A stretch of 64,000 bases of DNA. It comes from an uncultured Candidatus Saccharibacteria bacterium (GTDB lineage: Bacteria > Patescibacteriota > Minisyncoccia > Phycocordibacterales > UBA6065). The notes under the pieces are model-generated. The model saw nothing but the letters and a program-made list of their open reading frames with translations. It did not search any database and was not told the DNA's origin. This document shows positions 1 to 64,000 of the stretch, one piece after another. Location: assembly GCA_964368835.1 (NCBI GenBank), contig CAYJCZ010000003.1, forward strand, positions 153-64,152, in the 5' to 3' direction. Both the position numbers and the translations under genes were made by a program. The stretch's first letter is position 1. Each line of letters begins with the position of its first letter.

Positions 1-3000
1 TTTGTTGGGCTAAATGGTGGCCACGACAATGTTCCGAACCATGCGGGCTTTGAATCGAGATAGAGAGAATTTACAAGAACCTCTCCAGACTGAAGACTTT
101 CATTGATACCTCCGTATGTTGCGCCGTTTAATCCTCCGTACCAGTTTGCCTTAAAGATGGATGTCGCCAACACATCCAAATCTCGTTCCTGCCATCCAGC
201 AGGACCTGGTTTTGTATTATTGATCCAATCTTGCCAATAAACACCACCACTTGGCGCCACGAAACCATCAGAGTAACCATTTCCGATGTTTGGCTGACCA
301 AATGAGTACACACCTCCACCTGAGCTATTTCCAATTTGATTTCCTACGATGCTAAAGTTTCGAGCAAATCTCTTTACTGCGATTGGGAATGATTTTGCTG
401 TTATCCAGTTTCGGTAAAGAGTTGTCTCTGATTCACCGCCGAAATAACCATCAGACATTAATCCATCCATCAAGTTACCTTCGTAGAGGTTATAGCTATT
501 GTGAGGACCATGGTTTGTATCCACAACATTACCCGTCATATGGTTATACGCAAATACGTTTCCTGTTGATCCGAAGTTGATTTCTAAAAGCGGAAATGAT
601 TTATACACAATGTTATCTTCGAAAAGGCATCCTTGAGTTGTAGCCATAAGAAGTCCCGCACCGTTGGATCCTGAGTGATTCAATTCATCAAGATAGCTGT
701 GTCGTATTTCACAAGCAAGACTATCTGAGACAGAAACACTGTAGTTTCCAATTCCCATCACTTTTACATTCTTGAGCCAAGAACCATATGTACCAGACAT
801 TGTTATTCCGACTTGAGGCAAAGCGTTTGACCCGTCAATCGTAAGATCCTCCGCACCCACATTATAAATAGTAGTCGGTGCAACAATAATACTAGTGTTC
901 GGCTCGTAATAATTGAACAAAAGTGCAGGTGAGATCGTAAGCACGTTTCCTGACTTTGCTACAACCTGAGACGTCTGATGTCGCCCGTACAATCCATCAG
1001 TACCCATTACAGGCAGATTTGGATCCTTTGTTGAAAGCTGTATAAGTGATCCTTGTCGGAACAGTGTTCCATCTGCAACTGTTATCTGAGTGCTACCCCT
1101 ATACAGACCTGATGTTACAGTCGTAGCAGGCGCTCGATAAAAACCATCACCACCTCGGAAGAACAAACAAGCACCTCCTCGACAATCAATTCGGGTTAAA
1201 TTCATGCCATCACCTCGTATCGTAATGTTACTTTTTGTAACATAAATCTGATACGAAGTTTTATATGTACCTGCCGGCAAATAGACGACATCGTTTGCAC
1301 CAGCCGCACTAACAGCAGCGTTAATTGCCGCCGCAGCGTCTGTCGCACCTGAATTATCGGCGTTGTATGGCGCTTTTGTAACATCAATAAGATTATTCCT
1401 ATTTGTCGGAATGCCTCCAGGAACTCCAACGGTTACTCCAGGAGTCCAATCAGTGAGACGATTAGGTGGAATAATTCCGCTCTGGGCAGCAGACTGTGTT
1501 CGAGCAGTCACGCTCATTGAAGCGCCAGATTCAACATTTGATGCACTCACAGATTTAATTGTGTACGTGTACGCAGTATCAGGAGTAAGTCCTATGTCCT
1601 GAAAGAAGCCCGGCTCCTTATATACCAGATTGTTTGGCGTACCAAGAATACTTCCAACAAGCTGTCCATTTCGATAGACGTTATATTTTGCAGGCTCTAT
1701 AGCACCCAATGCAGGAGACCATGCAACGCTTATCTGACGAGCAGAAACACCAGTTGCACCAACTACAGCAGGAACGTCTGGTGCTCCAGTGACAGGAGCC
1801 GTAGCACTACTGAATGCCGCAACAACACTTATGTTACTTGTTACTGCAACAGTACAACTTCCCGTACCCGAGCAAGAGCCACCGCTCCAACCAGTGAATG
1901 TTGATCCTGATGCGGGAGTAGCTGTGAGTGTAAGACTTGTACCAGAGCCAACTGTTGCAGAACAATCAACGCCGCAGGAAATTCCATTTCCGGATACAGT
2001 TCCTGATCCAGTACCAGCTTTATTAACTGTAATTGTATACGAAGTCGGCTCAGGTGCAGATTGAGCAAGAGTAGAAAATATTGCATTAGAAGAAAGCGCT
2101 ACATTGCCCGCAGCATCTTTTGATCTAACTCTGTAGTTATAGGTTGTATTAGAATCAAGAGAAGAAAGTGATACTGAGTGATTGGTAACAAGAGATGCAT
2201 CAAGTGAAGTTAAATTTCCATATGATGCAGAAGTGAGTCCGTATTCAACTTGCGTATCAGCAGCCTCGTTTGTTGTCCAAGATATGGTTGCGCCAGAAAG
2301 ACTGACCGATGAGGCCGACACAGAAGAAATAGTTGGCGCTGTCGTGTCCCCAGGATCATTAGTTCCACCACCGCCTCCACCAGAAGCAGAACCGCCAAGT
2401 GCGTAGATCTCAGAAATTTCACCTGTAGTTAACAAGCGTGAGTAGATGCGCACATCATCAATAGCTCCGTTGAAATTTGCGAGATTTCCTGCTGCATTAG
2501 CATATGTACCTATGGTAATCGGAAGATTTACCGGATTAAGTGTTATGTAACTTGATGTGTCGGTGGACGCCTGCTCAACCCCATTCACAAATAATTTTTG
2601 AACTCCGGCATTATATGTACCTACGACATGCACCCACTGATTCTGGGATAGACCTGTACCAGAATAAATCGGCTGTCCACCAACACCCCATGTTGGTATT
2701 GTCATCTGGCCATCATTATAAATCCCCATCACAAATGATGTGTTGTAAGCATTCTCTACAATGTTTGCAGATGTTCCTCCTGCTGGAAACTGAGACACTT
2801 TAATCCAAGCACTTACTGAAAATGAATTCGTAAGCGCGACAGAGTTTGAAGTCTTTGCATAACTCGAACCGTCAAAATTTATGGCATTACCATTATTACC
2901 GGTTGACCATCCAGCCGTATTGAAAAGTGTTAACGTATTCCCGTTACCTGATGAATCTGCAGAACTGCTGCCTGAACCCTCATCAAATACATAGTGTGCG

Positions 3001-3155
3001 ACCAATCCTGATCCAGTCCCAGAAACTGCTGCGATTTGATTTTGGAAAAGTGTTGTAAAAAGACCGTTTGTTGAAAAAATATAAATGAGCGCACTACTTC
3101 CAGTACAAAAAACACCGATCGCAAATAATACAAGCAGTTTTTGGGGTATTTTCAT
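1..3155 (-). CDS. Large secreted cell-surface protein (signal peptide, LamG/concanavalin-like domain, Fn3 and InlB-B-repeat-like modules, pectin-lyase-like right-handed beta-helix). C-terminus is truncated by the window edge. Paralog of 57270..62852.
   Basis: Minus-strand ATG at 3155..3153 translates as MKIPQKLLVLFAIGVFCTGSSAL...AAVSGTGSGLVAHYVFDEGSGSSSADSSGNGNTLTLFNTAGW. This aligns residue-for-residue with the N-terminus of the 1860-aa ORF (MKISQKLLVGFALS...AAISGSGSGLIAHYTFDS...). DNA at 1-60 is about 80% identical to 59300-59360. The frame stays open to position 1; the ORF track omits it only because no stop falls inside the window. Confidence 0.7.
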   Translation of the reverse strand, partial: MKIPQKLLVLFAIGVFCTGSSALIYIFSTNGLFTTLFQNQIAAVSGTGSGLVAHYVFDEGSGSSSADSSGNGNTLTLFNTAGWSTGNNGNAINFDGSSYAKTSNSVALTNSFSVSAWIKVSQFPAGGTSANIVENAYNTSFVMGIYNDGQMTIPTWGVGGQPIYSGTGLSQNQWVHVVGTYNAGVQKLFVNGVEQASTDTSSYITLNPVNLPITIGTYANAAGNLANFNGAIDDVRIYSRLLTTGEISEIYALGGSASGGGGGGTNDPGDTTAPTISSVSASSVSLSGATISWTTNEAADTQVEYGLTSASYGNLTSLDASLVTNHSVSLSSLDSNTTYNYRVRSKDAAGNVALSSNAIFSTLAQSAPEPTSYTITVNKAGTGSGTVSGNGISCGVDCSATVGSGTSLTLTATPASGSTFTGWSGGSCSGTGSCTVAVTSNISVVAAFSSATAPVTGAPDVPAVVGATGVSARQISVAWSPALGAIEPAKYNVYRNGQLVGSILGTPNNLVYKEPGFFQDIGLTPDTAYTYTIKSVSASNVESGASMSVTARTQSAAQSGIIPPNRLTDWTPGVTVGVPGGIPTNRNNLIDVTKAPYNADNSGATDAAAAINAAVSAAGANDVVYLPAGTYKTSYQIYVTKSNITIRGDGMNLTRIDCRGGACLFFRGGDGFYRAPATTVTSGLYRGSTQITVADGTLFRQGSLIQLSTKDPNLPVMGTDGLYGRHQTSQVVAKSGNVLTISPALLFNYYEPNTSIIVAPTTIYNVGAEDLTIDGSNALPQVGITMSGTYGSWLKNVKVMGIGNYSVSVSDSLACEIRHSYLDELNHSGSNGAGLLMATTQGCLFEDNIVYKSFPLLEINFGSTGNVFAYNHMTGNVVDTNHGPHNSYNLYEGNLMDGLMSDGYFGGESETTLYRNWITAKSFPIAVKRFARNFSIVGNQIGNSSGGGVYSFGQPNIGNGYSDGFVAPSGGVYWQDWINNTKPGPAGWQERDLDVLATSIFKANWYGGLNGATYGGINESLQSGEVLVNSLYLDSKPAWFGTLSWPPFSPT

Positions 3156-3209
3156 ATCTATCAAGTATACCCTCAAACCCTAGGAACTCCTCAGGAGTTT
3201 TCAACAGAT

Positions 3210-4292
3210 TTACACTTCGTCTAGATCAGGCTTATCTACTGACACAGGGTCAAGGCCAATTGTTGTACCAGTTATACGCATTACATCCTTATCAACCTTC
3301 TTAAGTTCCTTTGATGAATACATGTATTGATTCACAACTGTCGCAAGGTTGTTTCCAAGTTTATTGTGATACTCCTCATATGCTTTTAGATGCTTACCGA
3401 GCTCACCTACACGCTGAACGATATCCTTTGCAGTCTCTTCGATCTGCATAGCCTTGAGCCCCTGAAGTACCGTCTGTAGATATGCGAGAAAAGACGTTGG
3501 AGAAACAATAATAACCTTATATTTATTAGCCGCGCGCTGAATGAGGTTATCTGTATCCTCTGTAATTGCGCCAATTTTGTTTACAAGCAAGTCATAATAG
3601 ATCGCCTCGTGCGGGATAAACATGAAAGCAAAATCCATAGTCCCCTCGCTTGGTCGAATGTATTTTGAAGTTTCTGTGATGCGGTTTTTCAAATCTCCCA
3701 CAAAGAGCTTTTCAAGTCGAATCTTTTCCGCTTCATTCTTTTCCTGAGCAAGACGGTTATAGTTTTCAAGAGAAAACTTTGAATCAATCGAGATGATCTT
3801 GTCCTTTATTCGCACAATTGCGTCCACAATCTCACCATCCTTAAATCCGTACTGCATCTGATAGCCACCTGGTGGCAGAACGTTCTTTAGAAGTGCTTCT
3901 AGGTAGTATTCGCCCAATACTCCGCGCTGCTTTGGATTCTTGAGGATATCTTGCAGATTCTGAAGCTGATCAGCAAAGCCCACCATTTGTTTTCCCGTTT
4001 CCTCGACGCGCGTAACCTTCTCGGCCATCGATGTTACTTCCTTTAAGAATTTATCTACAAGCTTCTGGGACTCTGAAAACTGATTTCTCATTGAATCGGT
4101 CATCGTGCGATTTGTCTCGCCTATTTTTTTATCTACTGTGCGGTTGAGTTCATTCATCTGTTCCAAAAGAAGCCTCATCGCACCATCATCAGTCTTTGGT
4201 GCCTCTGGCTTTTTACGTAGAACAAAAAAGAATATACCTGCATTAAGAACAAGGAGAACGACCGCGAAGGCAATAAGGATGGCTGTTTGCAT
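3210..4292 (-). CDS. rmuC: DNA recombination protein RmuC
   Basis: 360 aa with an N-terminal TM helix, a long coiled-coil and the RmuC C-terminal nuclease-like region (GEYYLEALL, IVSPTSFLAYLQ). Confidence 0.8.
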   Translation of the reverse strand: MQTAILIAFAVVLLVLNAGIFFFVLRKKPEAPKTDDGAMRLLLEQMNELNRTVDKKIGETNRTMTDSMRNQFSESQKLVDKFLKEVTSMAEKVTRVEETGKQMVGFADQLQNLQDILKNPKQRGVLGEYYLEALLKNVLPPGGYQMQYGFKDGEIVDAIVRIKDKIISIDSKFSLENYNRLAQEKNEAEKIRLEKLFVGDLKNRITETSKYIRPSEGTMDFAFMFIPHEAIYYDLLVNKIGAITEDTDNLIQRAANKYKVIIVSPTSFLAYLQTVLQGLKAMQIEETAKDIVQRVGELGKHLKAYEEYHNKLGNNLATVVNQYMYSSKELKKVDKDVMRITGTTIGLDPVSVDKPDLDEV

Positions 4293-4319
4293 GAGTACAT
4301 TATAGGATATACTTATTAC

Positions 4320-4772
4320 ATGACGCTACATCAAACAATAAAAGGACACATTAAGGAATCCATGATCGCTAAAGATGAGACACGAACAATGGTTTTACGA
4401 GGTATTCAGGCTGAAATTCAAAAAGATCTCATCGCAAAGAAATCTGCTGCAACTGAAGGCACGGACGATGAAGTTCTCGCAATTATCAAAAAACTCGTAA
4501 AGCAGCGAAAGGATTCTATCGATCAGTTTACAAAAGGTGGCCGACCTGAACTTGCTGAAAGTGAGCAGAAGGAACTTAAAGTCCTCGAAGCATACCTTCC
4601 TGCATCTATGCCTAAAGATGAGATAAAGAAAGTGGTAGTAGCAAAGAAGGCAGAACTCGGTGTAACTGATAAATCTGGCGCTGGAAAGCTCATTGGCGCA
4701 ATCTCAAAGGAACTTAAAGGTAAAGCAGAGGGATCCGACATAAAGGAAGTTGTTGATAGTCTCTTTAATTAG
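4320..4772 (+). CDS. yqeY: GatB/YqeY-domain protein
   Basis: MTLHQTIKGHIKESMIAKDETRTMVLRGIQAEIQK... matches the YqeY family pattern. The internal ATG at 4320 is chosen because the 4287 start would overlap the divergent rmuC start. Confidence 0.7.
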   Translation: MTLHQTIKGHIKESMIAKDETRTMVLRGIQAEIQKDLIAKKSAATEGTDDEVLAIIKKLVKQRKDSIDQFTKGGRPELAESEQKELKVLEAYLPASMPKDEIKKVVVAKKAELGVTDKSGAGKLIGAISKELKGKAEGSDIKEVVDSLFN

Positions 4773-4814
4773 AGCATCTCACATTTGCATATTTTCTAGA
4801 ACTGTTTTGTAGTA

Positions 4815-4843
4815 TTGACAAAACAGTCTTTTGGGTATATAAT
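4815..4843 (+). promoter_or_regulatory. Consensus sigma70 promoter: TTGACA, 17-nt spacer, TATAAT
   Basis: TTGACA at 4815-4820, spacer aaacagtcttttgggta (17 nt), TATAAT at 4838-4843. Predicted transcription start is near 4850. Confidence 0.6.
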
Positions 4844-4849
4844 TATATT

Positions 4850-5210
4850 CGAAGATGAACACTTCAAAGTCCAGTGAAACCATCGACTCAGAGTTGGTGG
4901 CCGAAGTGGTACGGGTGATGAGAGTAGAGCATCTGATCGCATCAGCAGCTACAACTCAAGTTATCCTTCGTCAGAAACGGTTCTTTGGGAATGCTTCGCT
5001 CGTCGCCAAAATGGCGGATGAGTTATTCACCAAAGAAAATAGCCCACGTTATCGCAGCCACCCCCCGTCCTTGGACGCACGCCAGTGCCACACATGATGC
5101 ACTGGCAGCCAAGGAAGCGGCCGCATAACGGAAGCTCTCCAAAACAAAGTTAACGTCTCTCGTGGGAGAGACAAAGGCCGGATCGTTTTACGATCCGGCC
5201 TCTTTATTTT
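4850..5210 (+). other. Discrete ~360-nt GC-rich transcription unit. Either a structured ncRNA of unknown class or a leaderless 80-aa ORF (4855..5097).
   Basis: It is bounded by the consensus promoter and an intrinsic terminator. GC content and codon choice (cgg, gcg, gtg, ctg) are atypical for the surrounding AT-rich genes. It contains local hairpins (GCCAGTGC...GCACTGGC; GTCTCTCgtggGAGAGAC). Confidence 0.3.
5176..5210 (+). terminator. Rho-independent terminator
   Basis: GGCCGGATCG-tttta-CGATCCGGCC followed by TCTTTATTTT. Confidence 0.7.
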
Positions 5211-5286
5211 CCTCTATCCCCCACTTTTACCTTTTATAACCTAGAGCTATACTTAATCCGGCTTTACAAGACACTAAGCAATAATC

Positions 5287-5487
5287 ATGATCCGCAACAA
5301 CGCCTTTAATTTGATGAATCAACTCGTCCAGGAATCAAAATCCGTCTGGCGCATTAAAAACGAATACATGAAGGAGGCTGTCGGTTCCGAGGACATTATG
5401 GCGATCTGGAAGGAAATGGAGAAAACCAAGGATGAACAGATTGTAAAACTTCAAGCCCTCATTCAGAAGTACAACATCACCTCATAA
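5287..5487 (+). CDS. Hypothetical small protein (66 aa)
   Basis: Complete ORF between two intrinsic terminators. No recognisable domain. Confidence 0.35.
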   Translation: MIRNNAFNLMNQLVQESKSVWRIKNEYMKEAVGSEDIMAIWKEMEKTKDEQIVKLQALIQKYNITS

Positions 5488-5519
5488 AAAATCGCTCTCA
5501 TGGTGAGAGCGATTTTTTA
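5486..5519. terminator. Bidirectional intrinsic terminator
   Basis: A-run, ATCGCTCTCA-tgg-TGAGAGCGAT, T-run. It sits between convergent genes. Confidence 0.65.
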
Positions 5520-5852
5520 TGGCCTTACAACAAACGAAGTGACGTTTACCCCGGTCTCTTCATTTGAAGTGTATTCAAAGTCTGCGGTGTAAGCATTATG
5601 TCCGTCTTCGTATGAAACTACACCTTTGCCGTTTTTAGTCTCGATGCTTGTAACATAGAATCTGCCTCCCAACACTTCGGGTACAGGTGAAAGCTCACTT
5701 ATATAAAGCTTTACGTAGTTATCAATAGACATAAGTCTATTTTGAGTGGTGGTTGATCCAGATGTAACAGGTTCATCCTCCTTTGATACAAGCACTGTAC
5801 AGAGTGCAAAACCAAGCGCGAGAACTATGATAGCGATAATTATTTTCTTCAT
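5517..5852 (-). CDS. Small secreted/lipoprotein-like protein
   Basis: Internal start MKKIIIAIIVLALGFALCTVLVS gives a signal peptide with a Cys that could mark a lipobox. The longer ORF-track start (5936) adds a non-hydrophobic leader. Confidence 0.5.
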   Translation of the reverse strand: MKKIIIAIIVLALGFALCTVLVSKEDEPVTSGSTTTQNRLMSIDNYVKLYISELSPVPEVLGGRFYVTSIETKNGKGVVSYEDGHNAYTADFEYTSNEETGVNVTSFVVRP

Positions 5853-5938
5853 ACATCCATAATACGACAAAGTGTAATGTTTTGTCTTTTCTTGATAAAA
5901 GGCCATAAATTCTGTATTCTCACTAAGTCGTCTCAAAC

Positions 5939-6010
5939 GGCCCTATCGTCTAATGGTTAGGACGGAAGCTTCTCAAGCTTTAAATCGGGGTTCGATTCCC
6001 CGTAGGGTCA
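5939..6010 (+). tRNA. tRNA-Glu (anticodon CUC)
   Basis: GGCCCTA acceptor stem pairs with TAGGGTC, D-arm TCGTCTAATGGTTAGGACG, anticodon loop UUCUCAA, T-arm GGGGTTCGATTCCCC, discriminator A. No encoded CCA. Confidence 0.85.
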
Positions 6011-6018
6011 CATCATAT

Positions 6019-6046
6019 AAAAAAACCCGATCAAAATAGATCGGGA
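6019..6046 (-). terminator. Intrinsic terminator (hairpin CCCGATC/GATCGGG plus T-run on the minus strand), overlapping the stop of 6031..6486
   Basis: Minus-strand reading gives CCCGATCtattttGATCGGG followed by TTTTTTT. Confidence 0.55.
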
Positions 6047-6486
6047 TGGAGCGGAAGACTGGTAACTTTTTCCGAATAAAGACGTTGCGTCGCTTCGTAC
6101 ACAATTCTCAGGGTTCTTGAGGCCCTCACGCCCTCGCCAGCAATCCCAGTAAACCATGGCTGTATGCTGGAAACATAATCTGAATCTTCCATTATTTTCC
6201 GAATGAGCGTTTGGTCTTCTATCCCAAAATCTCGGAGAATTTGAGCGAGCAACTCTTCAGTCAGGCCATTTTCTAGACCCATTTTTACAATCTTCTGATA
6301 TGCAGGAAACAAAGTGAATTCAAAATACAGTACAGCCTCTTCCTCGCTGGAAAGATACCATGACCTACCATCCTTTGCCGCTTGTTTCATGCGTTCAAAA
6401 AGATCCAAATCTTCTTGTGCTATTTCAAAGACAAAGGGTTTTCCTGTACTCAGGTGACATGATCCAACTGTAGAATATGCTGGCAT
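6031..6486 (-). CDS. Hypothetical protein (151 aa)
   Basis: Complete ORF with its own terminator. No recognisable domain. Confidence 0.5.
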   Translation of the reverse strand: MPAYSTVGSCHLSTGKPFVFEIAQEDLDLFERMKQAAKDGRSWYLSSEEEAVLYFEFTLFPAYQKIVKMGLENGLTEELLAQILRDFGIEDQTLIRKIMEDSDYVSSIQPWFTGIAGEGVRASRTLRIVYEATQRLYSEKVTSLPLHPDLF

Positions 6487-6624
6487 CTAAAAGTCCTTTC
6501 TTTAATTGGTTAAGAATCTAATCAACACATTACTGCAGGACAACCAAAATGCAACTGATCTGAAAAATTTGACTAATCAGAATTGTGTGATACGGTATGG
6601 AAAGAACCCCACTATTCTGTCTAT

Positions 6625-7014
6625 ATGAACATACTAAAGATCATCGTCGTCGCGATTCTTATCGCTATTCAGATTAATGCTGCAGATAAAAAAGTTGAGG
6701 GTAAGGAAACCCAACCTCACATTTTTCTCGCTCCGGCAAAGCCAACGATCGTAATTGCCAAATCCGGTCAGATTGGCACCCCTCTCAACATAATCGCTAC
6801 GGCAAAAGATCCTCAGGATATTCCGATCTGCTTTGGTTTCGATTGGAATGCCGATGGGATTATCGATTACTACAGCACATATGTAGATTCAGGAAAGTCG
6901 ATGACGGTGCCGTACACATGGAAAACAAAAGGTGTACAAACACTTAGAATCTACACCCGAAACGCCATGGGTTCCTACTCGGATGCATCCGTGCATCAGA
7001 TAAAAATTGACTAG
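6625..7014 (+). CDS. Small secreted protein with a PKD-like domain
   Basis: Signal peptide MNILKIIVVAILIAIQINAA. C-terminal CFGFDWNADGIID...TVPYTWKTKGVQTLRIYTRNAMGSYSDASVHQIKI resembles a PKD/Ig-like fold motif. Confidence 0.5.
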   Translation: MNILKIIVVAILIAIQINAADKKVEGKETQPHIFLAPAKPTIVIAKSGQIGTPLNIIATAKDPQDIPICFGFDWNADGIIDYYSTYVDSGKSMTVPYTWKTKGVQTLRIYTRNAMGSYSDASVHQIKID

Positions 7015-7028
7015 CCTTACGGCAACAG

Positions 7029-7061
7029 CCCTTGAAGCTTTAATCGCTTCAAGGGTTTTTT
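7029..7061 (+). terminator. Rho-independent terminator
   Basis: CCCTTGAAGC-tttaatc-GCTTCAAGGG followed by TTTTTT. Confidence 0.65.
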
Positions 7062-7067
7062 ATATAT

Positions 7068-7514
7068 TTAAACCACAAGCATCCACACTACCGCAGCCAG
7101 ATTTCCCCACCAGCTTATAAATGACACGATGAAACTGAGAGTTATTTTTGTTTGAAGTGATGCCGGCAAAAGCTCTTGTGACCTCCCCTCTTTTTCTTGC
7201 TTGAGCAAAAATGGACTGACAACAAATGATAGAAATATTCCGTTCAGTATCATGACTGGAACAGAAATGAGCTGCATGAGCACGATACCTTCCAAAGGCA
7301 TGCCGCGGTATATAATAGCGCCCCCTATAATGACAAGAAGCATCCCAATCCAGATGAGAGGCTTGGTAACTTTATGCGTACGGATAGTTGCCTCTGTCCA
7401 ATACGGCGATTTCCTACCCAAAAAACCGTGCAGGTCGATTACCGTTACCGCACCAAGTCCGATCACAAAACCGGCAAACAAAACAAAAAGTTCAACAAAA
7501 TTAAGAAGGTTCAT
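7068..7514 (-). CDS. Integral membrane protein (about 4 TM)
   Basis: Strongly hydrophobic segments. Last gene of the membrane-protein operon. Confidence 0.5.
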   Translation of the reverse strand: MNLLNFVELFVLFAGFVIGLGAVTVIDLHGFLGRKSPYWTEATIRTHKVTKPLIWIGMLLVIIGGAIIYRGMPLEGIVLMQLISVPVMILNGIFLSFVVSPFLLKQEKEGRSQELLPASLQTKITLSFIVSFISWWGNLAAVVWMLVV

Positions 7515-7519
7515 TTCCT

Positions 7520-8287
7520 TTATGATTTCTTAAACCAAGGAATAAATTTATTTGTAACTCTCTTATAATCCGCAAAATCTGGATTTTCTTCCATTCGTTT
7601 TTCAAGAAGTGGAATGCCTGAGACTTTTAAAATAAGGATTGTAATTGTAAGCGGGCCAACGACTGCAATCCAAGCGCCAGGAAGCGACATAGAGATAAGC
7701 CACACACCCCACCACTGTGTCACCTCGCCAAAATAGTTTGGATGTCTCGTGTACTGCCACAAGCCAGTGCGAAGGAGCTTTCCCTTGTTCTCGGGATTTT
7801 TTATAAATCGCGCAAGCTCTGCATCTCCCTTTGATTCAAAATAAAAGCCAAGGATCCAAACAGCTACACCTATATAATCCAAAACACCCAATCCACCAAC
7901 ATTATTCTTATTTATAAACAACACCGGAAAGACGATCAGGTATAAGAGCACTCCTTGTAAGAGATAGACTTGCGCATATGACCTTGGATAAAACCACTTT
8001 CCCCACTCTTTTCTCCACGCGAGGTATCGGTAATCCTCTATCTTACCTTTATTCCTCTTGTAAATATGCATCGCAAGACGCATACCCCATATAGTCACCA
8101 AAACTCCGACGAGAATCCCCCTTTGAGCTTTGCTTCCTCCCATGAAAAATGAAATCCATGTGAGCAACACAAAACCAAGTCCCCACGCAATATCAGCCAC
8201 ATCATTTCTCTTCTTTATGAGAGACACAACAAACCAGCCTGTCATATAGGCAAGTAAAATCCCCGCGAGTACAAGAAAGTAATTCAT
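7520..8287 (-). CDS. DUF1295 family membrane protein (steroid 5-alpha-reductase / ICMT-like)
   Basis: Polytopic membrane protein with the hallmark YTRHPNYFGE motif. Confidence 0.65.
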   Translation of the reverse strand: MNYFLVLAGILLAYMTGWFVVSLIKKRNDVADIAWGLGFVLLTWISFFMGGSKAQRGILVGVLVTIWGMRLAMHIYKRNKGKIEDYRYLAWRKEWGKWFYPRSYAQVYLLQGVLLYLIVFPVLFINKNNVGGLGVLDYIGVAVWILGFYFESKGDAELARFIKNPENKGKLLRTGLWQYTRHPNYFGEVTQWWGVWLISMSLPGAWIAVVGPLTITILILKVSGIPLLEKRMEENPDFADYKRVTNKFIPWFKKS

Positions 8288-8682
8288 TAGCCGAGCTTAG
8301 TTACAATAACGTATGTGGCAATCGATACAGCAGCAGAGATAAATGCACCCCAGATCAAATCCACAACCGTCACAAGAAGCGGCCAATCCTTGAGTGTCGC
8401 GAGATTCGTAAGATCGTACGTCGCGTACGTAATAAGGCCAAAAAGTGCACCCATAAGAATCGCCTGTGTCCAAGATCCATTCGCGAGTGCGGGTGAAATA
8501 ACAAACAACACGAGACCAACAATAAAGAGAACGTAGAAAATAAGTGCGGCCGTCCAATTTACATTTGTCTTCATAAGAAACCCGATCTGCTCCTTATAAA
8601 AATTACGTGTAATGACTCCAAGCCAGAGAGCGTCGAGCGCAAGAAAGATTGGAAGCGCAATAAAATATAGTTTAAAGAACAT
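8287..8682 (-). CDS. Small integral membrane protein (DUF2177-like)
   Basis: 131 aa with 4 TM segments. Start and stop overlap the neighbouring genes. Confidence 0.45.
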   Translation of the reverse strand: MFFKLYFIALPIFLALDALWLGVITRNFYKEQIGFLMKTNVNWTAALIFYVLFIVGLVLFVISPALANGSWTQAILMGALFGLITYATYDLTNLATLKDWPLLVTVVDLIWGAFISAAVSIATYVIVTKLG

Positions 8683-8686
8683 GTTT

Positions 8687-9124
8687 TTATTTATTTAAGT
8701 ATGTAATGGTAAGTTGGAGCACCGTAGCAAATGACACCCACAGTAAATACGGAATCTGAATATATGTAATCCACTTCATATGTGGGTAAATTGCTATCAT
8801 TGCCCAAATCAAAGTACCCAAGACAAGTAAAATATCTGCAGCTGCAAGAAGATTATTCTTAAGCCCAAACTGTAGAGGCGTGAAAGCAAAGTTGAATGCC
8901 AAATTCAAAATAAAAGGCAAAGCAACCACAAAAGGAATCTGCTTTTGAAAAAGCATAATAAACACCTTACCAAAGGAAATAGTGATAAGAATATAAAGAA
9001 AAGTCCAAACCGGTCCAAAAATCCACGATGGTGGTGACCACGTCGGCCTAATCAATTGTGAATACCAATTGTATGCGTTCGTCATTACCTCAGTGTAGCA
9101 CTTTTGGGCTACCTTTTCTGCCAT
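8687..9124 (-). CDS. tspO: TspO/MBR family (tryptophan-rich sensory protein)
   Basis: PSWIFGPVWTFLYILI..., five TM segments, Trp/Pro-rich N-terminus typical of TspO. Confidence 0.65.
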   Translation of the reverse strand: MAEKVAQKCYTEVMTNAYNWYSQLIRPTWSPPSWIFGPVWTFLYILITISFGKVFIMLFQKQIPFVVALPFILNLAFNFAFTPLQFGLKNNLLAAADILLVLGTLIWAMIAIYPHMKWITYIQIPYLLWVSFATVLQLTITYLNK

Positions 9125-10404
9125 TCCTCTTCTTGCCTCACAAGAAGGTCACCAGCCTTGAATTTATCCTCCAAAAGCTCTTTTACGATGCGCTCCATAC
9201 GCATTGATTGTGATCCCTTTACGAGCACCACATCACCCGCCCTAACTATATCTACCATTGCCTTTGCCGCCTCCGTGGATGTATCAAATGAGATTATTCG
9301 ATCAGCAGGAAGTCCAGCTTCTTGTGCACCTGCTGCAATATATCGAGCCATTTCACCAACCGTGATAAGCATGTGAATAGAGGCCCCGGCAAAAAGACCA
9401 ACCTCGCGATGCGCGACCTCTGATCTATCTCCAAGCTCCTTCATATCAGCAAGTACTGCTATCTTTCGGCCTCGAATTGAAAGTTCTGAAAGTGCCTTGA
9501 GTGCCTCCATAGCCGCAATCGGAGACGAGTTATACGTGTCATCAATTATTCCTGAGCTTGAAATACCCTTAAGTATTCTCATACGTCCCTTTGGCGGATT
9601 AAAGTTAGTGAAGGCTTTGTCGATATTTTCAGTTAGACCAAGCACCAAACCCACAGCACATGCAGCTGCAATTGGATATACAAGATGACTGCCGAGCATT
9701 CCGTAAATTTCAATATTCTTTTCTGTATCACCCATCTTAAGCACTGCCCTCTGCCCTTTTGGTAATGGGAGCGTTGTGCCTATATACGAAACCGTTGTGT
9801 CGTGAATTTCTACTTCAGAACCAGGTTTTGTTCCATAAAATACTTTCTTTGCATCAAAATCTTTAACCGCATTACTAAAATGAGGATCGTCGCTGTTTAC
9901 AACAAGCGTTCCACCTGGCTTTAAAGCGCGAGCCAGAAACATCTTTTCCATCAACACTTCTGAGGCATCCTTAAAATATTCAACGTGAACTGGCGTGTCT
10001 GACATTCGAGTCAAAACAACAATGTCTGGATGAAGCCACTTCGATACTTTTTCGATATCTCCTGGATGATCTGCGCCAACTTCGAGCACAAGGTATTTTG
10101 GAAAATTTTTCGCAAAGAGTGCTCGCCAGAAACCAGCGGAAATATTTTCTACCCATCCTCCAAACGAAGACCATGCATTATCAAGCCCCAAAATTGCCAA
10201 AGGAAGTCCGATTTCACTATTCATACTCTTCTCGCTTTTACGAGTTTGGAGAGATTGAGAAACAAGAGCGTAAACAGCATCTTTTGTTGAAGTCTTTCCT
10301 ACATTTCCTGTTACAGCGATTACTTGTGGCTTATGTCTCCAAAGCGCCAGGCGTGCAGCCCAAGTTAGTTTTGTTACAACGATTGATTTAAGTATTGATT
10401 TCAT
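9109..10404 (-). CDS. murF: UDP-N-acetylmuramoyl-tripeptide--D-alanyl-D-alanine ligase
   Basis: Mur ligase P-loop VIAVTGNVGKTSTK and C-terminal IDDTYNSSP (MurF DDSYNANP-like). dcw cluster context. Confidence 0.85.
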   Translation of the reverse strand: MKSILKSIVVTKLTWAARLALWRHKPQVIAVTGNVGKTSTKDAVYALVSQSLQTRKSEKSMNSEIGLPLAILGLDNAWSSFGGWVENISAGFWRALFAKNFPKYLVLEVGADHPGDIEKVSKWLHPDIVVLTRMSDTPVHVEYFKDASEVLMEKMFLARALKPGGTLVVNSDDPHFSNAVKDFDAKKVFYGTKPGSEVEIHDTTVSYIGTTLPLPKGQRAVLKMGDTEKNIEIYGMLGSHLVYPIAAACAVGLVLGLTENIDKAFTNFNPPKGRMRILKGISSSGIIDDTYNSSPIAAMEALKALSELSIRGRKIAVLADMKELGDRSEVAHREVGLFAGASIHMLITVGEMARYIAAGAQEAGLPADRIISFDTSTEAAKAMVDIVRAGDVVLVKGSQSMRMERIVKELLEDKFKAGDLLVRQEEEWQKR

Positions 10405-10407
10405 AGG

Positions 10408-12126
10408 TTATCTGTCAGGCGGTACTTCGTAATAATTGATCAAAAACTTCACAAGGTCAATAAAGGGCATGGTTAGGGTGTGCGATGCGTACTCTGCCCC
10501 CTTTGGATAAACAGTAAATAGGAAAACTATAAATCGAGGCTTGTACGCTGGGAAATAACCGAAAAAAGAGTGCAAATATCTATCATCATAGTATCCTCCA
10601 CCTCCCTCTTTAGCCATTTGCGCAGTTCCCGTTTTTGCAGCGATTGAATAGTGCGGCATTTTAACAGATCCCTTCAAGAGCGCTTCATCTACCACCTTTA
10701 CGAGCATGCGTGTTATGGCTTCTGATGTTTCAGGCTTAAAGACTTGCTCGTGCTCATCATATGTAATTTCTTTTGAATCACCATTGGCGTAATCAATTTT
10801 TTTAACGATATGCGGATTTGGTAGAAAACCACCGTTACCCAAAGCAGAAAGAGCACGGACCATTTCAATTGGAGTGAGTGCAATTCCCTGACCGAATGAT
10901 GCCGTAACATGTTCAAGATCACGAGGACTCTTGAGATTCGTAACCAATCCATGTACTTCGCCTGGTAAATCAATTCCGGTTTCCTCACCAAATCCAAGCG
11001 ACATGAAGTATTCTGTGAGTGCTTCATTACCAAGTTTTTGAGTCACAAAGGCCATTCCCGTGTTGAGTGAATCATTAAGCACCGTCTGCATGCTCACATC
11101 TCCTCGACCACGACCGTCAAAGTTGGAAACCTTTGCTCCGTTTACAATTACGTAGCCAAGATCGTTGTAGCGAGTTGTAGGAGAAACAACACCAGCGTCT
11201 ATTCCCGATGCCATTGTAAGAGGCTTCACAATAGAACCCATTTCGTACACTCGATCGACAAGAGCGTTTCCAAATATATTCGCATCTTTAACCTTAGAGA
11301 AATCGTTAGGATCGAATGTTGGATTAAGCGCCATGGCGTAGATTTCACCGGTTGATGGATCCATTACAATTCCACCAGTTAGGTCTGATTTCCAAGAAGT
11401 AACGACTGAATCAAGTTTTTTCTCAAGCTCAGCCTGCACTGATGGCTCAATAGTCGTAATAATATTACCTTCACTTTTTTCATCCGAGAAAAGAGCATCG
11501 CTTAGTCCCGAAAAGATTTGAGCAAAAAAGTTTACGTACAACTCAGACGACTCACGTGAAAGCACGTCATTGTAGTATCTCTCAAGTCCATAACGACCAC
11601 TTACTGTCTTTCCGTCCTCGGTAAAGCCCGTAAAGCCGAGTACGTTTGCGCCCGACTTACCGCTTGGATAATATCTCCAACGCTCCTTAAACTCGCTCAC
11701 GCCCTTTAGACCAAGCTCACCAATTCTCTCAGCCGTCTTCTCATCAATTCTTTGACCTATTTCCTCATAAGAATCATTCTTGTTTTCAACTGTCTCTAAA
11801 AGAGTTTCTTCATCAAACGGGAAAAGACCAGAAAGTGCATTAATGACATCTTCTGGGTATAGAACTTTCTTTGGCTCAACTGCGATTGTGTATCCCGTCT
11901 TAAGCGTTGCTGCAGATACTGGCGTGCCATCCTTGAGGCTCCATGAGATAGACCCTCTGTCATACAGTGCATTTCCGGTTTTTACATACTGCCTGTCAGC
12001 TTGATTTAAATACGCTTCGTTTTTGATTCCTTGAATATAGTAAAGTCTGCCCACCAAAAGCATTGCAAATGAGCAGATTAAAATTCCTAACAATGTTACC
12101 CGTCCAGCACGTAGAACGTTCATCAA
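10408..12126 (-). CDS. ftsI: Penicillin-binding protein / peptidoglycan transpeptidase (FtsI/PBP3-like)
   Basis: N-terminal TM helix, SxxK (GSIVKP), a candidate SxN, and KTGTA. Sits between ftsL-like and murF. Confidence 0.8.
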   Translation of the reverse strand: MMNVLRAGRVTLLGILICSFAMLLVGRLYYIQGIKNEAYLNQADRQYVKTGNALYDRGSISWSLKDGTPVSAATLKTGYTIAVEPKKVLYPEDVINALSGLFPFDEETLLETVENKNDSYEEIGQRIDEKTAERIGELGLKGVSEFKERWRYYPSGKSGANVLGFTGFTEDGKTVSGRYGLERYYNDVLSRESSELYVNFFAQIFSGLSDALFSDEKSEGNIITTIEPSVQAELEKKLDSVVTSWKSDLTGGIVMDPSTGEIYAMALNPTFDPNDFSKVKDANIFGNALVDRVYEMGSIVKPLTMASGIDAGVVSPTTRYNDLGYVIVNGAKVSNFDGRGRGDVSMQTVLNDSLNTGMAFVTQKLGNEALTEYFMSLGFGEETGIDLPGEVHGLVTNLKSPRDLEHVTASFGQGIALTPIEMVRALSALGNGGFLPNPHIVKKIDYANGDSKEITYDEHEQVFKPETSEAITRMLVKVVDEALLKGSVKMPHYSIAAKTGTAQMAKEGGGGYYDDRYLHSFFGYFPAYKPRFIVFLFTVYPKGAEYASHTLTMPFIDLVKFLINYYEVPPDR

Positions 12127-12149
12127 AGCGCACGCATTATATCGTAACC

Positions 12150-12470
12150 CTATCGATTAAACGAAATTGATGAGTCTGTCTTCTTTGCTACGTAGATCGT
12201 AGAAGATTCTCCTGACACAAAGCCTTGATCCTGTGCATACGCGAGATCAACACCGCTTTTTGCAGTAAGATATTCTGCCTCAAGATTACCAATAGACGAG
12301 GTAAGAGTAGAGATTCTTGACCTTAAGTCCTTTGCTTCAACAATATTCTGGATCGTGCCATTTACGAAATAGGCATAGACGCATGCAAGCATCACGATCA
12401 AAGAGATCAGTGTCCATGCGACGACTGGATTCTCCATCTTTTCTACTTTTTCTCTTACATACTGCGTCAT
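12150..12470 (-). CDS. ftsL: FtsL-like cell division protein
   Basis: 106 aa with a single TM helix plus a coiled-coil. Sits between rsmH and ftsI. Confidence 0.5.
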   Translation of the reverse strand: MTQYVREKVEKMENPVVAWTLISLIVMLACVYAYFVNGTIQNIVEAKDLRSRISTLTSSIGNLEAEYLTAKSGVDLAYAQDQGFVSGESSTIYVAKKTDSSISFNR

Positions 12471-12488
12471 ACCTTTTTTGTTAATGTA

Positions 12489-13376
12489 TTAATTTTTTAT
12501 GAAAACTCTCAACTTTGCGCTTCGTGATCGAGGATTTCTTGTTCTTTCCTCTTCACTTGGCTCTACCGGCTTTTTTGTAAATGATTTGCCGAGGCCATCT
12601 TTTTCCCATTCCTTCATTGCGATTTTGACGATGCGGTCTTCGAGGCTATGGAACGAAATGACAGCAATTCTTCCTTCTGGCTTCAAAGTATCGAATGCTC
12701 GTACCAATCCCCTGCGAAGACTTCCCAACTCATCGTTAACCGCAATTCTTAAGGCCTGGAAAGTTCGTGTTGCTGGATGTATCTTTCCCCTCTTATACAT
12801 TCCAGGAACCGCGCTTTCGATGACTCGCACAAGATCAAACGTTGTTTCTATCAAGGAATTCTCCCGTTCCTCAACGATCCTTCGAGCAATTCTTCGTGCG
12901 TATCGTTCTTCACCGTAGGCGTAGATGACATTTGCAATGTCTTCTTCTGCCCAGTTATTTACGATATCTCGAGCTGTAAAAACTTCTTCTCCTGGATTTT
13001 TTTCCATCGTCATCACAAGAGGTTCATTGCTTCGAAATGAAAATCCTCTGCCTGACGAATCAAGATGTGGAGAAGAAACTCCTAGATCCAAAATGATTTT
13101 ATTTGCACCATCCCTGCCTGCTTCTTTAAGAAAAGTTTCTATACCGTCGAAATTTCCTTTGAAGAGCTGAAAGTTTGCTTTTACTGCCTCAAGTTTTACT
13201 CGAGACTCCGTAAGCGCATCTTCATCTCTATCGATACCCACAACGAATAATGTTGGTACTCGTTTTATCGCCTCAAGGCTGTGCCCTGCGCGACCGAGCG
13301 TGCCATCCACAAGAACATCTCCGGAACGTAGTTCCAAGGCGTCGAGCGATTCGTGTAGTAGTACAGACTGATGCAT
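12489..13376 (-). CDS. rsmH: 16S rRNA (cytosine1402-N4)-methyltransferase
   Basis: MHQSVLLHESLDAL...VDGTLGRAGHS is the canonical MraW N-terminus. Confidence 0.9.
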   Translation of the reverse strand: MHQSVLLHESLDALELRSGDVLVDGTLGRAGHSLEAIKRVPTLFVVGIDRDEDALTESRVKLEAVKANFQLFKGNFDGIETFLKEAGRDGANKIILDLGVSSPHLDSSGRGFSFRSNEPLVMTMEKNPGEEVFTARDIVNNWAEEDIANVIYAYGEERYARRIARRIVEERENSLIETTFDLVRVIESAVPGMYKRGKIHPATRTFQALRIAVNDELGSLRRGLVRAFDTLKPEGRIAVISFHSLEDRIVKIAMKEWEKDGLGKSFTKKPVEPSEEERTRNPRSRSAKLRVFIKN

Positions 13377-13379
13377 AAG

Positions 13380-13814
13380 CTAGATTACTCCTACCTGACC
13401 TAGCTTCTCGGCCAAAGCACCCGCTTTGCCTTCAACTCCCTTCTTGTACTCGCCCCAAGCTTTTTCGTTCCATATTTCGACGCGTGATTGAACGCCGACT
13501 ACAGAAACTTTGCCTTTGAGATTTGCCCACTCCTGGAGGAAATCTGGGACAAGTATTCGACCGATCGAATCTATATCAGCTTCGACCGCTCCACCGAACA
13601 TGAATCGTGAAAATGAACGATTGTCGGCCTGACCAAGACTTGCTTCAGAAAGCTTTAGAGAGATCCTGTCCCATTCTTTAGGCGTAAACACGAATAGACA
13701 GCGGTCGAGTCCTGGGGTGACCACCACCTTTTTCCCCATCTTCTCTCGGAATCTGACCGGGAGCGAGATGCGGTTCTTTTCATCAATTGAGTGGGTATAT
13801 TCGCCTATAAGCAT
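13380..13814 (-). CDS. mraZ: Transcriptional regulator MraZ
   Basis: 144 aa, tandem MraZ repeats (DEKNRISLP...ILVPDFL). Confidence 0.9.
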   Translation of the reverse strand: MLIGEYTHSIDEKNRISLPVRFREKMGKKVVVTPGLDRCLFVFTPKEWDRISLKLSEASLGQADNRSFSRFMFGGAVEADIDSIGRILVPDFLQEWANLKGKVSVVGVQSRVEIWNEKAWGEYKKGVEGKAGALAEKLGQVGVI

Positions 13815-14023
13815 GATCTCGCATCTTGTTTCTTTGAGACTCCCTTCTAAAAAAGTTCAAAGAAAACGTTATCTCTTCACCAACACTTTCTTTCGCAGTC
13901 CGACATGTTTCACTTGCGTGACTTTCACCTCAAACGTTCCAAAAGAAGTGATTACCTTTGAAACTTTTTGAACGATTTTCATTCGCATGCGTTCGTGGGC
14001 GTTTATTGTGAAAAATCTAATCT

Positions 14024-14101
14024 TCCACTTTTTCCCACTTGTCATATATTTTATAACACTTCATCCCACTTTGATACACGGTTATCCACTTTTTATTTCT
14101 C
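14024..14101 (-). promoter_or_regulatory. Candidate MraZ operator: array of AAGTGG(G/A) direct repeats at about 10-bp phasing upstream of mraZ
   Basis: On the minus strand the repeats are AAAGTGGA, AAAGTGGG, GAAGTGTT, CAAGTGGG, AAAGTGGA, with spacings of 20, 10, 21 and 10 nt. An AT-rich -10-like TATAAAAT is embedded. Confidence 0.45.
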
Positions 14102-14157
14102 GAACACATTAAAAAAATCCGTCAAAAGCACTCTGTTGTGATGGCTCTATAGGGGCA

Positions 14158-14185
14158 CAAAAAAGCCGCTCCTTACGGAGCGGCT
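14158..14185 (-). terminator. Intrinsic terminator downstream of lysS
   Basis: AGCCGCTCC-ttac-GGAGCGGCT flanked by an A-run and a T-run. Confidence 0.65.
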
Positions 14186-14190
14186 TTTGA

Positions 14191-15699
14191 TTATTTTTTC
14201 TTTTTTGAATCCTTTGTTTTCTCTTCTTTCTTTGTCTCAATTCCCTTTGGCCTCATGAGTGGAAATATCTGTGCTTCTCGTGCAGGCTTATCAATAAGGA
14301 AACTGAAAAGTCTTTCAGAAAATCCGAATCCGCAGGTTGGTGGCATACCGTGCTCAAGAGCCTCAACAAAGTCAGTATCGTTCATCTGAGCTTCCTCGTC
14401 ACCTGCCTCACGAAGCTTTGCTTGATCTGCAAATCTGCCCGCTTGGTCGATAGGATCATTAAGCTCACTGAAGCCCTTGCCCATTTCTGAACCTGCTAGG
14501 AGCACTTGGAATCTTTCTACGAGATCGCTATCCTTTCGATTTCTTTTCGCGAGAGGTTCAAGAAATACTGGAACATTGATAAGAAAACCTGGTCCGCTGA
14601 TCTTCTTGCGACAATACTTCCAAAGCATATCTATTGCTCGTGTGAGATTGAGACCTTTCGAATCATACTCAACTTTAAGCTCTCGAAGCTTTGCTTCAAT
14701 ATCTTTAAGTGTTGCTGACTTAATATCTACACCAGTTTCCTTCTTGATGGTGTCTGTGAAGTCATACATAATCCACTCCTTATCCAAATCCACATCAAAA
14801 CCACGAATTTTAAATTGTAGAGTACCGAACGTATTCATAGCCACATGCTTGTAGAGCTTCTCAACAAGCTTCATTCCATCAAAATAGTCTGCGTACGCCC
14901 AATAGAATTCCATCTGAGTATAATCCTGGAGATGCTCAATACTCATTCCTTCGTTTCGGAAAATCCTACCGATCTCAAATACTTTCTGAAAACCAGCTAC
15001 CATGAGTCGCTTGAGCCAAAGCTCAGGTGAGATACGAAGATATACATCAAGATCGAGCGCATTGTGATGTGTCACGAAAGGTCGAGCGTCTGCCCCACCC
15101 GCAACATTTTCAAGCACCGGAGTCTCAACTTCCATAAATCCTTCTTCTATCAAAAAATTTCGTGTCGACTGCCAAAACAGAGATCGCTTCAAAACAATGT
15201 CTTTTACTTCAGGATTCGTGAGAATATCAAGATATCTTTTTCGAAGTCTGATTTCTTCGTCTTCTAGGCCGTGCCATTTTTCAGGAAGCGGCAAAAGAGA
15301 TTTCGACGCCATCACCCATCCTGTAACCAAAATACTCTCCTCACCCTTTTGAGTAGTAAAGAAAGTTCCGGTAACGCTTATGAAGTCTCCAATATCAGCT
15401 GTATCTGTAAAAAGTTTAAAGAGTTTTTCATCGAGTGTATCTTTCTTAAAGACGGACTGAAGTTTCGCCTTACCGTCATCGAGCACAACAAAAAGAATCG
15501 CGCCTTGTCCGCGAATTGCCGTGATACGTCCAGCAAGTGAAAGCACCTTATTATCCTTTGAGAACGCAGCAAAGCTTGCTCGTGCGTCCTTAAGACACAT
15601 ATCACGAGGTACTTTTGCTGGATAGGGATCCATACCAGCTTTCTTCAAAAGCTCGAGCTTTTCTAACCGTGCTTTCTTTATTTCTTCTAGTGATGCCAT
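14191..15699 (-). CDS. lysS: Lysyl-tRNA synthetase, class II
   Basis: 502 aa with an OB anticodon-binding N-domain and class II motifs. The C-terminus ends in a Lys-rich tail, KKEEKTKDSKKKK. Confidence 0.9.
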   Translation of the reverse strand: MASLEEIKKARLEKLELLKKAGMDPYPAKVPRDMCLKDARASFAAFSKDNKVLSLAGRITAIRGQGAILFVVLDDGKAKLQSVFKKDTLDEKLFKLFTDTADIGDFISVTGTFFTTQKGEESILVTGWVMASKSLLPLPEKWHGLEDEEIRLRKRYLDILTNPEVKDIVLKRSLFWQSTRNFLIEEGFMEVETPVLENVAGGADARPFVTHHNALDLDVYLRISPELWLKRLMVAGFQKVFEIGRIFRNEGMSIEHLQDYTQMEFYWAYADYFDGMKLVEKLYKHVAMNTFGTLQFKIRGFDVDLDKEWIMYDFTDTIKKETGVDIKSATLKDIEAKLRELKVEYDSKGLNLTRAIDMLWKYCRKKISGPGFLINVPVFLEPLAKRNRKDSDLVERFQVLLAGSEMGKGFSELNDPIDQAGRFADQAKLREAGDEEAQMNDTDFVEALEHGMPPTCGFGFSERLFSFLIDKPAREAQIFPLMRPKGIETKKEEKTKDSKKKK

Positions 15700-15711
15700 G
15701 CGTGGCAGAGA

Positions 15712-16179
15712 TTATTCAACCGCGACTATCTTGTAGGAAATCATTCCCTTTGGAGTCTTTACTGAAACTGACTCACCTTTTCTCTTTCCAATAAGGACAG
15801 AGCCGAGTGGAGACTGGTTTGAAATCTTACCATCAGCAGTATTTACTTCATCAGATCCTACAATTTTGAATTTAACAGCACCTTTTGATCCTGACTTCTC
15901 TACTGATACAACAGAACCCATAGAAACGCTGTCTCCATGCGCCTCCTTAACTATTTCGGCTGTTTTTAGTGTGTTTTCAAGAGTCATAATTCTGTCTTCA
16001 ATGGTAGCCTGAAGCTCACGAGCCTCCTGATACTCTGCGTTCTCCGATAGATCTCCGAGGGATCGTGCGTATTCGAGATTCTGTGCCACCTCCTTTCGCT
16101 TTACAGTCTTTAGGACCTCAAGCTCTTTTTCAAGCTCCTTGTACTTCTCGTTAGTAAGGTATTTTGTTGTATCCATCAT
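15712..16179 (-). CDS. greA: Transcription elongation factor GreA
   Basis: 155 aa with an N-terminal coiled-coil (SENAEYQEARE) and a C-terminal FKBP-like domain. Confidence 0.9.
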   Translation of the reverse strand: MMDTTKYLTNEKYKELEKELEVLKTVKRKEVAQNLEYARSLGDLSENAEYQEARELQATIEDRIMTLENTLKTAEIVKEAHGDSVSMGSVVSVEKSGSKGAVKFKIVGSDEVNTADGKISNQSPLGSVLIGKRKGESVSVKTPKGMISYKIVAVE

Positions 16180-16259
16180 GCGACGTCTGTTTTATACGTT
16201 AATGGAAGGATAATACCATAAAACCCGATCTACCACAATTTAGACGGCCTTATAAAGCA

Positions 16260-17963
16260 TTACGGAGTAACGAAATAATCCTGGGCATTGAGATTCATCC
16301 AATCAAGCATCTCTCTCATCACAGATGTAGCGCCGTAAATATTAGTCCTAGGACCGTGTTCCATCATCACGACAAAGGCGTATCGAGGATTCTCATAAGG
16401 GAAAAAGCCGGTAACCCATGAATTAACAAAAGATTTATATACACCGAGCTCTGCTGTACCAGTTTTCGCAGCCACTTTTACATACGGGACATTCAAACCA
16501 CTCGCAGTACCCGTCTGTGCACCCTGTCGCATAGCTTCACGGATAATTTGTAGATTAGATCCATTCACTGGGATTTGCTCTGAAACAATAGTTTGCGGTG
16601 ATGTAGTCGACACACGCAAAATGGTAGGTGTAAGGTAGCTTCCTCCGTTAGCAATCGACGATACCGCCCGTACCATTTGTAGTGGAGTTACCTGGAAACC
16701 GTATTGTCCAATTGAAGTGAAATATGTGTCTCCTATGCGCCACGGATCACCAGGGAAAACTTTATCTTTCCAAGATGGCGACGGCACTGTGCCAGCAGGG
16801 CTAGCAAAAAATCCGTCTGGCGTAGATTTGCCGAAACCAAACATTGAAAAATATTTATTAAGGCGATCAATACCAAGCCCCTTCTGTCCTTCAAAACCTC
16901 CACCAACTTGATAGAAATAGACGTTCGATGAAACCGCGATTGCCTTTCTCATATCAACTGCTCCGTGCGCTTTCCAATCCATGAACACGGTCTTTTTGGT
17001 TTTGTCGTAAGGATTAGGAACGCTGATTGATCCTGTCGAAACTATTTCCTTTTCTGGATCTATAGTTTTCTCTTCAAGTGCGGCAAGTGCAACATACGGC
17101 TTTACGATAGATCCTGGAGTGTACAGTCCAGAAAGCACTCTATTAAAAAGCGGCTTACGAGCATCTGTTAGATACTTGCCGATTGTCTCTACGTCAGAAC
17201 CGTTAGACATGATGCTGCTTTTATATTCAGGGTAACTTGTGAGTGCTATTACCTCGCCCGTAGTAACATCCATAATGATTCCACCGCCTCCCGAAAATCC
17301 TACTCTCGAGGCAAGGCCTGAAACTGCTTCATGGAGCTTGTTTTGGATAGGTGCATCAACTGACAAATTCAGATTTTCACCATCTTTAGCGGGACGGATG
17401 ACAGATTCAGACTCTATTTTCCCCAAGGCATCAGTCGTTACGATACGCAGGCCGTGAGTACCCTGTAATTCATCATTAAAATATTTTTCCAATCCCGACA
17501 CTCCATCAAAATTCTTTCGATAATAATTTCCTTGCCTGTCTTTTGTTGGATACTTTACATAGCCCAGGATATGACCAAAGCCCGCATCCTCTGTATATAC
17601 CCTACTTGAAAAATCAGGTTCCTCGGGATCAACCGCATTCCACGCAAGCTTTAATCCATTGCGATCAAATATTGCACCTCGCTCTGAGAATATCGTTGTT
17701 TCATCGAGTGTGTTGTTTTCACTCATTGCCGCATACTCAGCGCCGTCCTTGGCCTGCAGAATCCATGCTTTACCCAAAAGAATCACTATAAGAAGACAAA
17801 AGGCGGCCATAAGTGACACTATGGTTGTTACAGAAATAGGCTTCTCTAATCGTCCTTCAAACTGATGAACGTCAAAGCCTGGCATATTTTTTGAATCAAG
17901 AAAGATCTCGTCAGGATCAATCTCATTTCTTACGCAATTTTTTGATCTACGAAAAAGGTTCAC
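16260..17963 (-). CDS. mrdA: Penicillin-binding protein 2 (elongation-specific transpeptidase)
   Basis: N-terminal TM helix, SxxK (GSIVKP), SSN, KTGTA. Immediately downstream of mreBCD. Confidence 0.8.
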   Translation of the reverse strand: MNLFRRSKNCVRNEIDPDEIFLDSKNMPGFDVHQFEGRLEKPISVTTIVSLMAAFCLLIVILLGKAWILQAKDGAEYAAMSENNTLDETTIFSERGAIFDRNGLKLAWNAVDPEEPDFSSRVYTEDAGFGHILGYVKYPTKDRQGNYYRKNFDGVSGLEKYFNDELQGTHGLRIVTTDALGKIESESVIRPAKDGENLNLSVDAPIQNKLHEAVSGLASRVGFSGGGGIIMDVTTGEVIALTSYPEYKSSIMSNGSDVETIGKYLTDARKPLFNRVLSGLYTPGSIVKPYVALAALEEKTIDPEKEIVSTGSISVPNPYDKTKKTVFMDWKAHGAVDMRKAIAVSSNVYFYQVGGGFEGQKGLGIDRLNKYFSMFGFGKSTPDGFFASPAGTVPSPSWKDKVFPGDPWRIGDTYFTSIGQYGFQVTPLQMVRAVSSIANGGSYLTPTILRVSTTSPQTIVSEQIPVNGSNLQIIREAMRQGAQTGTASGLNVPYVKVAAKTGTAELGVYKSFVNSWVTGFFPYENPRYAFVVMMEHGPRTNIYGATSVMREMLDWMNLNAQDYFVTP

Positions 17964-17995
17964 GTACGCATTTTATCACTTAGTAGAAACACCAC

Positions 17996-18247
17996 CTATT
18001 GCCAAGACAGTCTAGTTCTTATGAAAGAGGTAGCCGCAAAAACCGCCACACAATACACTGTCGCCATATAAGCAAAGCCGTGGACACCGAACGTTGACCC
18101 GTACAAGGCATCAACAATGATTCCGTACAAAAGACTTTCGTAGAATCGATCAAGTAAAAAACATGCCGCAATCATAAGAAGCGCCCCGGTCCACCACGGG
18201 CAAAAAAGTATCGAAAGTATGATCGCCAAATGAAACGCGGTGCGCAT
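17996..18247 (-). CDS. Small membrane protein in the MreD position
   Basis: 83 aa, hydrophobic, start overlaps the mreC stop (ATGA). It is shorter than typical MreD. Confidence 0.35.
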   Translation of the reverse strand: MRTAFHLAIILSILFCPWWTGALLMIAACFLLDRFYESLLYGIIVDALYGSTFGVHGFAYMATVYCVAVFAATSFIRTRLSWQ

Positions 18248-19047
18248 TAATTCTTTGATTTATCTACTTGAACAAACCTAAACTCATGAATATTCATTGG
18301 AGCCTTAAACAATAAGGTCTGAAGAGAGTCAGAAGAATCAATAAGGATTTCTTCTACAACACCAAAAGCATGCGGACGAATTAGTGTGGTGATGATTGTA
18401 TCGCCCTTCTTTATTTTTATATCAGCAGGAAGCTCTGCGGAAAAATTTCCACCACCTCGCCCTGTAGCCAAAGTCTCAACCGTTGTTGATCCCACAAGGA
18501 TAGACATCTGTCTGCCTGGTGTAGAAAAAAGGCTCACCTTTGATGAATGCTCAAACACTTCTACAACATCACCTATGAGTGTATCGCCCGCTGTATAGAC
18601 CTTGTTGCCTGTCGAGATACCGTCAGAGCGTCCAATATCAATTACAAGTGTGTCATAGGGAGTAACTGGTGGTCGAGATAAAATTACCCCAAGCACATCA
18701 TCGCCTTGTCCTGTTCTGCCGTGGCTTTTCTTGAGCTCTTCATTTTCTTTACGCAGTACATCAAGCAAGAGCATCGAGGCATCTCTTGAAGAAATTTCAT
18801 CAGAAAGCCTTTTATTCTCCTTAATCAGGGAATATTTTGACTGAACAATCTTTCCCATCCGTACAAACCATCCGACGCTCGATGATTCAGTTTTCCAAAA
18901 CACTGTTGTAATTGGATAAAGAACTGAAGGGAAAAATCTTGGAAAGAAAAAATTTATAGTAAAGATAACTATAATAGCGACGATTACCGCAATCGTTCGA
19001 GTTCGAGATCTCTTACCGTGGATATTACTTCGCTTTAGGTAGGTCAT
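18247..19047 (-). CDS. mreC: Rod shape-determining protein MreC
   Basis: N-terminal TM helix, coiled-coil, beta-rich C-domain. Start overlaps mreB. Confidence 0.75.
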   Translation of the reverse strand: MTYLKRSNIHGKRSRTRTIAVIVAIIVIFTINFFFPRFFPSVLYPITTVFWKTESSSVGWFVRMGKIVQSKYSLIKENKRLSDEISSRDASMLLLDVLRKENEELKKSHGRTGQGDDVLGVILSRPPVTPYDTLVIDIGRSDGISTGNKVYTAGDTLIGDVVEVFEHSSKVSLFSTPGRQMSILVGSTTVETLATGRGGGNFSAELPADIKIKKGDTIITTLIRPHAFGVVEEILIDSSDSLQTLLFKAPMNIHEFRFVQVDKSKN

Positions 19048-20092
19048 CTTCGTTTACAATGAGCACATCACGATACTTTTCTAGATCTTCGAGAATAATA
19101 CCAGCACCACGAGCCACAGCTGTAAGAGGATCATCGGCGATATGAACAGGAATCTTTACAAACTCCTCAATAAGCTTATCCAATCCACGTATCAAAGCCC
19201 CTCCACCAACAAGATGAATTCCTCTATGCATAATATCTGCCAAAATCTCAGGTGGTGTTGTCTCAAGCACCTCTTTCACTGAATCAACAAGGTTATCAAT
19301 AGACTGTGAAACCGCCTCTCGAATGTCAGCATCAGTCAAAACGACTTCACGTGGAAGACCCGTTACAAGGTCACGACCTCGAATCGCTGCCTCATGTGGC
19401 ATCTCGTCTGGAACAATAACTCCAATTGCGATCTTTACATCCTCTGCGGTTTTTTCACCAATAAGGATTTTAAATTCATTTCTAATATAAGAAATAATAT
19501 CGTTATTGAGTTTATCGCCCGCTATTTTAAGCGACTTAGATCGCACGACTCCGCCCAAAGATATAACTGCAATATCTGTCGTACCTCCACCAATATCAAT
19601 AACCATATTTCCTGCCGGGTCGTGAATAGGAAGTTTGATGCCAATCGCGGCTGCCATTGGTTGCTCAACCACGTGAACCTCTCGAGCTCCTGCATTTTTT
19701 GTCGCATCTCGCACAGCACGAGCTTCGACGTTGGTGACACCTGATGGGATACCAACGATTACACGAGGACCAAAGAATTTTTTCTTGGCCTCATTTTGCG
19801 CTTTATTAATAAGATATACGATCATTTCTTCTGCTACTTCGAAATCTGAAATCACACCGTCAACAAGTGGCCGCACTGCTGCGATATGTCCAGGAGTACG
19901 TCCAAGCATGTCTTTTGCCTGTGTACCTACAGCAACAACACGCCCGGTCTTTTGATTGACCGCTACAACCGAAGGCTCGTTTATCACAATCCCCTGACCC
20001 TTAACATAGACCAGCGTGTTAGCCGTACCGAGGTCAATGCCGATATCGTGTGAAAACGCGCTGTAAATTTTATCTAAAAAGCCTTTTGCCAT
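19025..20092 (-). CDS. mreB: Rod shape-determining protein MreB
   Basis: IGIDLGTANTLVYVKGQGIV...DIGGGTTD actin-fold motifs. Confidence 0.9.
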   Translation of the reverse strand: MAKGFLDKIYSAFSHDIGIDLGTANTLVYVKGQGIVINEPSVVAVNQKTGRVVAVGTQAKDMLGRTPGHIAAVRPLVDGVISDFEVAEEMIVYLINKAQNEAKKKFFGPRVIVGIPSGVTNVEARAVRDATKNAGAREVHVVEQPMAAAIGIKLPIHDPAGNMVIDIGGGTTDIAVISLGGVVRSKSLKIAGDKLNNDIISYIRNEFKILIGEKTAEDVKIAIGVIVPDEMPHEAAIRGRDLVTGLPREVVLTDADIREAVSQSIDNLVDSVKEVLETTPPEILADIMHRGIHLVGGGALIRGLDKLIEEFVKIPVHIADDPLTAVARGAGIILEDLEKYRDVLIVNEDDLPKAK

Positions 20093-20095
20093 GTA

Positions 20096-21352
20096 TTAAT
20101 TCTTCAATCTAAGCACAAGCTCCTCTTTTGTCACCATAGACACTTCGCCAGTTTTGCGCTCCTTTACTTCGAGCTTTCCTCCTGCAGCGAGCGTTTTATC
20201 TGAAATAACAGCCCGAAGTGGAATACCAATAAGGTCTGAATCAGCAAATTTTTCTCCCGGTCGAGCATCTCGATCATCAAACAATACTTCTATACCCATT
20301 TTTGTAAGATCCTCATAGAGTTTGATTGCCTCTTTCTCTGTTTCACTTCCCGGCTTACCAAGCGTAATGAGATGAAGCTTGAATGGAGCAACTTCCTTTG
20401 GCCACACGATGCCGTCTTTATCTGAAAGCACTTCAACAATAGTTCCCATCACTCGTCCTGGACCAATTCCGTATGAACCCATCACAACAGGCTTCTTTGT
20501 ACCGTCTTCTGCAACATATGAAAGTTCAAAAGCGTCCGAGAACTTTGTACCGAGGCTAAATATATTTCCAACTTCAACCGCCTTCATTTCTTTAAGATCA
20601 GATTTCTTTACACCAAGGTCAGCCAGTACTTCTTCTGTAAGTACTTCCTTGTTAACAGCGATTTTCTTGCCCTCGTGAACATAGATAAGATCCTCACCAG
20701 CATCCGTCACAGTCTGGAATTCATGAGAATATTTTGAAAAGCTTCCTCCAGATGCAAACGTCACATATGTTTTATCACCTAGACCAAGACGCTCAAACAC
20801 TCGAATATACGCCTGTTTTGCTTTTTCATAAAAGACCTCGTGTTCCTTTGCGTCTCTCGAGAAAGAATATAGATCCTTCATTAGAAACTCGCGCCCTCGC
20901 ATGATTCCTGACTTTGCTCGCTCTTCATTTCTAAACTTTGTCTGAAACTGATATGCAGCACGAGGCAAATCTCGATATGAATGAATGTAATCACGCATGA
21001 GGTTGGTAAGAGGCTCCTCATGAGTAAAGCCAAGTCCAACTTCGGTGCCAGACTTAAGCTTTGTTTTAAACCAGTTATCAACAACATCGTCTGACCATCG
21101 TCCTGTCTTTTCCCAAACTTTCTTATCCTGAAGTGCAGTGAGAATCATTTCCTGTCCACCGATTGCATTCATCTCCTGGCGAATCACCTCCACAATTTTA
21201 TTCAAAACACGAAGACCGAGCGGCAAAAACACATACGCACCGGCCATTTCCTTATAAATATAGCCAGCTCGAATAAGAAGCTGTGCGTTTTTTGAGACTT
21301 CGTCTTTAGGAGCCTCTTTTCGAGTCTTGGTAAATAGGTGGCTTTGTCGCAT
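20096..21352 (-). CDS. proS: Prolyl-tRNA synthetase, bacterial-type N-terminus but lacking the INS editing domain
   Basis: MRQSHLFTKTRKEAPKDEVSKNAQLLIRAGYI..., motif 2 FRNEERAKSGIMRGREFLMKDLYSF, and SHEFQ. Only about 35 aa separate GED from VGNIFSLGTKFS, where E. coli ProRS carries roughly 180 aa of INS. The internal ATG at 21352 is preferred over the ORF-track start. Confidence 0.8.
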   Translation of the reverse strand: MRQSHLFTKTRKEAPKDEVSKNAQLLIRAGYIYKEMAGAYVFLPLGLRVLNKIVEVIRQEMNAIGGQEMILTALQDKKVWEKTGRWSDDVVDNWFKTKLKSGTEVGLGFTHEEPLTNLMRDYIHSYRDLPRAAYQFQTKFRNEERAKSGIMRGREFLMKDLYSFSRDAKEHEVFYEKAKQAYIRVFERLGLGDKTYVTFASGGSFSKYSHEFQTVTDAGEDLIYVHEGKKIAVNKEVLTEEVLADLGVKKSDLKEMKAVEVGNIFSLGTKFSDAFELSYVAEDGTKKPVVMGSYGIGPGRVMGTIVEVLSDKDGIVWPKEVAPFKLHLITLGKPGSETEKEAIKLYEDLTKMGIEVLFDDRDARPGEKFADSDLIGIPLRAVISDKTLAAGGKLEVKERKTGEVSMVTKEELVLRLKN

Positions 21353-21566
21353 AGAAATATAGGTCTCTACAAGGTTAATACGCCAATAATAGCCTATATT
21401 TTCAGGGTTTGTAAGTAGGTTGACTTTTAGTGAAATTAATGCTATTATTAACATAGATAGTGATCTTCCCTACACCTATCTAAACTACTGTGTTTACGAT
21501 CGACCGAAATCGAACGTAAGGCCTGAAGCCCTGTAGTTTCTGAACGGGAAAATGGAACATTGAAAA

Positions 21567-22172
21567 ATGAATGCACGCACGGTTATCGCAAAAGCCAACA
21601 TGAATGATAGTCAGCTGAATCACATGTCAACAGAATGGAAGAGGAATACAGCTTGCCAAAACAATCCAGTCGTTGATGTTTACCATGCTCAAAAGGCATT
21701 GTATAAAACAATCGCATGGATCTTCGGTGTAATACTCGGTATTGGACTATACATCTACATCGTACCGGAAATGGACCAGGAGTTTACCTGGGAAGAGCTG
21801 GTGTGGTGGATGTCTGTGGTACTGATAGTCGCCTCTGCTGTTATGGCTGCTCTCACACACCTACGAGCTGAGTGGCCTCGCAGGAACGCAAAGTCGTTTA
21901 TCCAAACATTGTCAGTGATAGAACATCATCTGGACTATACGAATGATGGAGGCGACTTAACGTTTTGGAACCTTGGGGATTATGATGAGACAAAGTGGCG
22001 TAGAGTTGCCAAGGAGATTCTTAAACCCATGACTGATGCTGTGAAAGGACATGAGAAGTTTGCGTGGCATCAGGAAACGGCAAAGAAGCTGAAGAAAGAA
22101 TTTGAGACCACCCACAGCCGTCTGGTATGGGTTGGACTCGCAGACAGGAATCGTGATATTTATTGGCAGTAA
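21567..22172 (+). CDS. Hypothetical 2-TM protein with atypical composition
   Basis: 201 aa with two TM helices and a roughly 100-aa soluble tail. Visibly higher GC and ctg/gtg/tgg/agg codon use than its neighbours. Followed by a terminator. Confidence 0.5.
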   Translation: MNARTVIAKANMNDSQLNHMSTEWKRNTACQNNPVVDVYHAQKALYKTIAWIFGVILGIGLYIYIVPEMDQEFTWEELVWWMSVVLIVASAVMAALTHLRAEWPRRNAKSFIQTLSVIEHHLDYTNDGGDLTFWNLGDYDETKWRRVAKEILKPMTDAVKGHEKFAWHQETAKKLKKEFETTHSRLVWVGLADRNRDIYWQ

Positions 22173-22184
22173 TTGCCAACTCGA

Positions 22185-22217
22185 AGTCGAGGCGCGCAAG
22201 CGACTCGACTTTTTTTA
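22185..22217 (+). terminator. Rho-independent terminator
   Basis: AGTCGAG-loop-CTCGACT followed by TTTTTTT. Confidence 0.55.
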
Positions 22218-22218
22218 T

Positions 22219-23310
22219 TTAGAAAAGCTTCGCAATATCCTTATACGTCACGAAAAGCATAAATACGATCAGTATTCCAAATCCAATAGCATTTATAGTA
22301 TTAGAAATTTTTGGAGAAATTGCCTTTCTGCGGATTGCCTCGATGATGACAAAAAGTATTCGCCCGCCATCAAGCGCCGGAAACGGCACAAGGTTAAGCA
22401 CCGCCAAGTTAAGTGAAATAAATGCTGTGAAAGAAAGTAGGTATACAAATCCGAGCCGGCCTGCATCACCAACAAGACGTGCAATTCCTACAGGACCTGA
22501 AACTTGAGAAAGATCAGCTTCTCCTAATACCGCATCATGAATAAGTCCATAGAGACCCTGCACAATATTTATAAACATCGTTCCTGTAAGCTTTGCTCCT
22601 TCCCAGAATGCGAGGAAAAACGGAAGACTTACCTTGCCTACCACATCCATCGATATACCTACAGCATAATTATCACCAAGCACACCTTTTTCTGGAGTGA
22701 TCTCGACATACGCAGGACCAGTTAGTCTTTGAATCTCAAAAGCAATATTTTTACCCTCTGATGCTTTAATAGCTGCCTGAATACCCTCTACAGTAGATGA
22801 GGTTGTCGTTGCACCAGCAATTGAATACGAAAGAATTTCATCACCAGGGATAAGACCCGCTTTCTTTGCAGGAGAGTTCGGCAGCGCATCCAAAACAATC
22901 ACATGCTTTTCAGTAATGTATTTTTCATTTGCCTCAGAAACCCCCATGGTCATTCCCGACATAAATCCAATTGAGAAGAGCACCCATGCGAGCGCAATAT
23001 TCATAATGACACCGGCAGCGAGGATTATTACCTGTACCCAACGAGGCTTGTTTACAAAGCTTCGAGCGCTGTCTGGACCTGAGATAGATTCGTCATCGGG
23101 ATTCTCACCAAAGATTTTTACGAATCCACCAAAAGGTATCGCGTTTATAGAATACAGAGTGCCGTTCCACATTTTTCCAAAAAGCTTTGGAGGAAATCCA
23201 AGACCAAACTCATCTACGCGCACACCTGATTTCTTTGCAGCGTAAAAATGTCCAAACTCATGGACTAATACGAGAATTGCGAGTATTACGAAAAAGAGAA
23301 TGATGTACAA
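22219..23310 (-). CDS. rseP: Site-2 protease RseP/RasP (M50 zinc metalloprotease with PDZ)
   Basis: HEFGH in the first TM helix, a PDZ insert, and LDGG downstream. Confidence 0.85.
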   Translation of the reverse strand: MYIILFFVILAILVLVHEFGHFYAAKKSGVRVDEFGLGFPPKLFGKMWNGTLYSINAIPFGGFVKIFGENPDDESISGPDSARSFVNKPRWVQVIILAAGVIMNIALAWVLFSIGFMSGMTMGVSEANEKYITEKHVIVLDALPNSPAKKAGLIPGDEILSYSIAGATTTSSTVEGIQAAIKASEGKNIAFEIQRLTGPAYVEITPEKGVLGDNYAVGISMDVVGKVSLPFFLAFWEGAKLTGTMFINIVQGLYGLIHDAVLGEADLSQVSGPVGIARLVGDAGRLGFVYLLSFTAFISLNLAVLNLVPFPALDGGRILFVIIEAIRRKAISPKISNTINAIGFGILIVFMLFVTYKDIAKLF

Positions 23311-23317
23311 AGTGGTA

Positions 23318-23869
23318 TTAGCTTAGAATTTCTTTTTCTTTCTTGTCCATGAGGTCAGTAAGTTTCTTTGTTGATTCATCAATAAACTTCTGTGCTTCTG
23401 CCTTAAAACGAAACTTCTCATCCTCACCCATTCCCCCTTCTTTTTCCTTTTCTTCAATATCAGAATTTATATCGTCACGATGCTTTCGTAGCTGTATTCG
23501 TGCCTGCTCAAACTTTTCCTTTGCCATCTTTACGATTTCCTTTCGGCGCTCAGAAGTAAGTTCTGGAAATGATACACGTACACCCTTATCGTCCACAGAG
23601 ACAGACACACCGAGGTTTGCAACGGTAATAGATTTTTCGATTGATTTAACAAGACCCTGATCCCATGGAGTAAGTCTGATAGTGCGAGGACCTTCAGCAA
23701 GTATTGATGCGACCTGATTAAGAGGCATATCAGAGCCATATGCTTCGGTTCGCACGCCGTCGAGTATAGACGGATTCGCCTGACTCGTTCGGATGGTTGA
23801 AAGCTCCTTTTGTAGCCAGCTTTCTGTCGTGGTGAGGTCAGTTTTCAGTTTTGTGAAGTTATATTGCAT
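23318..23869 (-). CDS. frr: Ribosome recycling factor
   Basis: The internal start MQYNFTKLKTDL... gives a typical 183-aa RRF. The ORF-track start adds a 52-aa non-homologous leader. Confidence 0.85.
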   Translation of the reverse strand: MQYNFTKLKTDLTTTESWLQKELSTIRTSQANPSILDGVRTEAYGSDMPLNQVASILAEGPRTIRLTPWDQGLVKSIEKSITVANLGVSVSVDDKGVRVSFPELTSERRKEIVKMAKEKFEQARIQLRKHRDDINSDIEEKEKEGGMGEDEKFRFKAEAQKFIDESTKKLTDLMDKKEKEILS

Positions 23870-23900
23870 TGGGTAAATATACCACAAACCAAGGCTTTTT

Positions 23901-24542
23901 CTAGAGATCGAGTAGTGCTGTACGTTCAAGAATAAGTTTAAGCGACGAAGATCGATCCTTAAGGTATTTAATAAGTGAAAGTATCTCTCGAACCGCTTCC
24001 ATCTTGCCCTCCTTATGAAGTTCACCTACCACTGCTTGCAGGAAGTTTTCAACTTTAGCTTTATCTTTCTCCTCTATAAACGGCGCCACAAATTCAAGAC
24101 GGGACTTCGGAGACATGGGTATAAATTTCCGAGCCTCACCTTTCATATCACTTTTGGCAGCTGATGCATGTGTCACTACAACCATACGCGATCGAAGTGT
24201 AGGTAAAAGAATTCGTTGTGAAGATGAAATGACAAAAAAATGAGTCCCCGGCGTTGGCTCTTCAAAAACTTTAAGAAGAGAGTTCTGCGCCTCACTCGTT
24301 ATGCTCCCAATAGTTAGAATGAAAATCTTTTTATCCCCCATCACCGGTCGAAGCGACTGCATTTCCTGAAGACCGCGACCCTCATCAATACCAAATGATT
24401 CATGATGAGCAAAATGAACATCAGGATTACCCTGGCGTGAAATCTTGAATGCATCCATGAGAAATGCTTCAAGCTCAGCTAAAACAGCAGTTTTCTCGCC
24501 TTCGATAAAGTATGCGTGATGAAGTGAGTCCTTTGAAAACAT
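23901..24542 (-). CDS. holB: Short DNA polymerase III delta-prime-like subunit (AAA+ clamp-loader subunit)
   Basis: HHAYFIEGEK...FEEPTPGTHFFVISSSQRILLPTLRSRM is the SRC-like motif of clamp-loader subunits. Only about 213 aa. Confidence 0.55.
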   Translation of the reverse strand: MFSKDSLHHAYFIEGEKTAVLAELEAFLMDAFKISRQGNPDVHFAHHESFGIDEGRGLQEMQSLRPVMGDKKIFILTIGSITSEAQNSLLKVFEEPTPGTHFFVISSSQRILLPTLRSRMVVVTHASAAKSDMKGEARKFIPMSPKSRLEFVAPFIEEKDKAKVENFLQAVVGELHKEGKMEAVREILSLIKYLKDRSSSLKLILERTALLDL

Positions 24543-24606
24543 AGTAAAGAGTATACCAAAGTAAAAAGGGCTCGACCGTAGTCGAGCCCTTTTTACAGAT
24601 ACACAG

Positions 24607-25620
24607 TTATCTTTTGGCAATGATGGTCCTCTTGTATACGTCCAAGTGTTCAAGTGCAATGCCGGTACCTTTTGCCACACAGTAGAGAGGATCTTCAGCA
24701 AGAATCGCCTTTACGCCCGTACGACGGAAAACGAGTTCAGGAAGATTTCGAAGCATAGATGATCCGCCGGTCATGATAATGCCGTGATCGATGATATCCG
24801 CAGCGAGCTCAGGAGGAGTTTCCTGGAGCACATCCTTGATCGCTTTAATCATGTCACGAAGTTCACGACCGATTGCCTTTACGATTTCGTTTGTCTTAAT
24901 TTCTGTTGAGCGAGGAAGGCCTGAAATAAAATCACGCCCTTTGATTATCATAGTGAGCTCTTCTTCAAGTGGAACCGCTGAACCAATATTGATTTTTATG
25001 TCCTCAGCAGTTTTGTCTCCAATAGCGAGATTAAAAGTTTTCTTTATATAGTCAGCGATTGCGGCATCGATTCTGTTACCTGCACATTTTACTGATGTAG
25101 ATGCAACAATTCCTCCAAGCGAGATTACGGCAACGTCTGTTGTTCCTCCACCAATATCAACAACCATATGCCCTTGAGCCTCTTGAATTGGAATGCCTGC
25201 GCCAATAGCAGCAAGAATGGGCTCCTTTACAACATAAGCACTCTTTGCACCTGCTCGAACCGCAGCTTCAACGACCGCACGACGCTCTGTTGATGTAATA
25301 CCCGCTGGAACAGATACGAGAACCTCTGGTTTCCAAATATTCCACTTACCAAGTGCCTTATCGATGAAATATCGAAGCATCGCCTCGGTCACTCGATAAT
25401 CGGCAATTACGCCGTCTTTCATGGGACGGTACGCGATGATTGACTCAGGTGTTCGACCAATCATGTTTTTCGCCTCAACACCCACAGCAAGAATTTTGTT
25501 GTCCTGCTCTGAAACAGCGACCACAGAAGGCTCATTAAGCACGATGCCTTTACCAGGCAAAAATACTAGAGTGTTTGCAGTTCCTAGATCTATTCCGAGT
25601 TTCTTTGCAAATAAAGCCAT
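24607..25620 (-). CDS. mbl: Second MreB/Mbl-family actin homolog
   Basis: MALFAKKLGIDLGTANTLVFLPGKGIV...DIGGGTTDVAV. A paralog of the mreB at 19025..20092. Confidence 0.85.
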   Translation of the reverse strand: MALFAKKLGIDLGTANTLVFLPGKGIVLNEPSVVAVSEQDNKILAVGVEAKNMIGRTPESIIAYRPMKDGVIADYRVTEAMLRYFIDKALGKWNIWKPEVLVSVPAGITSTERRAVVEAAVRAGAKSAYVVKEPILAAIGAGIPIQEAQGHMVVDIGGGTTDVAVISLGGIVASTSVKCAGNRIDAAIADYIKKTFNLAIGDKTAEDIKINIGSAVPLEEELTMIIKGRDFISGLPRSTEIKTNEIVKAIGRELRDMIKAIKDVLQETPPELAADIIDHGIIMTGGSSMLRNLPELVFRRTGVKAILAEDPLYCVAKGTGIALEHLDVYKRTIIAKR

Positions 25621-25705
25621 ATGTGGCCATACTATACGCTTTTTTGAGCCGATTGCGATAGTTGACAAGCAATTTAAACAGTAGCATTTTTTGTTTATCC
25701 ACAAC

Positions 25706-25735
25706 TTGAAATAAACATAGCGTATATGCTATACT
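25706..25735 (+). promoter_or_regulatory. Candidate sigma70 promoter for murA (TTGAAA, 18-nt spacer, TATACT)
   Basis: Lies in the divergent intergenic region about 27 nt upstream of the murA ATG. Confidence 0.35.
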
Positions 25736-25761
25736 TATTCTATTACCCCTATAGATTTACC

Positions 25762-27315
25762 ATGGCTAAAAAAGTAAACAAAGAGACCGGATCTGCCGCA
25801 CTTTCGGCAATTGGAAACATGATCGCTCGCCTTCGAGAAGACCGCCACATGACCCAGGCTGAGCTTGGCGAGAAAACTGGTACCACTCAGTCGGTTATTG
25901 CTCGTATAGAAAAAGGTGAACAGAACCTTTCGACAGAAACGCTCGCAAAACTCTCAAAGGCTCTCAACCACGAAATCATTTCTATCTCGAAAGGTGGTAC
26001 GGTGAATTTTCGTATAGAAGGAGGACGAAAGCTTTCGGGCACTATAAAAGTTAGAACTTCTAAAAATGGTGCGCTTGGCGTTATGTGCGCTTCCCTTCTT
26101 AATCACGGTACAACAACAATTAAAAACGCTCCGAAAATTGAGGAAGTGTTTCGAATTATCGAAGTTCTTGAATCGATTGGTGTAAAGGTTGCGTGGAAAC
26201 AAAATGATCTTGTAATCACACCTCCTGAAAAACTCGACCTCAAAAATATCGCAGACAAATCCGGTGCAGGAACTCGAACACGATCTTGCATCATGCTCAT
26301 CGGTTCCCTCCTCCACGTATCTAAGGACTTTAAAATTACTCAACCAGGTGGATGCAGGCTTGGTGCGCGTACAGTTAAGCCTTATTTTTACGCACTGGAT
26401 CAGATTGGTGCTCACATAGAAACTACATCGGATCACTATCACATTACTCACTCAGGCCTTAAAAAGGATCGAGAGATTATCATGGATGAAGCAGGTGATA
26501 CCGTGACTGAAACAACACTTATGGCTGCGGCGCTTATTCCAGGTAAGACAACAATTAAATTTGCTTCTGCAAACTATCAGGTTCAAGACGTTTGTTTCTA
26601 TCTTGAGCAACTCGGCGTCAAAGTAGACGGCATTGGAACATCGACGATGACGGTTCACGGCATTCAGGGACCGATTAACAAAGACGTGGAGTATTTTCTT
26701 TCAGAAGATCCTATCGAGGCAATGTCTCTTATTGCTACCGCTATCGTGACAAAATCTTCTATCACGATTGAAAGATGTTCAATCAACTTTCTCTCGCTTG
26801 AGTTATTGAAGCTCAAGAATATGGGATTTAAGTACAAAATCCTTAAGAAATACAAGGCTGATAATGGCAGGACTGATCTTGTAGATATACAGACCCTTCC
26901 TTCAAAACTTAAGGCGCTTGATGAAAAGATTCACGCTCAACCATATCCGGGAATTAATATGGATAACCTTCCCTTCTTTGCAATTATCGGCACTCAGGCA
27001 GAAGGAGAAACATTTATCCATGATTGGGTATACGAGGAACGCGCAATATATTACAAAGAACTCGACAAGATGCGCGCAGAAACCATTCTCGCTGATCCAC
27101 ACCGATTCTATGTAAAAGGTCCTACAAAATTAAAGGCAACAGAAATCGTTTGCCCTCCTGCACTTCGCCCATCGGTGATTATAATGATTGGAATGCTTGC
27201 TGCAGAAGGCACATCAGTGCTCCGAAACGTCTATAACATCAATCGAGGATACGAAGATCTTGCCGCAAGACTTAATGCTCTTGGTGCAAAGATAGAAGTA
27301 TTCCGAGATCTCTAA
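25762..27315 (+). CDS. murA: UDP-N-acetylglucosamine 1-carboxyvinyltransferase with an N-terminal XRE-type helix-turn-helix domain
   Basis: N-terminal MTQAELGEKTGTTQSVIARIEKGEQNLSTETLAKLSKAL is a Cro/C1-type HTH. The MurA body follows from FRIEGGRKLSGTIKVRTSKNGAL to ...NINRGYEDLAARLNALGAKIEV. Confidence 0.85.
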   Translation: MAKKVNKETGSAALSAIGNMIARLREDRHMTQAELGEKTGTTQSVIARIEKGEQNLSTETLAKLSKALNHEIISISKGGTVNFRIEGGRKLSGTIKVRTSKNGALGVMCASLLNHGTTTIKNAPKIEEVFRIIEVLESIGVKVAWKQNDLVITPPEKLDLKNIADKSGAGTRTRSCIMLIGSLLHVSKDFKITQPGGCRLGARTVKPYFYALDQIGAHIETTSDHYHITHSGLKKDREIIMDEAGDTVTETTLMAAALIPGKTTIKFASANYQVQDVCFYLEQLGVKVDGIGTSTMTVHGIQGPINKDVEYFLSEDPIEAMSLIATAIVTKSSITIERCSINFLSLELLKLKNMGFKYKILKKYKADNGRTDLVDIQTLPSKLKALDEKIHAQPYPGINMDNLPFFAIIGTQAEGETFIHDWVYEERAIYYKELDKMRAETILADPHRFYVKGPTKLKATEIVCPPALRPSVIIMIGMLAAEGTSVLRNVYNINRGYEDLAARLNALGAKIEVFRDL

Positions 27316-27419
27316 GAAAAAGCGTCCTGGTGTTTCCGGGACGCTTTTTTGCTATATTTTACCCTGCATGGCATATTGCTTGCCTTTGACTGCATTGTGC
27401 GGATAAATAGAAACTACAG

Positions 27420-29303
27420 ATGAATCTGATTAAGGCCATACCTATAGCACGAGGCGTAGGAGCAGAGATGCTCTCCTATTGGAGTTCTGTTGTGGCACAA
27501 CCAGGATCAGTGATCAGGGTCCCGCTCAGAAAAAGAACTATCGGGGCCGTTGTCCTATCCTGTGAATCTGTTGCTGATTCAAAAGCAGAAATAAAATCTC
27601 TCGACTTTGAAATAAAGAAAATTTCTAACCCTCACGTAAAAGCACTTTTCTCTCCGAATTTCTTTAAAGTGACCGAGGAGATTGCTCGATATTACGCATG
27701 TACAGTCGGAAGTGCACTCTTTGAGCTTGTCCCAAACATAATTCTCACTGATTACGAAGATATTGATCCTGCCCGCGAAATCACTCCACGGAAAAAGCCT
27801 CGCGAATCATTTGCCCTCCAAAAAAGTGATGATGACCGATACGGTCACTATAAGAGCCTCATCCGAGAAAGATTTGCTCGCAAGGAGTCTGTATTTATGA
27901 TGATGCCAACTGTTGAAGATATTAAAAAGGCGTGTGCGTATTTTGAAAAAGGAATAGAACCGTATACATACATTCTCCATGGTGGGCTTTCAAAAAGCGA
28001 AATCGTGCGAATGTGGAATGCCGCTCTCAAAGACACTCATCCCGTAATCATTGTGGCGACAGGCTCATTCCTTTCACTTCCTCGACCTGATATCGGACTT
28101 ATTATTGTTGAAAGGGAAAATTCACGAAGCTATAAAGTTCAATCTCGACCATTTCTTGATATGCGCAATGTAGCTGAAAAGCTCGCTATTCATACCGGCG
28201 CAGACCTGATCCTTGGTGATTCTTGCTTGCGAGTTGAAACACTGTGGCGTGAAGATGAAGGTGAGCTTGTTGATTACGCCCCCCTTGCCATGAGGTCACT
28301 CTCGACCGCCAGAGACACTCTTGTCGATATGAAGAAATATAAGAATGCTCAACACAACATCAGGATACTTTCTGATGAGCTCTTGCAGCTTGTACAAAAA
28401 AATCGAGAAGAAAGTGGACTCATGTTTATTTTTGCGGGACGCAAAGGACTTTCACCTCAGACGATTTGTGCTGACTGCGAGACCACACTTACCTGCAATC
28501 GATGTAGTGCACCACTTGTTCTTCACGGTAAAGATGAACGCAGATTCTATCTATGTAATAGATGCGGAAAGAGATTTGATTCGCATACGGTTTGCCGCAC
28601 CTGCAATAGTTGGCGCCTTACAACACTCGGCATCGGTACAGAGAAAATCGAAGGTGATCTAAGAGAGATACTTCCTGATGCTACAATTTTCCGCCTTGAT
28701 AAGCTTTCTGCGCCCACACATAAAAAGGCGCTCGAGATAGTAGAAAAGTGGTATTCCTCTCCAGGAAGCATTCTCGTTGGCACAGAATTGGCCCTTCTTT
28801 ATCTTGATAAGCCAATTGAATACAGTGCGATTGGTACTCTCGATGCCCTCTTTTCAATTCCCGACTTTCGAATCAACGAAAAAATATTTACCATCGTTAC
28901 AAAGCTCCGTTCGATAACTCAAAAACACTTCTTGCTTCAAACAAGGAATGCAGATGCGCCGGTACTTTCACTGGGTGCAAAAGGAAACATAATCGACTTT
29001 TATCGAAAAGAAATTGAAGAAAGAAAACAATTTGGATTCCCTCCATTTTGTACGTTTATTAAAATTTCCTATGTCGGCAAAAAGGAAACCGTACTCGAAT
29101 CAATGGAAAACCTTAAAGTACTCCTTGCTGGTTGGCACATAGATATTTTCCCTGCCTTTATTGCAACAATTGATGGCGAATATGTTATGCACGCGCTTCT
29201 AAAACTAGGTGAACGAGAGTGGCCCAACACCGAACTCATCGATCGACTTAAATCACTTCCTCCAAGCTACGCTGTAAACGTTGACCCTGAATCAATACTC
29301 TAA
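27420..29303 (+). CDS. priA: Primosomal protein N-prime (PriA) homolog with degenerate ATPase motifs
   Basis: PriA N-terminal 3-prime-DNA-binding region and Cys-rich zinc-binding region (CADCETTLTCNRCS...CNRCG...CRTCNS). The Walker A position reads KSDDDRYGHY instead of GxxGSGKT. The Walker B position reads IVERENS instead of DEEH. Confidence 0.75.
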   Translation: MNLIKAIPIARGVGAEMLSYWSSVVAQPGSVIRVPLRKRTIGAVVLSCESVADSKAEIKSLDFEIKKISNPHVKALFSPNFFKVTEEIARYYACTVGSALFELVPNIILTDYEDIDPAREITPRKKPRESFALQKSDDDRYGHYKSLIRERFARKESVFMMMPTVEDIKKACAYFEKGIEPYTYILHGGLSKSEIVRMWNAALKDTHPVIIVATGSFLSLPRPDIGLIIVERENSRSYKVQSRPFLDMRNVAEKLAIHTGADLILGDSCLRVETLWREDEGELVDYAPLAMRSLSTARDTLVDMKKYKNAQHNIRILSDELLQLVQKNREESGLMFIFAGRKGLSPQTICADCETTLTCNRCSAPLVLHGKDERRFYLCNRCGKRFDSHTVCRTCNSWRLTTLGIGTEKIEGDLREILPDATIFRLDKLSAPTHKKALEIVEKWYSSPGSILVGTELALLYLDKPIEYSAIGTLDALFSIPDFRINEKIFTIVTKLRSITQKHFLLQTRNADAPVLSLGAKGNIIDFYRKEIEERKQFGFPPFCTFIKISYVGKKETVLESMENLKVLLAGWHIDIFPAFIATIDGEYVMHALLKLGEREWPNTELIDRLKSLPPSYAVNVDPESIL

Positions 29304-29351
29304 AGTTATTAATTTTGCCTTTTTGAGCTTTTTCTATAGACTTAGGAAGCA

Positions 29352-29873
29352 ATGGTATCAATCGTTCAAAAAGACAGCCCTGTACTGCGCCAAATCGCAA
29401 AACCTGTATCAAAAACAGATTTCGGTAGCAAAAAGCTTGCAAAGATCTTGCAAGATATGAAAACTGCCCTCGACTCACAAAGTGATGGAGTCGCTCTAGC
29501 TGCCCCACAAATCGATATAAGCCTTCGTATCTTTATCGTTTCAGGAAGAGTGTTTGAGATACTTAATGCAGATGAAAAGGAACAGAAAGTCTATCCAGAC
29601 ATGGTTTTTATAAATCCCACAATCCTCAAACTATCAAAAGAGCGCGACAATCTTGAAGAAGGCTGCTTGTCGGTACGCTATATGTACGGAAAAATTTCTC
29701 GAGCAAAGAAAGCAAAAGTCCAAGCGTATGACGAAAATGGTAAGGCCTTTGAAGTCGGAGGTACAGGACTTCTTGCTCAAATTTTTCAGCACGAAATCGA
29801 TCATCTCGACGGTAAGCTTTTCATAGACGAAGCAACGGAACTCGAGGATCTTCCTCCAAAAGAAACACTCTAA
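29352..29873 (+). CDS. def: Peptide deformylase
   Basis: GVALAAPQ, EGCLS and QHEIDHLDG motifs. Confidence 0.9.
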   Translation: MVSIVQKDSPVLRQIAKPVSKTDFGSKKLAKILQDMKTALDSQSDGVALAAPQIDISLRIFIVSGRVFEILNADEKEQKVYPDMVFINPTILKLSKERDNLEEGCLSVRYMYGKISRAKKAKVQAYDENGKAFEVGGTGLLAQIFQHEIDHLDGKLFIDEATELEDLPPKETL

Positions 29874-30739
29874 TGCCAACTACACAAAATTCCTCCCTCA
29901 ACATCGCCTTTTTTGGAACACCTGATCGAGCGGTGTATGTTTTAGATGAGCTTAAAGCGGCAGGAATCATGCCTCGACTCATAGTCACACAGCCTGATAG
30001 ACCTCAAGGCAGAAAACTTGTTGTCACAGCACCCGCAGCAAAAGTGTGGGCGCAAAAAGAGAATGCGACCGTTCTTCAGCCTGAAAATGTTTTAGATTCT
30101 GAATTCGTTTCAACACTCAAAAAAGGAAATTTTGATGCATTTGTTGTCGTAGCGTATGGAAAAATTCTTCCTCAGGCAATCCTCAGCATTCCAAAGCACG
30201 GAGCCCTCAACCTTCACGCTTCGCTTCTGCCGCTTTTACGAGGTTCATGCCCTATCGAAACTGCAATCCTAACTGACGCAAAGGAAACCGGCGTCACGAT
30301 TATACACATGGATGAAAAAATGGATCACGGTCCGATCATCGCCTCAAAAAAGATCACACCTTCCAGCTGGCCAATCCCTGCAGATGACCTTGCAATGCAA
30401 CTTGTTAAAGAAGGAGGTAAACTTTTTACTGAAATACTTCCCCAGTGGGTTGAAGGAAAAATTAAAGCTATTGAACAAGATCATACACAAGCAACCTACA
30501 CCAAAAAGATCGTCAAAGAAGACGGTGAGCTCAATCTTTCAGATGACAATTACAAAAACTTCCTAAAATACAATGCGTATAAGGGCTGGCCGGGAACTTT
30601 CTTCTTTAAGGATATTCAAGGAAAAAAGACTCGAGTAACTATTACAGACGCAGCATACCAAGATGGCATATTTACCATCAACAAAGTCATACCTGAAGGT
30701 AAAAAGGAAATACTGTGGAAAGACTTTGTATCGAAGTAA
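29873..30739 (+). CDS. fmt: Methionyl-tRNA formyltransferase
   Basis: IAFFGTPD..., HASLLP, C-terminal domain. Forms a def-fmt operon with the def stop overlapping the fmt start. Confidence 0.9.
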   Translation: MPTTQNSSLNIAFFGTPDRAVYVLDELKAAGIMPRLIVTQPDRPQGRKLVVTAPAAKVWAQKENATVLQPENVLDSEFVSTLKKGNFDAFVVVAYGKILPQAILSIPKHGALNLHASLLPLLRGSCPIETAILTDAKETGVTIIHMDEKMDHGPIIASKKITPSSWPIPADDLAMQLVKEGGKLFTEILPQWVEGKIKAIEQDHTQATYTKKIVKEDGELNLSDDNYKNFLKYNAYKGWPGTFFFKDIQGKKTRVTITDAAYQDGIFTINKVIPEGKKEILWKDFVSK

Positions 30740-30907
30740 TTACTCTAAACTGTCTGCGTACTCTACAGATGCGGTGATATCTTCTTTTGGACTGAGCGCC
30801 TCACCGTTCTTGAATGCAATCGTAACCACATACGAAAGACTCCCAACAAAAAGCACACAGGCGGCTACAAACGTTACTATTTGTTTGTGAAAATTCTCAG
30901 GCGGCAT
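30740..30907 (-). CDS. Possible small single-TM protein (55 aa). Below the ORF-track size cut-off.
   Basis: ATG at 30907, MPPENFHKQIVTFVAACVLFVGSLSYVVTIAF..., stop at 30740. Directly downstream of hpf. Confidence 0.25.
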   Translation of the reverse strand: MPPENFHKQIVTFVAACVLFVGSLSYVVTIAFKNGEALSPKEDITASVEYADSLE

Positions 30908-30911
30908 ATAT

Positions 30912-31292
30912 CTATCCTCTTTTCCTCCAAGGCAAACCCTTGAGCATATTTTTAAGCTTGAGTCCTGACCGCCTTACAAAATCAATCTTTTTTGCTTTCT
31001 TTGAGCGCAAAGTTTCTACCGCTTCATCTTTTACCTCAATCATTGCCGCATAAAGATCTTCTTTCTCAGATTCAACTCGAATACTTCCTACTCGTGAATG
31101 AAAATTGATTTCCGCTCGAAATATATCGCCCGATCGATGATGATTAGTAGTTTTTGATACTTCAATTTCAGCAATTGCACTTGTATCTGTTGGATCAACA
31201 TACTTATTAAGCGCATCGATTATCTTGTCTGCTGCTGCATCAATCGCTGGAGTAAGTTCTAGACCTGTCCCTTTTACGATTTTTTTAACCAT
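30912..31292 (-). CDS. hpf: Ribosome hibernation promoting factor / RaiA family
   Basis: MVKKIVKGTGLELTPAIDAAADKI...EDLYAAMIEVKDEAVETLRSKK matches the HPF fold pattern. Confidence 0.7.
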   Translation of the reverse strand: MVKKIVKGTGLELTPAIDAAADKIIDALNKYVDPTDTSAIAEIEVSKTTNHHRSGDIFRAEINFHSRVGSIRVESEKEDLYAAMIEVKDEAVETLRSKKAKKIDFVRRSGLKLKNMLKGLPWRKRG

Positions 31293-31591
31293 GGTGAAAG
31301 TCTTGGGGTTATCGCTTATATCTACATATCTATTATAGCTTAAAGAAAAGATAAACTCGCACATATTATGCTATGCCGTTTGGTCAAATATAGTTGCAAC
31401 ACACATATAAAAAAGCGCTATCCACAATCCAAATAGCACAATAAAATGATTCACCTAACAATTAGTAATGTTCCAAAATAGGCCTTGTTTATGGCATCTT
31501 GCCGAAAAAAATAATGTAATGTATAGTTATTTTTAACTATAACTCAGCGAACCTGAGCTCATAGGCAAACTTATACGATTATATAGACACC

Positions 31592-34294
31592 ATGAATAAG
31601 AGAGTACCGAAAATTATTGCTTCGATCGTTGTTTCTGTTTCAGGATTGGCCCTCATAGCTACCTTCATGCCACACACCGCTGAAGCAACTAGCGTTCAGA
31701 ACAAAGCACTGATAGTTGCAACTAAAATTGTTTGCCCTGAAGAAATGGATTTGCCTAACTGGGGCGCTGGAATTCCAGCAAACATTACAAGCACGACAGC
31801 AACGGAGTATGTTGCAGCACACCCTACTTGCAGCATTGTTCCAGACTGGCAGTTTGAGTGGGGACCATCTTGGGCTACTGATGGAGGCCCAGCTACAATC
31901 GGTCATGCTGATGGTTATACTCTCTTTTCTTCAAATGGTACCGCAGAGATCTCAGCTGATGGTATAAACGAACGAATTTGGGTTCGAGAACTCCTTAAAG
32001 AGGGATATCTCCCTTTTAGCGGTCTTAATACTACCGAGCATGTATCCGCTGAGCTCTACTGTCATGACGACGGACTCAATTATGACAACTATGACTATGT
32101 TCTCAACCCACAGGCTGGTCACACATATTACTGTGTTGCATGGAATACTCCTTCGGAAACTCCAGAAATACCTGAAATTGTTAACACATGTCCCCTTCCA
32201 GATGCTATTGGCGACACAACCGCTCAAACCCTAGGCACTTCTTATGGATCAGAGCCTACGGTTCAAATGATTCTAAACGGATCTGGTTACGCCTCAGTTA
32301 ATGCAGTAAACGATCAGAAAGAATACCAAGTCTGGAATGTTAGTGGCGGACAAAATGTTGTTATAGATCCAAAGTTTCTCAATAAGTACTCTGGAAACAC
32401 CATCGTGTTTGGTTACTACACCAACGGTGACATCAATACATTTAATCCAATCTTTAAGAATGGATATGTCCCAGGATTTGAATCAACCTTAGAAGGAAAT
32501 GTTGGAACGATTTATTCCCTATCAACCGTCTCTGCAAACACACTCGGTTTTGCTATCAAGGCATATGATGGCTCAAGTGTAGTTACACGAACCAGCCAGA
32601 ACGCGCTTAACGTAAACGGTAACGATCAGACATTGGTCTATAACCCATCATCAAATGAGTACATACTCGCTTTTGAGGACCTTATCGATGGAGATAATGA
32701 CTATAACGACATCGTTGTTGGAGTAAAACTCTCATGCGAAGCAACCCAGCCTCAGAACCCACAGTACTGCTCAATTTACAGCAACACTGATACAAAGGTT
32801 ATTGAAGTAAAGATTGGTGAAAATGCCCCAATCGCTATGAACATTCCTTCATTTGTTGTTTCTCCAACAGCTATCACAACTCAGTTTTGGACTGCCGACG
32901 TAGATGGTACGAATACGGATTCACAGTGGATATGGTCAGAGGATCCAGTTACAGATTGGACTGTAGATAAACTTGTTACCTTTACCCGAAATTTCACAGT
33001 TACTGATATTGGTACCAGCGCATCACTTACAGTAGCAAGCGACAATACATACGCAGTTTATCTCGACAATACACTTGTAGGATTCAGCAATTCTCCTTCA
33101 TTTAACAGTGTTGCTGGTGATACATTCACAATCCCTTCTATTTCAACCGGTGAACATACCTTGAAATTCATTGTGAAGAACCAAGCTCAGGCCGGTGATG
33201 CACTCAACAATCCTGGTGGACTTATCTTCCGCCTCGCTCTTACTAACGCATCATGTACAAATGGTGGAGGAAATGGTGGCGACAATAATCAGGCGCCAGT
33301 TATCACTCTCCTAGGAGACACTTCTGTCACTCTTACTATTGGCCAGGCATTCATTGACCCAGGCGCAAGAGCATCAGACGCAGAAGACTTTGCTGGATTC
33401 CGTACATACCCTGCAGATACAACAGGATTTACCGTTGTAGGCCTTCCACCAGCAGGAACGCTTACCGCTTCAACGACATATACAATTACTTACAAATTCA
33501 CAGACAGCCAAGGTGCTGATTCTGGAACGGTCACACGAACAGTCTATGTAGTTCCTGGAACAACACAGTGTTCTGACGCTATCGACAATGATGAGGACGG
33601 CTTTACAGATGCTACTGATCCTGGTTGCCATACTGACGGAAATAACGGAAACGCTGGCTCATACGATTCTAATGACAATGATGAAAACACCGGTAGTGGC
33701 GAGCCAACAGATGTTTGTCCTGATGTAGAAGGAACACAGACTTCAACTGAAGAGTGTGACAATGACAACGGTGGTGGCGGTGGAAATGGTGATGTATGCC
33801 CAGATATGGAAGGTGTACAAACCTCTACTGAAGAGTGTGATGGTATGGGTGGTGGCGACGGCATTATCCCAGAGCCAACCGGTGGCCGAAGCGGAGGCAG
33901 AAGCGGTTCACGAGGAGGAGGATTCTCTGGAAACGGAATTGTCTTGGGTGCTTCTACCGGATGCGGCATTTACCTTAACGACTACATCCAGTTCGGCGCA
34001 CAGAATGATCCAGAAGAAGTTAACAAGCTTCAAAGCTTCCTAAACGAACTTCTCGGACTTGGTCTTAAGATAAATGGAATCTATGACGCTCAGACGCTTG
34101 CAGCAGTCAACGCGTTCCAACTCAAGTACAAGGAAGAGATTCTTACCCCATGGGTTGAAATCGGACTTCATACAAGCTCAGATGTACCTACAGGATACGT
34201 ATATCGAACAACACAGCGAAAGATAAATGATATTTACTGTAAGGAACTTAATCTCCCTATTCCCGATCTCAGCAATGAAGTCAGCAGACAGTAA
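31592..34294 (+). CDS. Secreted 900-aa surface protein: DUF4114-like, DUF5011 Ig-like, Asp/Gly-rich linker, C-terminal peptidoglycan-binding domain
   Basis: Signal peptide. AFEDLIDGDNDYNDIVVGVK is the DUF4114 signature. APVITLLGDTSVTLTIGQAFIDPGARASDAEDF is DUF5011-like. C-terminal LQSFLNELLGLGLKINGIYDAQTLAAVNAFQLKY is PG_binding_1-like. Confidence 0.7.
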   Translation: MNKRVPKIIASIVVSVSGLALIATFMPHTAEATSVQNKALIVATKIVCPEEMDLPNWGAGIPANITSTTATEYVAAHPTCSIVPDWQFEWGPSWATDGGPATIGHADGYTLFSSNGTAEISADGINERIWVRELLKEGYLPFSGLNTTEHVSAELYCHDDGLNYDNYDYVLNPQAGHTYYCVAWNTPSETPEIPEIVNTCPLPDAIGDTTAQTLGTSYGSEPTVQMILNGSGYASVNAVNDQKEYQVWNVSGGQNVVIDPKFLNKYSGNTIVFGYYTNGDINTFNPIFKNGYVPGFESTLEGNVGTIYSLSTVSANTLGFAIKAYDGSSVVTRTSQNALNVNGNDQTLVYNPSSNEYILAFEDLIDGDNDYNDIVVGVKLSCEATQPQNPQYCSIYSNTDTKVIEVKIGENAPIAMNIPSFVVSPTAITTQFWTADVDGTNTDSQWIWSEDPVTDWTVDKLVTFTRNFTVTDIGTSASLTVASDNTYAVYLDNTLVGFSNSPSFNSVAGDTFTIPSISTGEHTLKFIVKNQAQAGDALNNPGGLIFRLALTNASCTNGGGNGGDNNQAPVITLLGDTSVTLTIGQAFIDPGARASDAEDFAGFRTYPADTTGFTVVGLPPAGTLTASTTYTITYKFTDSQGADSGTVTRTVYVVPGTTQCSDAIDNDEDGFTDATDPGCHTDGNNGNAGSYDSNDNDENTGSGEPTDVCPDVEGTQTSTEECDNDNGGGGGNGDVCPDMEGVQTSTEECDGMGGGDGIIPEPTGGRSGGRSGSRGGGFSGNGIVLGASTGCGIYLNDYIQFGAQNDPEEVNKLQSFLNELLGLGLKINGIYDAQTLAAVNAFQLKYKEEILTPWVEIGLHTSSDVPTGYVYRTTQRKINDIYCKELNLPIPDLSNEVSRQ

Positions 34295-34311
34295 AAAGAA
34301 CTAAAGTCAGT

Positions 34312-34340
34312 AGAAAAACCGCTTCATAGAGCGGTTTTTC
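34312..34340 (+). terminator. Rho-independent terminator
   Basis: AACCGCT-tcatag-AGCGGTT followed by TTTTTCG. Confidence 0.55.
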
Positions 34341-34393
34341 GTTATATTGACGAATCCTGATTTATACAGTACGATTGACTCAACATCTATTCC

Positions 34394-35452
34394 ATGTTGA
34401 AGCGCTATCTCATTCCCCACGAAGGAAATTCATATCACCCTCATTTTTTTCGTAACACCGTTGTCGGTTTTATCATTGCCCTTGTACTCATTTTTCTCGG
34501 GCTTTCATTTGCTGTATCGTTACGAATAACTGAGAATAAAAACTTTCTTGGTGCAATTTACGCAACAGCACTTGTAGACCTTACAAACAAAGATCGTGCT
34601 AATTTGGCCCTCCCTACTCTTACTATAAGTGAAACTCTCACACTTGCCGCTCAACTCAAGGCTGATGACATGGTTCAAAATGGATATTTTGCTCACAACA
34701 GTCCTGATGGCAAAACTCCATGGTTCTGGATTCTTAAATCTGGATACAAATTCGTGTACGCGGGTGAGAACTTGGCTGTAAATTTCACAGAATCAGAACA
34801 AGTTGAAACTGCATGGATGGGATCACCAACTCACCGAGCAAACATTCTCAATAATAATTATTCTGAAGTTGGAATTGCCGTCCGAGAAGGCACGTTTGAA
34901 GGTAGAAATGCTACGTTCGTTGTCCAAATGTTTGGAAAGCCAACAAAGACCAAAACTGCCTTTAATAGCCCTTCTCCAGTCAAAGCAACAACTTCACCAG
35001 CAATTGCTCAAATAGCATCCACAACGGCTTCTACGAGCCCACAAAGCCCTGTAATAGCGAGCTCAGCACCTCTCCAGCCTGAAGTTAAAGGTATTGAAAT
35101 AACATCAGAACAAATCGACGTTCCAACTCAGAGCCTCTTTATTGCAGTAAAGGATTCAGAAGCAGAAACAGCATCTGTAACTGAGGTTACCCCTGATAAA
35201 ACCAATGCGGTAAAAGCTCCAGCAAATTCACTTGAGCGAGCAGTTCTACGCTTCCCAATCGCTCTTAATGGCGCATACGGAGTGCTTGCAATGCTTGTAA
35301 CCATAGGACTCATACTTCTTCTTGCTGTTGAGTTGAAGCACCGAAAACCAAAACTTATCTTGATGGCAATTATGCTTCTTGCACTTCTATCAAGCGCAAT
35401 CTTCATCAACAGCTCTACAGCAATGTACGCTCTTACAGCGATGGTTCAGTAA
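34394..35452 (+). CDS. CAP/SCP-domain protein (YkwD-like) with N- and C-terminal TM anchors
   Basis: LVDLTNKDRANLALPTL...GYFAHNSPDGKTPWFWI...GENLA...AWMGSPTHRANIL is a CAP domain. A Ser/Thr/Pro-rich linker follows. Confidence 0.7.
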   Translation: MLKRYLIPHEGNSYHPHFFRNTVVGFIIALVLIFLGLSFAVSLRITENKNFLGAIYATALVDLTNKDRANLALPTLTISETLTLAAQLKADDMVQNGYFAHNSPDGKTPWFWILKSGYKFVYAGENLAVNFTESEQVETAWMGSPTHRANILNNNYSEVGIAVREGTFEGRNATFVVQMFGKPTKTKTAFNSPSPVKATTSPAIAQIASTTASTSPQSPVIASSAPLQPEVKGIEITSEQIDVPTQSLFIAVKDSEAETASVTEVTPDKTNAVKAPANSLERAVLRFPIALNGAYGVLAMLVTIGLILLLAVELKHRKPKLILMAIMLLALLSSAIFINSSTAMYALTAMVQ

Positions 35453-35454
35453 TC

Positions 35455-36436
35455 TTAGAGTCTTCGAGAATCTACTTCTTTGTAAACCATTTTTGAGATA
35501 TCTTGAATGGTCTTTTCTAGATTTTCATACACGTTACCGTGGGTCATGATGCAAATGAGATACGGATTCTCTGGATAGTACACAATTCCACAATCATGGA
35601 GCTGGCGAGTGCTATCTTCGAGTAGGCGTTCACCAAATTTGTGAGCAACCTTAACCGAAGCAGGCACCCCCCACCACTAATCCATCCTTAAATTTTGACT
35701 CAGATAGCCACTGTAGAACTTTATTAGAATTCTCGGTACTCAAAAGGGACACATTATACAAACCCCTAAACATAGATCCGTAGCGCCTGACTGACACAAC
35801 TTTATCGAAAGGATCGTCAGGGGCCAAAATACCTAATTCAAGCATTGTCTCTCCTATGATGTCCTTTCTTCCCGTGCTCTCGAGCTGAGCTGCAAGTAAA
35901 TTGGAAGAATTGTTATCAGAATAACTTAGCATTCTTCGAAGTAAGTCTTCGATTGTATATGACTCACCTGGCTTAAGTGTTTCCTCAGGAATGATATTCT
36001 GCTCAAATTCTGGTGTAGTTGGAAGATAAAGCAAAGACTCACTAAGCATTTCTGAACCAAGTTCTTCTGATTCTTTTAAATATGTAAGAGCAAAAGGTAA
36101 CTTAAGGAGACTTGCAGGCGCAAAGTCATTAAACTCATTAATACCAAAAACAGGTCCGTTTACGAGATCTCTGTAGTACACAGCCACCTCCGTAATGCTG
36201 TCTTTTGCCTTTTGTTCATCAATATATTTCTCTATGCTATTTTGGAGCGAAGCATACCCTTTTTTATCGATTACCGGCTCCTCACCGCATGCGAAATCCC
36301 TATTGATGAGAGTAAATGTTGTTTTGCACCTATGATTCCCGAAATTTACAAAAGAAAAAATTAAGACGATAACTGCAAAAGATATACACGCGTAGTTTTT
36401 AACACTACCTTTGTTCTGTAACCGGTTTGTGTTCAC
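35455..36436 (-). pseudogene. Class A beta-lactamase-like serine hydrolase interrupted by a frameshift in a C/G homopolymer
   Basis: Two adjacent ORFs, 35651..36436 and 35455..35667, in different frames. They carry SxxK (ASLLK), SDN (YSDNN) and a K[ST]G-like motif (HKFGE). The frames switch at a 6-nt C run, read as G on the coding strand, at 35667-35672. Confidence 0.45.
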
Positions 36437-36481
36437 GGGAATATTGTATCGAGAATATAAGGGACGCGCAAAGGAATAACG

Positions 36482-36871
36482 CTATCTCCAAAGTGCCTTA
36501 TACTGCTCTCTGCTCTGCCAGAGAAAATATACATTGAGGAGCAAAAGTACATCCGCCATAATTGCCCCTGCCGTAAAGAGTCCTCCGTCTAAAAAGAGAT
36601 GGAACGCTACAATATTTATAACTATAGGCAATATAAGCAGCGCAACGATAGCCATACGATTCATGATGATAAGGACGATGCTTATGGCAAAGACAATCGC
36701 CATGATGTAGGTGATGTATCCGCTTTTCATAAGCATATCAATGAAGGCGAATGCTTCAGGAGTGCTATAAAGATCTGCAGTTGGTGCAGGAAAAACCCCA
36801 AGCGCACCCAAAATAGGACTTACCAATAAAAGACCGAGAACTACTCGAAAAACAATATTAAGAATTTTCAT
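36482..36871 (-). CDS. Integral membrane protein (4 TM)
   Basis: 129 aa, hydrophobic, ends ...QSREQYKALWR. Confidence 0.5.
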   Translation of the reverse strand: MKILNIVFRVVLGLLLVSPILGALGVFPAPTADLYSTPEAFAFIDMLMKSGYITYIMAIVFAISIVLIIMNRMAIVALLILPIVINIVAFHLFLDGGLFTAGAIMADVLLLLNVYFLWQSREQYKALWR

Positions 36872-36950
36872 GATTACAAATATATCATAAGTTTTTGACC
36901 GACCGTAAATGGAAAAACTCTATTGTTCAATAGAGACGCAAAGTTTACTG

Positions 36951-37136
36951 TTATTTCGTAGGTGCGGCATTAAACCTTGCCTTGTTTTCAGCCATCCACT
37001 TTTCCATATCTCCTTGTGGGTCATTCATTACTTCTGGATGAGCTTTCATATAATGTGGTTGAAGGGCTTTCATCCACTCTTCGAAAGTCTCGCCGCTGGC
37101 TGTCACTTCACACAAATCGCATTTAAGAGTTTTCAT
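36951..37136 (-). CDS. Small Cys/His-containing protein (DUF1059-like)
   Basis: MKTLKCDLCEVTASGETFEEWMKALQPHYMKAHPEV... fits the MKxxxCxxC...H...H pattern of small metal-binding proteins. Confidence 0.4.
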   Translation of the reverse strand: MKTLKCDLCEVTASGETFEEWMKALQPHYMKAHPEVMNDPQGDMEKWMAENKARFNAAPTK

Positions 37137-37206
37137 AATTTTATTTAAGATAATAAATAAAATATATCATGAATTTTGAAACATATTGAATTTTGCATAA
37201 AAGAAA

Positions 37207-37240
37207 ACCCACCATCTCGCGATAGTGGGTTATGCCATAA
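37207..37240 (-). terminator. Intrinsic terminator downstream of 37256..37636
   Basis: CCCAC...GTGGG stem, with a T-rich run on the minus strand. Confidence 0.45.
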
Positions 37241-37255
37241 GACCGAGAAGACGAA

Positions 37256-37636
37256 TCATGTCGTCAGAATAAATTGCGCCATAGTTCGTCCATAGGTGAC
37301 TGCTATCATTACCCGATCTACTTCATCATTTCTACCCGATACAAGACTAGTATGTAAAACTTCCTCGCTTGCATCATCAGGGTTTGAATCTTTGTTGATT
37401 GATTGAGTCACAAACACATCTCTATATCCCAACTGAAGAATATACTCAACGGCAAAAGTGGTAATTTTTCCTTTTGGAAGTTCCTGAGCAAGCTCGAACT
37501 TAATAACTTCCATTTCTGATTCTTTGCCTTGCTCACACCCGATCATTCTCAGCTGAGATTCTGTAAATGGAAGAGGTGTGCCGATACGAAATTGTTTGAG
37601 AAACTGAAGCAGGGTTTGATCTACGGGATCATTCAT
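37256..37636 (-). CDS. Hypothetical protein (126 aa)
   Basis: Complete ORF. No recognisable domain. Confidence 0.45.
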   Translation of the reverse strand: MNDPVDQTLLQFLKQFRIGTPLPFTESQLRMIGCEQGKESEMEVIKFELAQELPKGKITTFAVEYILQLGYRDVFVTQSINKDSNPDDASEEVLHTSLVSGRNDEVDRVMIAVTYGRTMAQFILTT

Positions 37637-37718
37637 AGTACTAAGTGTGTACGTGTCGATTGTTGAAATTAAAAAGAACGCTACATATCTATATCACGTT
37701 TATTTCATTCGTCAAGTG

Positions 37719-37790
37719 CTCCGGGAGAAGGGATCGAACCTTCGACCAATCGCTTAACAGGCGACTGCTCTACCGCTGAGCTATCCCGGA
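37719..37790 (-). tRNA. tRNA-Asn (anticodon GUU)
   Basis: On the minus strand: UCCGGGA acceptor, GCUCAGCGGUAGAGC D-arm, anticodon loop CUGUUAA, GGUUCGAUCC T-arm, acceptor 3-prime strand UCCCGGA. No encoded CCA. Confidence 0.85.
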
Positions 37791-37894
37791 ATGATTTTTC
37801 CTAACGAAAACAATAATAGCAGATTTTGGCTCAATGGCAACGTATTCCGAAAGGAAATGCGCATCTCGAACGTATAACCTATAATGGATATGTA

Positions 37895-38500
37895 ATGACC
37901 GAAGAAAAGCTTTCAGGATCCAAACAAGATGCCATCCTAGTCCAAAAAGCGCTCGCTTCGAGCGATGAATTCGGCCGTATCATCGAAAAGTACCAAGAAC
38001 CCCTCAGGCGCTATATAAGGCGCTTGGCGCGTCCGGGAAAGGATGATCTCGACATACTCCTTCAGGATATATTCATAAAGACCTATGAGAATCTCAACGA
38101 CTTTGACCAAAGCCTTGCCTTCTCTTCCTGGATTTATCGTATTGCACACAACGAGTCAATCGACTTTTTAAGAAGGAAAAAACGGTTTGGAGCATCGCTT
38201 GATGACCCAGCGTATGACGACGACACAATAGCACTCGCAGACACGATTGCTTCTGACACAGATATCGCAAAAGACGCTGACAAGGAATATATCAAGAAAT
38301 CAATCACGGCAGTCCTCCATGAACTTGAACCGAAATATCGTTCCGTACTTGTCCTCAAATTTCTTGAAGAAAAGGATTATGAAGATATTTCAGACATCTT
38401 AAGAAAACCTCCCGGGACGGTAGCAACACTGATCCACCGGGCAAAAAAGGAGTTCAAGAGACTGGCGCAAGAAAAAGGAATGAATCTCGAAGGCATATGA
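37895..38500 (+). CDS. ECF-type RNA polymerase sigma factor (sigma-70 regions 2 and 4)
   Basis: Region 2 FSSWIYRIAHNESIDFLRRKK. Region 4 YRSVLVLKFLEEKDYEDISDILRKPPGTVATLIHRAKKEF. An alternative upstream start lies at 37826. Confidence 0.8.
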   Translation: MTEEKLSGSKQDAILVQKALASSDEFGRIIEKYQEPLRRYIRRLARPGKDDLDILLQDIFIKTYENLNDFDQSLAFSSWIYRIAHNESIDFLRRKKRFGASLDDPAYDDDTIALADTIASDTDIAKDADKEYIKKSITAVLHELEPKYRSVLVLKFLEEKDYEDISDILRKPPGTVATLIHRAKKEFKRLAQEKGMNLEGI

Positions 38501-39207
38501 TAGAAACAAAACACATGAGCATGACATTACAAAAACAAATACTCGATCGCATCAAAACCCAAGGGGTAAAACCTACGCCTAAAGGGTACTTCAAGGTGCG
38601 TGATTATGCGTTGTGGGTGCTACTTGGTCTTTTCCTTGCCGCTGTATCTGTAGGGTTCGGCATGATCATCTATATGATCAAAACCGCTGATCTTACCCTC
38701 TTTGAAAAGCTTGGATTCTCAACTCCTGAAAAGATAATCTACTCCATTCCCTTCTTCTGGATACTTGCAACAGTAGCTACGCTCGGAATCGCATATATAA
38801 ACTTCAGAAACACGCGAAAGGGATACAAGACTAGTGCAAAGCACTTTGCTGTAATCGCGGTTCTCATTGCAGTGGCACTTGGCTCTGGTGCGTATGCCTT
38901 CAATATCGCTCGATTTATTGACAAGGCAGCATCAGCCAGAATTCCACTCTACAACTCGGTGACACCAATTAATACAAACCTGTGGTTTGATCCACAACAC
39001 GGACTCCTCTCAGGAATTGTTAAGGAAAAAAACTCTGATCGAGACTTTACACTCCGTGACCCTGACTCTGTCTTGTGGCATATAACAGGTCTTAACATCA
39101 CCATGCCGTCTGACTTTAAGTTCAGCGCAGGTGATCGAATAAAGCTTATTGGTACTGCAGGTGAAAATGATACGTTCAGTGCAATAGAAATCATTCCTTG
39201 GGAATAA
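38497..39207 (+). CDS. Membrane protein translationally coupled to the ECF sigma factor (candidate anti-sigma factor, non-canonical)
   Basis: ATGA start/stop overlap with the sigma gene. Three or four TM helices and a roughly 90-aa C-terminal extracytoplasmic domain. No recognisable zinc-binding anti-sigma domain. Confidence 0.4.
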   Translation: MIETKHMSMTLQKQILDRIKTQGVKPTPKGYFKVRDYALWVLLGLFLAAVSVGFGMIIYMIKTADLTLFEKLGFSTPEKIIYSIPFFWILATVATLGIAYINFRNTRKGYKTSAKHFAVIAVLIAVALGSGAYAFNIARFIDKAASARIPLYNSVTPINTNLWFDPQHGLLSGIVKEKNSDRDFTLRDPDSVLWHITGLNITMPSDFKFSAGDRIKLIGTAGENDTFSAIEIIPWE

Positions 39208-39215
39208 AAACAAAA

Positions 39216-39246
39216 GGCCGGTCCCGAAGGGACCGGCCTTTTGTTT
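39216..39246. terminator. Bidirectional intrinsic terminator between convergent operons
   Basis: GGCCGGTCCC-gaa-GGGACCGGCC flanked by AAAACAAAA and TTTTGTTT. Confidence 0.7.
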
Positions 39247-41542
39247 ACTGTCGAATCACTGTTCCACTACCAAGATTGTAAAGCTGTTTTGCTTCTGCCG
39301 CTGTAACGCCTCTATTATATATACGTAAATCATCCATTACACCCGGGAACATGTATGTACCCACCAGACCTTCCTGATACCCAATATCAAGATTGTCTGT
39401 TCCGCTTACAACCTGAGTTCCATAAGTATCCGTCTGAATTTCTGCACCATTTAAGTAACCTTTTATGGCACTACCGGTTCTTGTATACAAAACGTGATAC
39501 CACGTATTAAGTGCTATACCGCCAGGAAAACTAAAGGCTGACGCTCCCGCTCCATTGAGCCAAAGAGTGATACTTTCAGAGTAACCCGGATTATAAATAT
39601 ACAAACCGTATTCGGCCTTGTTCGGACCTTTATTTATTATGTTTATATAAGGATCACCTACACGGGAGAGCTTGAACCAGACTGAAAAAGTAAAATCAGT
39701 TAATGTCTCAAGACTCGAGTTAGAGGGTACGGTAATGTAATCATCTACACCATCAAACTTAAGACCCTGAGATATCTTACCTGTCGTAGGCGCGGTCGCT
39801 TGGGTCATGTTCGTCAAGGTACCATCATTACCTCGTCCTGATCTGTCATATAGAGATCCAGCCGTCGCACTTGTCCAACCAACATCAGAACCGTTGAAGG
39901 GCCAGTAGCCTACAAGACCGTTTATGACCTTCGATTTTTCAGCACCACCGACTGTTGCCACACCAGAAGTATAAAGGCTTCTGACCTCTGCATTACTTAA
40001 TTGTCTTGTATACACTCGAACGTCGTCAATTGAACCCGTAACATACTCTCCAGCAACAGCTGCAAATCTTCCAACATTCCATGTAGTATCGCCGGAATAA
40101 TAAGCGCCTGCTTGTCGCGAACCAACCTCTACACCATCTTGATACACTCTCTGCATGAGGGACGAATCCAGAGTTACAACTATATGGGTCCACCGATTAG
40201 CGATATCCGTTAACGTTACATCGACATCATCATTGAACAAAGCAAATCTGACGGAGGTGTTCGATAACAATCTCAGATGTATTGCTTTATTTGAATTTTG
40301 TTCAGTACCCAATGAAAAATAAGTTTCATTTGCAGTGTAGTTGGTTCTAATCCATGCGCTTATAGTAAAGGGTGTGCCAGCAAGATTTACTCCGGAACCG
40401 GAAACATAATCATTAACTCCATCAAGTGATACAGCTTTACCAAATTTACCGTTTGTCCATGTTGCACCCGATAAGCTTCCGCTATTATTATTTCCTGAAA
40501 AATCTCCAGCAACTGTTCCCGACCCTTCATTCATAGACCAATAACCAACAAGCCCTAGGTTGTTTGCAGGCTTCGACAAAGTTACCCGTGTTGCAGCAGC
40601 GCCAGGTGTATAAGTTATAACAATTATTCCTTGGGCAGAATCATTACCAGATGATGCATATGCTCCACCGGAAGACCCTCCTCCATACAATCCGCCTGCT
40701 CCTCCTGTACCCGAGCTCTGACACGTACCTCCTGCTCCACCACCAGAACCATGAGTTGCGTCCCACTCTGTACCCGCACCTCCGTTTCCTGCTGTACCTC
40801 CGGCATACCCAATTCCACCTCCACCTCCACCATCCACTCCATGATTTCCAGGAGATGTGAATCCTACAGACGCACCTCCACCAACCCCCAGGTAGTTATT
40901 ACCTCCAGCACCACTGTTAAAGTCACCAGGACCGCTGGTACCCGCAGAACCTCCACCACCACCTCCACCTCCAGCACCACCATAAGTTAATCCGACCCCT
41001 CCGGCGCCACCAACACCATTTGGCCCTCCAGCACCACCAGCTCCTCCAGGACAGCTTGTGTCGTTACTTGCCCCACCAGCTCCACCAGAATACTTAACAT
41101 CTCCAACACCAGATGCAGATGCGCCTCCTGGTCCCGTATAACTTCCCCCTTTTGCTCCAACCACCACCGCGGTTCCACCAATTGACGCACAGTTAGAAGT
41201 TGAATTACAGAGGTAGGTGTCTTCACCGTCCACACCGTCAGCACCAGAACTTCCCGCCCCCACATTTATACCAACACTACCACCCGGTGTGAGGGTAACA
41301 TTTGTTGATTTTGAATACGCTCCACCCCCTCCTCCAAAGTCAGCATTTGCCCCACGAGCACCCGCACCAATCACCTCGATAGTATTATTTGAATTATTCC
41401 AATCACTCGGCACCGACCATGAAGTGGCGCCAGTATCCGTGAGAAAAATCACCGTTGCATCCGCATGGACTTCAGCCACAGGTAACAAACCTAATGGCAG
41501 GATGAGTGATATCTGAAGCAATAGTGAGAAGGTCTTTTTCAT
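39245..41542 (-). CDS. Secreted protein with an N-terminal glycine-rich region and two LamG/concanavalin-A-like domains
   Basis: Signal peptide. About 300 aa of GGxGG-type Gly-rich repeats. Two LamG-like units with VGYWSMNEGSGT...DDVRVYTRQLS and VGYWPFNGSD...DDLRIYNRGVT. Confidence 0.7.
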   Translation of the reverse strand: MKKTFSLLLQISLILPLGLLPVAEVHADATVIFLTDTGATSWSVPSDWNNSNNTIEVIGAGARGANADFGGGGGAYSKSTNVTLTPGGSVGINVGAGSSGADGVDGEDTYLCNSTSNCASIGGTAVVVGAKGGSYTGPGGASASGVGDVKYSGGAGGASNDTSCPGGAGGAGGPNGVGGAGGVGLTYGGAGGGGGGGGSAGTSGPGDFNSGAGGNNYLGVGGGASVGFTSPGNHGVDGGGGGGIGYAGGTAGNGGAGTEWDATHGSGGGAGGTCQSSGTGGAGGLYGGGSSGGAYASSGNDSAQGIIVITYTPGAAATRVTLSKPANNLGLVGYWSMNEGSGTVAGDFSGNNNSGSLSGATWTNGKFGKAVSLDGVNDYVSGSGVNLAGTPFTISAWIRTNYTANETYFSLGTEQNSNKAIHLRLLSNTSVRFALFNDDVDVTLTDIANRWTHIVVTLDSSLMQRVYQDGVEVGSRQAGAYYSGDTTWNVGRFAAVAGEYVTGSIDDVRVYTRQLSNAEVRSLYTSGVATVGGAEKSKVINGLVGYWPFNGSDVGWTSATAGSLYDRSGRGNDGTLTNMTQATAPTTGKISQGLKFDGVDDYITVPSNSSLETLTDFTFSVWFKLSRVGDPYINIINKGPNKAEYGLYIYNPGYSESITLWLNGAGASAFSFPGGIALNTWYHVLYTRTGSAIKGYLNGAEIQTDTYGTQVVSGTDNLDIGYQEGLVGTYMFPGVMDDLRIYNRGVTAAEAKQLYNLGSGTVIRQ

Positions 41543-41563
41543 TCCTTTTATTCTACCAAACTA

Positions 41564-43681
41564 TTACCTAGCAAGGTTATAAAGCTGCTTTATTTCCGAC
41601 TCCGAAAGTACTCTGTTATATATCCTGAAATCATCAATAGTGCCTGGATGGTAGTACACAATACTCGATGCATTGTTATTAAAGGCCCCAATCAACATAT
41701 TAGAAAAGCTAGTTGGGCTGTCTGACGACGCCTCGGAAGCCGCAAGCACACCGTCAAAATATATAGCCTTATAGTTACCGCCATTTCCTGCCGAAACAAG
41801 TGTCACATATGTCCATTTACCTATATGGGCCGCATAGCTAGTTGAAATTCTTCCCGAACCACTCAAGTCACCATAATCCCAATACACACTCCCATCACTC
41901 CAAGGCACGTGGGCCTGAAAACGAATAGTGTCATTTGTATCTGCTCCAAAAGCAGATGCACCATCACCCGGCGTTGACGCTACATAATTCCAAAAAGAAA
42001 CAGTAACCGGACCTCCCAACCATGAGAACGTTGAGGCGTTTACATAATCATTTACTCCATCAAACTTCAAAGCTTGACCGAGTTTACCAATAGCTGTTGT
42101 CGTGGCAGTTTGACCAAATAAATTTCCGTGCTTACCTTGTCCACTCTTGTCTCTTACGTTTGGGTTCATATCCGCTCCGTCGAAGGTCCAATGCCCTACC
42201 AAACCGGATGAAAGTGATCCCCGGGAGGTGTTTTGGGTACTATTTAATTTTGAACCGCCCATTGCATACAATTGCTTTATTTCATTTGCTGATAACGCAC
42301 GGCTATATGTTCGTGCATCATCCAGGTACCCGTGAAAATCAGAACTCAATATTGTCTCAGTTGTTGGCGTGGTTGGCGTTGTTACAGCTGATAGTCCTGT
42401 ATCCACACCGTTTGCATAAAGTCTCCATGTACCTGCATTCCGAACCGCCACAATATGCGTCCACTCTCTTGTTGGCATCTGATACGTTGAATTCAAAACA
42501 TTACATGATATTCCACCGATCAAAATATCAAGCTTATTACCCGTACCACAAGCACTACCGTCGATAATCAAACCGTAACCATTTGCACCTGTGTTTCCGT
42601 TATACAAAATTACTTGCAAACCACTCGTGTCGAGCCAATATGCCCAAATAGAAAGTGTTACGTTATCAAGTTGGGTCATAACAACCGACGACACTTTAAC
42701 ATCATCATCCGCATCGACACTCAGCGCTTGCCCTATTTTACCTGGCACTGAGGTTGTGGAAGTTTGACCTGTGATATTCGCATGCTTACCCTGTCCACTC
42801 AAATCTCTAACATTGGGCACCATGTCTTTACCATCAAAAGTCCAATGTCCAGTTAACGAAGATTGAAGTCCGGTAGGAGAACCTGACGAAGAAACCTTTG
42901 TTCGATTCGAATTATACAATCCCTTTATTTCACCTAGCGAAAGTGCTCGGTTATATATGCGAATATCATCAAGTTTTCCATTGTAATTGAAATACGTCGC
43001 AGGCCCTGTGTGATAGCGCGCACCGAGTGATACGTCTACATTTTCATGAGGAAACGTAAAAGGGCGTGTACCCGCTTGATCAACCCACGTCTCCTGAGCG
43101 CCATTCAAATATATTTCAGGGTTGTTTGAAGCGTCCACCACAACCACCGCGTGATACCACGTACCACAACTAACAGCAGTACTTCCACGACCGGCTTCAC
43201 CATATATATCTCCGCCAACTGGTCCTCCCACAAAAGATACATACCCACCATCAAGCTGAAGCTGATATTGAATACTGGTATCACTCGATCTTTTCGCAAG
43301 TATCGATCCAGACGAAGCAGCACAATTAAACCAGGTGCTTATCGTAAAAGGACCGTTTGTAAAATCCAACGCATGCCCTCCTCCGCTTGAACTTTTGACC
43401 CTTACCACATCATCAGAGCCATCAAATAAAAGTGCCTGCCCAAGAGGTCCTAAAACTGACGTTGTAGCAGTAAAACTTTCCAAAATACCATTGTGCCCGT
43501 ATCCACTACTATCACCAACATCCTGTAACATTTTTCCACCATCAAAGGTCCAGTGACCTACAAGCCCTAGCTGATTTGATGGTTTGTTTAGAGTCGCAGC
43601 AAAAACGTCCTCATAGAAAAAGAAACCCATGAGTACTATCGGAAAAAATATCCAGAAATGTATGTGGTTTTTTATTTTCAT
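41564..43681 (-). CDS. Secreted protein with three tandem LamG/concanavalin-A-like domains
   Basis: Signal peptide. Three repeats of (L)VGHWTFDG...DDIRIYNRALS with the conserved W and Y-H core. Confidence 0.7.
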   Translation of the reverse strand: MKIKNHIHFWIFFPIVLMGFFFYEDVFAATLNKPSNQLGLVGHWTFDGGKMLQDVGDSSGYGHNGILESFTATTSVLGPLGQALLFDGSDDVVRVKSSSGGGHALDFTNGPFTISTWFNCAASSGSILAKRSSDTSIQYQLQLDGGYVSFVGGPVGGDIYGEAGRGSTAVSCGTWYHAVVVVDASNNPEIYLNGAQETWVDQAGTRPFTFPHENVDVSLGARYHTGPATYFNYNGKLDDIRIYNRALSLGEIKGLYNSNRTKVSSSGSPTGLQSSLTGHWTFDGKDMVPNVRDLSGQGKHANITGQTSTTSVPGKIGQALSVDADDDVKVSSVVMTQLDNVTLSIWAYWLDTSGLQVILYNGNTGANGYGLIIDGSACGTGNKLDILIGGISCNVLNSTYQMPTREWTHIVAVRNAGTWRLYANGVDTGLSAVTTPTTPTTETILSSDFHGYLDDARTYSRALSANEIKQLYAMGGSKLNSTQNTSRGSLSSGLVGHWTFDGADMNPNVRDKSGQGKHGNLFGQTATTTAIGKLGQALKFDGVNDYVNASTFSWLGGPVTVSFWNYVASTPGDGASAFGADTNDTIRFQAHVPWSDGSVYWDYGDLSGSGRISTSYAAHIGKWTYVTLVSAGNGGNYKAIYFDGVLAASEASSDSPTSFSNMLIGAFNNNASSIVYYHPGTIDDFRIYNRVLSESEIKQLYNLAR

Positions 43682-43683
43682 TA

Positions 43684-44220
43684 TTATTCAAACTTCCAGG
43701 TCGAAAATATTGACTGAAGAAGCGAATCAAGTCGTGCGTACGTCGAAATTTGATACAAAGAACTCTTGTACACAAACCAGACATCTCGAGACGCCCCGCC
43801 GAAATCAGGATTGTCACTTAGAAACGCTACACCTTTATGTTCTGATCCAATATCCACCGACTGTATATTTTCCATCTTTAAGTCTGGGATATCTGCTTTG
43901 ACCATATCGCTTGTTAGCACCTTTATGTTGTCAAAAGGGCTAATAAGAATCTGTATCCCGTCGCCAGCTTTATTTTCAAATATAATTGTGTCACCCGCAT
44001 CAGTCGTGAGTTCACGAGGATTGTAGTCGGCAGGTAAAGTAACCGCAAACCCATATTTTTTGTTTGCATATAATGAGCCTCCATTTGGTAGTTTTACTGT
44101 CTCCCCCTTAAGACTACTGCCCTGTTCTACCTGTGTAGACCAGCTGTAACCAAATGACAAATATATAGCCCCCAGAAGAACTAGAATCGCGAGAATGGTG
44201 ATGATGATTGTTTTTTTCAT
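43684..44220 (-). CDS. Small secreted/membrane-anchored protein (178 aa)
   Basis: N-terminal signal/anchor MKKTIIITILAILVLLGAIYLSF. Immediately downstream of the giant fibre gene in the same operon. Confidence 0.5.
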   Translation of the reverse strand: MKKTIIITILAILVLLGAIYLSFGYSWSTQVEQGSSLKGETVKLPNGGSLYANKKYGFAVTLPADYNPRELTTDAGDTIIFENKAGDGIQILISPFDNIKVLTSDMVKADIPDLKMENIQSVDIGSEHKGVAFLSDNPDFGGASRDVWFVYKSSLYQISTYARLDSLLQSIFSTWKFE

Positions 44221-44244
44221 AGTTGTGTTAATAATTTAATGTAA

Positions 44245-47200
44245 TTAAGGAGTTTCAGCTGGGACTTCGGGTACTGGAGCCGGATCTACAACCGGCGGCT
44301 CCACTAAAGGTGTTTCCTCTACTGGCGGCACAGGCTCCTCTTCTATGACTGGTGGTGTTGTCGTGCCGTTGTCCCCCGTGTCTCCATTATTATCTATTAC
44401 ATCTGGGGTTGTTGTTCCTGTATCACCACCTTCATCACCATCATTATTTGGAGGTATCGCAGGTGTTGGAACGTATGACCCACACTCTCCCGGTTCAGTT
44501 CTCATAATTCCTGCTTCCATATAAATACATGTTGGTAGGCCGCTTGATCTATCAAGAACTGTGACTCCAGACTTTGCGAGATTGTCTATGTCGCCAACCC
44601 TGAGAGTCTTTGTTTGTATTGTGTCCGCCTCGACTGTTTTGATATAAGCGATATTTGCAGTTAAGCTTTCAGCCACTACAGAAACAAATGTTGCAATCGC
44701 ATTTTCTATTTTTGCTCCGAGTGACTCAATCCAGCCTGACACAATCGCAATAGTTGTAGAAGCAGTTGTTGTTGCAGTTGATGAAGCGAATTCGTCTGTT
44801 GTAGAAGCAATCACTCGTTCAAATCCATTTGCTTCGGCATATGTTTCGAGCGCTGCAAGTCTACCTTCAATACCAAGCATTCGATTCTCTAGATTTGTTA
44901 CAGATAGATTAAGTGATTTAATCGCTTCGATTATAAACGGTGTAAATCCGCCGTACGCTACGCTCTTGAGGCCGTTTGTTCCTGTTGTTACAAGCTCAGG
45001 GAACACAGCCTCTACGTCCTGTGCAATAAATCCGTAACGAAGTGAGTCGCTTGTATCTTCTTTATTCCACCTGAATGAAACTGCCTGAAGCTGCGCCATT
45101 CTCTGGAGAGTTTCATCTGTTGCCACATTCTGTATATCCTTTTTAAGAGATCTGTCTGAAGTACATGTCCATGTTGTTGATGTAGGGTTTATTTCGCAAT
45201 ATCCATTTGCATCTTCAAATCGCACAGGTGCTTCGTCTGCTGTTGTATAGACATGTAATTTCCTCTGTGGAGTCGAGGTGCCGATGCCAACTCCTGAATC
45301 CTGAATTCCACCAGAACCGTTTGCTTCTGCGTATACAGTCAATATTGGATTGCTATCAATCTGCGCGCTATAGCTTTGTACTGTGTTTGCTGCAGCAGAA
45401 GATGAAACTGGCAAATCTGACCAGCTAACGATTCCGGCATCTGTATCAAATGACAGTGATCCAGAAAGATTAAGGCCGTTTATTGATGTAATTCCAGATG
45501 AGTAATCATAGACAAGCGCGCCGCTTCCAACATCAAGACCTCCGGCTATAGTTGATGTTGCTGTTGTGGATGTTGCGGTGAAGTTTCGAGAAACAGTCTC
45601 ACCTGCCACTGAAAGCTTTGCGTATGGAGATGTTGTACCGACACCAACTTTTCCAAACGCATCAATTATAAACGCAGTAGAAGTTGCTGTTCCGGCTGTA
45701 GATGAAGCTACAACAAAGAGTGGTGCTGAGCTACTTGTGGTTGCCTGCACTGTTAGCTTTGCATATGGAGACGTCGTGCCAACACCAACATTTCCAGAGC
45801 TATCAACCGCAAGAATAACATCAAGTGGATTTGTGTTTGCACCTGAGTAGAAATAAGTATCGCCACCAGCAACATTTCTAATCTCAAGCGACCCTACACG
45901 ATGAGCACCGGCTGAAGCCGTGGCCATGAAATCAATTACCGCCTTATCTACTCCTCCGTCGCTCAGCAAGATGTGTGGCCCTCGAGTTGTTGCAGATCCA
46001 ATTGATCCAAGTTCAATTACGGGTATTCCTGAGCCCACAATCTCAAGAAGGCTTGTTGCGGTAGTTGTTCCGATTGCAAGGCTTCCTGCTATGTATGCGT
46101 TACCTGTGGTTGTTGCGCCCCCGTTGATGGTGAGTCCACCCGCCTGAGCACCCGAACCAATCGTAGATGAAGCATTCAAAATAAGTCCTCGGGTTGTTGT
46201 TGGAGCGAGATAGCCGTTTCCTTGTACTGAGAAATCTCGGAACTGTGAAGCATAGTAATTTGAGGACGTAGTCGCCCATGTACCCCCCACACCTCCTTCA
46301 TCAGTACCGCAAGAAAGCACTCCGTTTGCATCAGTGTCTATAGTGTTACATCCCACAAGACCTGTGAAAGCCACAGTACCTGTTGCTGTAAGGTTTCCTC
46401 CTATATATGCAGAGCCTGCAGTAGAGAGTTTTGCAAATGGTGACGTGGTGCCAACACCAAGATTGCCGTGAATAAATGTAGTTCCATCTCCAAGAATCGA
46501 GAATCGAGTACTTGTAGCGGTTGATACCTTAAAGAGTCCAGCGGTAGTAAGTGAATGAATTGTATCGAATTCGTATGCACTTCGTTCCACAGGATCAGAG
46601 GTAAGAAGCATGGTGTTATCTCGAGCTGGATGGAAGTAGAGCAAGTCAATACCGTTTGTATGTACATCAGTAATTACATTTGAACCTAAATAGAATGCTT
46701 CTGACATGTCCCCTTCATTTTCTTCGGTAGCGAGTGCCCCTATTCCTATGTCGAAATACGTTGACGTTGCTGCGCGTTCAGTGGAGAGCGAAAGACCCGC
46801 ATTGGCAGCCTTTGAAAATATATAGCTATCCGTGTTACTTCCAAGAGCAACATTGTCGCCTGTAACATTCAATCGGCTTAAAGTATCTGTCACTGTAGAC
46901 TGTACAGTTTGGTTCGTGGCTACGCTTGCAGGATCGTACACACCGAACAAAAATCCATTTACATTTTTCTCGAAACTGCCAGGAACCATTGTCTTCATGC
47001 TAGCAATCGAGTATTTGTATGCTGACGAAGCCTCACCCATGGTTTGATCCATAAATGATTTTGTGGTTGACCCCATAGTGACTGATCCATTTCCATAGAC
47101 ACCGAATTGCTCATATCCACCTGATCTCAAAGAGGTAAGACGCATGTCTGGGTAAAGAATTTCTTCTGCACTTGAGTCATATCCATCCCACGCTAAAGCC

Positions 47201-50200
47201 CCAGATGTGTCCACTGTAAATGCTGTACCCTGTGTAAACACATTAACCGGAGTCACGCTTGATACTACAGAAAGTTTTGCGTATGGAGATGTTGTACCAA
47301 TACCAACATATCCAACTGATCCTGCTGCACCGAGGACAGTAAGTTTTGCAGCATCAGAAGGTCCGATCATGAGAGAGTTTGCAACATCGTTTGTAATGTC
47401 TGCGCCCAAGATTGTGGTTGATGCAGCAGATGCTGTATTTTTGTAACCAATGACTGTTGAGCTTGCTGCGGCAGTAGTGTAATTTTGGTATCCAAAGACA
47501 CTTGCAGAGTCACTAAATACGTCAGACGCGTTGTCATAGCCAAATACAGAAGCTCGTTTACCTTTAACATAGTTACTGTATCCAACAAGAGTTGCGTATG
47601 ATGATCCAACATCAACGTAATTGCTTGCACCCAAGAGAGTTGCGAATGGACTATCCGTATAATCTACAACGTTAGACAGACCAATTAGAGTTGAACTTGC
47701 TGCTACAGAGTAGTTGTTGTAACCAAAGAGGGATGAATAGGCGCCCGACTGTTCAGAGCCAAATGAAGAATTTTCACTTTGTACTTCTACTGACTTAAAT
47801 CCACGCGCACCACCTGTTGCTTGTCCTATGAGAACCTCACTGTTAGAACCTAATAGTTTGAGCTTGCCTGTGATTGAAGCAGTATTAATATTTGGATCAA
47901 AGTAGAACTCAGCAGTTGTGGTTGAGTTAGAGCCAATAGCAACAACATCGCTCGTATTGTTTGGATAGTTTATGAGAGTGCCTGAAACTGTCGATGTTGT
48001 TGTTGACCATGAACCCCCGCCAGAACCTCCACCGGCTCCACATGCTGAGCCCGTGCCTGTGACCTGGCCGAGTGAGTTAACTTGAAGACACTGAGTAGAG
48101 CCGGTGATAGATGTGATAGCGAGGTTGGTTGTAGATGCTGTGCCTGTTGCAGTGAGGTTTCCTCCTATATATGCAGAGCCGGCGACAGAGAGGAGTGCGA
48201 ATGGAGATGTGGTACCGATTCCAACGTTGCCTGTTATATAAGATACTGCAGATGATGAAGATGAAGTATTAAACCATGGGCCAACAGGAGCGTTTAATCG
48301 TGCAATGTAATTTTTATTAAGATTCGCATTTGAAGTTATAGGCGCGCGATAGATTACGTTTGTATATGAACTTCCGTTATATCCACCAAAGAGGTACACA
48401 TTATCTCCAATAACTGAAACTTGTGATACATCTAGGTTTCCAGGAATCGTGTATCCCGTATCAGTCCAGCTTGTTGGATTTGAAACTGGTGCGCGGTAAA
48501 TCACGTTTGTGTATGAACCATTGTAGCCACCAAAGAGATACACATAATCGCCGACGACCGCAATCTGAGATCGATTGAGGGCGGCCGGAAGTGTTGCTCC
48601 CGTATTAGTCCAGCTAGTTGGATTTGAAACTGGTGCTCGATATATAACACCACTTGCACTTCCCGTGTCTCCGCCAAAGAGGTATACATAATCGCCAAGA
48701 ACAAGACCTTGAGAATAACCTAGATTTCCTGGAAGTGTTGCTCCCGTATTAGTCCAGCTTGTTGGATTTGAAACTGGTGCGCGGTAAATTACATTCGTAA
48801 CACTTCCATTGTCTCCTCCATAAAGATAGATATAGTCTCCAATAACAAGTACTTGTGAGTTACCAAGATTTCCTGGGAGTGTTGCACCTGTATTAGTCCA
48901 GCTTGTTGGATTTGAAACTGGTGCGCGGTAAATCACGTTTGTATATCCTGAACCGTATCCTCCAAAGAGATACACATAATCTCCAATTACAAGCACCTGA
49001 GAATTCTGAAGAATTCCAGGGATTGTTGCTCCAGTGTTTACCCAGCTTGTTGGGTTTGAAACTGGTGCGCGATATATAGTACTTGCAACACTCGAGTTAT
49101 TTCCTCCAAAGAGATACACGTAATCACCAATTACAGCTGACTGTGATTCACCAAGATTTCCTGGGAGTGTTGCGCCGGTGTTTACCCAGCCACCTTCAGT
49201 AAGTTGATATCGTACAGATGCAGCTGATGAAATCGGTGTCCAATTAGAAGCAAGAATTGTCGATGATGAGTACGCATTTCTAAATTCAATAACTCCCCCG
49301 TTCTCACGAATACCATAGCCACCAGAACCTGACTGGAATGCTGAACCAAAGTTTACATATCGGCCCGTGCCCTCCAAATAAAGATTTCCATATGCAGTAA
49401 TGCTTGATGTTGCAGCAGGAGTTGTTGTACCAATTCCAAGTCGTGAGGCAAAATAGGCATTTCCTGTGGTAGTAGAGTTAGTTGTTGTTGCATTCACCAA
49501 AGTTACGTTAGCAAGAGTTGAAGATGCGGTGAGAATAAGTCCTCGTGTAGTCGTCGGTGCAAGATATCCGTTTCCCTGAACAGTGAATGCAGAGAAGTTT
49601 GAAGCATAGTAGTCAGAAGATGATGTAGCCCATGATGATGAACCAGCTCCGCAAGCAGAGCCTGTACCTGATACTTGGCCGAGTGAGTTAACTTGGAGAC
49701 ACTGTGTAGAGCCTGTGATAGATGTGATAGCGAGGTTGGTTGTAGATGCGGTGCCTGTTGCTGTGAGGTTTCCTCCTATATATGCATTACCTGCGACTGA
49801 TAGAAGTGCGAATGGTGATGTGGTACCAGCACCAATACCTGTTGCGCTAACAGTGAGTGTTGGATTAGCTGTGTATCCCACCTGGAAGGTATCTGCAGAT
49901 GAGTTGGTGAACCCCTTACCGAATGCGGTTGAGAGAGCTGCGGTTGCGTTTACGTTGTCTCCAAAAGCGAATGAACCGCTGCCTGTAGACGTAACAGCTC
50001 CTGCATTTGCATAACCTGCAGCAAATGATCCGTCTCCTGAAGACGTCAAATTCCTAAATGCATATCCAAATGCAACCGATCCGTTTGCTGACGCACTCAA
50101 TGTTGCAGGAGCAGCAATTCCAACAGCAACTCCATATGCAAGTGATCCACTACCAGAGGAAAGAATTGATGCGTTTCCTGAGCCAAGAATACCGCTTGCA

Positions 50201-53200
50201 ACACCTCCAGCAAAACCACCTCGAATTGTAGTTTGTATTGAGCCTGTACCTCCGAGTGTTCCTGATGCAGCTCCGTAAACCATCGATCCCTCAACAGCGC
50301 TTACCACCGCAGAACCTGTAGTGGTACCCACAGCGAATGCTGACCGGCCGGCATAGACATTTTCTTGACCAACCACTACTCCACCAGCAAATGATGAGGT
50401 TGCTGTTGTAGATGTTGCGGTGAAATTATCTGCTACAACTTGACCACTTACTGACAATTTTGCGTACGGAGAAGTAGTACCGATACCGACGTTTCCTCCA
50501 AAATATGCACTTCCGGTCGTTGTTGCTGTTCCGTTGATTGTGAGTCCTCCTGTAGCAACTCCACTTCCAATAGTTGAAGAAGCAGAAACTATGAGACCAA
50601 GTGTAGTGGTTGGACGAAGAGTTCCTGAAACAACGTTCCAATCTCGGAATTGTGACGCGTAGTAATCAGAAGATGTTGTTGCCCATGAGCCAGAGCCTGA
50701 TCCACAAGCTGAACCTGTGCCTGATACTTGTCCGAGTGAGTTAACCTGGAGACACTGAGTTGAGCCAGTGATTGAGGTGATTGCGAGGTTGGTTGTAGAT
50801 GCGGTGCCTGTAGCTACAAGGTTTCCTCCGATGTATGCTGAGCCGGCGACGGATAGTTTTTCGAATGGAGAGGTTGTAGCAATACCGACGTTGCCTAAGT
50901 TTGTGATTATAAATCTATTTCCATTATCCACTGTATTATCATCTGAGCTAACCATAAACAATGTAGATGCGCCCCCTGCACCAGTAACTTCTAATGCTGC
51001 ATCTGGACTAGCATCATTAATACCCATCAAACCATTCACATCCAAAGTCACAACACTCGCATCCGTAGCATTTCCTATAGAAAATCTTCCGCTATTACTT
51101 ACCCAATTTGACCATCCAATTCCAGATGCCTCGTTATAAATTCCAAGACCCCACGAGTTTTCATCATTCTGGGATATAACAAAATTTGCAGGAAATCCCA
51201 AGAAACTACCAGAACCAGGTCCATCAATTACAACTGATCCTAAAACCGGAGTTGTACTTCCAATTCCAATATTGCTTGCAAAATACGCTCGACCTGTAGT
51301 TGTAGCAGCACCATTAACAGTCAAGCCCTCTATCCCATTTCCAATCGTAGATGAAGCATTAACAATCAAACCTCGAGTTGTCGTAGGTGCAAGATATCCA
51401 TTTCCCTGAACAGTGAATGCATTGAAGAGAGATGCGTAGTTGTTTGCTGATGTGGTTGAGAATGCTGAAATGTTCTGCTGTGTGAGCCAGTAGTCAGCAG
51501 ATGTAGTTGAGTAGAAGTATCCCTTGTTGAGGGTATCGAGGAATGTCTGTACTCGTGAGTTCTGGTAGTAGAGGTTAGAACCTTCAGCAACGTCTGTAGT
51601 GAGAAGTCCGAGAGATGATGTTGCGATCTGCTGGTATGTACCACCTGCGTATGAACCGATGAGGATTCCTGCAGCACTTGGGTTAGCTATACCTGTACCT
51701 CCTCGAGATGCGGAGAGGGTGCCTGTCCATGTAGGAGTGAATGTGTGAATGTCACTTGCAGAAGTAATGGTAAGACCAATATTAGTGTCAGATGAAGTTG
51801 CAAACACCTGTCCTGCACCGCTCTGGTTTGAAGAAAATTCACCTCGCAATGCGGTAATGCCACCGCCCGCTCCCGCGTCAGTACCGCAAGAAAATTGTCC
51901 TGTGGTTGAATTCCAAATTAATTTATCTGATGATCCAGAACAAGAAGAAAGTCCTGCGCCACGAACAGTACCCTCTATATATAGAGCAGTTGTCGTAGCA
52001 TTTGTACCTGTAGCATTTAAAAATGTAATATTCGCAAAATCTACATTGTTAGAAAATGTAGTTGCGCCAGTGACTGTTACCGTTCCCGCAAGGGTTGGGT
52101 TTGTAAGCGTGAGATCTGTTGTATCAACAGAATTATTAATTATTGTTGTTCCTCCGCCGCCACCGCCCGAAGATGTTCTCTGACTTAATCGATCAGAAGT
52201 AGTTCTGATATTTTGCAGTAAGAGATCTACCCGTGAACTTACTGTTGCGAGATCCGTTTGAAATGAGTTTTGAAGTAAATCAATTCTCTGATTGAAATCC
52301 AAAGAAACTAAATCCGCAACCTGACGAGCACTGAAAGAGTACTGCAAAGAATTACTTTCAACTGGTGAGCCTACCGAACTTGATGTGTTGAAGTTCTGAA
52401 CAATTACTTCAGGTCGCACAACCACCGATTCCTCTGACTCTGAAGCTTGGTTATTACCACTAACAACAAAATCAGAAACAGGGATCCTGTTGGTCGATGT
52501 TGCTGGTTTGTCAGTTTTTCCAATATTAGCAAGTTTCTCTTTAGCACTATTCAAAGTTGAACCTGCAGGCACCTGAGCAACTTCAACCTTCGGTTTGCCG
52601 CTACCAAAAACAAGTGTCCATCCCTTATTGAAAAGTGGATTTATAAACTCGTACACACCGACCGCTGATGCTTCGAGCACCCCTTCTGTCACTACACCGG
52701 CATTTGAAACAGCCGCCATAAAATCGTTTGATGAAAGAACTGGCGATCCTGTTTCAGACGCAGACTGTATTCCCGCTGCAACTTCAGTAGAAAAATTAAA
52801 TATTCTTTCTTTGAGAAGACCTAGTGATTTAAAAGCTGAACCAATATTTTTCGAATTTACAAAATTAAAACTGCTGACAGCAATGAGACAAATTAAAGCG
52901 AGCGCAACAAATTTTTTCGTGTATGAAGGTTTACCATACTCGGATACAGTAATAGATTTTTTAACTTCTTGTACAGGAACAGCTGTAGGTTTTACAACTG
53001 GAGTAGCAATAATAATTTTTTCAGGCTTCACAGATACCTTCTTGAGCTCTGGCAAAAGTCCCCTGCTATCTGAATCATACTTTAGTAATTTTTCAAGGAA
53101 AACTTTAGGAGCATCAATTGCCTGAGCATCCGAGATCGCCTTATGAATCAAGGGCTTTGATTCCTTCTGTGACAAAGATTGGGATTTCAATGAAGACAGG

Positions 53201-53400
53201 AGGTTAGCACCTTTGTCCGCAGTTATGTGGTAGTTGAGAATTGAGGATTCACAGACAAACCAGAGCCGACCTACCTTTGTTGCCTCAATTTTTCCATCTC
53301 GGATGAGTTGCCCCACATAGTCCTGAGTATAGCTACAGGCTTGGGCAGCTCGTCTAGACGAGATGAACTTTTTTCCATCAATAATGAGTTGATCGCTCAT
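44245..53400 (-). CDS. Giant 3051-aa protein: N-terminal excisionase/MerR-type HTH, single TM helix, extracellular repetitive fibre with a 6-blade Kelch-like propeller, C-terminal peptidase S74 intramolecular-chaperone domain, coiled-coil and Pro-rich tail
   Basis: N-terminal SSRRAAQACSYTQDYVGQLIRDGKIEATKVGRLWFVCESSI matches HTH_17. TM helix KKFVALALICLIAVSSFNFV. At least five dispersed copies of a VAGSAYIGGNLTATGTASTTNLAITSITGSTQCLQVNSLGQV(S/T)GTGSACG unit. Six GDYVYLFGG...VIYRAPVSNPTSW Kelch repeats. CTSDRSLKKDIQNV...LQAVSFRWNKED...GFIAQDVEAVFPELV matches the S74 domain. C-terminal TPPVIEEEPVPPVEETP. Confidence 0.8.
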   Translation of the reverse strand: MSDQLIIDGKKFISSRRAAQACSYTQDYVGQLIRDGKIEATKVGRLWFVCESSILNYHITADKGANLLSSLKSQSLSQKESKPLIHKAISDAQAIDAPKVFLEKLLKYDSDSRGLLPELKKVSVKPEKIIIATPVVKPTAVPVQEVKKSITVSEYGKPSYTKKFVALALICLIAVSSFNFVNSKNIGSAFKSLGLLKERIFNFSTEVAAGIQSASETGSPVLSSNDFMAAVSNAGVVTEGVLEASAVGVYEFINPLFNKGWTLVFGSGKPKVEVAQVPAGSTLNSAKEKLANIGKTDKPATSTNRIPVSDFVVSGNNQASESEESVVVRPEVIVQNFNTSSSVGSPVESNSLQYSFSARQVADLVSLDFNQRIDLLQNSFQTDLATVSSRVDLLLQNIRTTSDRLSQRTSSGGGGGGTTIINNSVDTTDLTLTNPTLAGTVTVTGATTFSNNVDFANITFLNATGTNATTTALYIEGTVRGAGLSSCSGSSDKLIWNSTTGQFSCGTDAGAGGGITALRGEFSSNQSGAGQVFATSSDTNIGLTITSASDIHTFTPTWTGTLSASRGGTGIANPSAAGILIGSYAGGTYQQIATSSLGLLTTDVAEGSNLYYQNSRVQTFLDTLNKGYFYSTTSADYWLTQQNISAFSTTSANNYASLFNAFTVQGNGYLAPTTTRGLIVNASSTIGNGIEGLTVNGAATTTGRAYFASNIGIGSTTPVLGSVVIDGPGSGSFLGFPANFVISQNDENSWGLGIYNEASGIGWSNWVSNSGRFSIGNATDASVVTLDVNGLMGINDASPDAALEVTGAGGASTLFMVSSDDNTVDNGNRFIITNLGNVGIATTSPFEKLSVAGSAYIGGNLVATGTASTTNLAITSITGSTQCLQVNSLGQVSGTGSACGSGSGSWATTSSDYYASQFRDWNVVSGTLRPTTTLGLIVSASSTIGSGVATGGLTINGTATTTGSAYFGGNVGIGTTSPYAKLSVSGQVVADNFTATSTTATSSFAGGVVVGQENVYAGRSAFAVGTTTGSAVVSAVEGSMVYGAASGTLGGTGSIQTTIRGGFAGGVASGILGSGNASILSSGSGSLAYGVAVGIAAPATLSASANGSVAFGYAFRNLTSSGDGSFAAGYANAGAVTSTGSGSFAFGDNVNATAALSTAFGKGFTNSSADTFQVGYTANPTLTVSATGIGAGTTSPFALLSVAGNAYIGGNLTATGTASTTNLAITSITGSTQCLQVNSLGQVSGTGSACGAGSSSWATSSSDYYASNFSAFTVQGNGYLAPTTTRGLILTASSTLANVTLVNATTTNSTTTGNAYFASRLGIGTTTPAATSSITAYGNLYLEGTGRYVNFGSAFQSGSGGYGIRENGGVIEFRNAYSSSTILASNWTPISSAASVRYQLTEGGWVNTGATLPGNLGESQSAVIGDYVYLFGGNNSSVASTIYRAPVSNPTSWVNTGATIPGILQNSQVLVIGDYVYLFGGYGSGYTNVIYRAPVSNPTSWTNTGATLPGNLGNSQVLVIGDYIYLYGGDNGSVTNVIYRAPVSNPTSWTNTGATLPGNLGYSQGLVLGDYVYLFGGDTGSASGVIYRAPVSNPTSWTNTGATLPAALNRSQIAVVGDYVYLFGGYNGSYTNVIYRAPVSNPTSWTDTGYTIPGNLDVSQVSVIGDNVYLFGGYNGSSYTNVIYRAPITSNANLNKNYIARLNAPVGPWFNTSSSSSAVSYITGNVGIGTTSPFALLSVAGSAYIGGNLTATGTASTTNLAITSITGSTQCLQVNSLGQVTGTGSACGAGGGSGGGSWSTTTSTVSGTLINYPNNTSDVVAIGSNSTTTAEFYFDPNINTASITGKLKLLGSNSEVLIGQATGGARGFKSVEVQSENSSFGSEQSGAYSSLFGYNNYSVAASSTLIGLSNVVDYTDSPFATLLGASNYVDVGSSYATLVGYSNYVKGKRASVFGYDNASDVFSDSASVFGYQNYTTAAASSTVIGYKNTASAASTTILGADITNDVANSLMIGPSDAAKLTVLGAAGSVGYVGIGTTSPYAKLSVVSSVTPVNVFTQGTAFTVDTSGALAWDGYDSSAEEILYPDMRLTSLRSGGYEQFGVYGNGSVTMGSTTKSFMDQTMGEASSAYKYSIASMKTMVPGSFEKNVNGFLFGVYDPASVATNQTVQSTVTDTLSRLNVTGDNVALGSNTDSYIFSKAANAGLSLSTERAATSTYFDIGIGALATEENEGDMSEAFYLGSNVITDVHTNGIDLLYFHPARDNTMLLTSDPVERSAYEFDTIHSLTTAGLFKVSTATSTRFSILGDGTTFIHGNLGVGTTSPFAKLSTAGSAYIGGNLTATGTVAFTGLVGCNTIDTDANGVLSCGTDEGGVGGTWATTSSNYYASQFRDFSVQGNGYLAPTTTRGLILNASSTIGSGAQAGGLTINGGATTTGNAYIAGSLAIGTTTATSLLEIVGSGIPVIELGSIGSATTRGPHILLSDGGVDKAVIDFMATASAGAHRVGSLEIRNVAGGDTYFYSGANTNPLDVILAVDSSGNVGVGTTSPYAKLTVQATTSSSAPLFVVASSTAGTATSTAFIIDAFGKVGVGTTSPYAKLSVAGETVSRNFTATSTTATSTIAGGLDVGSGALVYDYSSGITSINGLNLSGSLSFDTDAGIVSWSDLPVSSSAAANTVQSYSAQIDSNPILTVYAEANGSGGIQDSGVGIGTSTPQRKLHVYTTADEAPVRFEDANGYCEINPTSTTWTCTSDRSLKKDIQNVATDETLQRMAQLQAVSFRWNKEDTSDSLRYGFIAQDVEAVFPELVTTGTNGLKSVAYGGFTPFIIEAIKSLNLSVTNLENRMLGIEGRLAALETYAEANGFERVIASTTDEFASSTATTTASTTIAIVSGWIESLGAKIENAIATFVSVVAESLTANIAYIKTVEADTIQTKTLRVGDIDNLAKSGVTVLDRSSGLPTCIYMEAGIMRTEPGECGSYVPTPAIPPNNDGDEGGDTGTTTPDVIDNNGDTGDNGTTTPPVIEEEPVPPVEETPLVEPPVVDPAPVPEVPAETP
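45570..50900 (-). repeat. Dispersed intragenic near-identical repeat units (fibre unit of about 110-200 nt, at least 5 copies) inside the giant gene
   Basis: For example 48100-48240, 49720-49860 and 50770-50890 all share gaggttggttgtagatgc.gtgcctgt.gc....aggtttcctcc.at.tatgc... at close to 90% identity. Confidence 0.6.
48250..49260 (-). repeat. Six tandem roughly 145-nt Kelch-blade repeats inside the giant gene
   Basis: The block gttggatttgaaactggtgc.cg.ta.at recurs at about 48469, 48759, 48899, 49040 and elsewhere. Protein-level repeats are almost identical. Confidence 0.6.
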
Positions 53401-53782
53401 AAAATTTCAATACGGCTATTATCCCCCATGGCAACAGAAGTAACTATGTGGAAAATCAGGTCGCAATTCGTAGTTTTTAGAGGGAGTTCTGCCTGTTAGG
53501 ACGAGCATAGACACAGGACTTGTGTTTCTGAGGGATTTGTTTCCTTTGATGGATTAGAGTTTAATCTCCGTAGGCTGAGCCAGACTTATCCTGAATTGAT
53601 TTCCATGGCTACAAACAACAGATTTTGATAGTAATGTTTATCAATGTTTTAAAAGCAGTAGAAAAGATGACCTAAGAATTGCTACCCCTCCAACTGAGCA
53701 CGTTTTAGAAACTAATTTTACGCATTCTGAGCAAAATTGAATTTGCTATCAATTTTGACCGATCTCATATAGAGTAATCTGT

Positions 53783-54529
53783 ATGGAAAACCCATTATCA
53801 CAAGAACACAAGAATAGGCTAGATGTCGAGATGCATTCACGTGCACTTTCACGATCTCGGTCACATGCTGCAGACCTTATTAAAAGAGGTCTAGTGATGA
53901 TAAATGGAAAGCGAGCAGAAAAAACGAGCACAGAGGTTTCTGCATTGGATCAAATTACTTTGGCTCAAATAGAAAAGTTTGTTAGTCGTGCTGGTGAAAA
54001 ACTTTCTCACGCATTAGAGGTCTTTGATGTGTCCCCTGCCAACCTCGTGGCACTTGATATCGGATCATCGACCGGTGGATTTACAGATTGTCTTTTACAA
54101 AACGGTGCGCAGAAAGTTATTGCAGTAGATGTTGGCACTGATCAACTTGTAGCAGTTTTGAAAAATGATCCCCGTGTCGAACTACATGAAGGCACTAACA
54201 TCAAAAATTTTAAACTCGCTGATCCTGTCGACATGGTTGTCATAGATGTTTCATTTATCTCACTTACTCATGTATTGCCTAAGGCATTTGAATGTGTGAA
54301 AAAAGGAGGCGTTGTCATCGCTCTCGTGAAGCCACAGTTTGAAGTAGGTATGGAAACTGCAAAAAAGCATCGCGGTGTCATAACTGATCCAACACTCCAA
54401 AATGATGTTTTAAAAACAATTAAGGCAGCTTCAAAGAAAACGGGTTTCAAAGTTGTTTCTGATACCACCTCCCCTATCGAGGGTGAAAAAGGTAACAAGG
54501 AGTTTTTGCTTTTACTTAAAAGGCCTTAA
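53783..54529 (+). CDS. tlyA: TlyA-family rRNA 2-prime-O-methyltransferase (S4 plus FtsJ-like domains)
   Basis: S4 domain RLDVEMHSRALSRSRSHAADLIKRGLVMINGKR. SAM-binding LDIGSSTGGFTDCLLQNGA. Confidence 0.85.
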   Translation: MENPLSQEHKNRLDVEMHSRALSRSRSHAADLIKRGLVMINGKRAEKTSTEVSALDQITLAQIEKFVSRAGEKLSHALEVFDVSPANLVALDIGSSTGGFTDCLLQNGAQKVIAVDVGTDQLVAVLKNDPRVELHEGTNIKNFKLADPVDMVVIDVSFISLTHVLPKAFECVKKGGVVIALVKPQFEVGMETAKKHRGVITDPTLQNDVLKTIKAASKKTGFKVVSDTTSPIEGEKGNKEFLLLLKRP

Positions 54530-54537
54530 CTCTCACA

Positions 54538-54565
54538 TTGACGAATGCTATTTTTTGTGTAAAAT
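54538..54565 (+). promoter_or_regulatory. Candidate promoter: TTGACG, 16-nt spacer, extended -10 TGtTAAAAT
   Basis: About 75 nt upstream of the TTG start at 54640. Confidence 0.4.
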
Positions 54566-54639
54566 TTCGTCTAGAAACGCTCTCCTAATACCCCTGAGGA
54601 AAGTGGCTTTCTTACATAAAACCTCAAAAACAATACTGA

Positions 54640-55329
54640 TTGAACTCGATCAACTCCCCGTTTGCTCAAACCAAATTCAACTATCTTATTGGCCCGACCT
54701 GTGTCGGAAAAGGATTCATTCTTAAACTTCTTGATCGCGTGCTGACGCATTCAAGGGAGCAGAATCTGACAGTAGGATATATTTCCTTCGGACAGATCAT
54801 TCGTGATCTTATGAAGCGTGAGGCTGACTTTCGCAGAAAGCACGAGCAGACAATCAAGCGAGGCGACTTACTTGATGACCCTGCTGCAATTGAGCTTTTC
54901 AGCGGAAAGCTTAGTGAGCTTTCTCAGGAAGGCCCATTTGATCTCATGTTTGTGGACGGATTCTGTAGAACCGCTCCTCAGGTTACTCACGCAGCAGATC
55001 TTGGCTTGCTTCGGAGACAAGACACCATTTTTGTCATCGAAGCTTCCCTTCACGTTTGCGCTGAGCGGTTTACCCACCGCAACGAGCATGATTCATCGCG
55101 CCTGGAGCGTGAGATGCCGACCTTTCAAAAGCGTTATCATCTCCACGCAGATAATGTTGGGCAGCTTAAAACTGCCCTACGTATGACCGCGGCCGGTGAA
55201 AACATCAGGGAAATCGATGCAAACAGAAGTATTCCTGAGTTTGCATTCCCTTCCTTCATGTCTCACTTGCTTCCTGTAATTTCGGATCTTGTGAGCAAAA
55301 GAGCTCGACAAGACGAGATTCCCGTCTAA
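54640..55329 (+). CDS. Divergent adenylate-kinase-family (NMP kinase-like) P-loop protein with a TTG start
   Basis: P-loop LIGPTCVGKGF and DGFCRTAPQ (AK DGFPRT-like). No LID. Starts at TTG immediately after an in-frame TGA. Confidence 0.5.
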   Translation: MNSINSPFAQTKFNYLIGPTCVGKGFILKLLDRVLTHSREQNLTVGYISFGQIIRDLMKREADFRRKHEQTIKRGDLLDDPAAIELFSGKLSELSQEGPFDLMFVDGFCRTAPQVTHAADLGLLRRQDTIFVIEASLHVCAERFTHRNEHDSSRLEREMPTFQKRYHLHADNVGQLKTALRMTAAGENIREIDANRSIPEFAFPSFMSHLLPVISDLVSKRARQDEIPV

Positions 55330-55336
55330 GTATTTC

Positions 55337-55366
55337 AGCCCACCTTGCCAGGTGGGCTTTTTTTTG
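55337..55366 (+). terminator. Rho-independent terminator
   Basis: AGCCCACCT-tgcc-AGGTGGGCT followed by TTTTTTTT. Confidence 0.7.
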
Positions 55367-55431
55367 CTTTAATATACCCCTATCTGAGCCGCCGGCTCGT
55401 TTTATTTTTTGAGCAAAAACCAAGCAAAACC

Positions 55432-57234
55432 ATGGAAATTAGAAATATAGCCATTATCGCCCACGTCGACCACGGAAAAACAACTCTGATGGACGGCATT
55501 ATGAAGCAATCTGGCGTAGCCAAAGAGGGCTTTTCTATGGACTCAAACGCTCTTGAACAGGAGCGAGGCATCACTATTTATGCAAAAAACGCCTCTATTA
55601 CATATAAAGGAGTAAAAATTAACATCGTAGACACACCAGGACACGCTGACTTCGGTTCTGAAGTAGAACGCGTGCTTAGGTCAATCGACACCGTGCTTCT
55701 TCTTGTTGACGCACAGGAAGGTCCAATGCCTCAGACTCGATTCGTGCTCAAGAAGTCTCTTGAACTTGGAATGAAGCCTATCGTTTTGATCAACAAGATC
55801 GACAAGCCAGCAGCTCGACCAAAGGAAGTGCTTGATGAAATTCTTGAGCTCTTTATTGAGCTTGGCGCAACTGATGATCAGCTCAACTTCAAGACCATTT
55901 ACTCTATCGGACGACAGGGTATCGCAAAACATAACCTTACCGATGAATCAAAGGATCTTACTCCTCTTCTCGACACCATTCTTGAGCTCGTTCCACCTGC
56001 ACCTTCAAACACTGCAATTCCACTTCGAATGCAGCCTTTCAATCTTGCGTACGACTCATACACAGGCCGACTTGGTCTTGGACGAATCTACGAAGGTAAG
56101 GTTCGCGTAGGACAAAACGTCTTTATTAAGAAGCCTACTGGCGAAACTCGAACAGGTAAAGTAACCAAACTCTATACTTTCAAAGGTCTTGATCGTGAAG
56201 AGGTAAATGAAGCAAGCGCAGGAGACATCGTTATGCTTGCAGGTCTTCCTGATATCTTTATCGGTGAAACTATTTGCGAGACTGAAAATCAGGAACCTCT
56301 CCATGCTATTAACGTCGACGAACCAACGATCGGTCTTAACTTCCTCGTTAACAACTCCCCTTTTGCAGGACGTGAAGGTAAGTTTGTTACAACTCGACAG
56401 ATCCGTGAGCGACTTGAAAAAGAGCTTGAGGTAAACGTGGGACTCAAAATTGATTTCAACCCACCGGTCATCGCTGGTAGCCCTGATACCTTCCGTATCT
56501 TTGGACGAGGTGAACTCCACGTTTCGATTCTTCTTGAAACTATGCGCCGCGAGGGATTTGAACTTCAGGTATCACAACCTCAAGTAATCATCAAAGAAAT
56601 TGATGGTGTTAAGTCAGAGCCATTTGAGGAAGTGACAGCGGATGTTCGAAACGAGGTCTCTGGTGAAGTGATCCGAAAGCTCTCGCAGCGAAAGGGTCTT
56701 ATGACAAACATGGTTGAACGAGAAGGTATCACTCGACTTACCTTTGAAATCCCTACTCGTGGACTTCTCGGTTATCGAGGAGAATTCGTTGTAGATACAC
56801 GAGGTGAAGGTATCCTTTCAGCGCGATTCATTGGATTCCGTGAACATGTTGGTGTCATTGAAAAGCATGAATTTGGATCAATGATTTCTATGGAACAAGG
56901 CGACGCTGTTGGATTTGCCCTCTGGAATCTCCAGGAACGAGGTACTCTCTATATCGGTGCTGGCGTCCCTGTGTACGAAGGAATGATTATTGGAAACACT
57001 TCAAAGGGTGACGATCTTGATGTAAATCCTTGCAAAGGAAAGGTTATGTCAAACTACCGATCTGCAGGTAAGGATGAAGCGATCACCCTCATTCCTCCAT
57101 TTGTACTCACAATCGAACGAGGTCTTGAAATTATGCACGAAAGTGATTATCTCGAAATCACCCCTCAATCTGTTCGACTCCGAAAGCAGTATTTGAAAAA
57201 GGCAGACCGAGACAAATCAAAGAAAAAATCATAA
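55432..57234 (+). CDS. typA: Ribosome-binding GTPase BipA/TypA
   Basis: [19 protein letters not shown]..., [13 protein letters not shown], and the BipA-specific C-terminal domain. The internal ATG at 55432 is preferred. Confidence 0.9.
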
Positions 57235-57243
57235 ACCAAAAAA

Positions 57244-57265
57244 ACAGCCCTCAGGCTGTTTTTTG
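57244..57265. terminator. Bidirectional intrinsic terminator between convergent typA and the giant surface gene
   Basis: ACAGCC-ctca-GGCTGT flanked by an A-run and a T-run. Confidence 0.6.
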
Positions 57266-57269
57266 CTAA

Positions 57270-60200
57270 CTACTTCTTCCTCACCTCATTAAGCTTGGCT
57301 CTCGTCGTCGGGCCAACGATGCCGTAGCCGGAGTCTCCTGCTTTGGAGAGTCCGTACTTAACCTGGAAGCGTTGTACTGCAAGTTCTGTAGCAGAGTCAA
57401 AGGATCCTGTCTGCTTCTTCTCAGGATAGATACCAACTAAAGAAGAGAGGATCTGTTGGAGAAGTACCACTTCTCCTCCCTTTGCACCCAAAGCGAGGGT
57501 TTGAGTGAGAGTTGTTGGGACGGTGAGATAGAGGGAACCACTGGTTGAAGGTTGAGAGGTGGTTGTGGTGGTTTTGGGTGGAGTGGTTGTGGTTGGCTTG
57601 GTCGTTGTGGTTGCAGGTTTAGATGTGGTTGTTGTAGTGGTGGTACCTGCAATCTTTGCTCGAGTGAGAGGGCCAACGTATCCTGTGCCTGAGATACCGT
57701 TTGCAATCTGGTACCTCACAACAGCTGCCCTAGTGAGTCCTCCAAAGAGTGTGGTCTCTTGGCCAGGAGAACCTGCACCTGATGAGGTGATCTTGTATCC
57801 TGTGGCATTAAGAAACTTCTGGAGTGATCGGACGTCTTCTCCCACAGCACCAACACCGAAGTCTCGGGTGAGCTTGAGGGTTGTACCTGAGGTTGGAGGC
57901 TTCTGAGGAACTGTTGGGGTGAAAGGCTGGGATGAGCCTGTGACAACTCCAGTTCCCTTGTCGACGAACACCACACCCACCAGGGTGTTAGTGGTGATAG
58001 TGAGGGTACAGGTTGGAGACTTTCCAGAACATGCACCAGTCCAGTTAGCGAAGGTGTACTCAGATGAAGGTGAAGCAGTGAGAGTGACCTTGGTGTTTGG
58101 AGTGACGGTAGTTGAACATGATGAACCGCAAGAGATACCAGGGCCTGTGATACGACCGAGACCTGTTTTGGTTGTGGTGAGGGTGTATGTGGTGACAGGT
58201 GTAGCGGAGGTACGGATAGTGATAGAGGATGATTGGGATGAAGTGTTTCCAGCTGCGTCCACTGCAGATACGGTGAATGAGTATGAGGTGTTAGCAGAGA
58301 GTCCTGGGATCACATATGAGTTTGAGAGTGGTGATGCAATGAGTGTTCCTCCTTGGTATACACGGTATGAGTTGACCGCAGTGTTGTCTGTTGAAGGAGT
58401 CCAAGAGAGTGTTGCACTTGTCTGAGTGATAGATGATGAGACAAGACCTGTTGGTACTGAAGGAGCAGTGGTGTCTGGTGCAACCACGTTTGAGACCTTA
58501 ACGGTGACAGAGGATGCTTTGGTGTTGCCTGAGGTATCTCGTGCTGTGGCAGAGAGTGTATGAGTACCATTTGATGTGAGGGTGGAGTTCCAGGTACCTG
58601 AGTATGGAGCAACAGTGAGAGGGTCACCAAGATCGTTTCCATCAAGCTTCCACTGAACTGAGTGAAGAGCGATGTTGTCTGAGGCTGTGGCAGAGAGGAC
58701 AACGGCAGTGCCTGATACTGTGGCGTTGTTTGCAGGTGCAGTGATGCTCATAGATGGAGCAGTGGTGTCTGGAGTACCTCCTGGTGGATTAACAGGGTCA
58801 GTGGTGATAGCTAGGGAGCATGATGCTGTGGTGCCTCCATTTAGACCAACACAATTCCACTTCTTGGCTGTGGTGGTGTCAGTGGTGTCTTGGAGTGTGC
58901 CTGTGGTACAGGTGTTCTCGAGAGTACCGCAGGAACCGTTTGATACCTGAGAAGCAGATGCGAATGTTGCTGTGACGGTGGTATGAGTGAGGATGGTGAC
59001 AGTACATGAGCCTGTGCCAGTACAACCTCCCCCGCTCCATCCAGTGAAGGTGGAACCTGATGCAGGTGATGCGGTGAGAGTGATTGATGTACCTGTTGGG
59101 ATTGCTGTTTTAGAGCAGGTTGAGCCGCAAGAGATTGTGGAGCCAGAGACGGTGCCGGAGCCTGTGCCTCCTTTGGTGACGGTGAGGGTGAAGGAGGTTT
59201 GAACAGGGCCAGAGCCGGTGTTTGTGACGCCGGGGGCTTCGGAGCCGGGGTGATAATATCGATATCCTGCAGGAATTGATTCCCTGTTGTAGCTCGGAGA
59301 ATACGGACCATATGGCGGCCACTGCATAGTTCCGAACCATGCGGGCTTTGAATCAAGATACAAAGAATTTGGAAGCGTTTCGCCTGATTGCAAGGACTCA
59401 TTTACACCTCTTAGATATCCACCTGCTCCGTTCGAATATGGGCTTGGATAAATGTTGTGCTTCAAAATTAATGTTGTGAGTACATCAAGATCCTTTTCCT
59501 GGAAGCCTTCAGATCGGGGCCAAAGACCAACAACAGTGCCAACAGAAGGAAATGGCGGACCGTATCCACTGCCCACGGTGATAGTATTTGCAGTTCTGCT
59601 TGATTCACCCCCGTACTTTGTACCAGTACTCCATTCAACTCCAAGAGACATGCAGTTACCGAGTGCAGCGCAAATACCAAACAACCTAATAGAGTCAGGG
59701 TTTAATGTGATCGTAACCTGTGAATCACTTTGACGAGCAGTTATTGTTCCTCTGATTCCAGGGCCAGTTGTAGGGTTCCAGTCAGCCCAGTAAACTCCCG
59801 CACTTGGAGCCACTGTTCCTTCAGAAGACCCGTTTCCAATATTTGGTTGACCTAATGAGTATCCACCAAGCTGATTTCCAACAATATTAAAGTTTCTTGA
59901 AAACCTCTTAAGTGCGATCGAACCTGTAATCCAGTTTCTAAATATAGAGGTCTCTGACTCTCCACCGAAATACCCATCAGATATCATCCCCTCCATATAA
60001 TTACCCTCGTAAAGATTGTATTGATTGTGTGGCCCGTGATTTATGTTTGCAACACCACCGGTCATAAAGTTGTAAGCAATGACGCCAGAAGCTGAACCGT
60101 TTATTTCAATAAGAGGTTGTGCCTTAAGTACTATATTATCTTCGAAAAGAAATCCTGTTGCGTCTCCGGTAAGCAATCCTGCGTGATTTGTTCCCCCACC

Positions 60201-62852
60201 AGTTTGTTCGTCAAAATACGAGTGCCTAATCTCATTCATAAGCCCACCAAGAGTCATTGTATAGTTGCCCGCTCCTTTTATTTTGACATTCTTATACCAA
60301 CAACCGTAGGCATTCCCAAGAATGGTAGCAAAAGTAGGCGCCGCCTTTGACCCATCAAGCGTGAGATCTTCGATCCCAGAAAGATTTACATACCCCGCCG
60401 AAACCTTTATTACAGGCTTATTTAATGGACCCCACATTATCGGCGGATTTATAGTTAGTGTATTGCCCGATTTGGCCGTAACGACTGAGTTTTGACTTCG
60501 TATATTTTGATATCCAGTAACACTAATGACCGGAAGGCTTTTGTCATTATCGGCAGAAATTCGAATCATGGTTCCAACTCCGATATTTGATGCATCTGCC
60601 ACTGTAATAACCTTGCTCCCTGCAAACGCACCACTTGTTATAGATATATCAGGTGCATTATAAAATCCATCACCTTTACTTATAACGCCACAGGTACCGG
60701 TACAATCAATTGTTGTCACATCTACACCAGCACCGCGCACAGTGACGTTATTTCTTCCAATAGAAATACTTCCCTTATAAATGCCTGGTGGCAAATATAT
60801 AACTGAGTTATTTGGAGCCTCTGCAATAGCTTGGTTTATTATTGACCCATCATCATGTTCAACAAGAGTATTTGTAGCAGCGGCTTTTGCAGGATCAGCA
60901 AGTGTAATAGTATTTCCGTTTATAGCTGTAATTGAGGTGTAAAGATCAACTATGAGTGTATCAACGTAGTAATTTGTTGATGCATTTTTAACAAATATCC
61001 TCTGTCCTACCCTAAAATCAATCGGTGAAACCACCGTGAGCTGGTTAGAGCCCTTGGCAATTGTTCCTGTGGTTGTCTGAACACTTCCTGACGCAAAATA
61101 AGGCGCTTGGCTAATATCAATAATATTTGTTCGATTCGTAGGAATTCCACCAGGCACGCCCACATTAACTCCAGGAGTCCAGTCATAAAGCCGGCTTGGA
61201 GGAATGATGCCGACCTGTGATCCGGACTGTGTTGTCGCAGTCACTGTTCTTGTTGGACCTGACTCAACATTTGATGCACTCACCGCTTTCACAAAGTACG
61301 AATAGGTTGTAGCGGGTGCAAGACCAACATCCTGAAACATGCCTGGATCTTTCCATATGTCATCTTCTGAAAGCGTTGAGACGCTTCCTATAAATGATCC
61401 ATTACGGTACACATTATACTTTGCAGCTTCTGGCCCACCCAAAGATGTCTCCCAAGAAATATTAATTTGTTTTGCAGAAACTCCAACTGCACCAATTACC
61501 AATGGCACTGTTGGCGCACCCGTAACCTGACCCGTTGCACTTGTAAAATTTGCTTGAACAATTGTATTTGCAGAAATTGATACCGTACATGTTCCAGTAC
61601 CGGTACAACCTCCACCACTCCATCCAGAAAATGTTGAGCCGGATGCAGGTGAAGCAGACAAAGTGACAGATGCACCTGCAGATAGTTCTCCTGCCGAACA
61701 AACACTACCGCAATTTATTGATCCGCCAGTGACAGTTCCTGATCCTGTGCCATTCTTTTCAATAGATAATGAATAAGTCTGAGCCTGCCCAGAGGACGTT
61801 GTAAAGGTATTGAGTGATGAATATGCAATATTTCCCGAAGCATCCTTTGATCTTACCCTGAAGTAATGGGTCGTATTCGTGTCCAACCCAGTAATTGCTA
61901 CCGAATGTGAAGTAGTAAGAGACGAATCAAGAGTTGTTGAATTTCCGTATCCTTGCGTTAAACCGTACTCAACCTGAGAGTCCGAAGCTTCATCTGTTGT
62001 CCATGAAATCGTTACAGAAGTTGATCCCGGTGAAGACATAACCCCACTAATTATCGGTGCGGTTACATCTGGAGACACACTTCCACCCCCTCCACCTCCA
62101 CCTGAATCAGTTAAGCTGTATATTTCAGATACTTCTGCCTGATTTAAACCCCTGCTATAAAGACGAATATCATCAAGTGCAACCCTGCTAAATCCAAACG
62201 GTTCATATCCTCCATATAGTCCAACACCGAAAGCTATCTTTCCTGTTGAGTCAGAATTGAGAGTAAACGACAAACTATTATCAAGCTCTCCGTTTATATA
62301 AATTTTTCCAACGCCGTTTTCCTCTGTCCATACAATGTGTTTCCAAACTCCCTGACCATCAAATACAGGACTTGCAGATGTAAGTCGAGTCTTAAAAGAT
62401 CCGTCGAGATTCGTAAGATAGGCATCAATAGTATTTGAATATGATGCAGAAGAAACCAAAGAAAGACCATTTCCCTGATACAAAACGCTTTTCTCAGTAG
62501 TTTTAAACCACATAGAAACCGATCGCGGTGACTGTGCATTATCCAAAACCAAATAATCATCCGCTCCATCGATCTCAATTGCACTACCAACTTTTCCCGC
62601 TACCTGTGTAGGATTTCCCACGAGAGCAAGAGTTCGCCCATTTCCTGATGCATCAGTAACAGAAGTTGCTGACACAGAATCAAACGTGTAGTGAGCAATC
62701 AATCCTGAACCGCTTCCAGAAATAGCAGCAACTTGGCCCTGAGGATTGAAAGTAAAATTAGGATTTCGAGCAAAAATACTTATAAGTGAGAGTGAACCGG
62801 CAAAGAGAATTGATAAAGCGAAACCAACAAGTAGTTTTTGGCTAATTTTCAT
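57270..62852 (-). CDS. Giant 1860-aa secreted surface protein: LamG-like domain, Fn3 domains, at least three InlB-B-repeat-like modules, pectin-lyase-like beta-helix, Big/Fn3 domains, two C-terminal peptidoglycan-binding domains separated by a Thr/Pro-rich linker
   Basis: Signal peptide. YSLSIEKNGTGSGTVTGGSINCGSVCSAGEL...FSGWSGGGCTGTGTCTV is the InlB B-repeat pattern. NVTVRGAGVDVTTIDC... indicates a beta-helix. C-terminal PG_binding_1-like units LQKFLNATGYKI...AAVVRYQIANGI and VVLLQQILSSL...LAVQRFQVKYGL. Thr-run linker TTTTTTTSKPATTTTKPTTTTPPK. Confidence 0.8.
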   Translation of the reverse strand: MKISQKLLVGFALSILFAGSLSLISIFARNPNFTFNPQGQVAAISGSGSGLIAHYTFDSVSATSVTDASGNGRTLALVGNPTQVAGKVGSAIEIDGADDYLVLDNAQSPRSVSMWFKTTEKSVLYQGNGLSLVSSASYSNTIDAYLTNLDGSFKTRLTSASPVFDGQGVWKHIVWTEENGVGKIYINGELDNSLSFTLNSDSTGKIAFGVGLYGGYEPFGFSRVALDDIRLYSRGLNQAEVSEIYSLTDSGGGGGGGSVSPDVTAPIISGVMSSPGSTSVTISWTTDEASDSQVEYGLTQGYGNSTTLDSSLTTSHSVAITGLDTNTTHYFRVRSKDASGNIAYSSLNTFTTSSGQAQTYSLSIEKNGTGSGTVTGGSINCGSVCSAGELSAGASVTLSASPASGSTFSGWSGGGCTGTGTCTVSISANTIVQANFTSATGQVTGAPTVPLVIGAVGVSAKQINISWETSLGGPEAAKYNVYRNGSFIGSVSTLSEDDIWKDPGMFQDVGLAPATTYSYFVKAVSASNVESGPTRTVTATTQSGSQVGIIPPSRLYDWTPGVNVGVPGGIPTNRTNIIDISQAPYFASGSVQTTTGTIAKGSNQLTVVSPIDFRVGQRIFVKNASTNYYVDTLIVDLYTSITAINGNTITLADPAKAAATNTLVEHDDGSIINQAIAEAPNNSVIYLPPGIYKGSISIGRNNVTVRGAGVDVTTIDCTGTCGVISKGDGFYNAPDISITSGAFAGSKVITVADASNIGVGTMIRISADNDKSLPVISVTGYQNIRSQNSVVTAKSGNTLTINPPIMWGPLNKPVIKVSAGYVNLSGIEDLTLDGSKAAPTFATILGNAYGCWYKNVKIKGAGNYTMTLGGLMNEIRHSYFDEQTGGGTNHAGLLTGDATGFLFEDNIVLKAQPLIEINGSASGVIAYNFMTGGVANINHGPHNQYNLYEGNYMEGMISDGYFGGESETSIFRNWITGSIALKRFSRNFNIVGNQLGGYSLGQPNIGNGSSEGTVAPSAGVYWADWNPTTGPGIRGTITARQSDSQVTITLNPDSIRLFGICAALGNCMSLGVEWSTGTKYGGESSRTANTITVGSGYGPPFPSVGTVVGLWPRSEGFQEKDLDVLTTLILKHNIYPSPYSNGAGGYLRGVNESLQSGETLPNSLYLDSKPAWFGTMQWPPYGPYSPSYNRESIPAGYRYYHPGSEAPGVTNTGSGPVQTSFTLTVTKGGTGSGTVSGSTISCGSTCSKTAIPTGTSITLTASPASGSTFTGWSGGGCTGTGSCTVTILTHTTVTATFASASQVSNGSCGTLENTCTTGTLQDTTDTTTAKKWNCVGLNGGTTASCSLAITTDPVNPPGGTPDTTAPSMSITAPANNATVSGTAVVLSATASDNIALHSVQWKLDGNDLGDPLTVAPYSGTWNSTLTSNGTHTLSATARDTSGNTKASSVTVKVSNVVAPDTTAPSVPTGLVSSSITQTSATLSWTPSTDNTAVNSYRVYQGGTLIASPLSNSYVIPGLSANTSYSFTVSAVDAAGNTSSQSSSITIRTSATPVTTYTLTTTKTGLGRITGPGISCGSSCSTTVTPNTKVTLTASPSSEYTFANWTGACSGKSPTCTLTITTNTLVGVVFVDKGTGVVTGSSQPFTPTVPQKPPTSGTTLKLTRDFGVGAVGEDVRSLQKFLNATGYKITSSGAGSPGQETTLFGGLTRAAVVRYQIANGISGTGYVGPLTRAKIAGTTTTTTTSKPATTTTKPTTTTPPKTTTTTSQPSTSGSLYLTVPTTLTQTLALGAKGGEVVLLQQILSSLVGIYPEKKQTGSFDSATELAVQRFQVKYGLSKAGDSGYGIVGPTTRAKLNEVRKK

Positions 62853-62890
62853 ACCCCTAAAGTATACGCTATAGACTGGTGATCTCCTTG

Positions 62891-63385
62891 CTACTTTTCA
62901 ACAGATTGAAGCTTCTGAATATCCTCTATGATATGCGCTGCATGTCCTACCGGTTTTACCTTTGAATAGAGCATCCGAATAACACCCGTTGGATCAATGA
63001 GAAAGGTTGTCCTTTCAATCCCCCAATGTTTTGAACCAAACATCGCTTTTTCATGCCACACATCATAGAGCTTACAAACTTCCGCATCAGGATCAGAAAG
63101 AAGCGTGAAGTTAAGATTTTCTGAATCGCAGAATCTTTTATGAGATGCGACATCATCGGCTGACACCCCCACAACTTGAGCATTCAAATCATTGAGCTCA
63201 TATTCATGATCCCTAAACTCCTGCGCCTCAAGACTACAACCAGCCGTCATATCCTTGGGATAAAAGTAAAGAATAAGCCAAGAACCCCCATAATCTGAAA
63301 GGGATTTGAGTTTTCCGTTCTCATCTTTAAGTATGAATTCAGGCGCTTTTTTACCGATCATTGATAATTGTAGGAATGATTTCAT
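62891..63385 (-). CDS. bcp: Peroxiredoxin Bcp (thiol peroxidase, AhpC/TSA family)
   Basis: FYPKDMTAGCSLEA peroxidatic Cys motif. 164 aa. Confidence 0.85.
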   Translation of the reverse strand: MKSFLQLSMIGKKAPEFILKDENGKLKSLSDYGGSWLILYFYPKDMTAGCSLEAQEFRDHEYELNDLNAQVVGVSADDVASHKRFCDSENLNFTLLSDPDAEVCKLYDVWHEKAMFGSKHWGIERTTFLIDPTGVIRMLYSKVKPVGHAAHIIEDIQKLQSVEK

Positions 63386-63431
63386 GGTATTGGGTTTGTG
63401 ATATACTTCGGCTTATTAAAGGCATTATACA

Positions 63432-64000
63432 AGAGACTTTCATGAATGAACAAAGACAGACGACACTATCTATTCCTGTAGCAATCATCGTCGCTGGTGC
63501 ACTTATTGCTTTTGGAATCTATTGGAGTGGACGAGGCAATGCACCTGTAGCAAATAATGAAGCATCAGTAGGTTCTACAGCCCAAGCAACAGGCATTGAA
63601 GGTGTCCAAGCCGACGACCATGTTCTTGGTGATAGAAAAGCTCCCATTGTAATCATTGAATATTCTGATATTGAGTGCCCTTACTGTAAGCAATACCACA
63701 ATACTCTCCATCAGCTTATGAGCGAGTACGGAACACAAGGTAAGCTTGCTTGGGTATTCCGACATTTCCCTGTCCATACCAATTCTATTAAAGAGGGTGA
63801 GGCAATTGAATGTGCAGCAGAACTTGGAGGCAATGAAGCGTTCTGGAATTATACAGACAAGATTTTTGCACTCACTCAGTCTAACGATGGTCTTGATCTT
63901 GCAACTCTACCTACAATTGCAAAGGATGTCGGTCTCAATGAATCTGCTTTCAAGGCATGTCTTGATAGCGGCAAGTATGAAGATAAAATCGTCCAGCAGA
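63432..64000 (+). CDS. DsbA-family thiol:disulfide oxidoreductase (partial; runs off the window end)
   Basis: ATG at 63432. N-terminal TM/signal anchor. CPYC active site in IIEYSDIECPYCKQYH. No stop before position 64000, so it is absent from the ORF track. Confidence 0.7.

Follow-up and report, generated by a model that had tools for sequence, protein, structure and literature searches.

Why would MurA, the fosfomycin target that catalyzes the essential, first committed step in making peptidoglycan, carry a DNA-binding domain? We investigated this question in a 64,000-nt window (the whole stretch of DNA analyzed here) from an 894-kb, 99.9%-complete genome of the Patescibacteria (Paceibacteria). 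The original prediction had described a MurA directly joined to an N-terminal XRE-family helix-turn-helix (HTH) domain, and had proposed either autoregulation or a moonlighting role that ties cell-wall synthesis to transcription. Our comparative analysis suggests that this MurA is bifunctional and probably represses its own promoter by binding an 18-bp operator.

The fusion gene occupies positions 25762..27315 of the forward strand as a single uninterrupted frame of 517 codons plus stop, with no internal stop or frameshift, and the genome has no other gene of the EPSP fold. An ATG at 25726 would open a longer frame; the orthologue alignments begin at the ATG at 25762. Profile searches recovered both parts of the protein. 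The Pfam family HTH_3 (PF01381) matches aa 21–69 with an E-value of 2.8e-14 and 53.3 bits (cut-off 23), identifying a domain of the XRE/Cro-C1 type, and HTH_31 and HTH_26 likewise exceed their Pfam cut-offs. The EPSP_synthase family (PF00275) matches aa 86–501 with an E-value of 2.8e-44, spanning profile positions 2–414 of 417. The predicted joining of an XRE-type HTH to a complete MurA is thus confirmed, and the N-terminal segment is neither a separate reading frame created by a frameshift nor a sequence that the HTH profiles fail to recognize.

We modeled the structure with AlphaFold2, employing an alignment of 41 orthologues (47–82% identity), and obtained a mean pLDDT of 89.4. The model contains four N-terminal helices (aa 7–27, 32–39, 43–50 and 58–68; pLDDT 81–94) that form a compact helix-turn-helix bundle at aa 7–68 (25780..25965, forward strand), with the recognition helix at aa 43–50 (25888–25911, forward strand). 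A flexible linker of about 11 residues follows at aa 69–79 (25966..25998, forward strand), where pLDDT is 56 and falls below 50 at aa 74–76, and the MurA domain begins at residue 80 and extends to residue 517 (25999..27312, forward strand). The HTH peptide quoted in the original prediction is present exactly as given. The length of roughly 85 residues assigned to the HTH was too generous, as the helices end at residue 68 and the enzyme starts at residue 80.

The enzyme half retains the features of a catalytically competent UDP-GlcNAc enolpyruvyl transferase. Residues 81 to 512 align with solved MurA structures (32 MurA sequences; the best is 5ujs, with an E-value of 2.5e-54), and all 44 PDB matches begin at residue 81 or later, leaving the first 80 residues structurally uncovered. 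The E. coli residues K22, C115, R120, D305 and R397 correspond to K101, C198, R203, D401 and R469, which are invariant across the 41 orthologues; the codon of the catalytic Cys198 lies at 26353–26355 (forward strand). The protein scores 319 bits against the NCBIfam MurA subfamily NF006873 (cut-off 297) and 308 bits against the TIGR01072 MurA equivalog, under its cut-off of 392.7, which together place it in a divergent MurA clade. Its identity to ordinary Patescibacteria MurAs is approximately 35%. Based on the conserved residues, the protein is predicted to be active; the 99.9%-complete genome offers no other EPSP-fold gene and has an MreB gene beside this one, which indirectly suggests that the fusion serves as the cell's housekeeping MurA.

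We next consider how widely the fusion occurs. We sampled the phylum evenly with 401 genomes. A fused HTH-MurA is present in 44 of them (approximately 11%), the window's genome included; 24 have a MurA of the same clade without room for an HTH (43–58% identity), and about 300 have MurA of the ordinary kind alone (about 35% identity). Nearly all genomes with the fused form show a single MurA match, and the fusion is therefore their housekeeping enzyme as well. A maximum-likelihood phylogeny of MurA domains (84 rows, with 8 ordinary MurAs as the outgroup) separates this clade with full support and places HTH-less proteins on its basal branches. The HTH state changes at least 8–10 times on this tree, a pattern that fits one gain of the HTH followed by repeated losses, with the direction depending on the outgroup root. 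Five HTH-less genomes were searched for a split form, and no close free-standing HTH orthologue turned up; the only matches are generic XRE proteins with 24–41% identity, none of which is located within 1.5 kb of murA.

The fused architecture also extends beyond the phylum. Among 1.84 billion representative proteins searched, fused forms were recovered down to 33% identity, including a 52%-identity representative of a 246-member cluster, whose named members are from Nonomuraea (Actinomycetota) and are annotated either as MurA or as 'helix-turn-helix domain-containing protein'. Most Patescibacteria MurAs are less similar to the window protein than this Nonomuraea protein is, which suggests a horizontal transfer between the two phyla, in either direction.

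If the HTH is a regulator, where does it bind? The original prediction had placed a TTGAAA-N18-TATACT promoter just upstream of the gene, and we recovered it as the only sigma-70-like site found by a consensus scan of 25400–25900. The predicted promoter (25706..25735, forward strand) matches the consensus at 10/12 positions, with TTGAAA at 25706–25711, an 18-nt spacer and a −10 box at 25730–25735 that is preceded by TG (TG-TATACT). One such match per 500 bases is about what shuffled sequences yield (mean of 1.2), and the promoter call consequently leans mainly on its conservation in relatives. The original prediction had proposed looking for a palindromic operator in the 141-bp intergenic region at 25621–25761, and a candidate is present: CATAGCGTATATGCTATA, an 18-bp imperfect palindrome with 7/9 symmetric pairs (25716..25733, no strand assigned), fills the spacer between the −35 and −10 boxes and overlaps the −10 box. 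We predict that this palindrome is the operator from its conservation and its position.

We tested this prediction on 77 loci from other genomes, comprising 52 fused orthologues (42–81% identity) and 25 HTH-less genes of the same MurA clade. The 260 nt before each aligned start were searched for the best match to TATAnC-N6-GnTATA. Among the fused loci, 40 of 52 score at least 9/10 at the same promoter position and 25 of 52 score 10/10, while only one of the 25 HTH-less loci reaches 9/10 and none reaches 10/10. Random windows from the same loci have a mean score of about 6.8 and almost never attain the observed score. The remaining 12 of 52 fused loci score 7–8 of 10 and may use diverged sites. 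The information content is 1–2.3 bits inside the 18 bp, with its peak at the symmetric positions C6 and G13, and is about 0.1 bit in the 30-nt flanks.

The position of the palindrome within the promoter suggests how it would act. In the relatives, a TTGAC ends 2–5 nt before the palindrome, and the −10 box takes up the final 4 nt of the palindrome and extends 2 nt past it; it therefore starts at palindrome position 15, leaving ordinary spacers of about 16–19 nt. A palindrome that fills the spacer and overlaps the −10 box has the classic geometry of repression by promoter occlusion. In the mechanism that we propose, the same polypeptide that converts UDP-GlcNAc and PEP into enolpyruvyl-UDP-GlcNAc would also be an autorepressor. 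Two HTH domains, most likely presented by a dimer, would bind the palindrome's two half-sites, and the protein bound over the spacer and the −10 hexamer would exclude RNA polymerase. As MurA accumulates, it would shut its own promoter, which would hold the committed entry step of the peptidoglycan pathway in homeostasis. We infer DNA binding, dimerization and the sign of regulation from these comparisons.

The sign of regulation could be the reverse. MerR-type activators also bind between the −35 and −10 boxes, and the window's spacer of 18 nt is one over the optimum, such that the HTH could bind the palindrome and activate transcription by a MerR-like reshaping of a sub-optimal spacer. However, the domain is of the XRE/Cro type rather than MerR, the relatives' spacers are ordinary in length, and XRE proteins that sit over a −10 box are typically repressors. 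Given the domain type and the site geometry, activation instead of repression is unlikely, and we assign it only a slim chance.

Autorepression further requires that the palindrome is the HTH's own site. The palindrome's right half doubles as the −10 box, and therefore part of its conservation is promoter conservation. From this coincidence, it could be argued that the palindrome belongs to the promoter itself or is read by another factor, with the HTH acting elsewhere or as a global regulator of many genes; other XRE proteins are encoded, and generic matches are found in relatives. However, the left half (TATAnC), which plays no part in the promoter, is conserved as strongly as the right one, and information peaks at the symmetric C6 and G13. 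Moreover, the palindrome is missing in the HTH-less kin of the same MurA clade. The count of sites in the genome also weighs against action elsewhere or on many genes, and we consider this reading about as improbable as activation.

The core of the motif, ATAGC-N6-GCTAT, occurs exactly once in the 894 kb of the window's own genome. About one occurrence is expected by chance genome-wide, and consequently it is the location within the 141-bp region that counts. We found no second credible site in this genome, and none was seen at glmS; the next-best candidates match 14/18 positions and fall within coding sequence or at its edge. Across five complete relatives that were scanned, the exact motif is unique and positioned at the murA promoter in two (G131 and G396); another (G383) has the murA site plus an extra exact copy inside a longer, 38-bp palindrome, and in another (G063) the only exact copy sits inside a gene. 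Matches with one mismatch in these five genomes are barely more numerous than in a reversed-pattern control. Overall, the protein looks like a single-target autoregulator. The proposed autoregulation is thus well supported by comparison, through a conserved promoter palindrome with a genome-unique core, while the wider moonlighting role beyond its own promoter is left unsupported.

The sequence of the recognition helix and the sequence of the half-site vary together. In the window's subclade, the helix TTQSV(I/V)ARIE is found with the half-site TATAGC, and in other clades TSQSA..R.E is found with TATA(T/C)C. Four loci have a diverged recognition helix, and the motif is absent there. This tracking amounts to approximately one evolutionary event plus four exceptions, and is consistent with a helix that reads the half-site rather than strong evidence for it. 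On the MurA tree, 8 independent contrasts between loci with and without the HTH can be drawn; the palindrome follows the HTH in about 6 of them, with one in the opposite direction and one showing no difference. Related genomes are not independent samples, and an independent-pairs test on these contrasts has the right direction but is underpowered and not significant (median p of 0.125).

The domain itself bears on whether DNA is bound at all. Eight HTH residues are invariant across the 41 orthologues (R25, Q32, Q43, R48, E50, G52, Q54 and N55), including the start of the recognition helix and the DNA-contacting positions typical of XRE domains. The mean pairwise identity is 0.55 for the HTH versus 0.57 for the enzyme part, indicating that the HTH is under purifying selection. 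Conservation within the linker is only 0.31, yet the spacing from N55 to G87 remains 30–32 residues in 41/41 orthologues. Alternatively, the HTH may no longer bind DNA and instead serve MurA as a module for protein interaction, localization or stability. Its repeated losses (at least 8, depending on the root) without loss of MurA show that it is dispensable for catalysis and would suit such a module. Nevertheless, invariant DNA-contacting positions, a matching palindrome that accompanies the domain, and HTH domains that outlast catalysis all argue for a regulatory role, and we regard a non-DNA-binding HTH as slightly less probable still than the two preceding alternatives.

The proteins in which the HTH outlasts catalysis are seven distant relatives with 31–39% identity (P0129, P0130, P0141, P0142, P0148, P0167 and P0205). 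All keep a significant HTH_3 match and the EPSP fold; the Cys loop is gone from every one of the seven, and the other catalytic residues are variously lost. A query of the 400-genome sample of the phylum with P0205 returned only an ordinary fused MurA, and no paralogue of this dead type. The simplest explanation for keeping a MurA fold beside a conserved HTH once catalysis is lost is a regulatory role of the fold, for example in ligand sensing or oligomerization. These dead-enzyme relatives suggest an evolutionary path from an enzyme to an enzyme-regulator and then to a pure regulator.

Returning to autorepression by the intact enzyme, the palindrome requires two HTH domains. MurA enzymes are generally described as monomers, and the dimer is therefore putative; a two-copy homodimer prediction with residues 14–513 scored 0.08 (mark of 0.42), which counts neither for nor against a dimer. 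The constant linker length and the dead-enzyme relatives that keep both the HTH and the fold are hints that the two halves are coupled. Through such coupling, it is possible, but somewhat short of an even bet, that operator binding responds to the ligand state of the MurA part (UDP-GlcNAc, PEP or, as feedback ligand, UDP-MurNAc), in the manner of other trigger enzymes. More speculatively, and on balance doubtful, the MurA fold could act as a metabolite sensor whose open or closed state, set by these ligands, changes the operator affinity of the HTH, with the dead HTH-MurA-fold proteins being pure ligand-responsive transcription factors. If so, the cell would read its peptidoglycan-precursor status directly at the murA promoter, and these proteins would form a previously undescribed family of regulators built on the enolpyruvyl transferase fold.

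We also examined the reality of the fusion at this locus. The best 120 database homologues (72–100% identity) come from Paceibacterota/Parcubacteria MAGs produced by many studies, are named just 'MurA', and contain both domains in 120/120 cases. A 4273-nt contig from a separate sequencing run is identical over 25667–26400, a segment that includes the promoter, the start codon and the domain junction, and no indels were found at the locus in the independent metagenome sequencing runs that were compared. A strain variant from a different study has 19 coding differences, all of them synonymous changes at third codon positions, of which 13 are within aa 28–80; its −35 box, palindrome and −10 box are unchanged, and 3 bases differ just downstream. 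An artefact in which a frameshift, misassembly or gene miscall joined an upstream HTH gene to murA is excluded by the unbroken frame, the identical independent contig without indels, the architecture shared by more than 120 homologues from many studies, the constant linker length, and the lack of conservation of usable start codons in the linker. Such an internal start, which would yield an HTH-less MurA, was likewise rejected as a feature of the family; the window has a usable GTG (V81) behind AGGTG, and usable linker starts are present in only 3/44 loci.

Among known systems, HTH-MurA comes closest to the trigger enzymes BirA (biotin ligase and repressor of the bio operon), PutA (proline dehydrogenase and put repressor) and NadR. 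Like them, it joins a metabolic enzyme to a DNA-binding domain within a single polypeptide that would be aimed at its own gene's or pathway's promoter, and its operator, here predicted by comparison, overlaps that promoter. Unlike them, its enzyme is the MurA of peptidoglycan synthesis, its DNA-binding domain is XRE/Cro-type, and the only target suggested by sequence is its own promoter. BirA and PutA are also defined by ligand control of DNA binding, whereas such control in HTH-MurA is conjectural.

Each half of the protein can be compared with its own family. Like canonical MurA (EC 2.5.1.7; E. coli 1uae and the Campylobacter-type 5ujs), HTH-MurA has the full two-domain fold, the catalytic Cys loop and the Lys/Arg/Asp/Arg set, but it differs by about 80 extra N-terminal residues, composed of the HTH plus linker, and by its divergent clade. 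Its short helical HTH, with a Gln opening the recognition helix, resembles Cro/C1 and XRE repressors such as 434, P22, SinR and HipB, as does its palindromic, promoter-overlapping operator; the P22 c2 operator is similarly about 18 bp. The difference is that the effector or oligomerization part is an entire enzyme, about 440 residues long, with the dimer being putative. A related arrangement is found in the fusions of an XRE HTH to shikimate kinase (PRK08154, 'anaerobic benzoate catabolism transcriptional regulator'), where an XRE HTH is also N-terminal to a metabolic enzyme fold, but the enzyme partner is another one. The window's HTH matches PRK08154 weakly over aa 5–75 (E-value of 4e-8), with 33 bits that are far under the cut-off of 204.

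Known controls of MurA act through proteolysis, protein partners and UDP-MurNAc feedback. A literature search returned no paper that describes MurA fused to an HTH or acting as a transcription factor, and the Streptomyces murA2 papers examined make no mention of an HTH. The databases contain thousands of HTH-MurA proteins under generic names. If it represses itself, HTH-MurA would provide a minimal homeostat for the flux of cell-wall precursors. Its hosts include bacteria with genomes of about 0.9 Mb and very few regulators, and also Actinomycetota.

Two further roles for the upstream region were tried and rejected. A divergent MreB/Mbl gene (24607..25620, reverse strand; Pfam MreB_Mbl, E-value of 6.5e-135) likely starts at the ATG at 25620, with the predicted operator about 100 bp upstream of its start. 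Control of mreB from this operator is unsupported, as neither this neighbor nor the upstream sequence is kept in the relatives. Reading the palindrome as an RNA hairpin fared no better; the fold, at −7 kcal/mol across 57 nt (z of −2.35), is weak and has no Rfam match, and the palindrome is located upstream of the predicted transcription start. The genes around HTH-MurA are housekeeping genes: beyond the divergent MreB/Mbl gene, the upstream side contains a gene similar to the pol III delta' subunit, RRF and an M50 protease, and the downstream side contains PriA, a deformylase and a formyltransferase.

Orthologues of the fused protein are also found in Actinomycetota, where one homologue cluster from the sequence search (represented by P0122) has 246 members, the named ones belonging to Nonomuraea spp. 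(for example, WP_214634277.1). These Actinomycete orthologues share 52% identity with the 517-residue window protein, compared to about 35% for most Patescibacteria MurAs. Because the Actinomycete proteins are closer than most MurAs of the Patescibacteria, the sequence comparison suggests that the fusion has moved by horizontal transfer between Actinomycetota and Patescibacteria.

Inside the clade of fused MurAs, the enzyme seems to have shed its HTH on at least eight occasions (loci L008, L035, L041-L060 and L076-L078 of other genomes), and the promoter palindrome, TATAnC-N6-GnTATA, appears to be gone as well. One of these HTH-less loci, L046, nevertheless retains a palindrome-like site that scores 9/10. 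In the complete genome of a relative (G383), an exact second copy of the operator motif is located in an intergenic region (L088:2035-2080; G383:C1, around 990248), where it is embedded within a longer, near-perfect 38-bp palindrome.

Seven metagenomic HTH-MurA-like proteins from outside the window (P0129, P0130, P0141, P0142, P0148, P0167 and P0205; 31–39% identity) all retain a significant HTH_3 match and the EPSP fold, but in every one the catalytic Cys loop is gone, with R203, R469 and K101 additionally missing in combinations that vary by protein. These distant homologues may be pure transcription factors that descended from an enzyme-regulator. In the window alone, AGGTG precedes an in-frame GTG (25990-26004) that encodes V81, with which the MurA part begins, and is a possible internal start for an HTH-less MurA. 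Among relatives such a start is unconserved (3 of 44).

Elsewhere in the window, no Pfam family is hit at E ≤ 1e-5 by a 201-aa ORF on the forward strand (21567-22172), which sits between the upstream cluster and the gene for the M50 protease. A reverse-strand gene (23901-24701) partially matches the DNA_pol3_delta2 profile over about 215 aa and looks like a minimal clamp-loader subunit, akin to the delta' of DNA polymerase III; as called, its ORF overlaps the adjoining RRF ORF. Two giant predicted proteins, also on the reverse strand, are probably surface or attachment proteins of the type usual in episymbiotic Patescibacteria: one of 3051 aa (44245-53400) with Kelch repeats and a Peptidase_S74 intramolecular-chaperone domain, and one of 1860 aa (57270-62852) with LamG, fn3, Big and two PG_binding_1 domains. 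Adjoining their genes on the same strand, a neighbouring pair (39245-43681) encodes proteins of 765 and 705 aa with many Laminin_G_3 (concanavalin-like lectin) domains, and may be part of the same surface-protein cluster.

Follow-up and report, generated by a model that had tools for sequence, protein, structure and literature searches.

Four minus-strand genes between positions 53400 and 39245 of the 64,000-nucleotide stretch of DNA analysed here (the window), from a small-genome bacterium of Parcubacteria type, encode a giant fibre-like protein, a small membrane-anchored protein and two secreted multi-LamG proteins. We interpret this cassette, with about even confidence, as a lineage-specific cell-surface module of Paceibacteria (Parcubacteria/CPR), in which a trimeric fibre and secreted lectins would serve adhesion. 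Cell attachment, including the carbohydrate-directed adhesion to a host suggested in the first-pass annotation of this DNA, is plausible, and LamG/concanavalin-like proteins have generally been proposed as CPR attachment factors (PMC11310336). As that annotation had supposed, the gene combination appears to be undescribed: a literature search with sparse coverage of subscription journals found no paper on it, and yielded nothing specific on S74 domains in CPR and Minisyncoccus attachment proteins.

Parcubacteria/Paceibacteria are one of the largest uncultured bacterial groups. To our knowledge, almost nothing is known of how they hold other cells, work so far having dealt with the type IV pili of Saccharibacteria. 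The cassette supplies two concrete, widely conserved attachment candidates: a fibre predicted to process itself through an S74 domain, for which the prey-recognition fibres of Bdellovibrio offer a parallel, and a PsbP-like family that lacks annotation and is almost always paired with multi-LamG lectins.

The operon-like grouping was confirmed on the sequence, in which all four genes run in one direction as a tight unit. Junctions read from the sequence gave gaps of 24 nt between the genes for the giant and the 178-aa small protein, 2 nt between the latter and the triple-LamG gene, and 21 nt between the two LamG genes; of the earlier values of 24, 3 and 22 nt, the first was borne out and the other two were off by one. 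The unit converges on an ECF sigma factor gene and its partner. The 37-nt gap between them (39208-39244, no strand assigned) contains a perfect hairpin with a 10-bp G+C stem, GGCCGGTCCC-GAA-GGGACCGGCC, at 39216-39238. As an A-tract and a T-tract flank this hairpin, it was read directly as a bidirectional intrinsic terminator common to both units, in agreement with the earlier description; a terminator scan detected part of it. Weak terminator-like matches scattered within the operon (21, against 14.2 +/- 4 expected) do not exceed chance. Structured RNA was sought in the 382-nt leader by running Rfam on the whole window, which returned two tRNAs and nothing else. FtsJ, TypA and the sigma pair flank the cassette, and PG_binding_1 domains are present in other surface proteins of the window.

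ORF and Pfam analyses resolved the 3,051-aa giant (44245-53400, minus strand) into a cytoplasmic helix-turn-helix (HTH), a transmembrane (TM) anchor, a modular extracellular fibre, a C-terminal S74 chaperone and a Pro-rich tail. The HTH_17-like winged helix (aa 7-64; 53209-53382) is predicted to be cytoplasmic. It matched the DNA-binding protein family phrog_6401 (E 1.5e-4) and Pfam HTH_17 (E 7e-4, under the gathering score); in alignment A2 of this domain all 5 of 5 members matched HTH_17, at best with 1.1e-5. The same module begins the giants of three related loci (L009, L016 and L019), and a PDB profile search with the HTH alignment gave no match. A Kyte-Doolittle scan placed a single TM helix at aa 163-183 (52852-52914), the sole hydrophobic segment above threshold, and the KK ahead of it indicates an N-in/C-out orientation. 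The giant would thus be a type-II membrane protein with its HTH in the cytoplasm and a tail-fibre-like ectodomain of ~2,860 residues.

Serine, glycine, threonine and alanine make up 47% of the giant, which carries nine G[IV]G[TS][TS][ST]P..KL motifs and, in the ectodomain, seven Cys pairs. Inserted in the fibre at aa ~1395-1690 (48331-49218) is a six-bladed Kelch beta-propeller, recognised by Pfam Kelch families and by its repeat period; the blades carry IYRAP(V/I) and recur every 48 aa, and they may form a side knob midway along the fibre. The corresponding 144-nt DNA repeats are 71-78% identical. The repeats of the gene are old (71-80% identity), so neither recent recombination nor an assembly artefact is indicated. 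Giants of other loci have not kept the propeller.

The Peptidase_S74 intramolecular chaperone/autoprotease domain (PF13884; aa 2748-2805, 44986-45159) scored 57.7 bits against a cut-off of 22. Its catalytic motif, S2748-D-R-S-L-K2753 (SDxxxK), lies at the domain start and aligns with SDRRIKKDI of 6f45, the C-terminal domain of the phage S16 long tail fibre; the giants of L009, L016 and L019 likewise carry SDxxLK. S74 would drive trimerisation and folding of the fibre ahead of it and then, by means of the Ser-Lys dyad of SDRSLK, release itself by cleavage at Ser2748. The segment just before the cleavage site (aa ~2530-2747; 45160-45813) would then become the exposed distal tip. It is 41-54% identical by BLASTP to giants in seven loci (L005, L006, L009, L016, L018, L019 and L024), and is the best-conserved part among the giants of other species. 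Such conservation is unusual for a determinant of host specificity and in this respect speaks against adhesion.

Taken together, the HTH_17-like head, one TM helix, six Kelch blades and PHROG matches to long-tail-fibre and virion structural proteins uphold the earlier description of an HTH-TM giant fibre with a propeller, and support its identity as a phage-fibre-like protein. The same PHROG matches and the S74 domain would also fit an origin from phage, the cassette being a remnant prophage or a domesticated tail-fibre module and not a structure of the cell surface, and metagenomic studies have reported LamG proteins on CPR phage contigs (PMC11310336). However, the cassette is flanked by housekeeping genes, and its surroundings in the window lack genes for capsid, terminase, portal, tail tube and integrase. 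The giant is anchored by a TM helix near its N-terminus, IMG/VR contains no relative of the small-protein family, and the cassette occupies the same chromosomal place in several relatives. We regard a phage origin of this kind as very improbable.

The 178-aa protein (43684-44220, minus strand) belongs to an unannotated Paceibacteria family; with E allowed up to 5, scans of Pfam, NCBIfam and PHROGs gave no match. It had been described as secreted; its N-terminal TM helix is uncleaved, so the protein is membrane-anchored and not freely secreted. A confident structural model showed a PsbP/Mog1-like alpha/beta sandwich superimposable on PsbP, with 8-17% identity to members of that fold class in structural alignments. 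The suggestion that this protein is a tail-fibre assembly chaperone was not sustained: sequence scans and two fold searches rejected a Tfa-type identity, and the fold is unlike that of known fibre chaperones. Since PsbP-like folds are also found in immunity proteins, lipid-binding envelope proteins and regulators of sigma-E, knowing the fold does not settle what the protein does.

Downstream, the 705-aa protein (41564-43681, minus strand) has a signal peptide ending ...VFA/ATLNKP and three Laminin_G_3 domains (PF13385, 192 bits over 3 stretches), and the 765-aa protein (39245-41542, minus strand) has a signal peptide, a Gly-rich domain and two Laminin_G_3 domains (156 bits over 2 stretches; cut-off 27.6 for both), as first annotated. 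Both signal peptides are cleavable and neither protein has an anchor. The Gly-rich domain (~290 aa; 40589-41461, minus strand) matched nothing in Pfam at E up to 5 or among PDB sequences at E up to 1, and may resemble ALK-type or phage glycine-rich domains. An orthologue of the 765-aa protein in L027 is 46% identical over its full length.

We propose that a PsbP/Mog1-like domain, tethered to the membrane, lets the 178-aa protein bind other proteins. Translational coupling links this protein to the secreted multi-LamG proteins, and its role would most likely be to dock, retain or help to assemble these anchorless lectins on the cell surface. Fibre and multivalent lectins together would bind glycans or proteins of another cell or surface.

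Gene order in relatives bears on this proposal. Multi-LamG genes come immediately after the small-protein gene in 20 of 21 informative GTDB species loci, and also in L026 and L027, which lie beyond that set. The gap had a median of +1 nt and was typically -16, -4 or +1 to +3 nt; the two reading frames often overlap in relatives. Synteny, which the first-pass annotation had named as a check, thus holds for the core order in many related genomes. An HTH-TM-S74 giant lies upstream of the pair in approximately nine loci, is absent within 10 kb upstream of it in L011, L012, L015 and L020, and is replaced by a different giant in L027. That the giant is not always beside the small-protein/LamG pair is a second observation against adhesion.

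A single small-protein gene is shared by one to three LamG genes (L010, L011, L016 and L019), often by two or three, and a role in docking or assembly generally would explain this better than 1:1 immunity would. This ratio is among the evidence against an arrangement in which the LamG proteins are antagonistic effectors acting on the envelope of a host or competitor and the anchored small protein confers cognate immunity. Such an arrangement could draw on the phage surface lipoproteins that are the best viral fold matches of the small protein, on the conserved tight translational coupling, and on an array in L014 where four small-protein paralogues are interleaved with LamG genes. However, Pfam and NCBIfam found only Laminin_G_3 domains in the LamG proteins, with no toxin or enzyme domain, PADLOC returned zero defence-system matches, and no toxin family was matched. 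Moreover, the small-protein family (~45% identity, 21 invariant columns) is more conserved than the LamG proteins (~30%), the opposite of typical immunity/toxin co-diversification. An effector-immunity function is distinctly unlikely.

The cassette might instead belong to envelope biogenesis or housekeeping, with a PsbP-like protein (like LpqN or DcrB), a beta-lactamase-like serine hydrolase and LamG proteins acting in wall or surface-layer assembly. A Beta-lactamase2-family gene is indeed present in the window (35651-36436) and in nine relatives' loci (L005, L007, L010, L011, L015, L018, L026, L027 and L029), and the small-protein family is well conserved class-wide. However, L030, a close relative, lacks the cassette and keeps the flanking backbone (sigma-partner-FtsJ-TypA), from which we conclude that the cassette is dispensable. 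The number of LamG genes and of their domains also varies strongly, even among close relatives, and a phage-fibre-like S74 architecture is characteristic of adhesins as opposed to wall enzymes (PMC10769870). We consider a role of this kind fairly unlikely and retain the reading of an adhesive surface module.

The convergent pair had been regarded as part of the same module. The ECF (group IV) sigma factor (37895-38500, plus strand) probably has 201 aa; its ORF spans 37826-38500 if counted from an upstream TTG, and the ATG at 37895 is the more likely start because L026 lacks the TTG and gene callers predict a 201-aa product. Of the sigma regions it has only 2 and 4 (Sigma70_r2 and r4_2); it scored 90.3 bits against TIGR02937 (cut-off 42.9) and missed all NCBIfam equivalog cut-offs (SigW, 104 versus 209). 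Orthologues in L026-L031 are 69-94% identical. The 236-aa partner (38497-39207, plus strand) has a short cytoplasmic N-terminus (~38 residues, one short helix), three TM helices and an extracytoplasmic OB-fold at aa ~165-236. The earlier description of a multi-TM partner coupled by an ATGA overlap (38497-38500) proved correct, and it is the coupling alone that suggests a putative anti-sigma role; the partner matched no Pfam or NCBIfam family, and a zf-HC2/RsiW-type anti-sigma domain was not found.

Alignment of five relatives revealed promoter-like elements upstream of the sigma gene (37849-37885, plus strand): GAAAG-N17-CGTA at 37849-37874 and TATAAT at 37880-37885, the latter ending 9 nt ahead of the ATG. 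In the window the strict GAAAG-N17-CGTA motif occurs only there and at 25989. A search for ECF-type elements upstream of 53400 had been named as a check; the sigma factor's own conserved motif occurs neither in the operon nor in the 382 nt that precede the giant gene. A sigma-70 scan found fewer promoter-like sites than in shuffled sequence.

ECF sigma factors frequently control adjoining envelope genes. The pair could control the fibre operon, with the OB-fold, which suits ligand sensing, detecting an envelope or contact signal and the freed sigma factor transcribing the four genes. Convergent adjacency and the common terminator are kept in L026, L027 and L029. However, these close relatives are the only ones in which the pair adjoins the cassette: other genes intervene in L031, L030 has the pair beside FtsJ-TypA without a cassette, and no orthologue of the pair lies within ~10 kb of the cassette in 22 more distant loci. 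With the motif missing from the operon and its upstream region, and the partner's anti-sigma role itself only putative, we judge such control unlikely to a high degree. The pair is part of a conserved backbone, looks like no more than a neighbour of the cassette, and may be a separate envelope-signalling pair merely sharing the terminator.

A cytoplasmic HTH fused to a giant extracellular fibre, within a very large and unstudied HTH-TM family, is an unexplained architecture. The N-terminal 200 aa of the giant gave three word-based matches only, and an exhaustive profile search placed its HTH in a family of 7,929 representative clusters. The best 150 matches were all short double-HTH proteins of ~300-400 aa, so giants with an HTH head are not countable from these 150. 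A TM helix is present in one double-HTH protein that was read (P0157); a cluster look-up of these proteins returned no names. A more ambitious, and in our estimate unlikely, joint reading is that the giant doubles as a trimeric contact fibre and a one-component transmembrane regulator, and that the PsbP-like/LamG pair is an unrecognised class-wide lectin display of Paceibacteria. Extracellular S74 trimerisation, or load or ligand on the fibre, would gather three cytoplasmic HTH_17 domains and so alter DNA binding, tying cell contact to transcription or nucleoid tethering. If the HTH-TM family consists of membrane-tethered DNA binders, these tiny cells would share a general principle of signalling.

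Several known systems resemble parts of the cassette. Phage fibres and tailspikes with an intramolecular chaperone (K1F endosialidase, T5 pb1, S16 gp37) have a similar S74 domain and catalytic dyad, whereas the giant is far longer, has an N-terminal membrane anchor instead of a baseplate attachment and lacks a virion gene context. Chaperones of the Tfa/gp38 type are like the 178-aa protein solely in gene place, right downstream of a fibre gene. The PsbP/Mog1/DUF1795 (Eag)/DcrB/LpqN class shares the fold of the 178-aa family with no detectable sequence kinship; the family differs in being strictly LamG-linked and in its own strongly conserved C-terminal motif, SREVWFVFRGNLYQISTYARLD. The LamG proteins resemble the haloarchaeal Tat-fimbriae subunit TafC (NF052521; PMC11821415) at its LamG-like domain (97 and 61 bits, against a family cut-off of 410, which rejects membership), but they are bacterial, have Sec signal peptides and lack TafA/TafE genes. 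The eukaryotic membrane-bound transcription factor MYRF likewise unites a DNA-binding-type domain, a TM helix and S74/ICA in one polypeptide. In MYRF, however, the order is DNA-binding domain, S74 and TM helix, with S74 and the DNA-binding domain on one side of the membrane, and cleavage frees the DNA-binding domain; in the giant ~2,560 residues and the membrane separate the HTH from S74, so S74 cleavage cannot free the HTH.

Likened by published description, the closest characterised analogue of the giant is the S74 subgroup of the mosaic adhesive trimer (MAT) fibres of Bdellovibrio bacteriovorus (Caulton et al. 2024, PMC10769870), which are the experimental precedent for S74 fibre adhesins on a bacterial cell surface. 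MAT proteins are ~1,000 aa long and begin with a signal peptide, after which comes a conserved, beta-rich anchoring domain of ~130 aa, and PsbP-like or LamG partner genes are not described for them (PMC10769870). The giant, in contrast, has 3,051 aa, a Kelch propeller and ~245 residues with a Pro-rich tail beyond the S74 core; its N-terminus lacks a signal peptide, having instead an HTH_17-like domain that a 100-aa linker joins to a TM helix, and on comparison with the MAT description we do not place it in that family. Both are chromosome-encoded, phage-tail-fibre-like proteins, in the MAT case on the surface of a bacterium that lives on other cells, and both combine a C-terminal Peptidase_S74 domain bearing SDxxxK with V/I-G-x-x-x-x-P-x-x-K-L-type loop motifs repeated along the stalk and with variable binding modules.

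The ORF scan returned the layout described in the first-pass annotation, with four minus-strand genes facing a convergent plus-strand pair. This minus-strand cassette encodes a giant protein of 3,051 aa (53400-44245), a small protein of 178 aa (44220-43684), a triple-LamG protein of 705 aa (43681-41564) and a glycine-rich double-LamG protein of 765 aa (41542-39245). The opposing pair consists of an ECF sigma factor gene (37826/37895-38500) and the gene for its 236-aa partner (38497-39207), and the reported ATGA overlap between the two was present when the junction was read. The tight spacing of the cassette likewise held, although the earlier gap values of 24, 3 and 22 nt were off by one twice, as the junctions read 24, 2 and 21 nt. 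A hairpin, GGCCGGTCCC-GAA-GGGACCGGCC, fills the entire 37-nt space separating the convergent stop codons, with an A-run at one end and a T-run at the opposite end; it is therefore the bidirectional intrinsic terminator that had been proposed as common to cassette and sigma pair. Weak terminator-like matches within the operon were at chance level (21 observed versus 14.2 ± 4 expected in the scan). Named relatives of the window's proteins were found in Ca. Taylorbacteria, Kaiserbacteria, Adlerbacteria, Paceibacterota and Minisyncoccia MAGs, and the window comes from a Paceibacteria/Parcubacteria-type genome.

Searches against Pfam identified Kelch repeats and a Peptidase_S74 domain in the giant protein (aa 2748-2805, 57.7 bits versus a cut-off of 22). 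The S74 domain begins S2748-D-R-S-L-K2753, an SDxxxK Ser-Lys dyad, and can be aligned with the phage S16 gp37 C-terminal domain (6f45). A hydropathy scan detected only one TM helix, at aa 163-183; the KK just before it predicts a cytoplasmic N-terminus, with about 2,860 residues expected outside the cell. The ectodomain is modular, with nine G(I/V)G(T/S)(T/S)(S/T)P..KL motifs, seven closely spaced cysteine pairs and six Kelch blades of 48 residues each (aa ~1395-1690), and the tail is rich in Pro, Asp, Glu and Thr. The DNA repeats of the gene are old, being no more than 71-80% identical.

Residues 1-65 of the giant protein fit the HTH_17 pattern, matching a PHROG DNA-binding protein (E 1.5e-4) and Pfam HTH_17 at E 7e-4, the latter under the gathering score. 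HTH_17 was also matched by all five aligned relatives of this head, the best at 1.1e-5. An exhaustive profile search with the HTH returned 7,929 representative clusters at E≤1e-3, 431 of them at E≤1e-30. The best 150 of the 7,929 (P0160-P0309) are proteins of about 300-400 aa with two tandem HTH_17-like copies, and P0157, the sole double-HTH example read, has a TM helix after its two HTH copies. This double-HTH family lies outside the window, is very large and consists entirely of proteins without names. That the giant protein combines a contact fibre with a membrane-tethered DNA-binding regulator is a further reading, and one that we consider distinctly unlikely.

The small protein had no match in Pfam, NCBIfam, PHROGs or PADLOC, and its homologues, in at least 118 clusters at 37-85% identity, are all without names or 'hypothetical'. 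In their alignment the N-terminal TM helix and linker vary and lead into a domain of about 130 residues with 21 invariant positions and a strongly conserved C-terminal motif, SREVWFVFRGNLYQISTYARLD. AlphaFold2 modelled the protein confidently, with a pLDDT of 88.9, as a helix (residues 3-24) followed by an alpha/beta sandwich, and the only significant matches among predicted viral structures were phage lipoproteins. On these grounds the protein is membrane-anchored and not freely secreted, as had been supposed. The same evidence speaks against a Tfa-type tail-fibre chaperone, a role suggested by the position of the gene and rejected here from the lack of Pfam, NCBIfam or PHROGs matches and from the fold searches. 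The fibre of the giant protein carries its own intramolecular chaperone. That the cassette is a phage remnant we regard as highly improbable.

Pfam placed Laminin_G_3 three times in the first LamG protein and twice in the second, as the first-pass annotation had it. Each carries a cleavable signal peptide (VFA/AT and VHA/DA), and neither sequence contains a recognisable anchor, unlike two other large surface proteins of the window, which carry PG_binding_1 domains. Similarity to TafC reflects a common domain only (97 and 61 bits versus a cut-off of 410), and this identity was rejected. The glycine-rich domain of the 765-aa protein, about 290 residues long, had no relative in Pfam or the PDB. 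Elsewhere in the window, another giant surface protein, 1,860 aa long (57270-62852, minus strand), contains Laminin_G_3, Flg_new_2, Big_7, fn3 and two PG_binding_1 domains. Together with a 900-aa Ig-like/PG_binding protein (31592-34294), a CAP-domain protein (34394-35452) and a beta-lactamase-like protein (35651-36436), all exported, it takes up about half of a 30-kb stretch.

For a comparison of gene order across relatives, the small-protein alignment was used to search a single genome for each GTDB species; this yielded 22 loci, whose ORFs were compared to the window proteins. Of the 21 loci that extend downstream, 20 (all but L021) have one to three multi-LamG genes directly after the small-protein gene, so this order is conserved. 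With starts guided by signal peptides, the gap between them was typically -16, -4 or +1 to +3 nt (median +1). A giant gene lay just upstream in eight loci (L004, L005, L006, L009, L016, L018, L019 and L024), with 41-54% identity to aa ~2530-2840 of the window giant, and the three complete S74 giants (L009, L016, L019) share the HTH, TM helix, fibre, S74 domain with SDxxLK and Pro-rich tail of the window protein. The ORF upstream in L013 is fibre-like (845+ aa), and no giant was found within 10 kb upstream in L011, L012, L015 or L020. L027, a relative at 56% identity, encodes a giant of another type (signal peptide, Gly-rich segment and propeller-like GNGLFVAV...TSPDGITW repeats) and has an IS200/Y1-transposase-like gene (10617-11336) between its small-protein and LamG genes. 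A Beta-lactamase2-family gene occurs in the window (35651-36436) and in nine related loci (L005, L007, L010, L011, L015, L018, L026, L027 and L029). The conserved core is the pair of PsbP-like small protein and LamG protein, with the S74 giant and the serine-hydrolase-like gene as frequent companions. L014 has four small-protein paralogues interleaved with LamG genes; its tandem array (398-11330: Gly-rich protein, small paralogue, two LamG, small protein, LamG, small paralogue) shows local duplication of the pair. Three distant members of the Paceibacterota, L009, L016 and L019, have a translational GTPase gene (558-2363, 3007-4842 and 2304-4088, respectively) just before the HTH-TM-S74 giant and in the same orientation; at only 27-29% identity to the window TypA, which is also near the giant but divergent, it is probably a different paralogue.

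The sigma factor has regions 2 and 4 and passed the ECF superfamily model but reached no equivalog cut-off. Its inclusion in the module was not borne out: among the closer relatives the pair converges on the cassette in L026, L027 and L029, L030 has sigma-partner-(small ORF)-FtsJ-x-TypA without the cassette (its TypA 90% identical to that of the window), other genes intervene in L031, and none of the 22 more distant loci has an orthologue of the pair nearby. The sigma pair is part of a conserved backbone (PriA-Def-Fmt ... tRNA-Asn-sigma-partner ... FtsJ-TypA), and the cassette occupies a variable slot beside it. Common to all five sigma upstream regions compared are GAAAG-N17-CGTA and, 8-9 nt ahead of the ATG, CTATAAT. 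In the window the strict motif occurs at 37849 and 25989 only and is missing from the 382-nt stretch preceding the giant gene, where a search for ECF-type elements had been suggested; that the cassette belongs to an ECF-controlled regulon is quite improbable. This non-coding gap (53401-53782), between the giant gene and a divergent FtsJ/TlyA-like gene, is long for a compact genome and gave no Rfam family and no convincing promoter in the promoter scan. In 37880-37897 a perfect TATAAT precedes the sigma ATG by 9 nt, and five relatives keep it at a distance of 8-9 nt, which suggests a leaderless or near-leaderless sigma transcript beside the ECF-like GAAAG-N17-CGTA element. The 90 nt upstream of the ATG are near-identical in the window and L026, although the proteins are about 93% identical. 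A divergent tRNA-Asn(GTT) (37718-37790, minus strand) lies upstream of the sigma gene across 37791-37897, with a sigma-70-like promoter (TTGCCA-16-TATTAT with TG, 37840-37813). This adjacency is kept in L026, L029 and L031; for L030 the alignment shows just a fragment of the tRNA sequence, and ARAGORN calls no tRNA at this place.

The observations of the first-pass annotation were confirmed and its interpretation, a contact or attachment module, was supported in part. From the observed architecture, motifs, fold and conserved coupling of the cassette, we propose, with about an even chance of being right, that a fibre and a tethered small protein that docks or assembles lectins serve to bind another cell or surface. 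The giant protein would insert N-in, trimerise through its S74 domain, cleave itself at Ser2748 and project as a long fibre bearing a Kelch knob. The small protein, putatively a protein-binding domain that is tethered and produced together with the LamG proteins, may dock or assemble these anchorless lectins at the surface, and fibre and lectins would bind jointly. The coupled genes could also encode an effector-immunity pair, a slim prospect; docking or assembly is favoured over immunity for the small protein because one small-protein gene accompanies several LamG genes and the small protein is the more conserved. That the cassette is an envelope biogenesis module is unlikely.

The closest characterised system for the giant protein is the S74 subgroup of Bdellovibrio MAT proteins, which lie at the surface, cleave themselves at SDxxxK, as demonstrated for Bd3182, and recognise prey (PMC10769870). 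Judged from the description of MAT, the giant lacks its N-terminal signal peptide and conserved beta-rich domain; it is also three times as long and bears an HTH on the cytoplasmic side. MYRF, like the giant, unites a DNA-binding domain, a TM helix and S74 in one protein, but its topology allows S74 to free the DNA-binding domain, whereas in the giant S74 cannot. LamG/concanavalin proteins have been named as attachment candidates in CPR papers, generically only (e.g. PMC11310336). The literature searched, mostly outside subscription journals, held nothing on the cassette, the small family or HTH-TM-S74 giants, in agreement with the earlier remark that the combination was not a recognised system. 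The cassette unites two known kinds, S74 fibre adhesins and LamG lectins, with an undescribed PsbP-like family and an unusual HTH-TM head.
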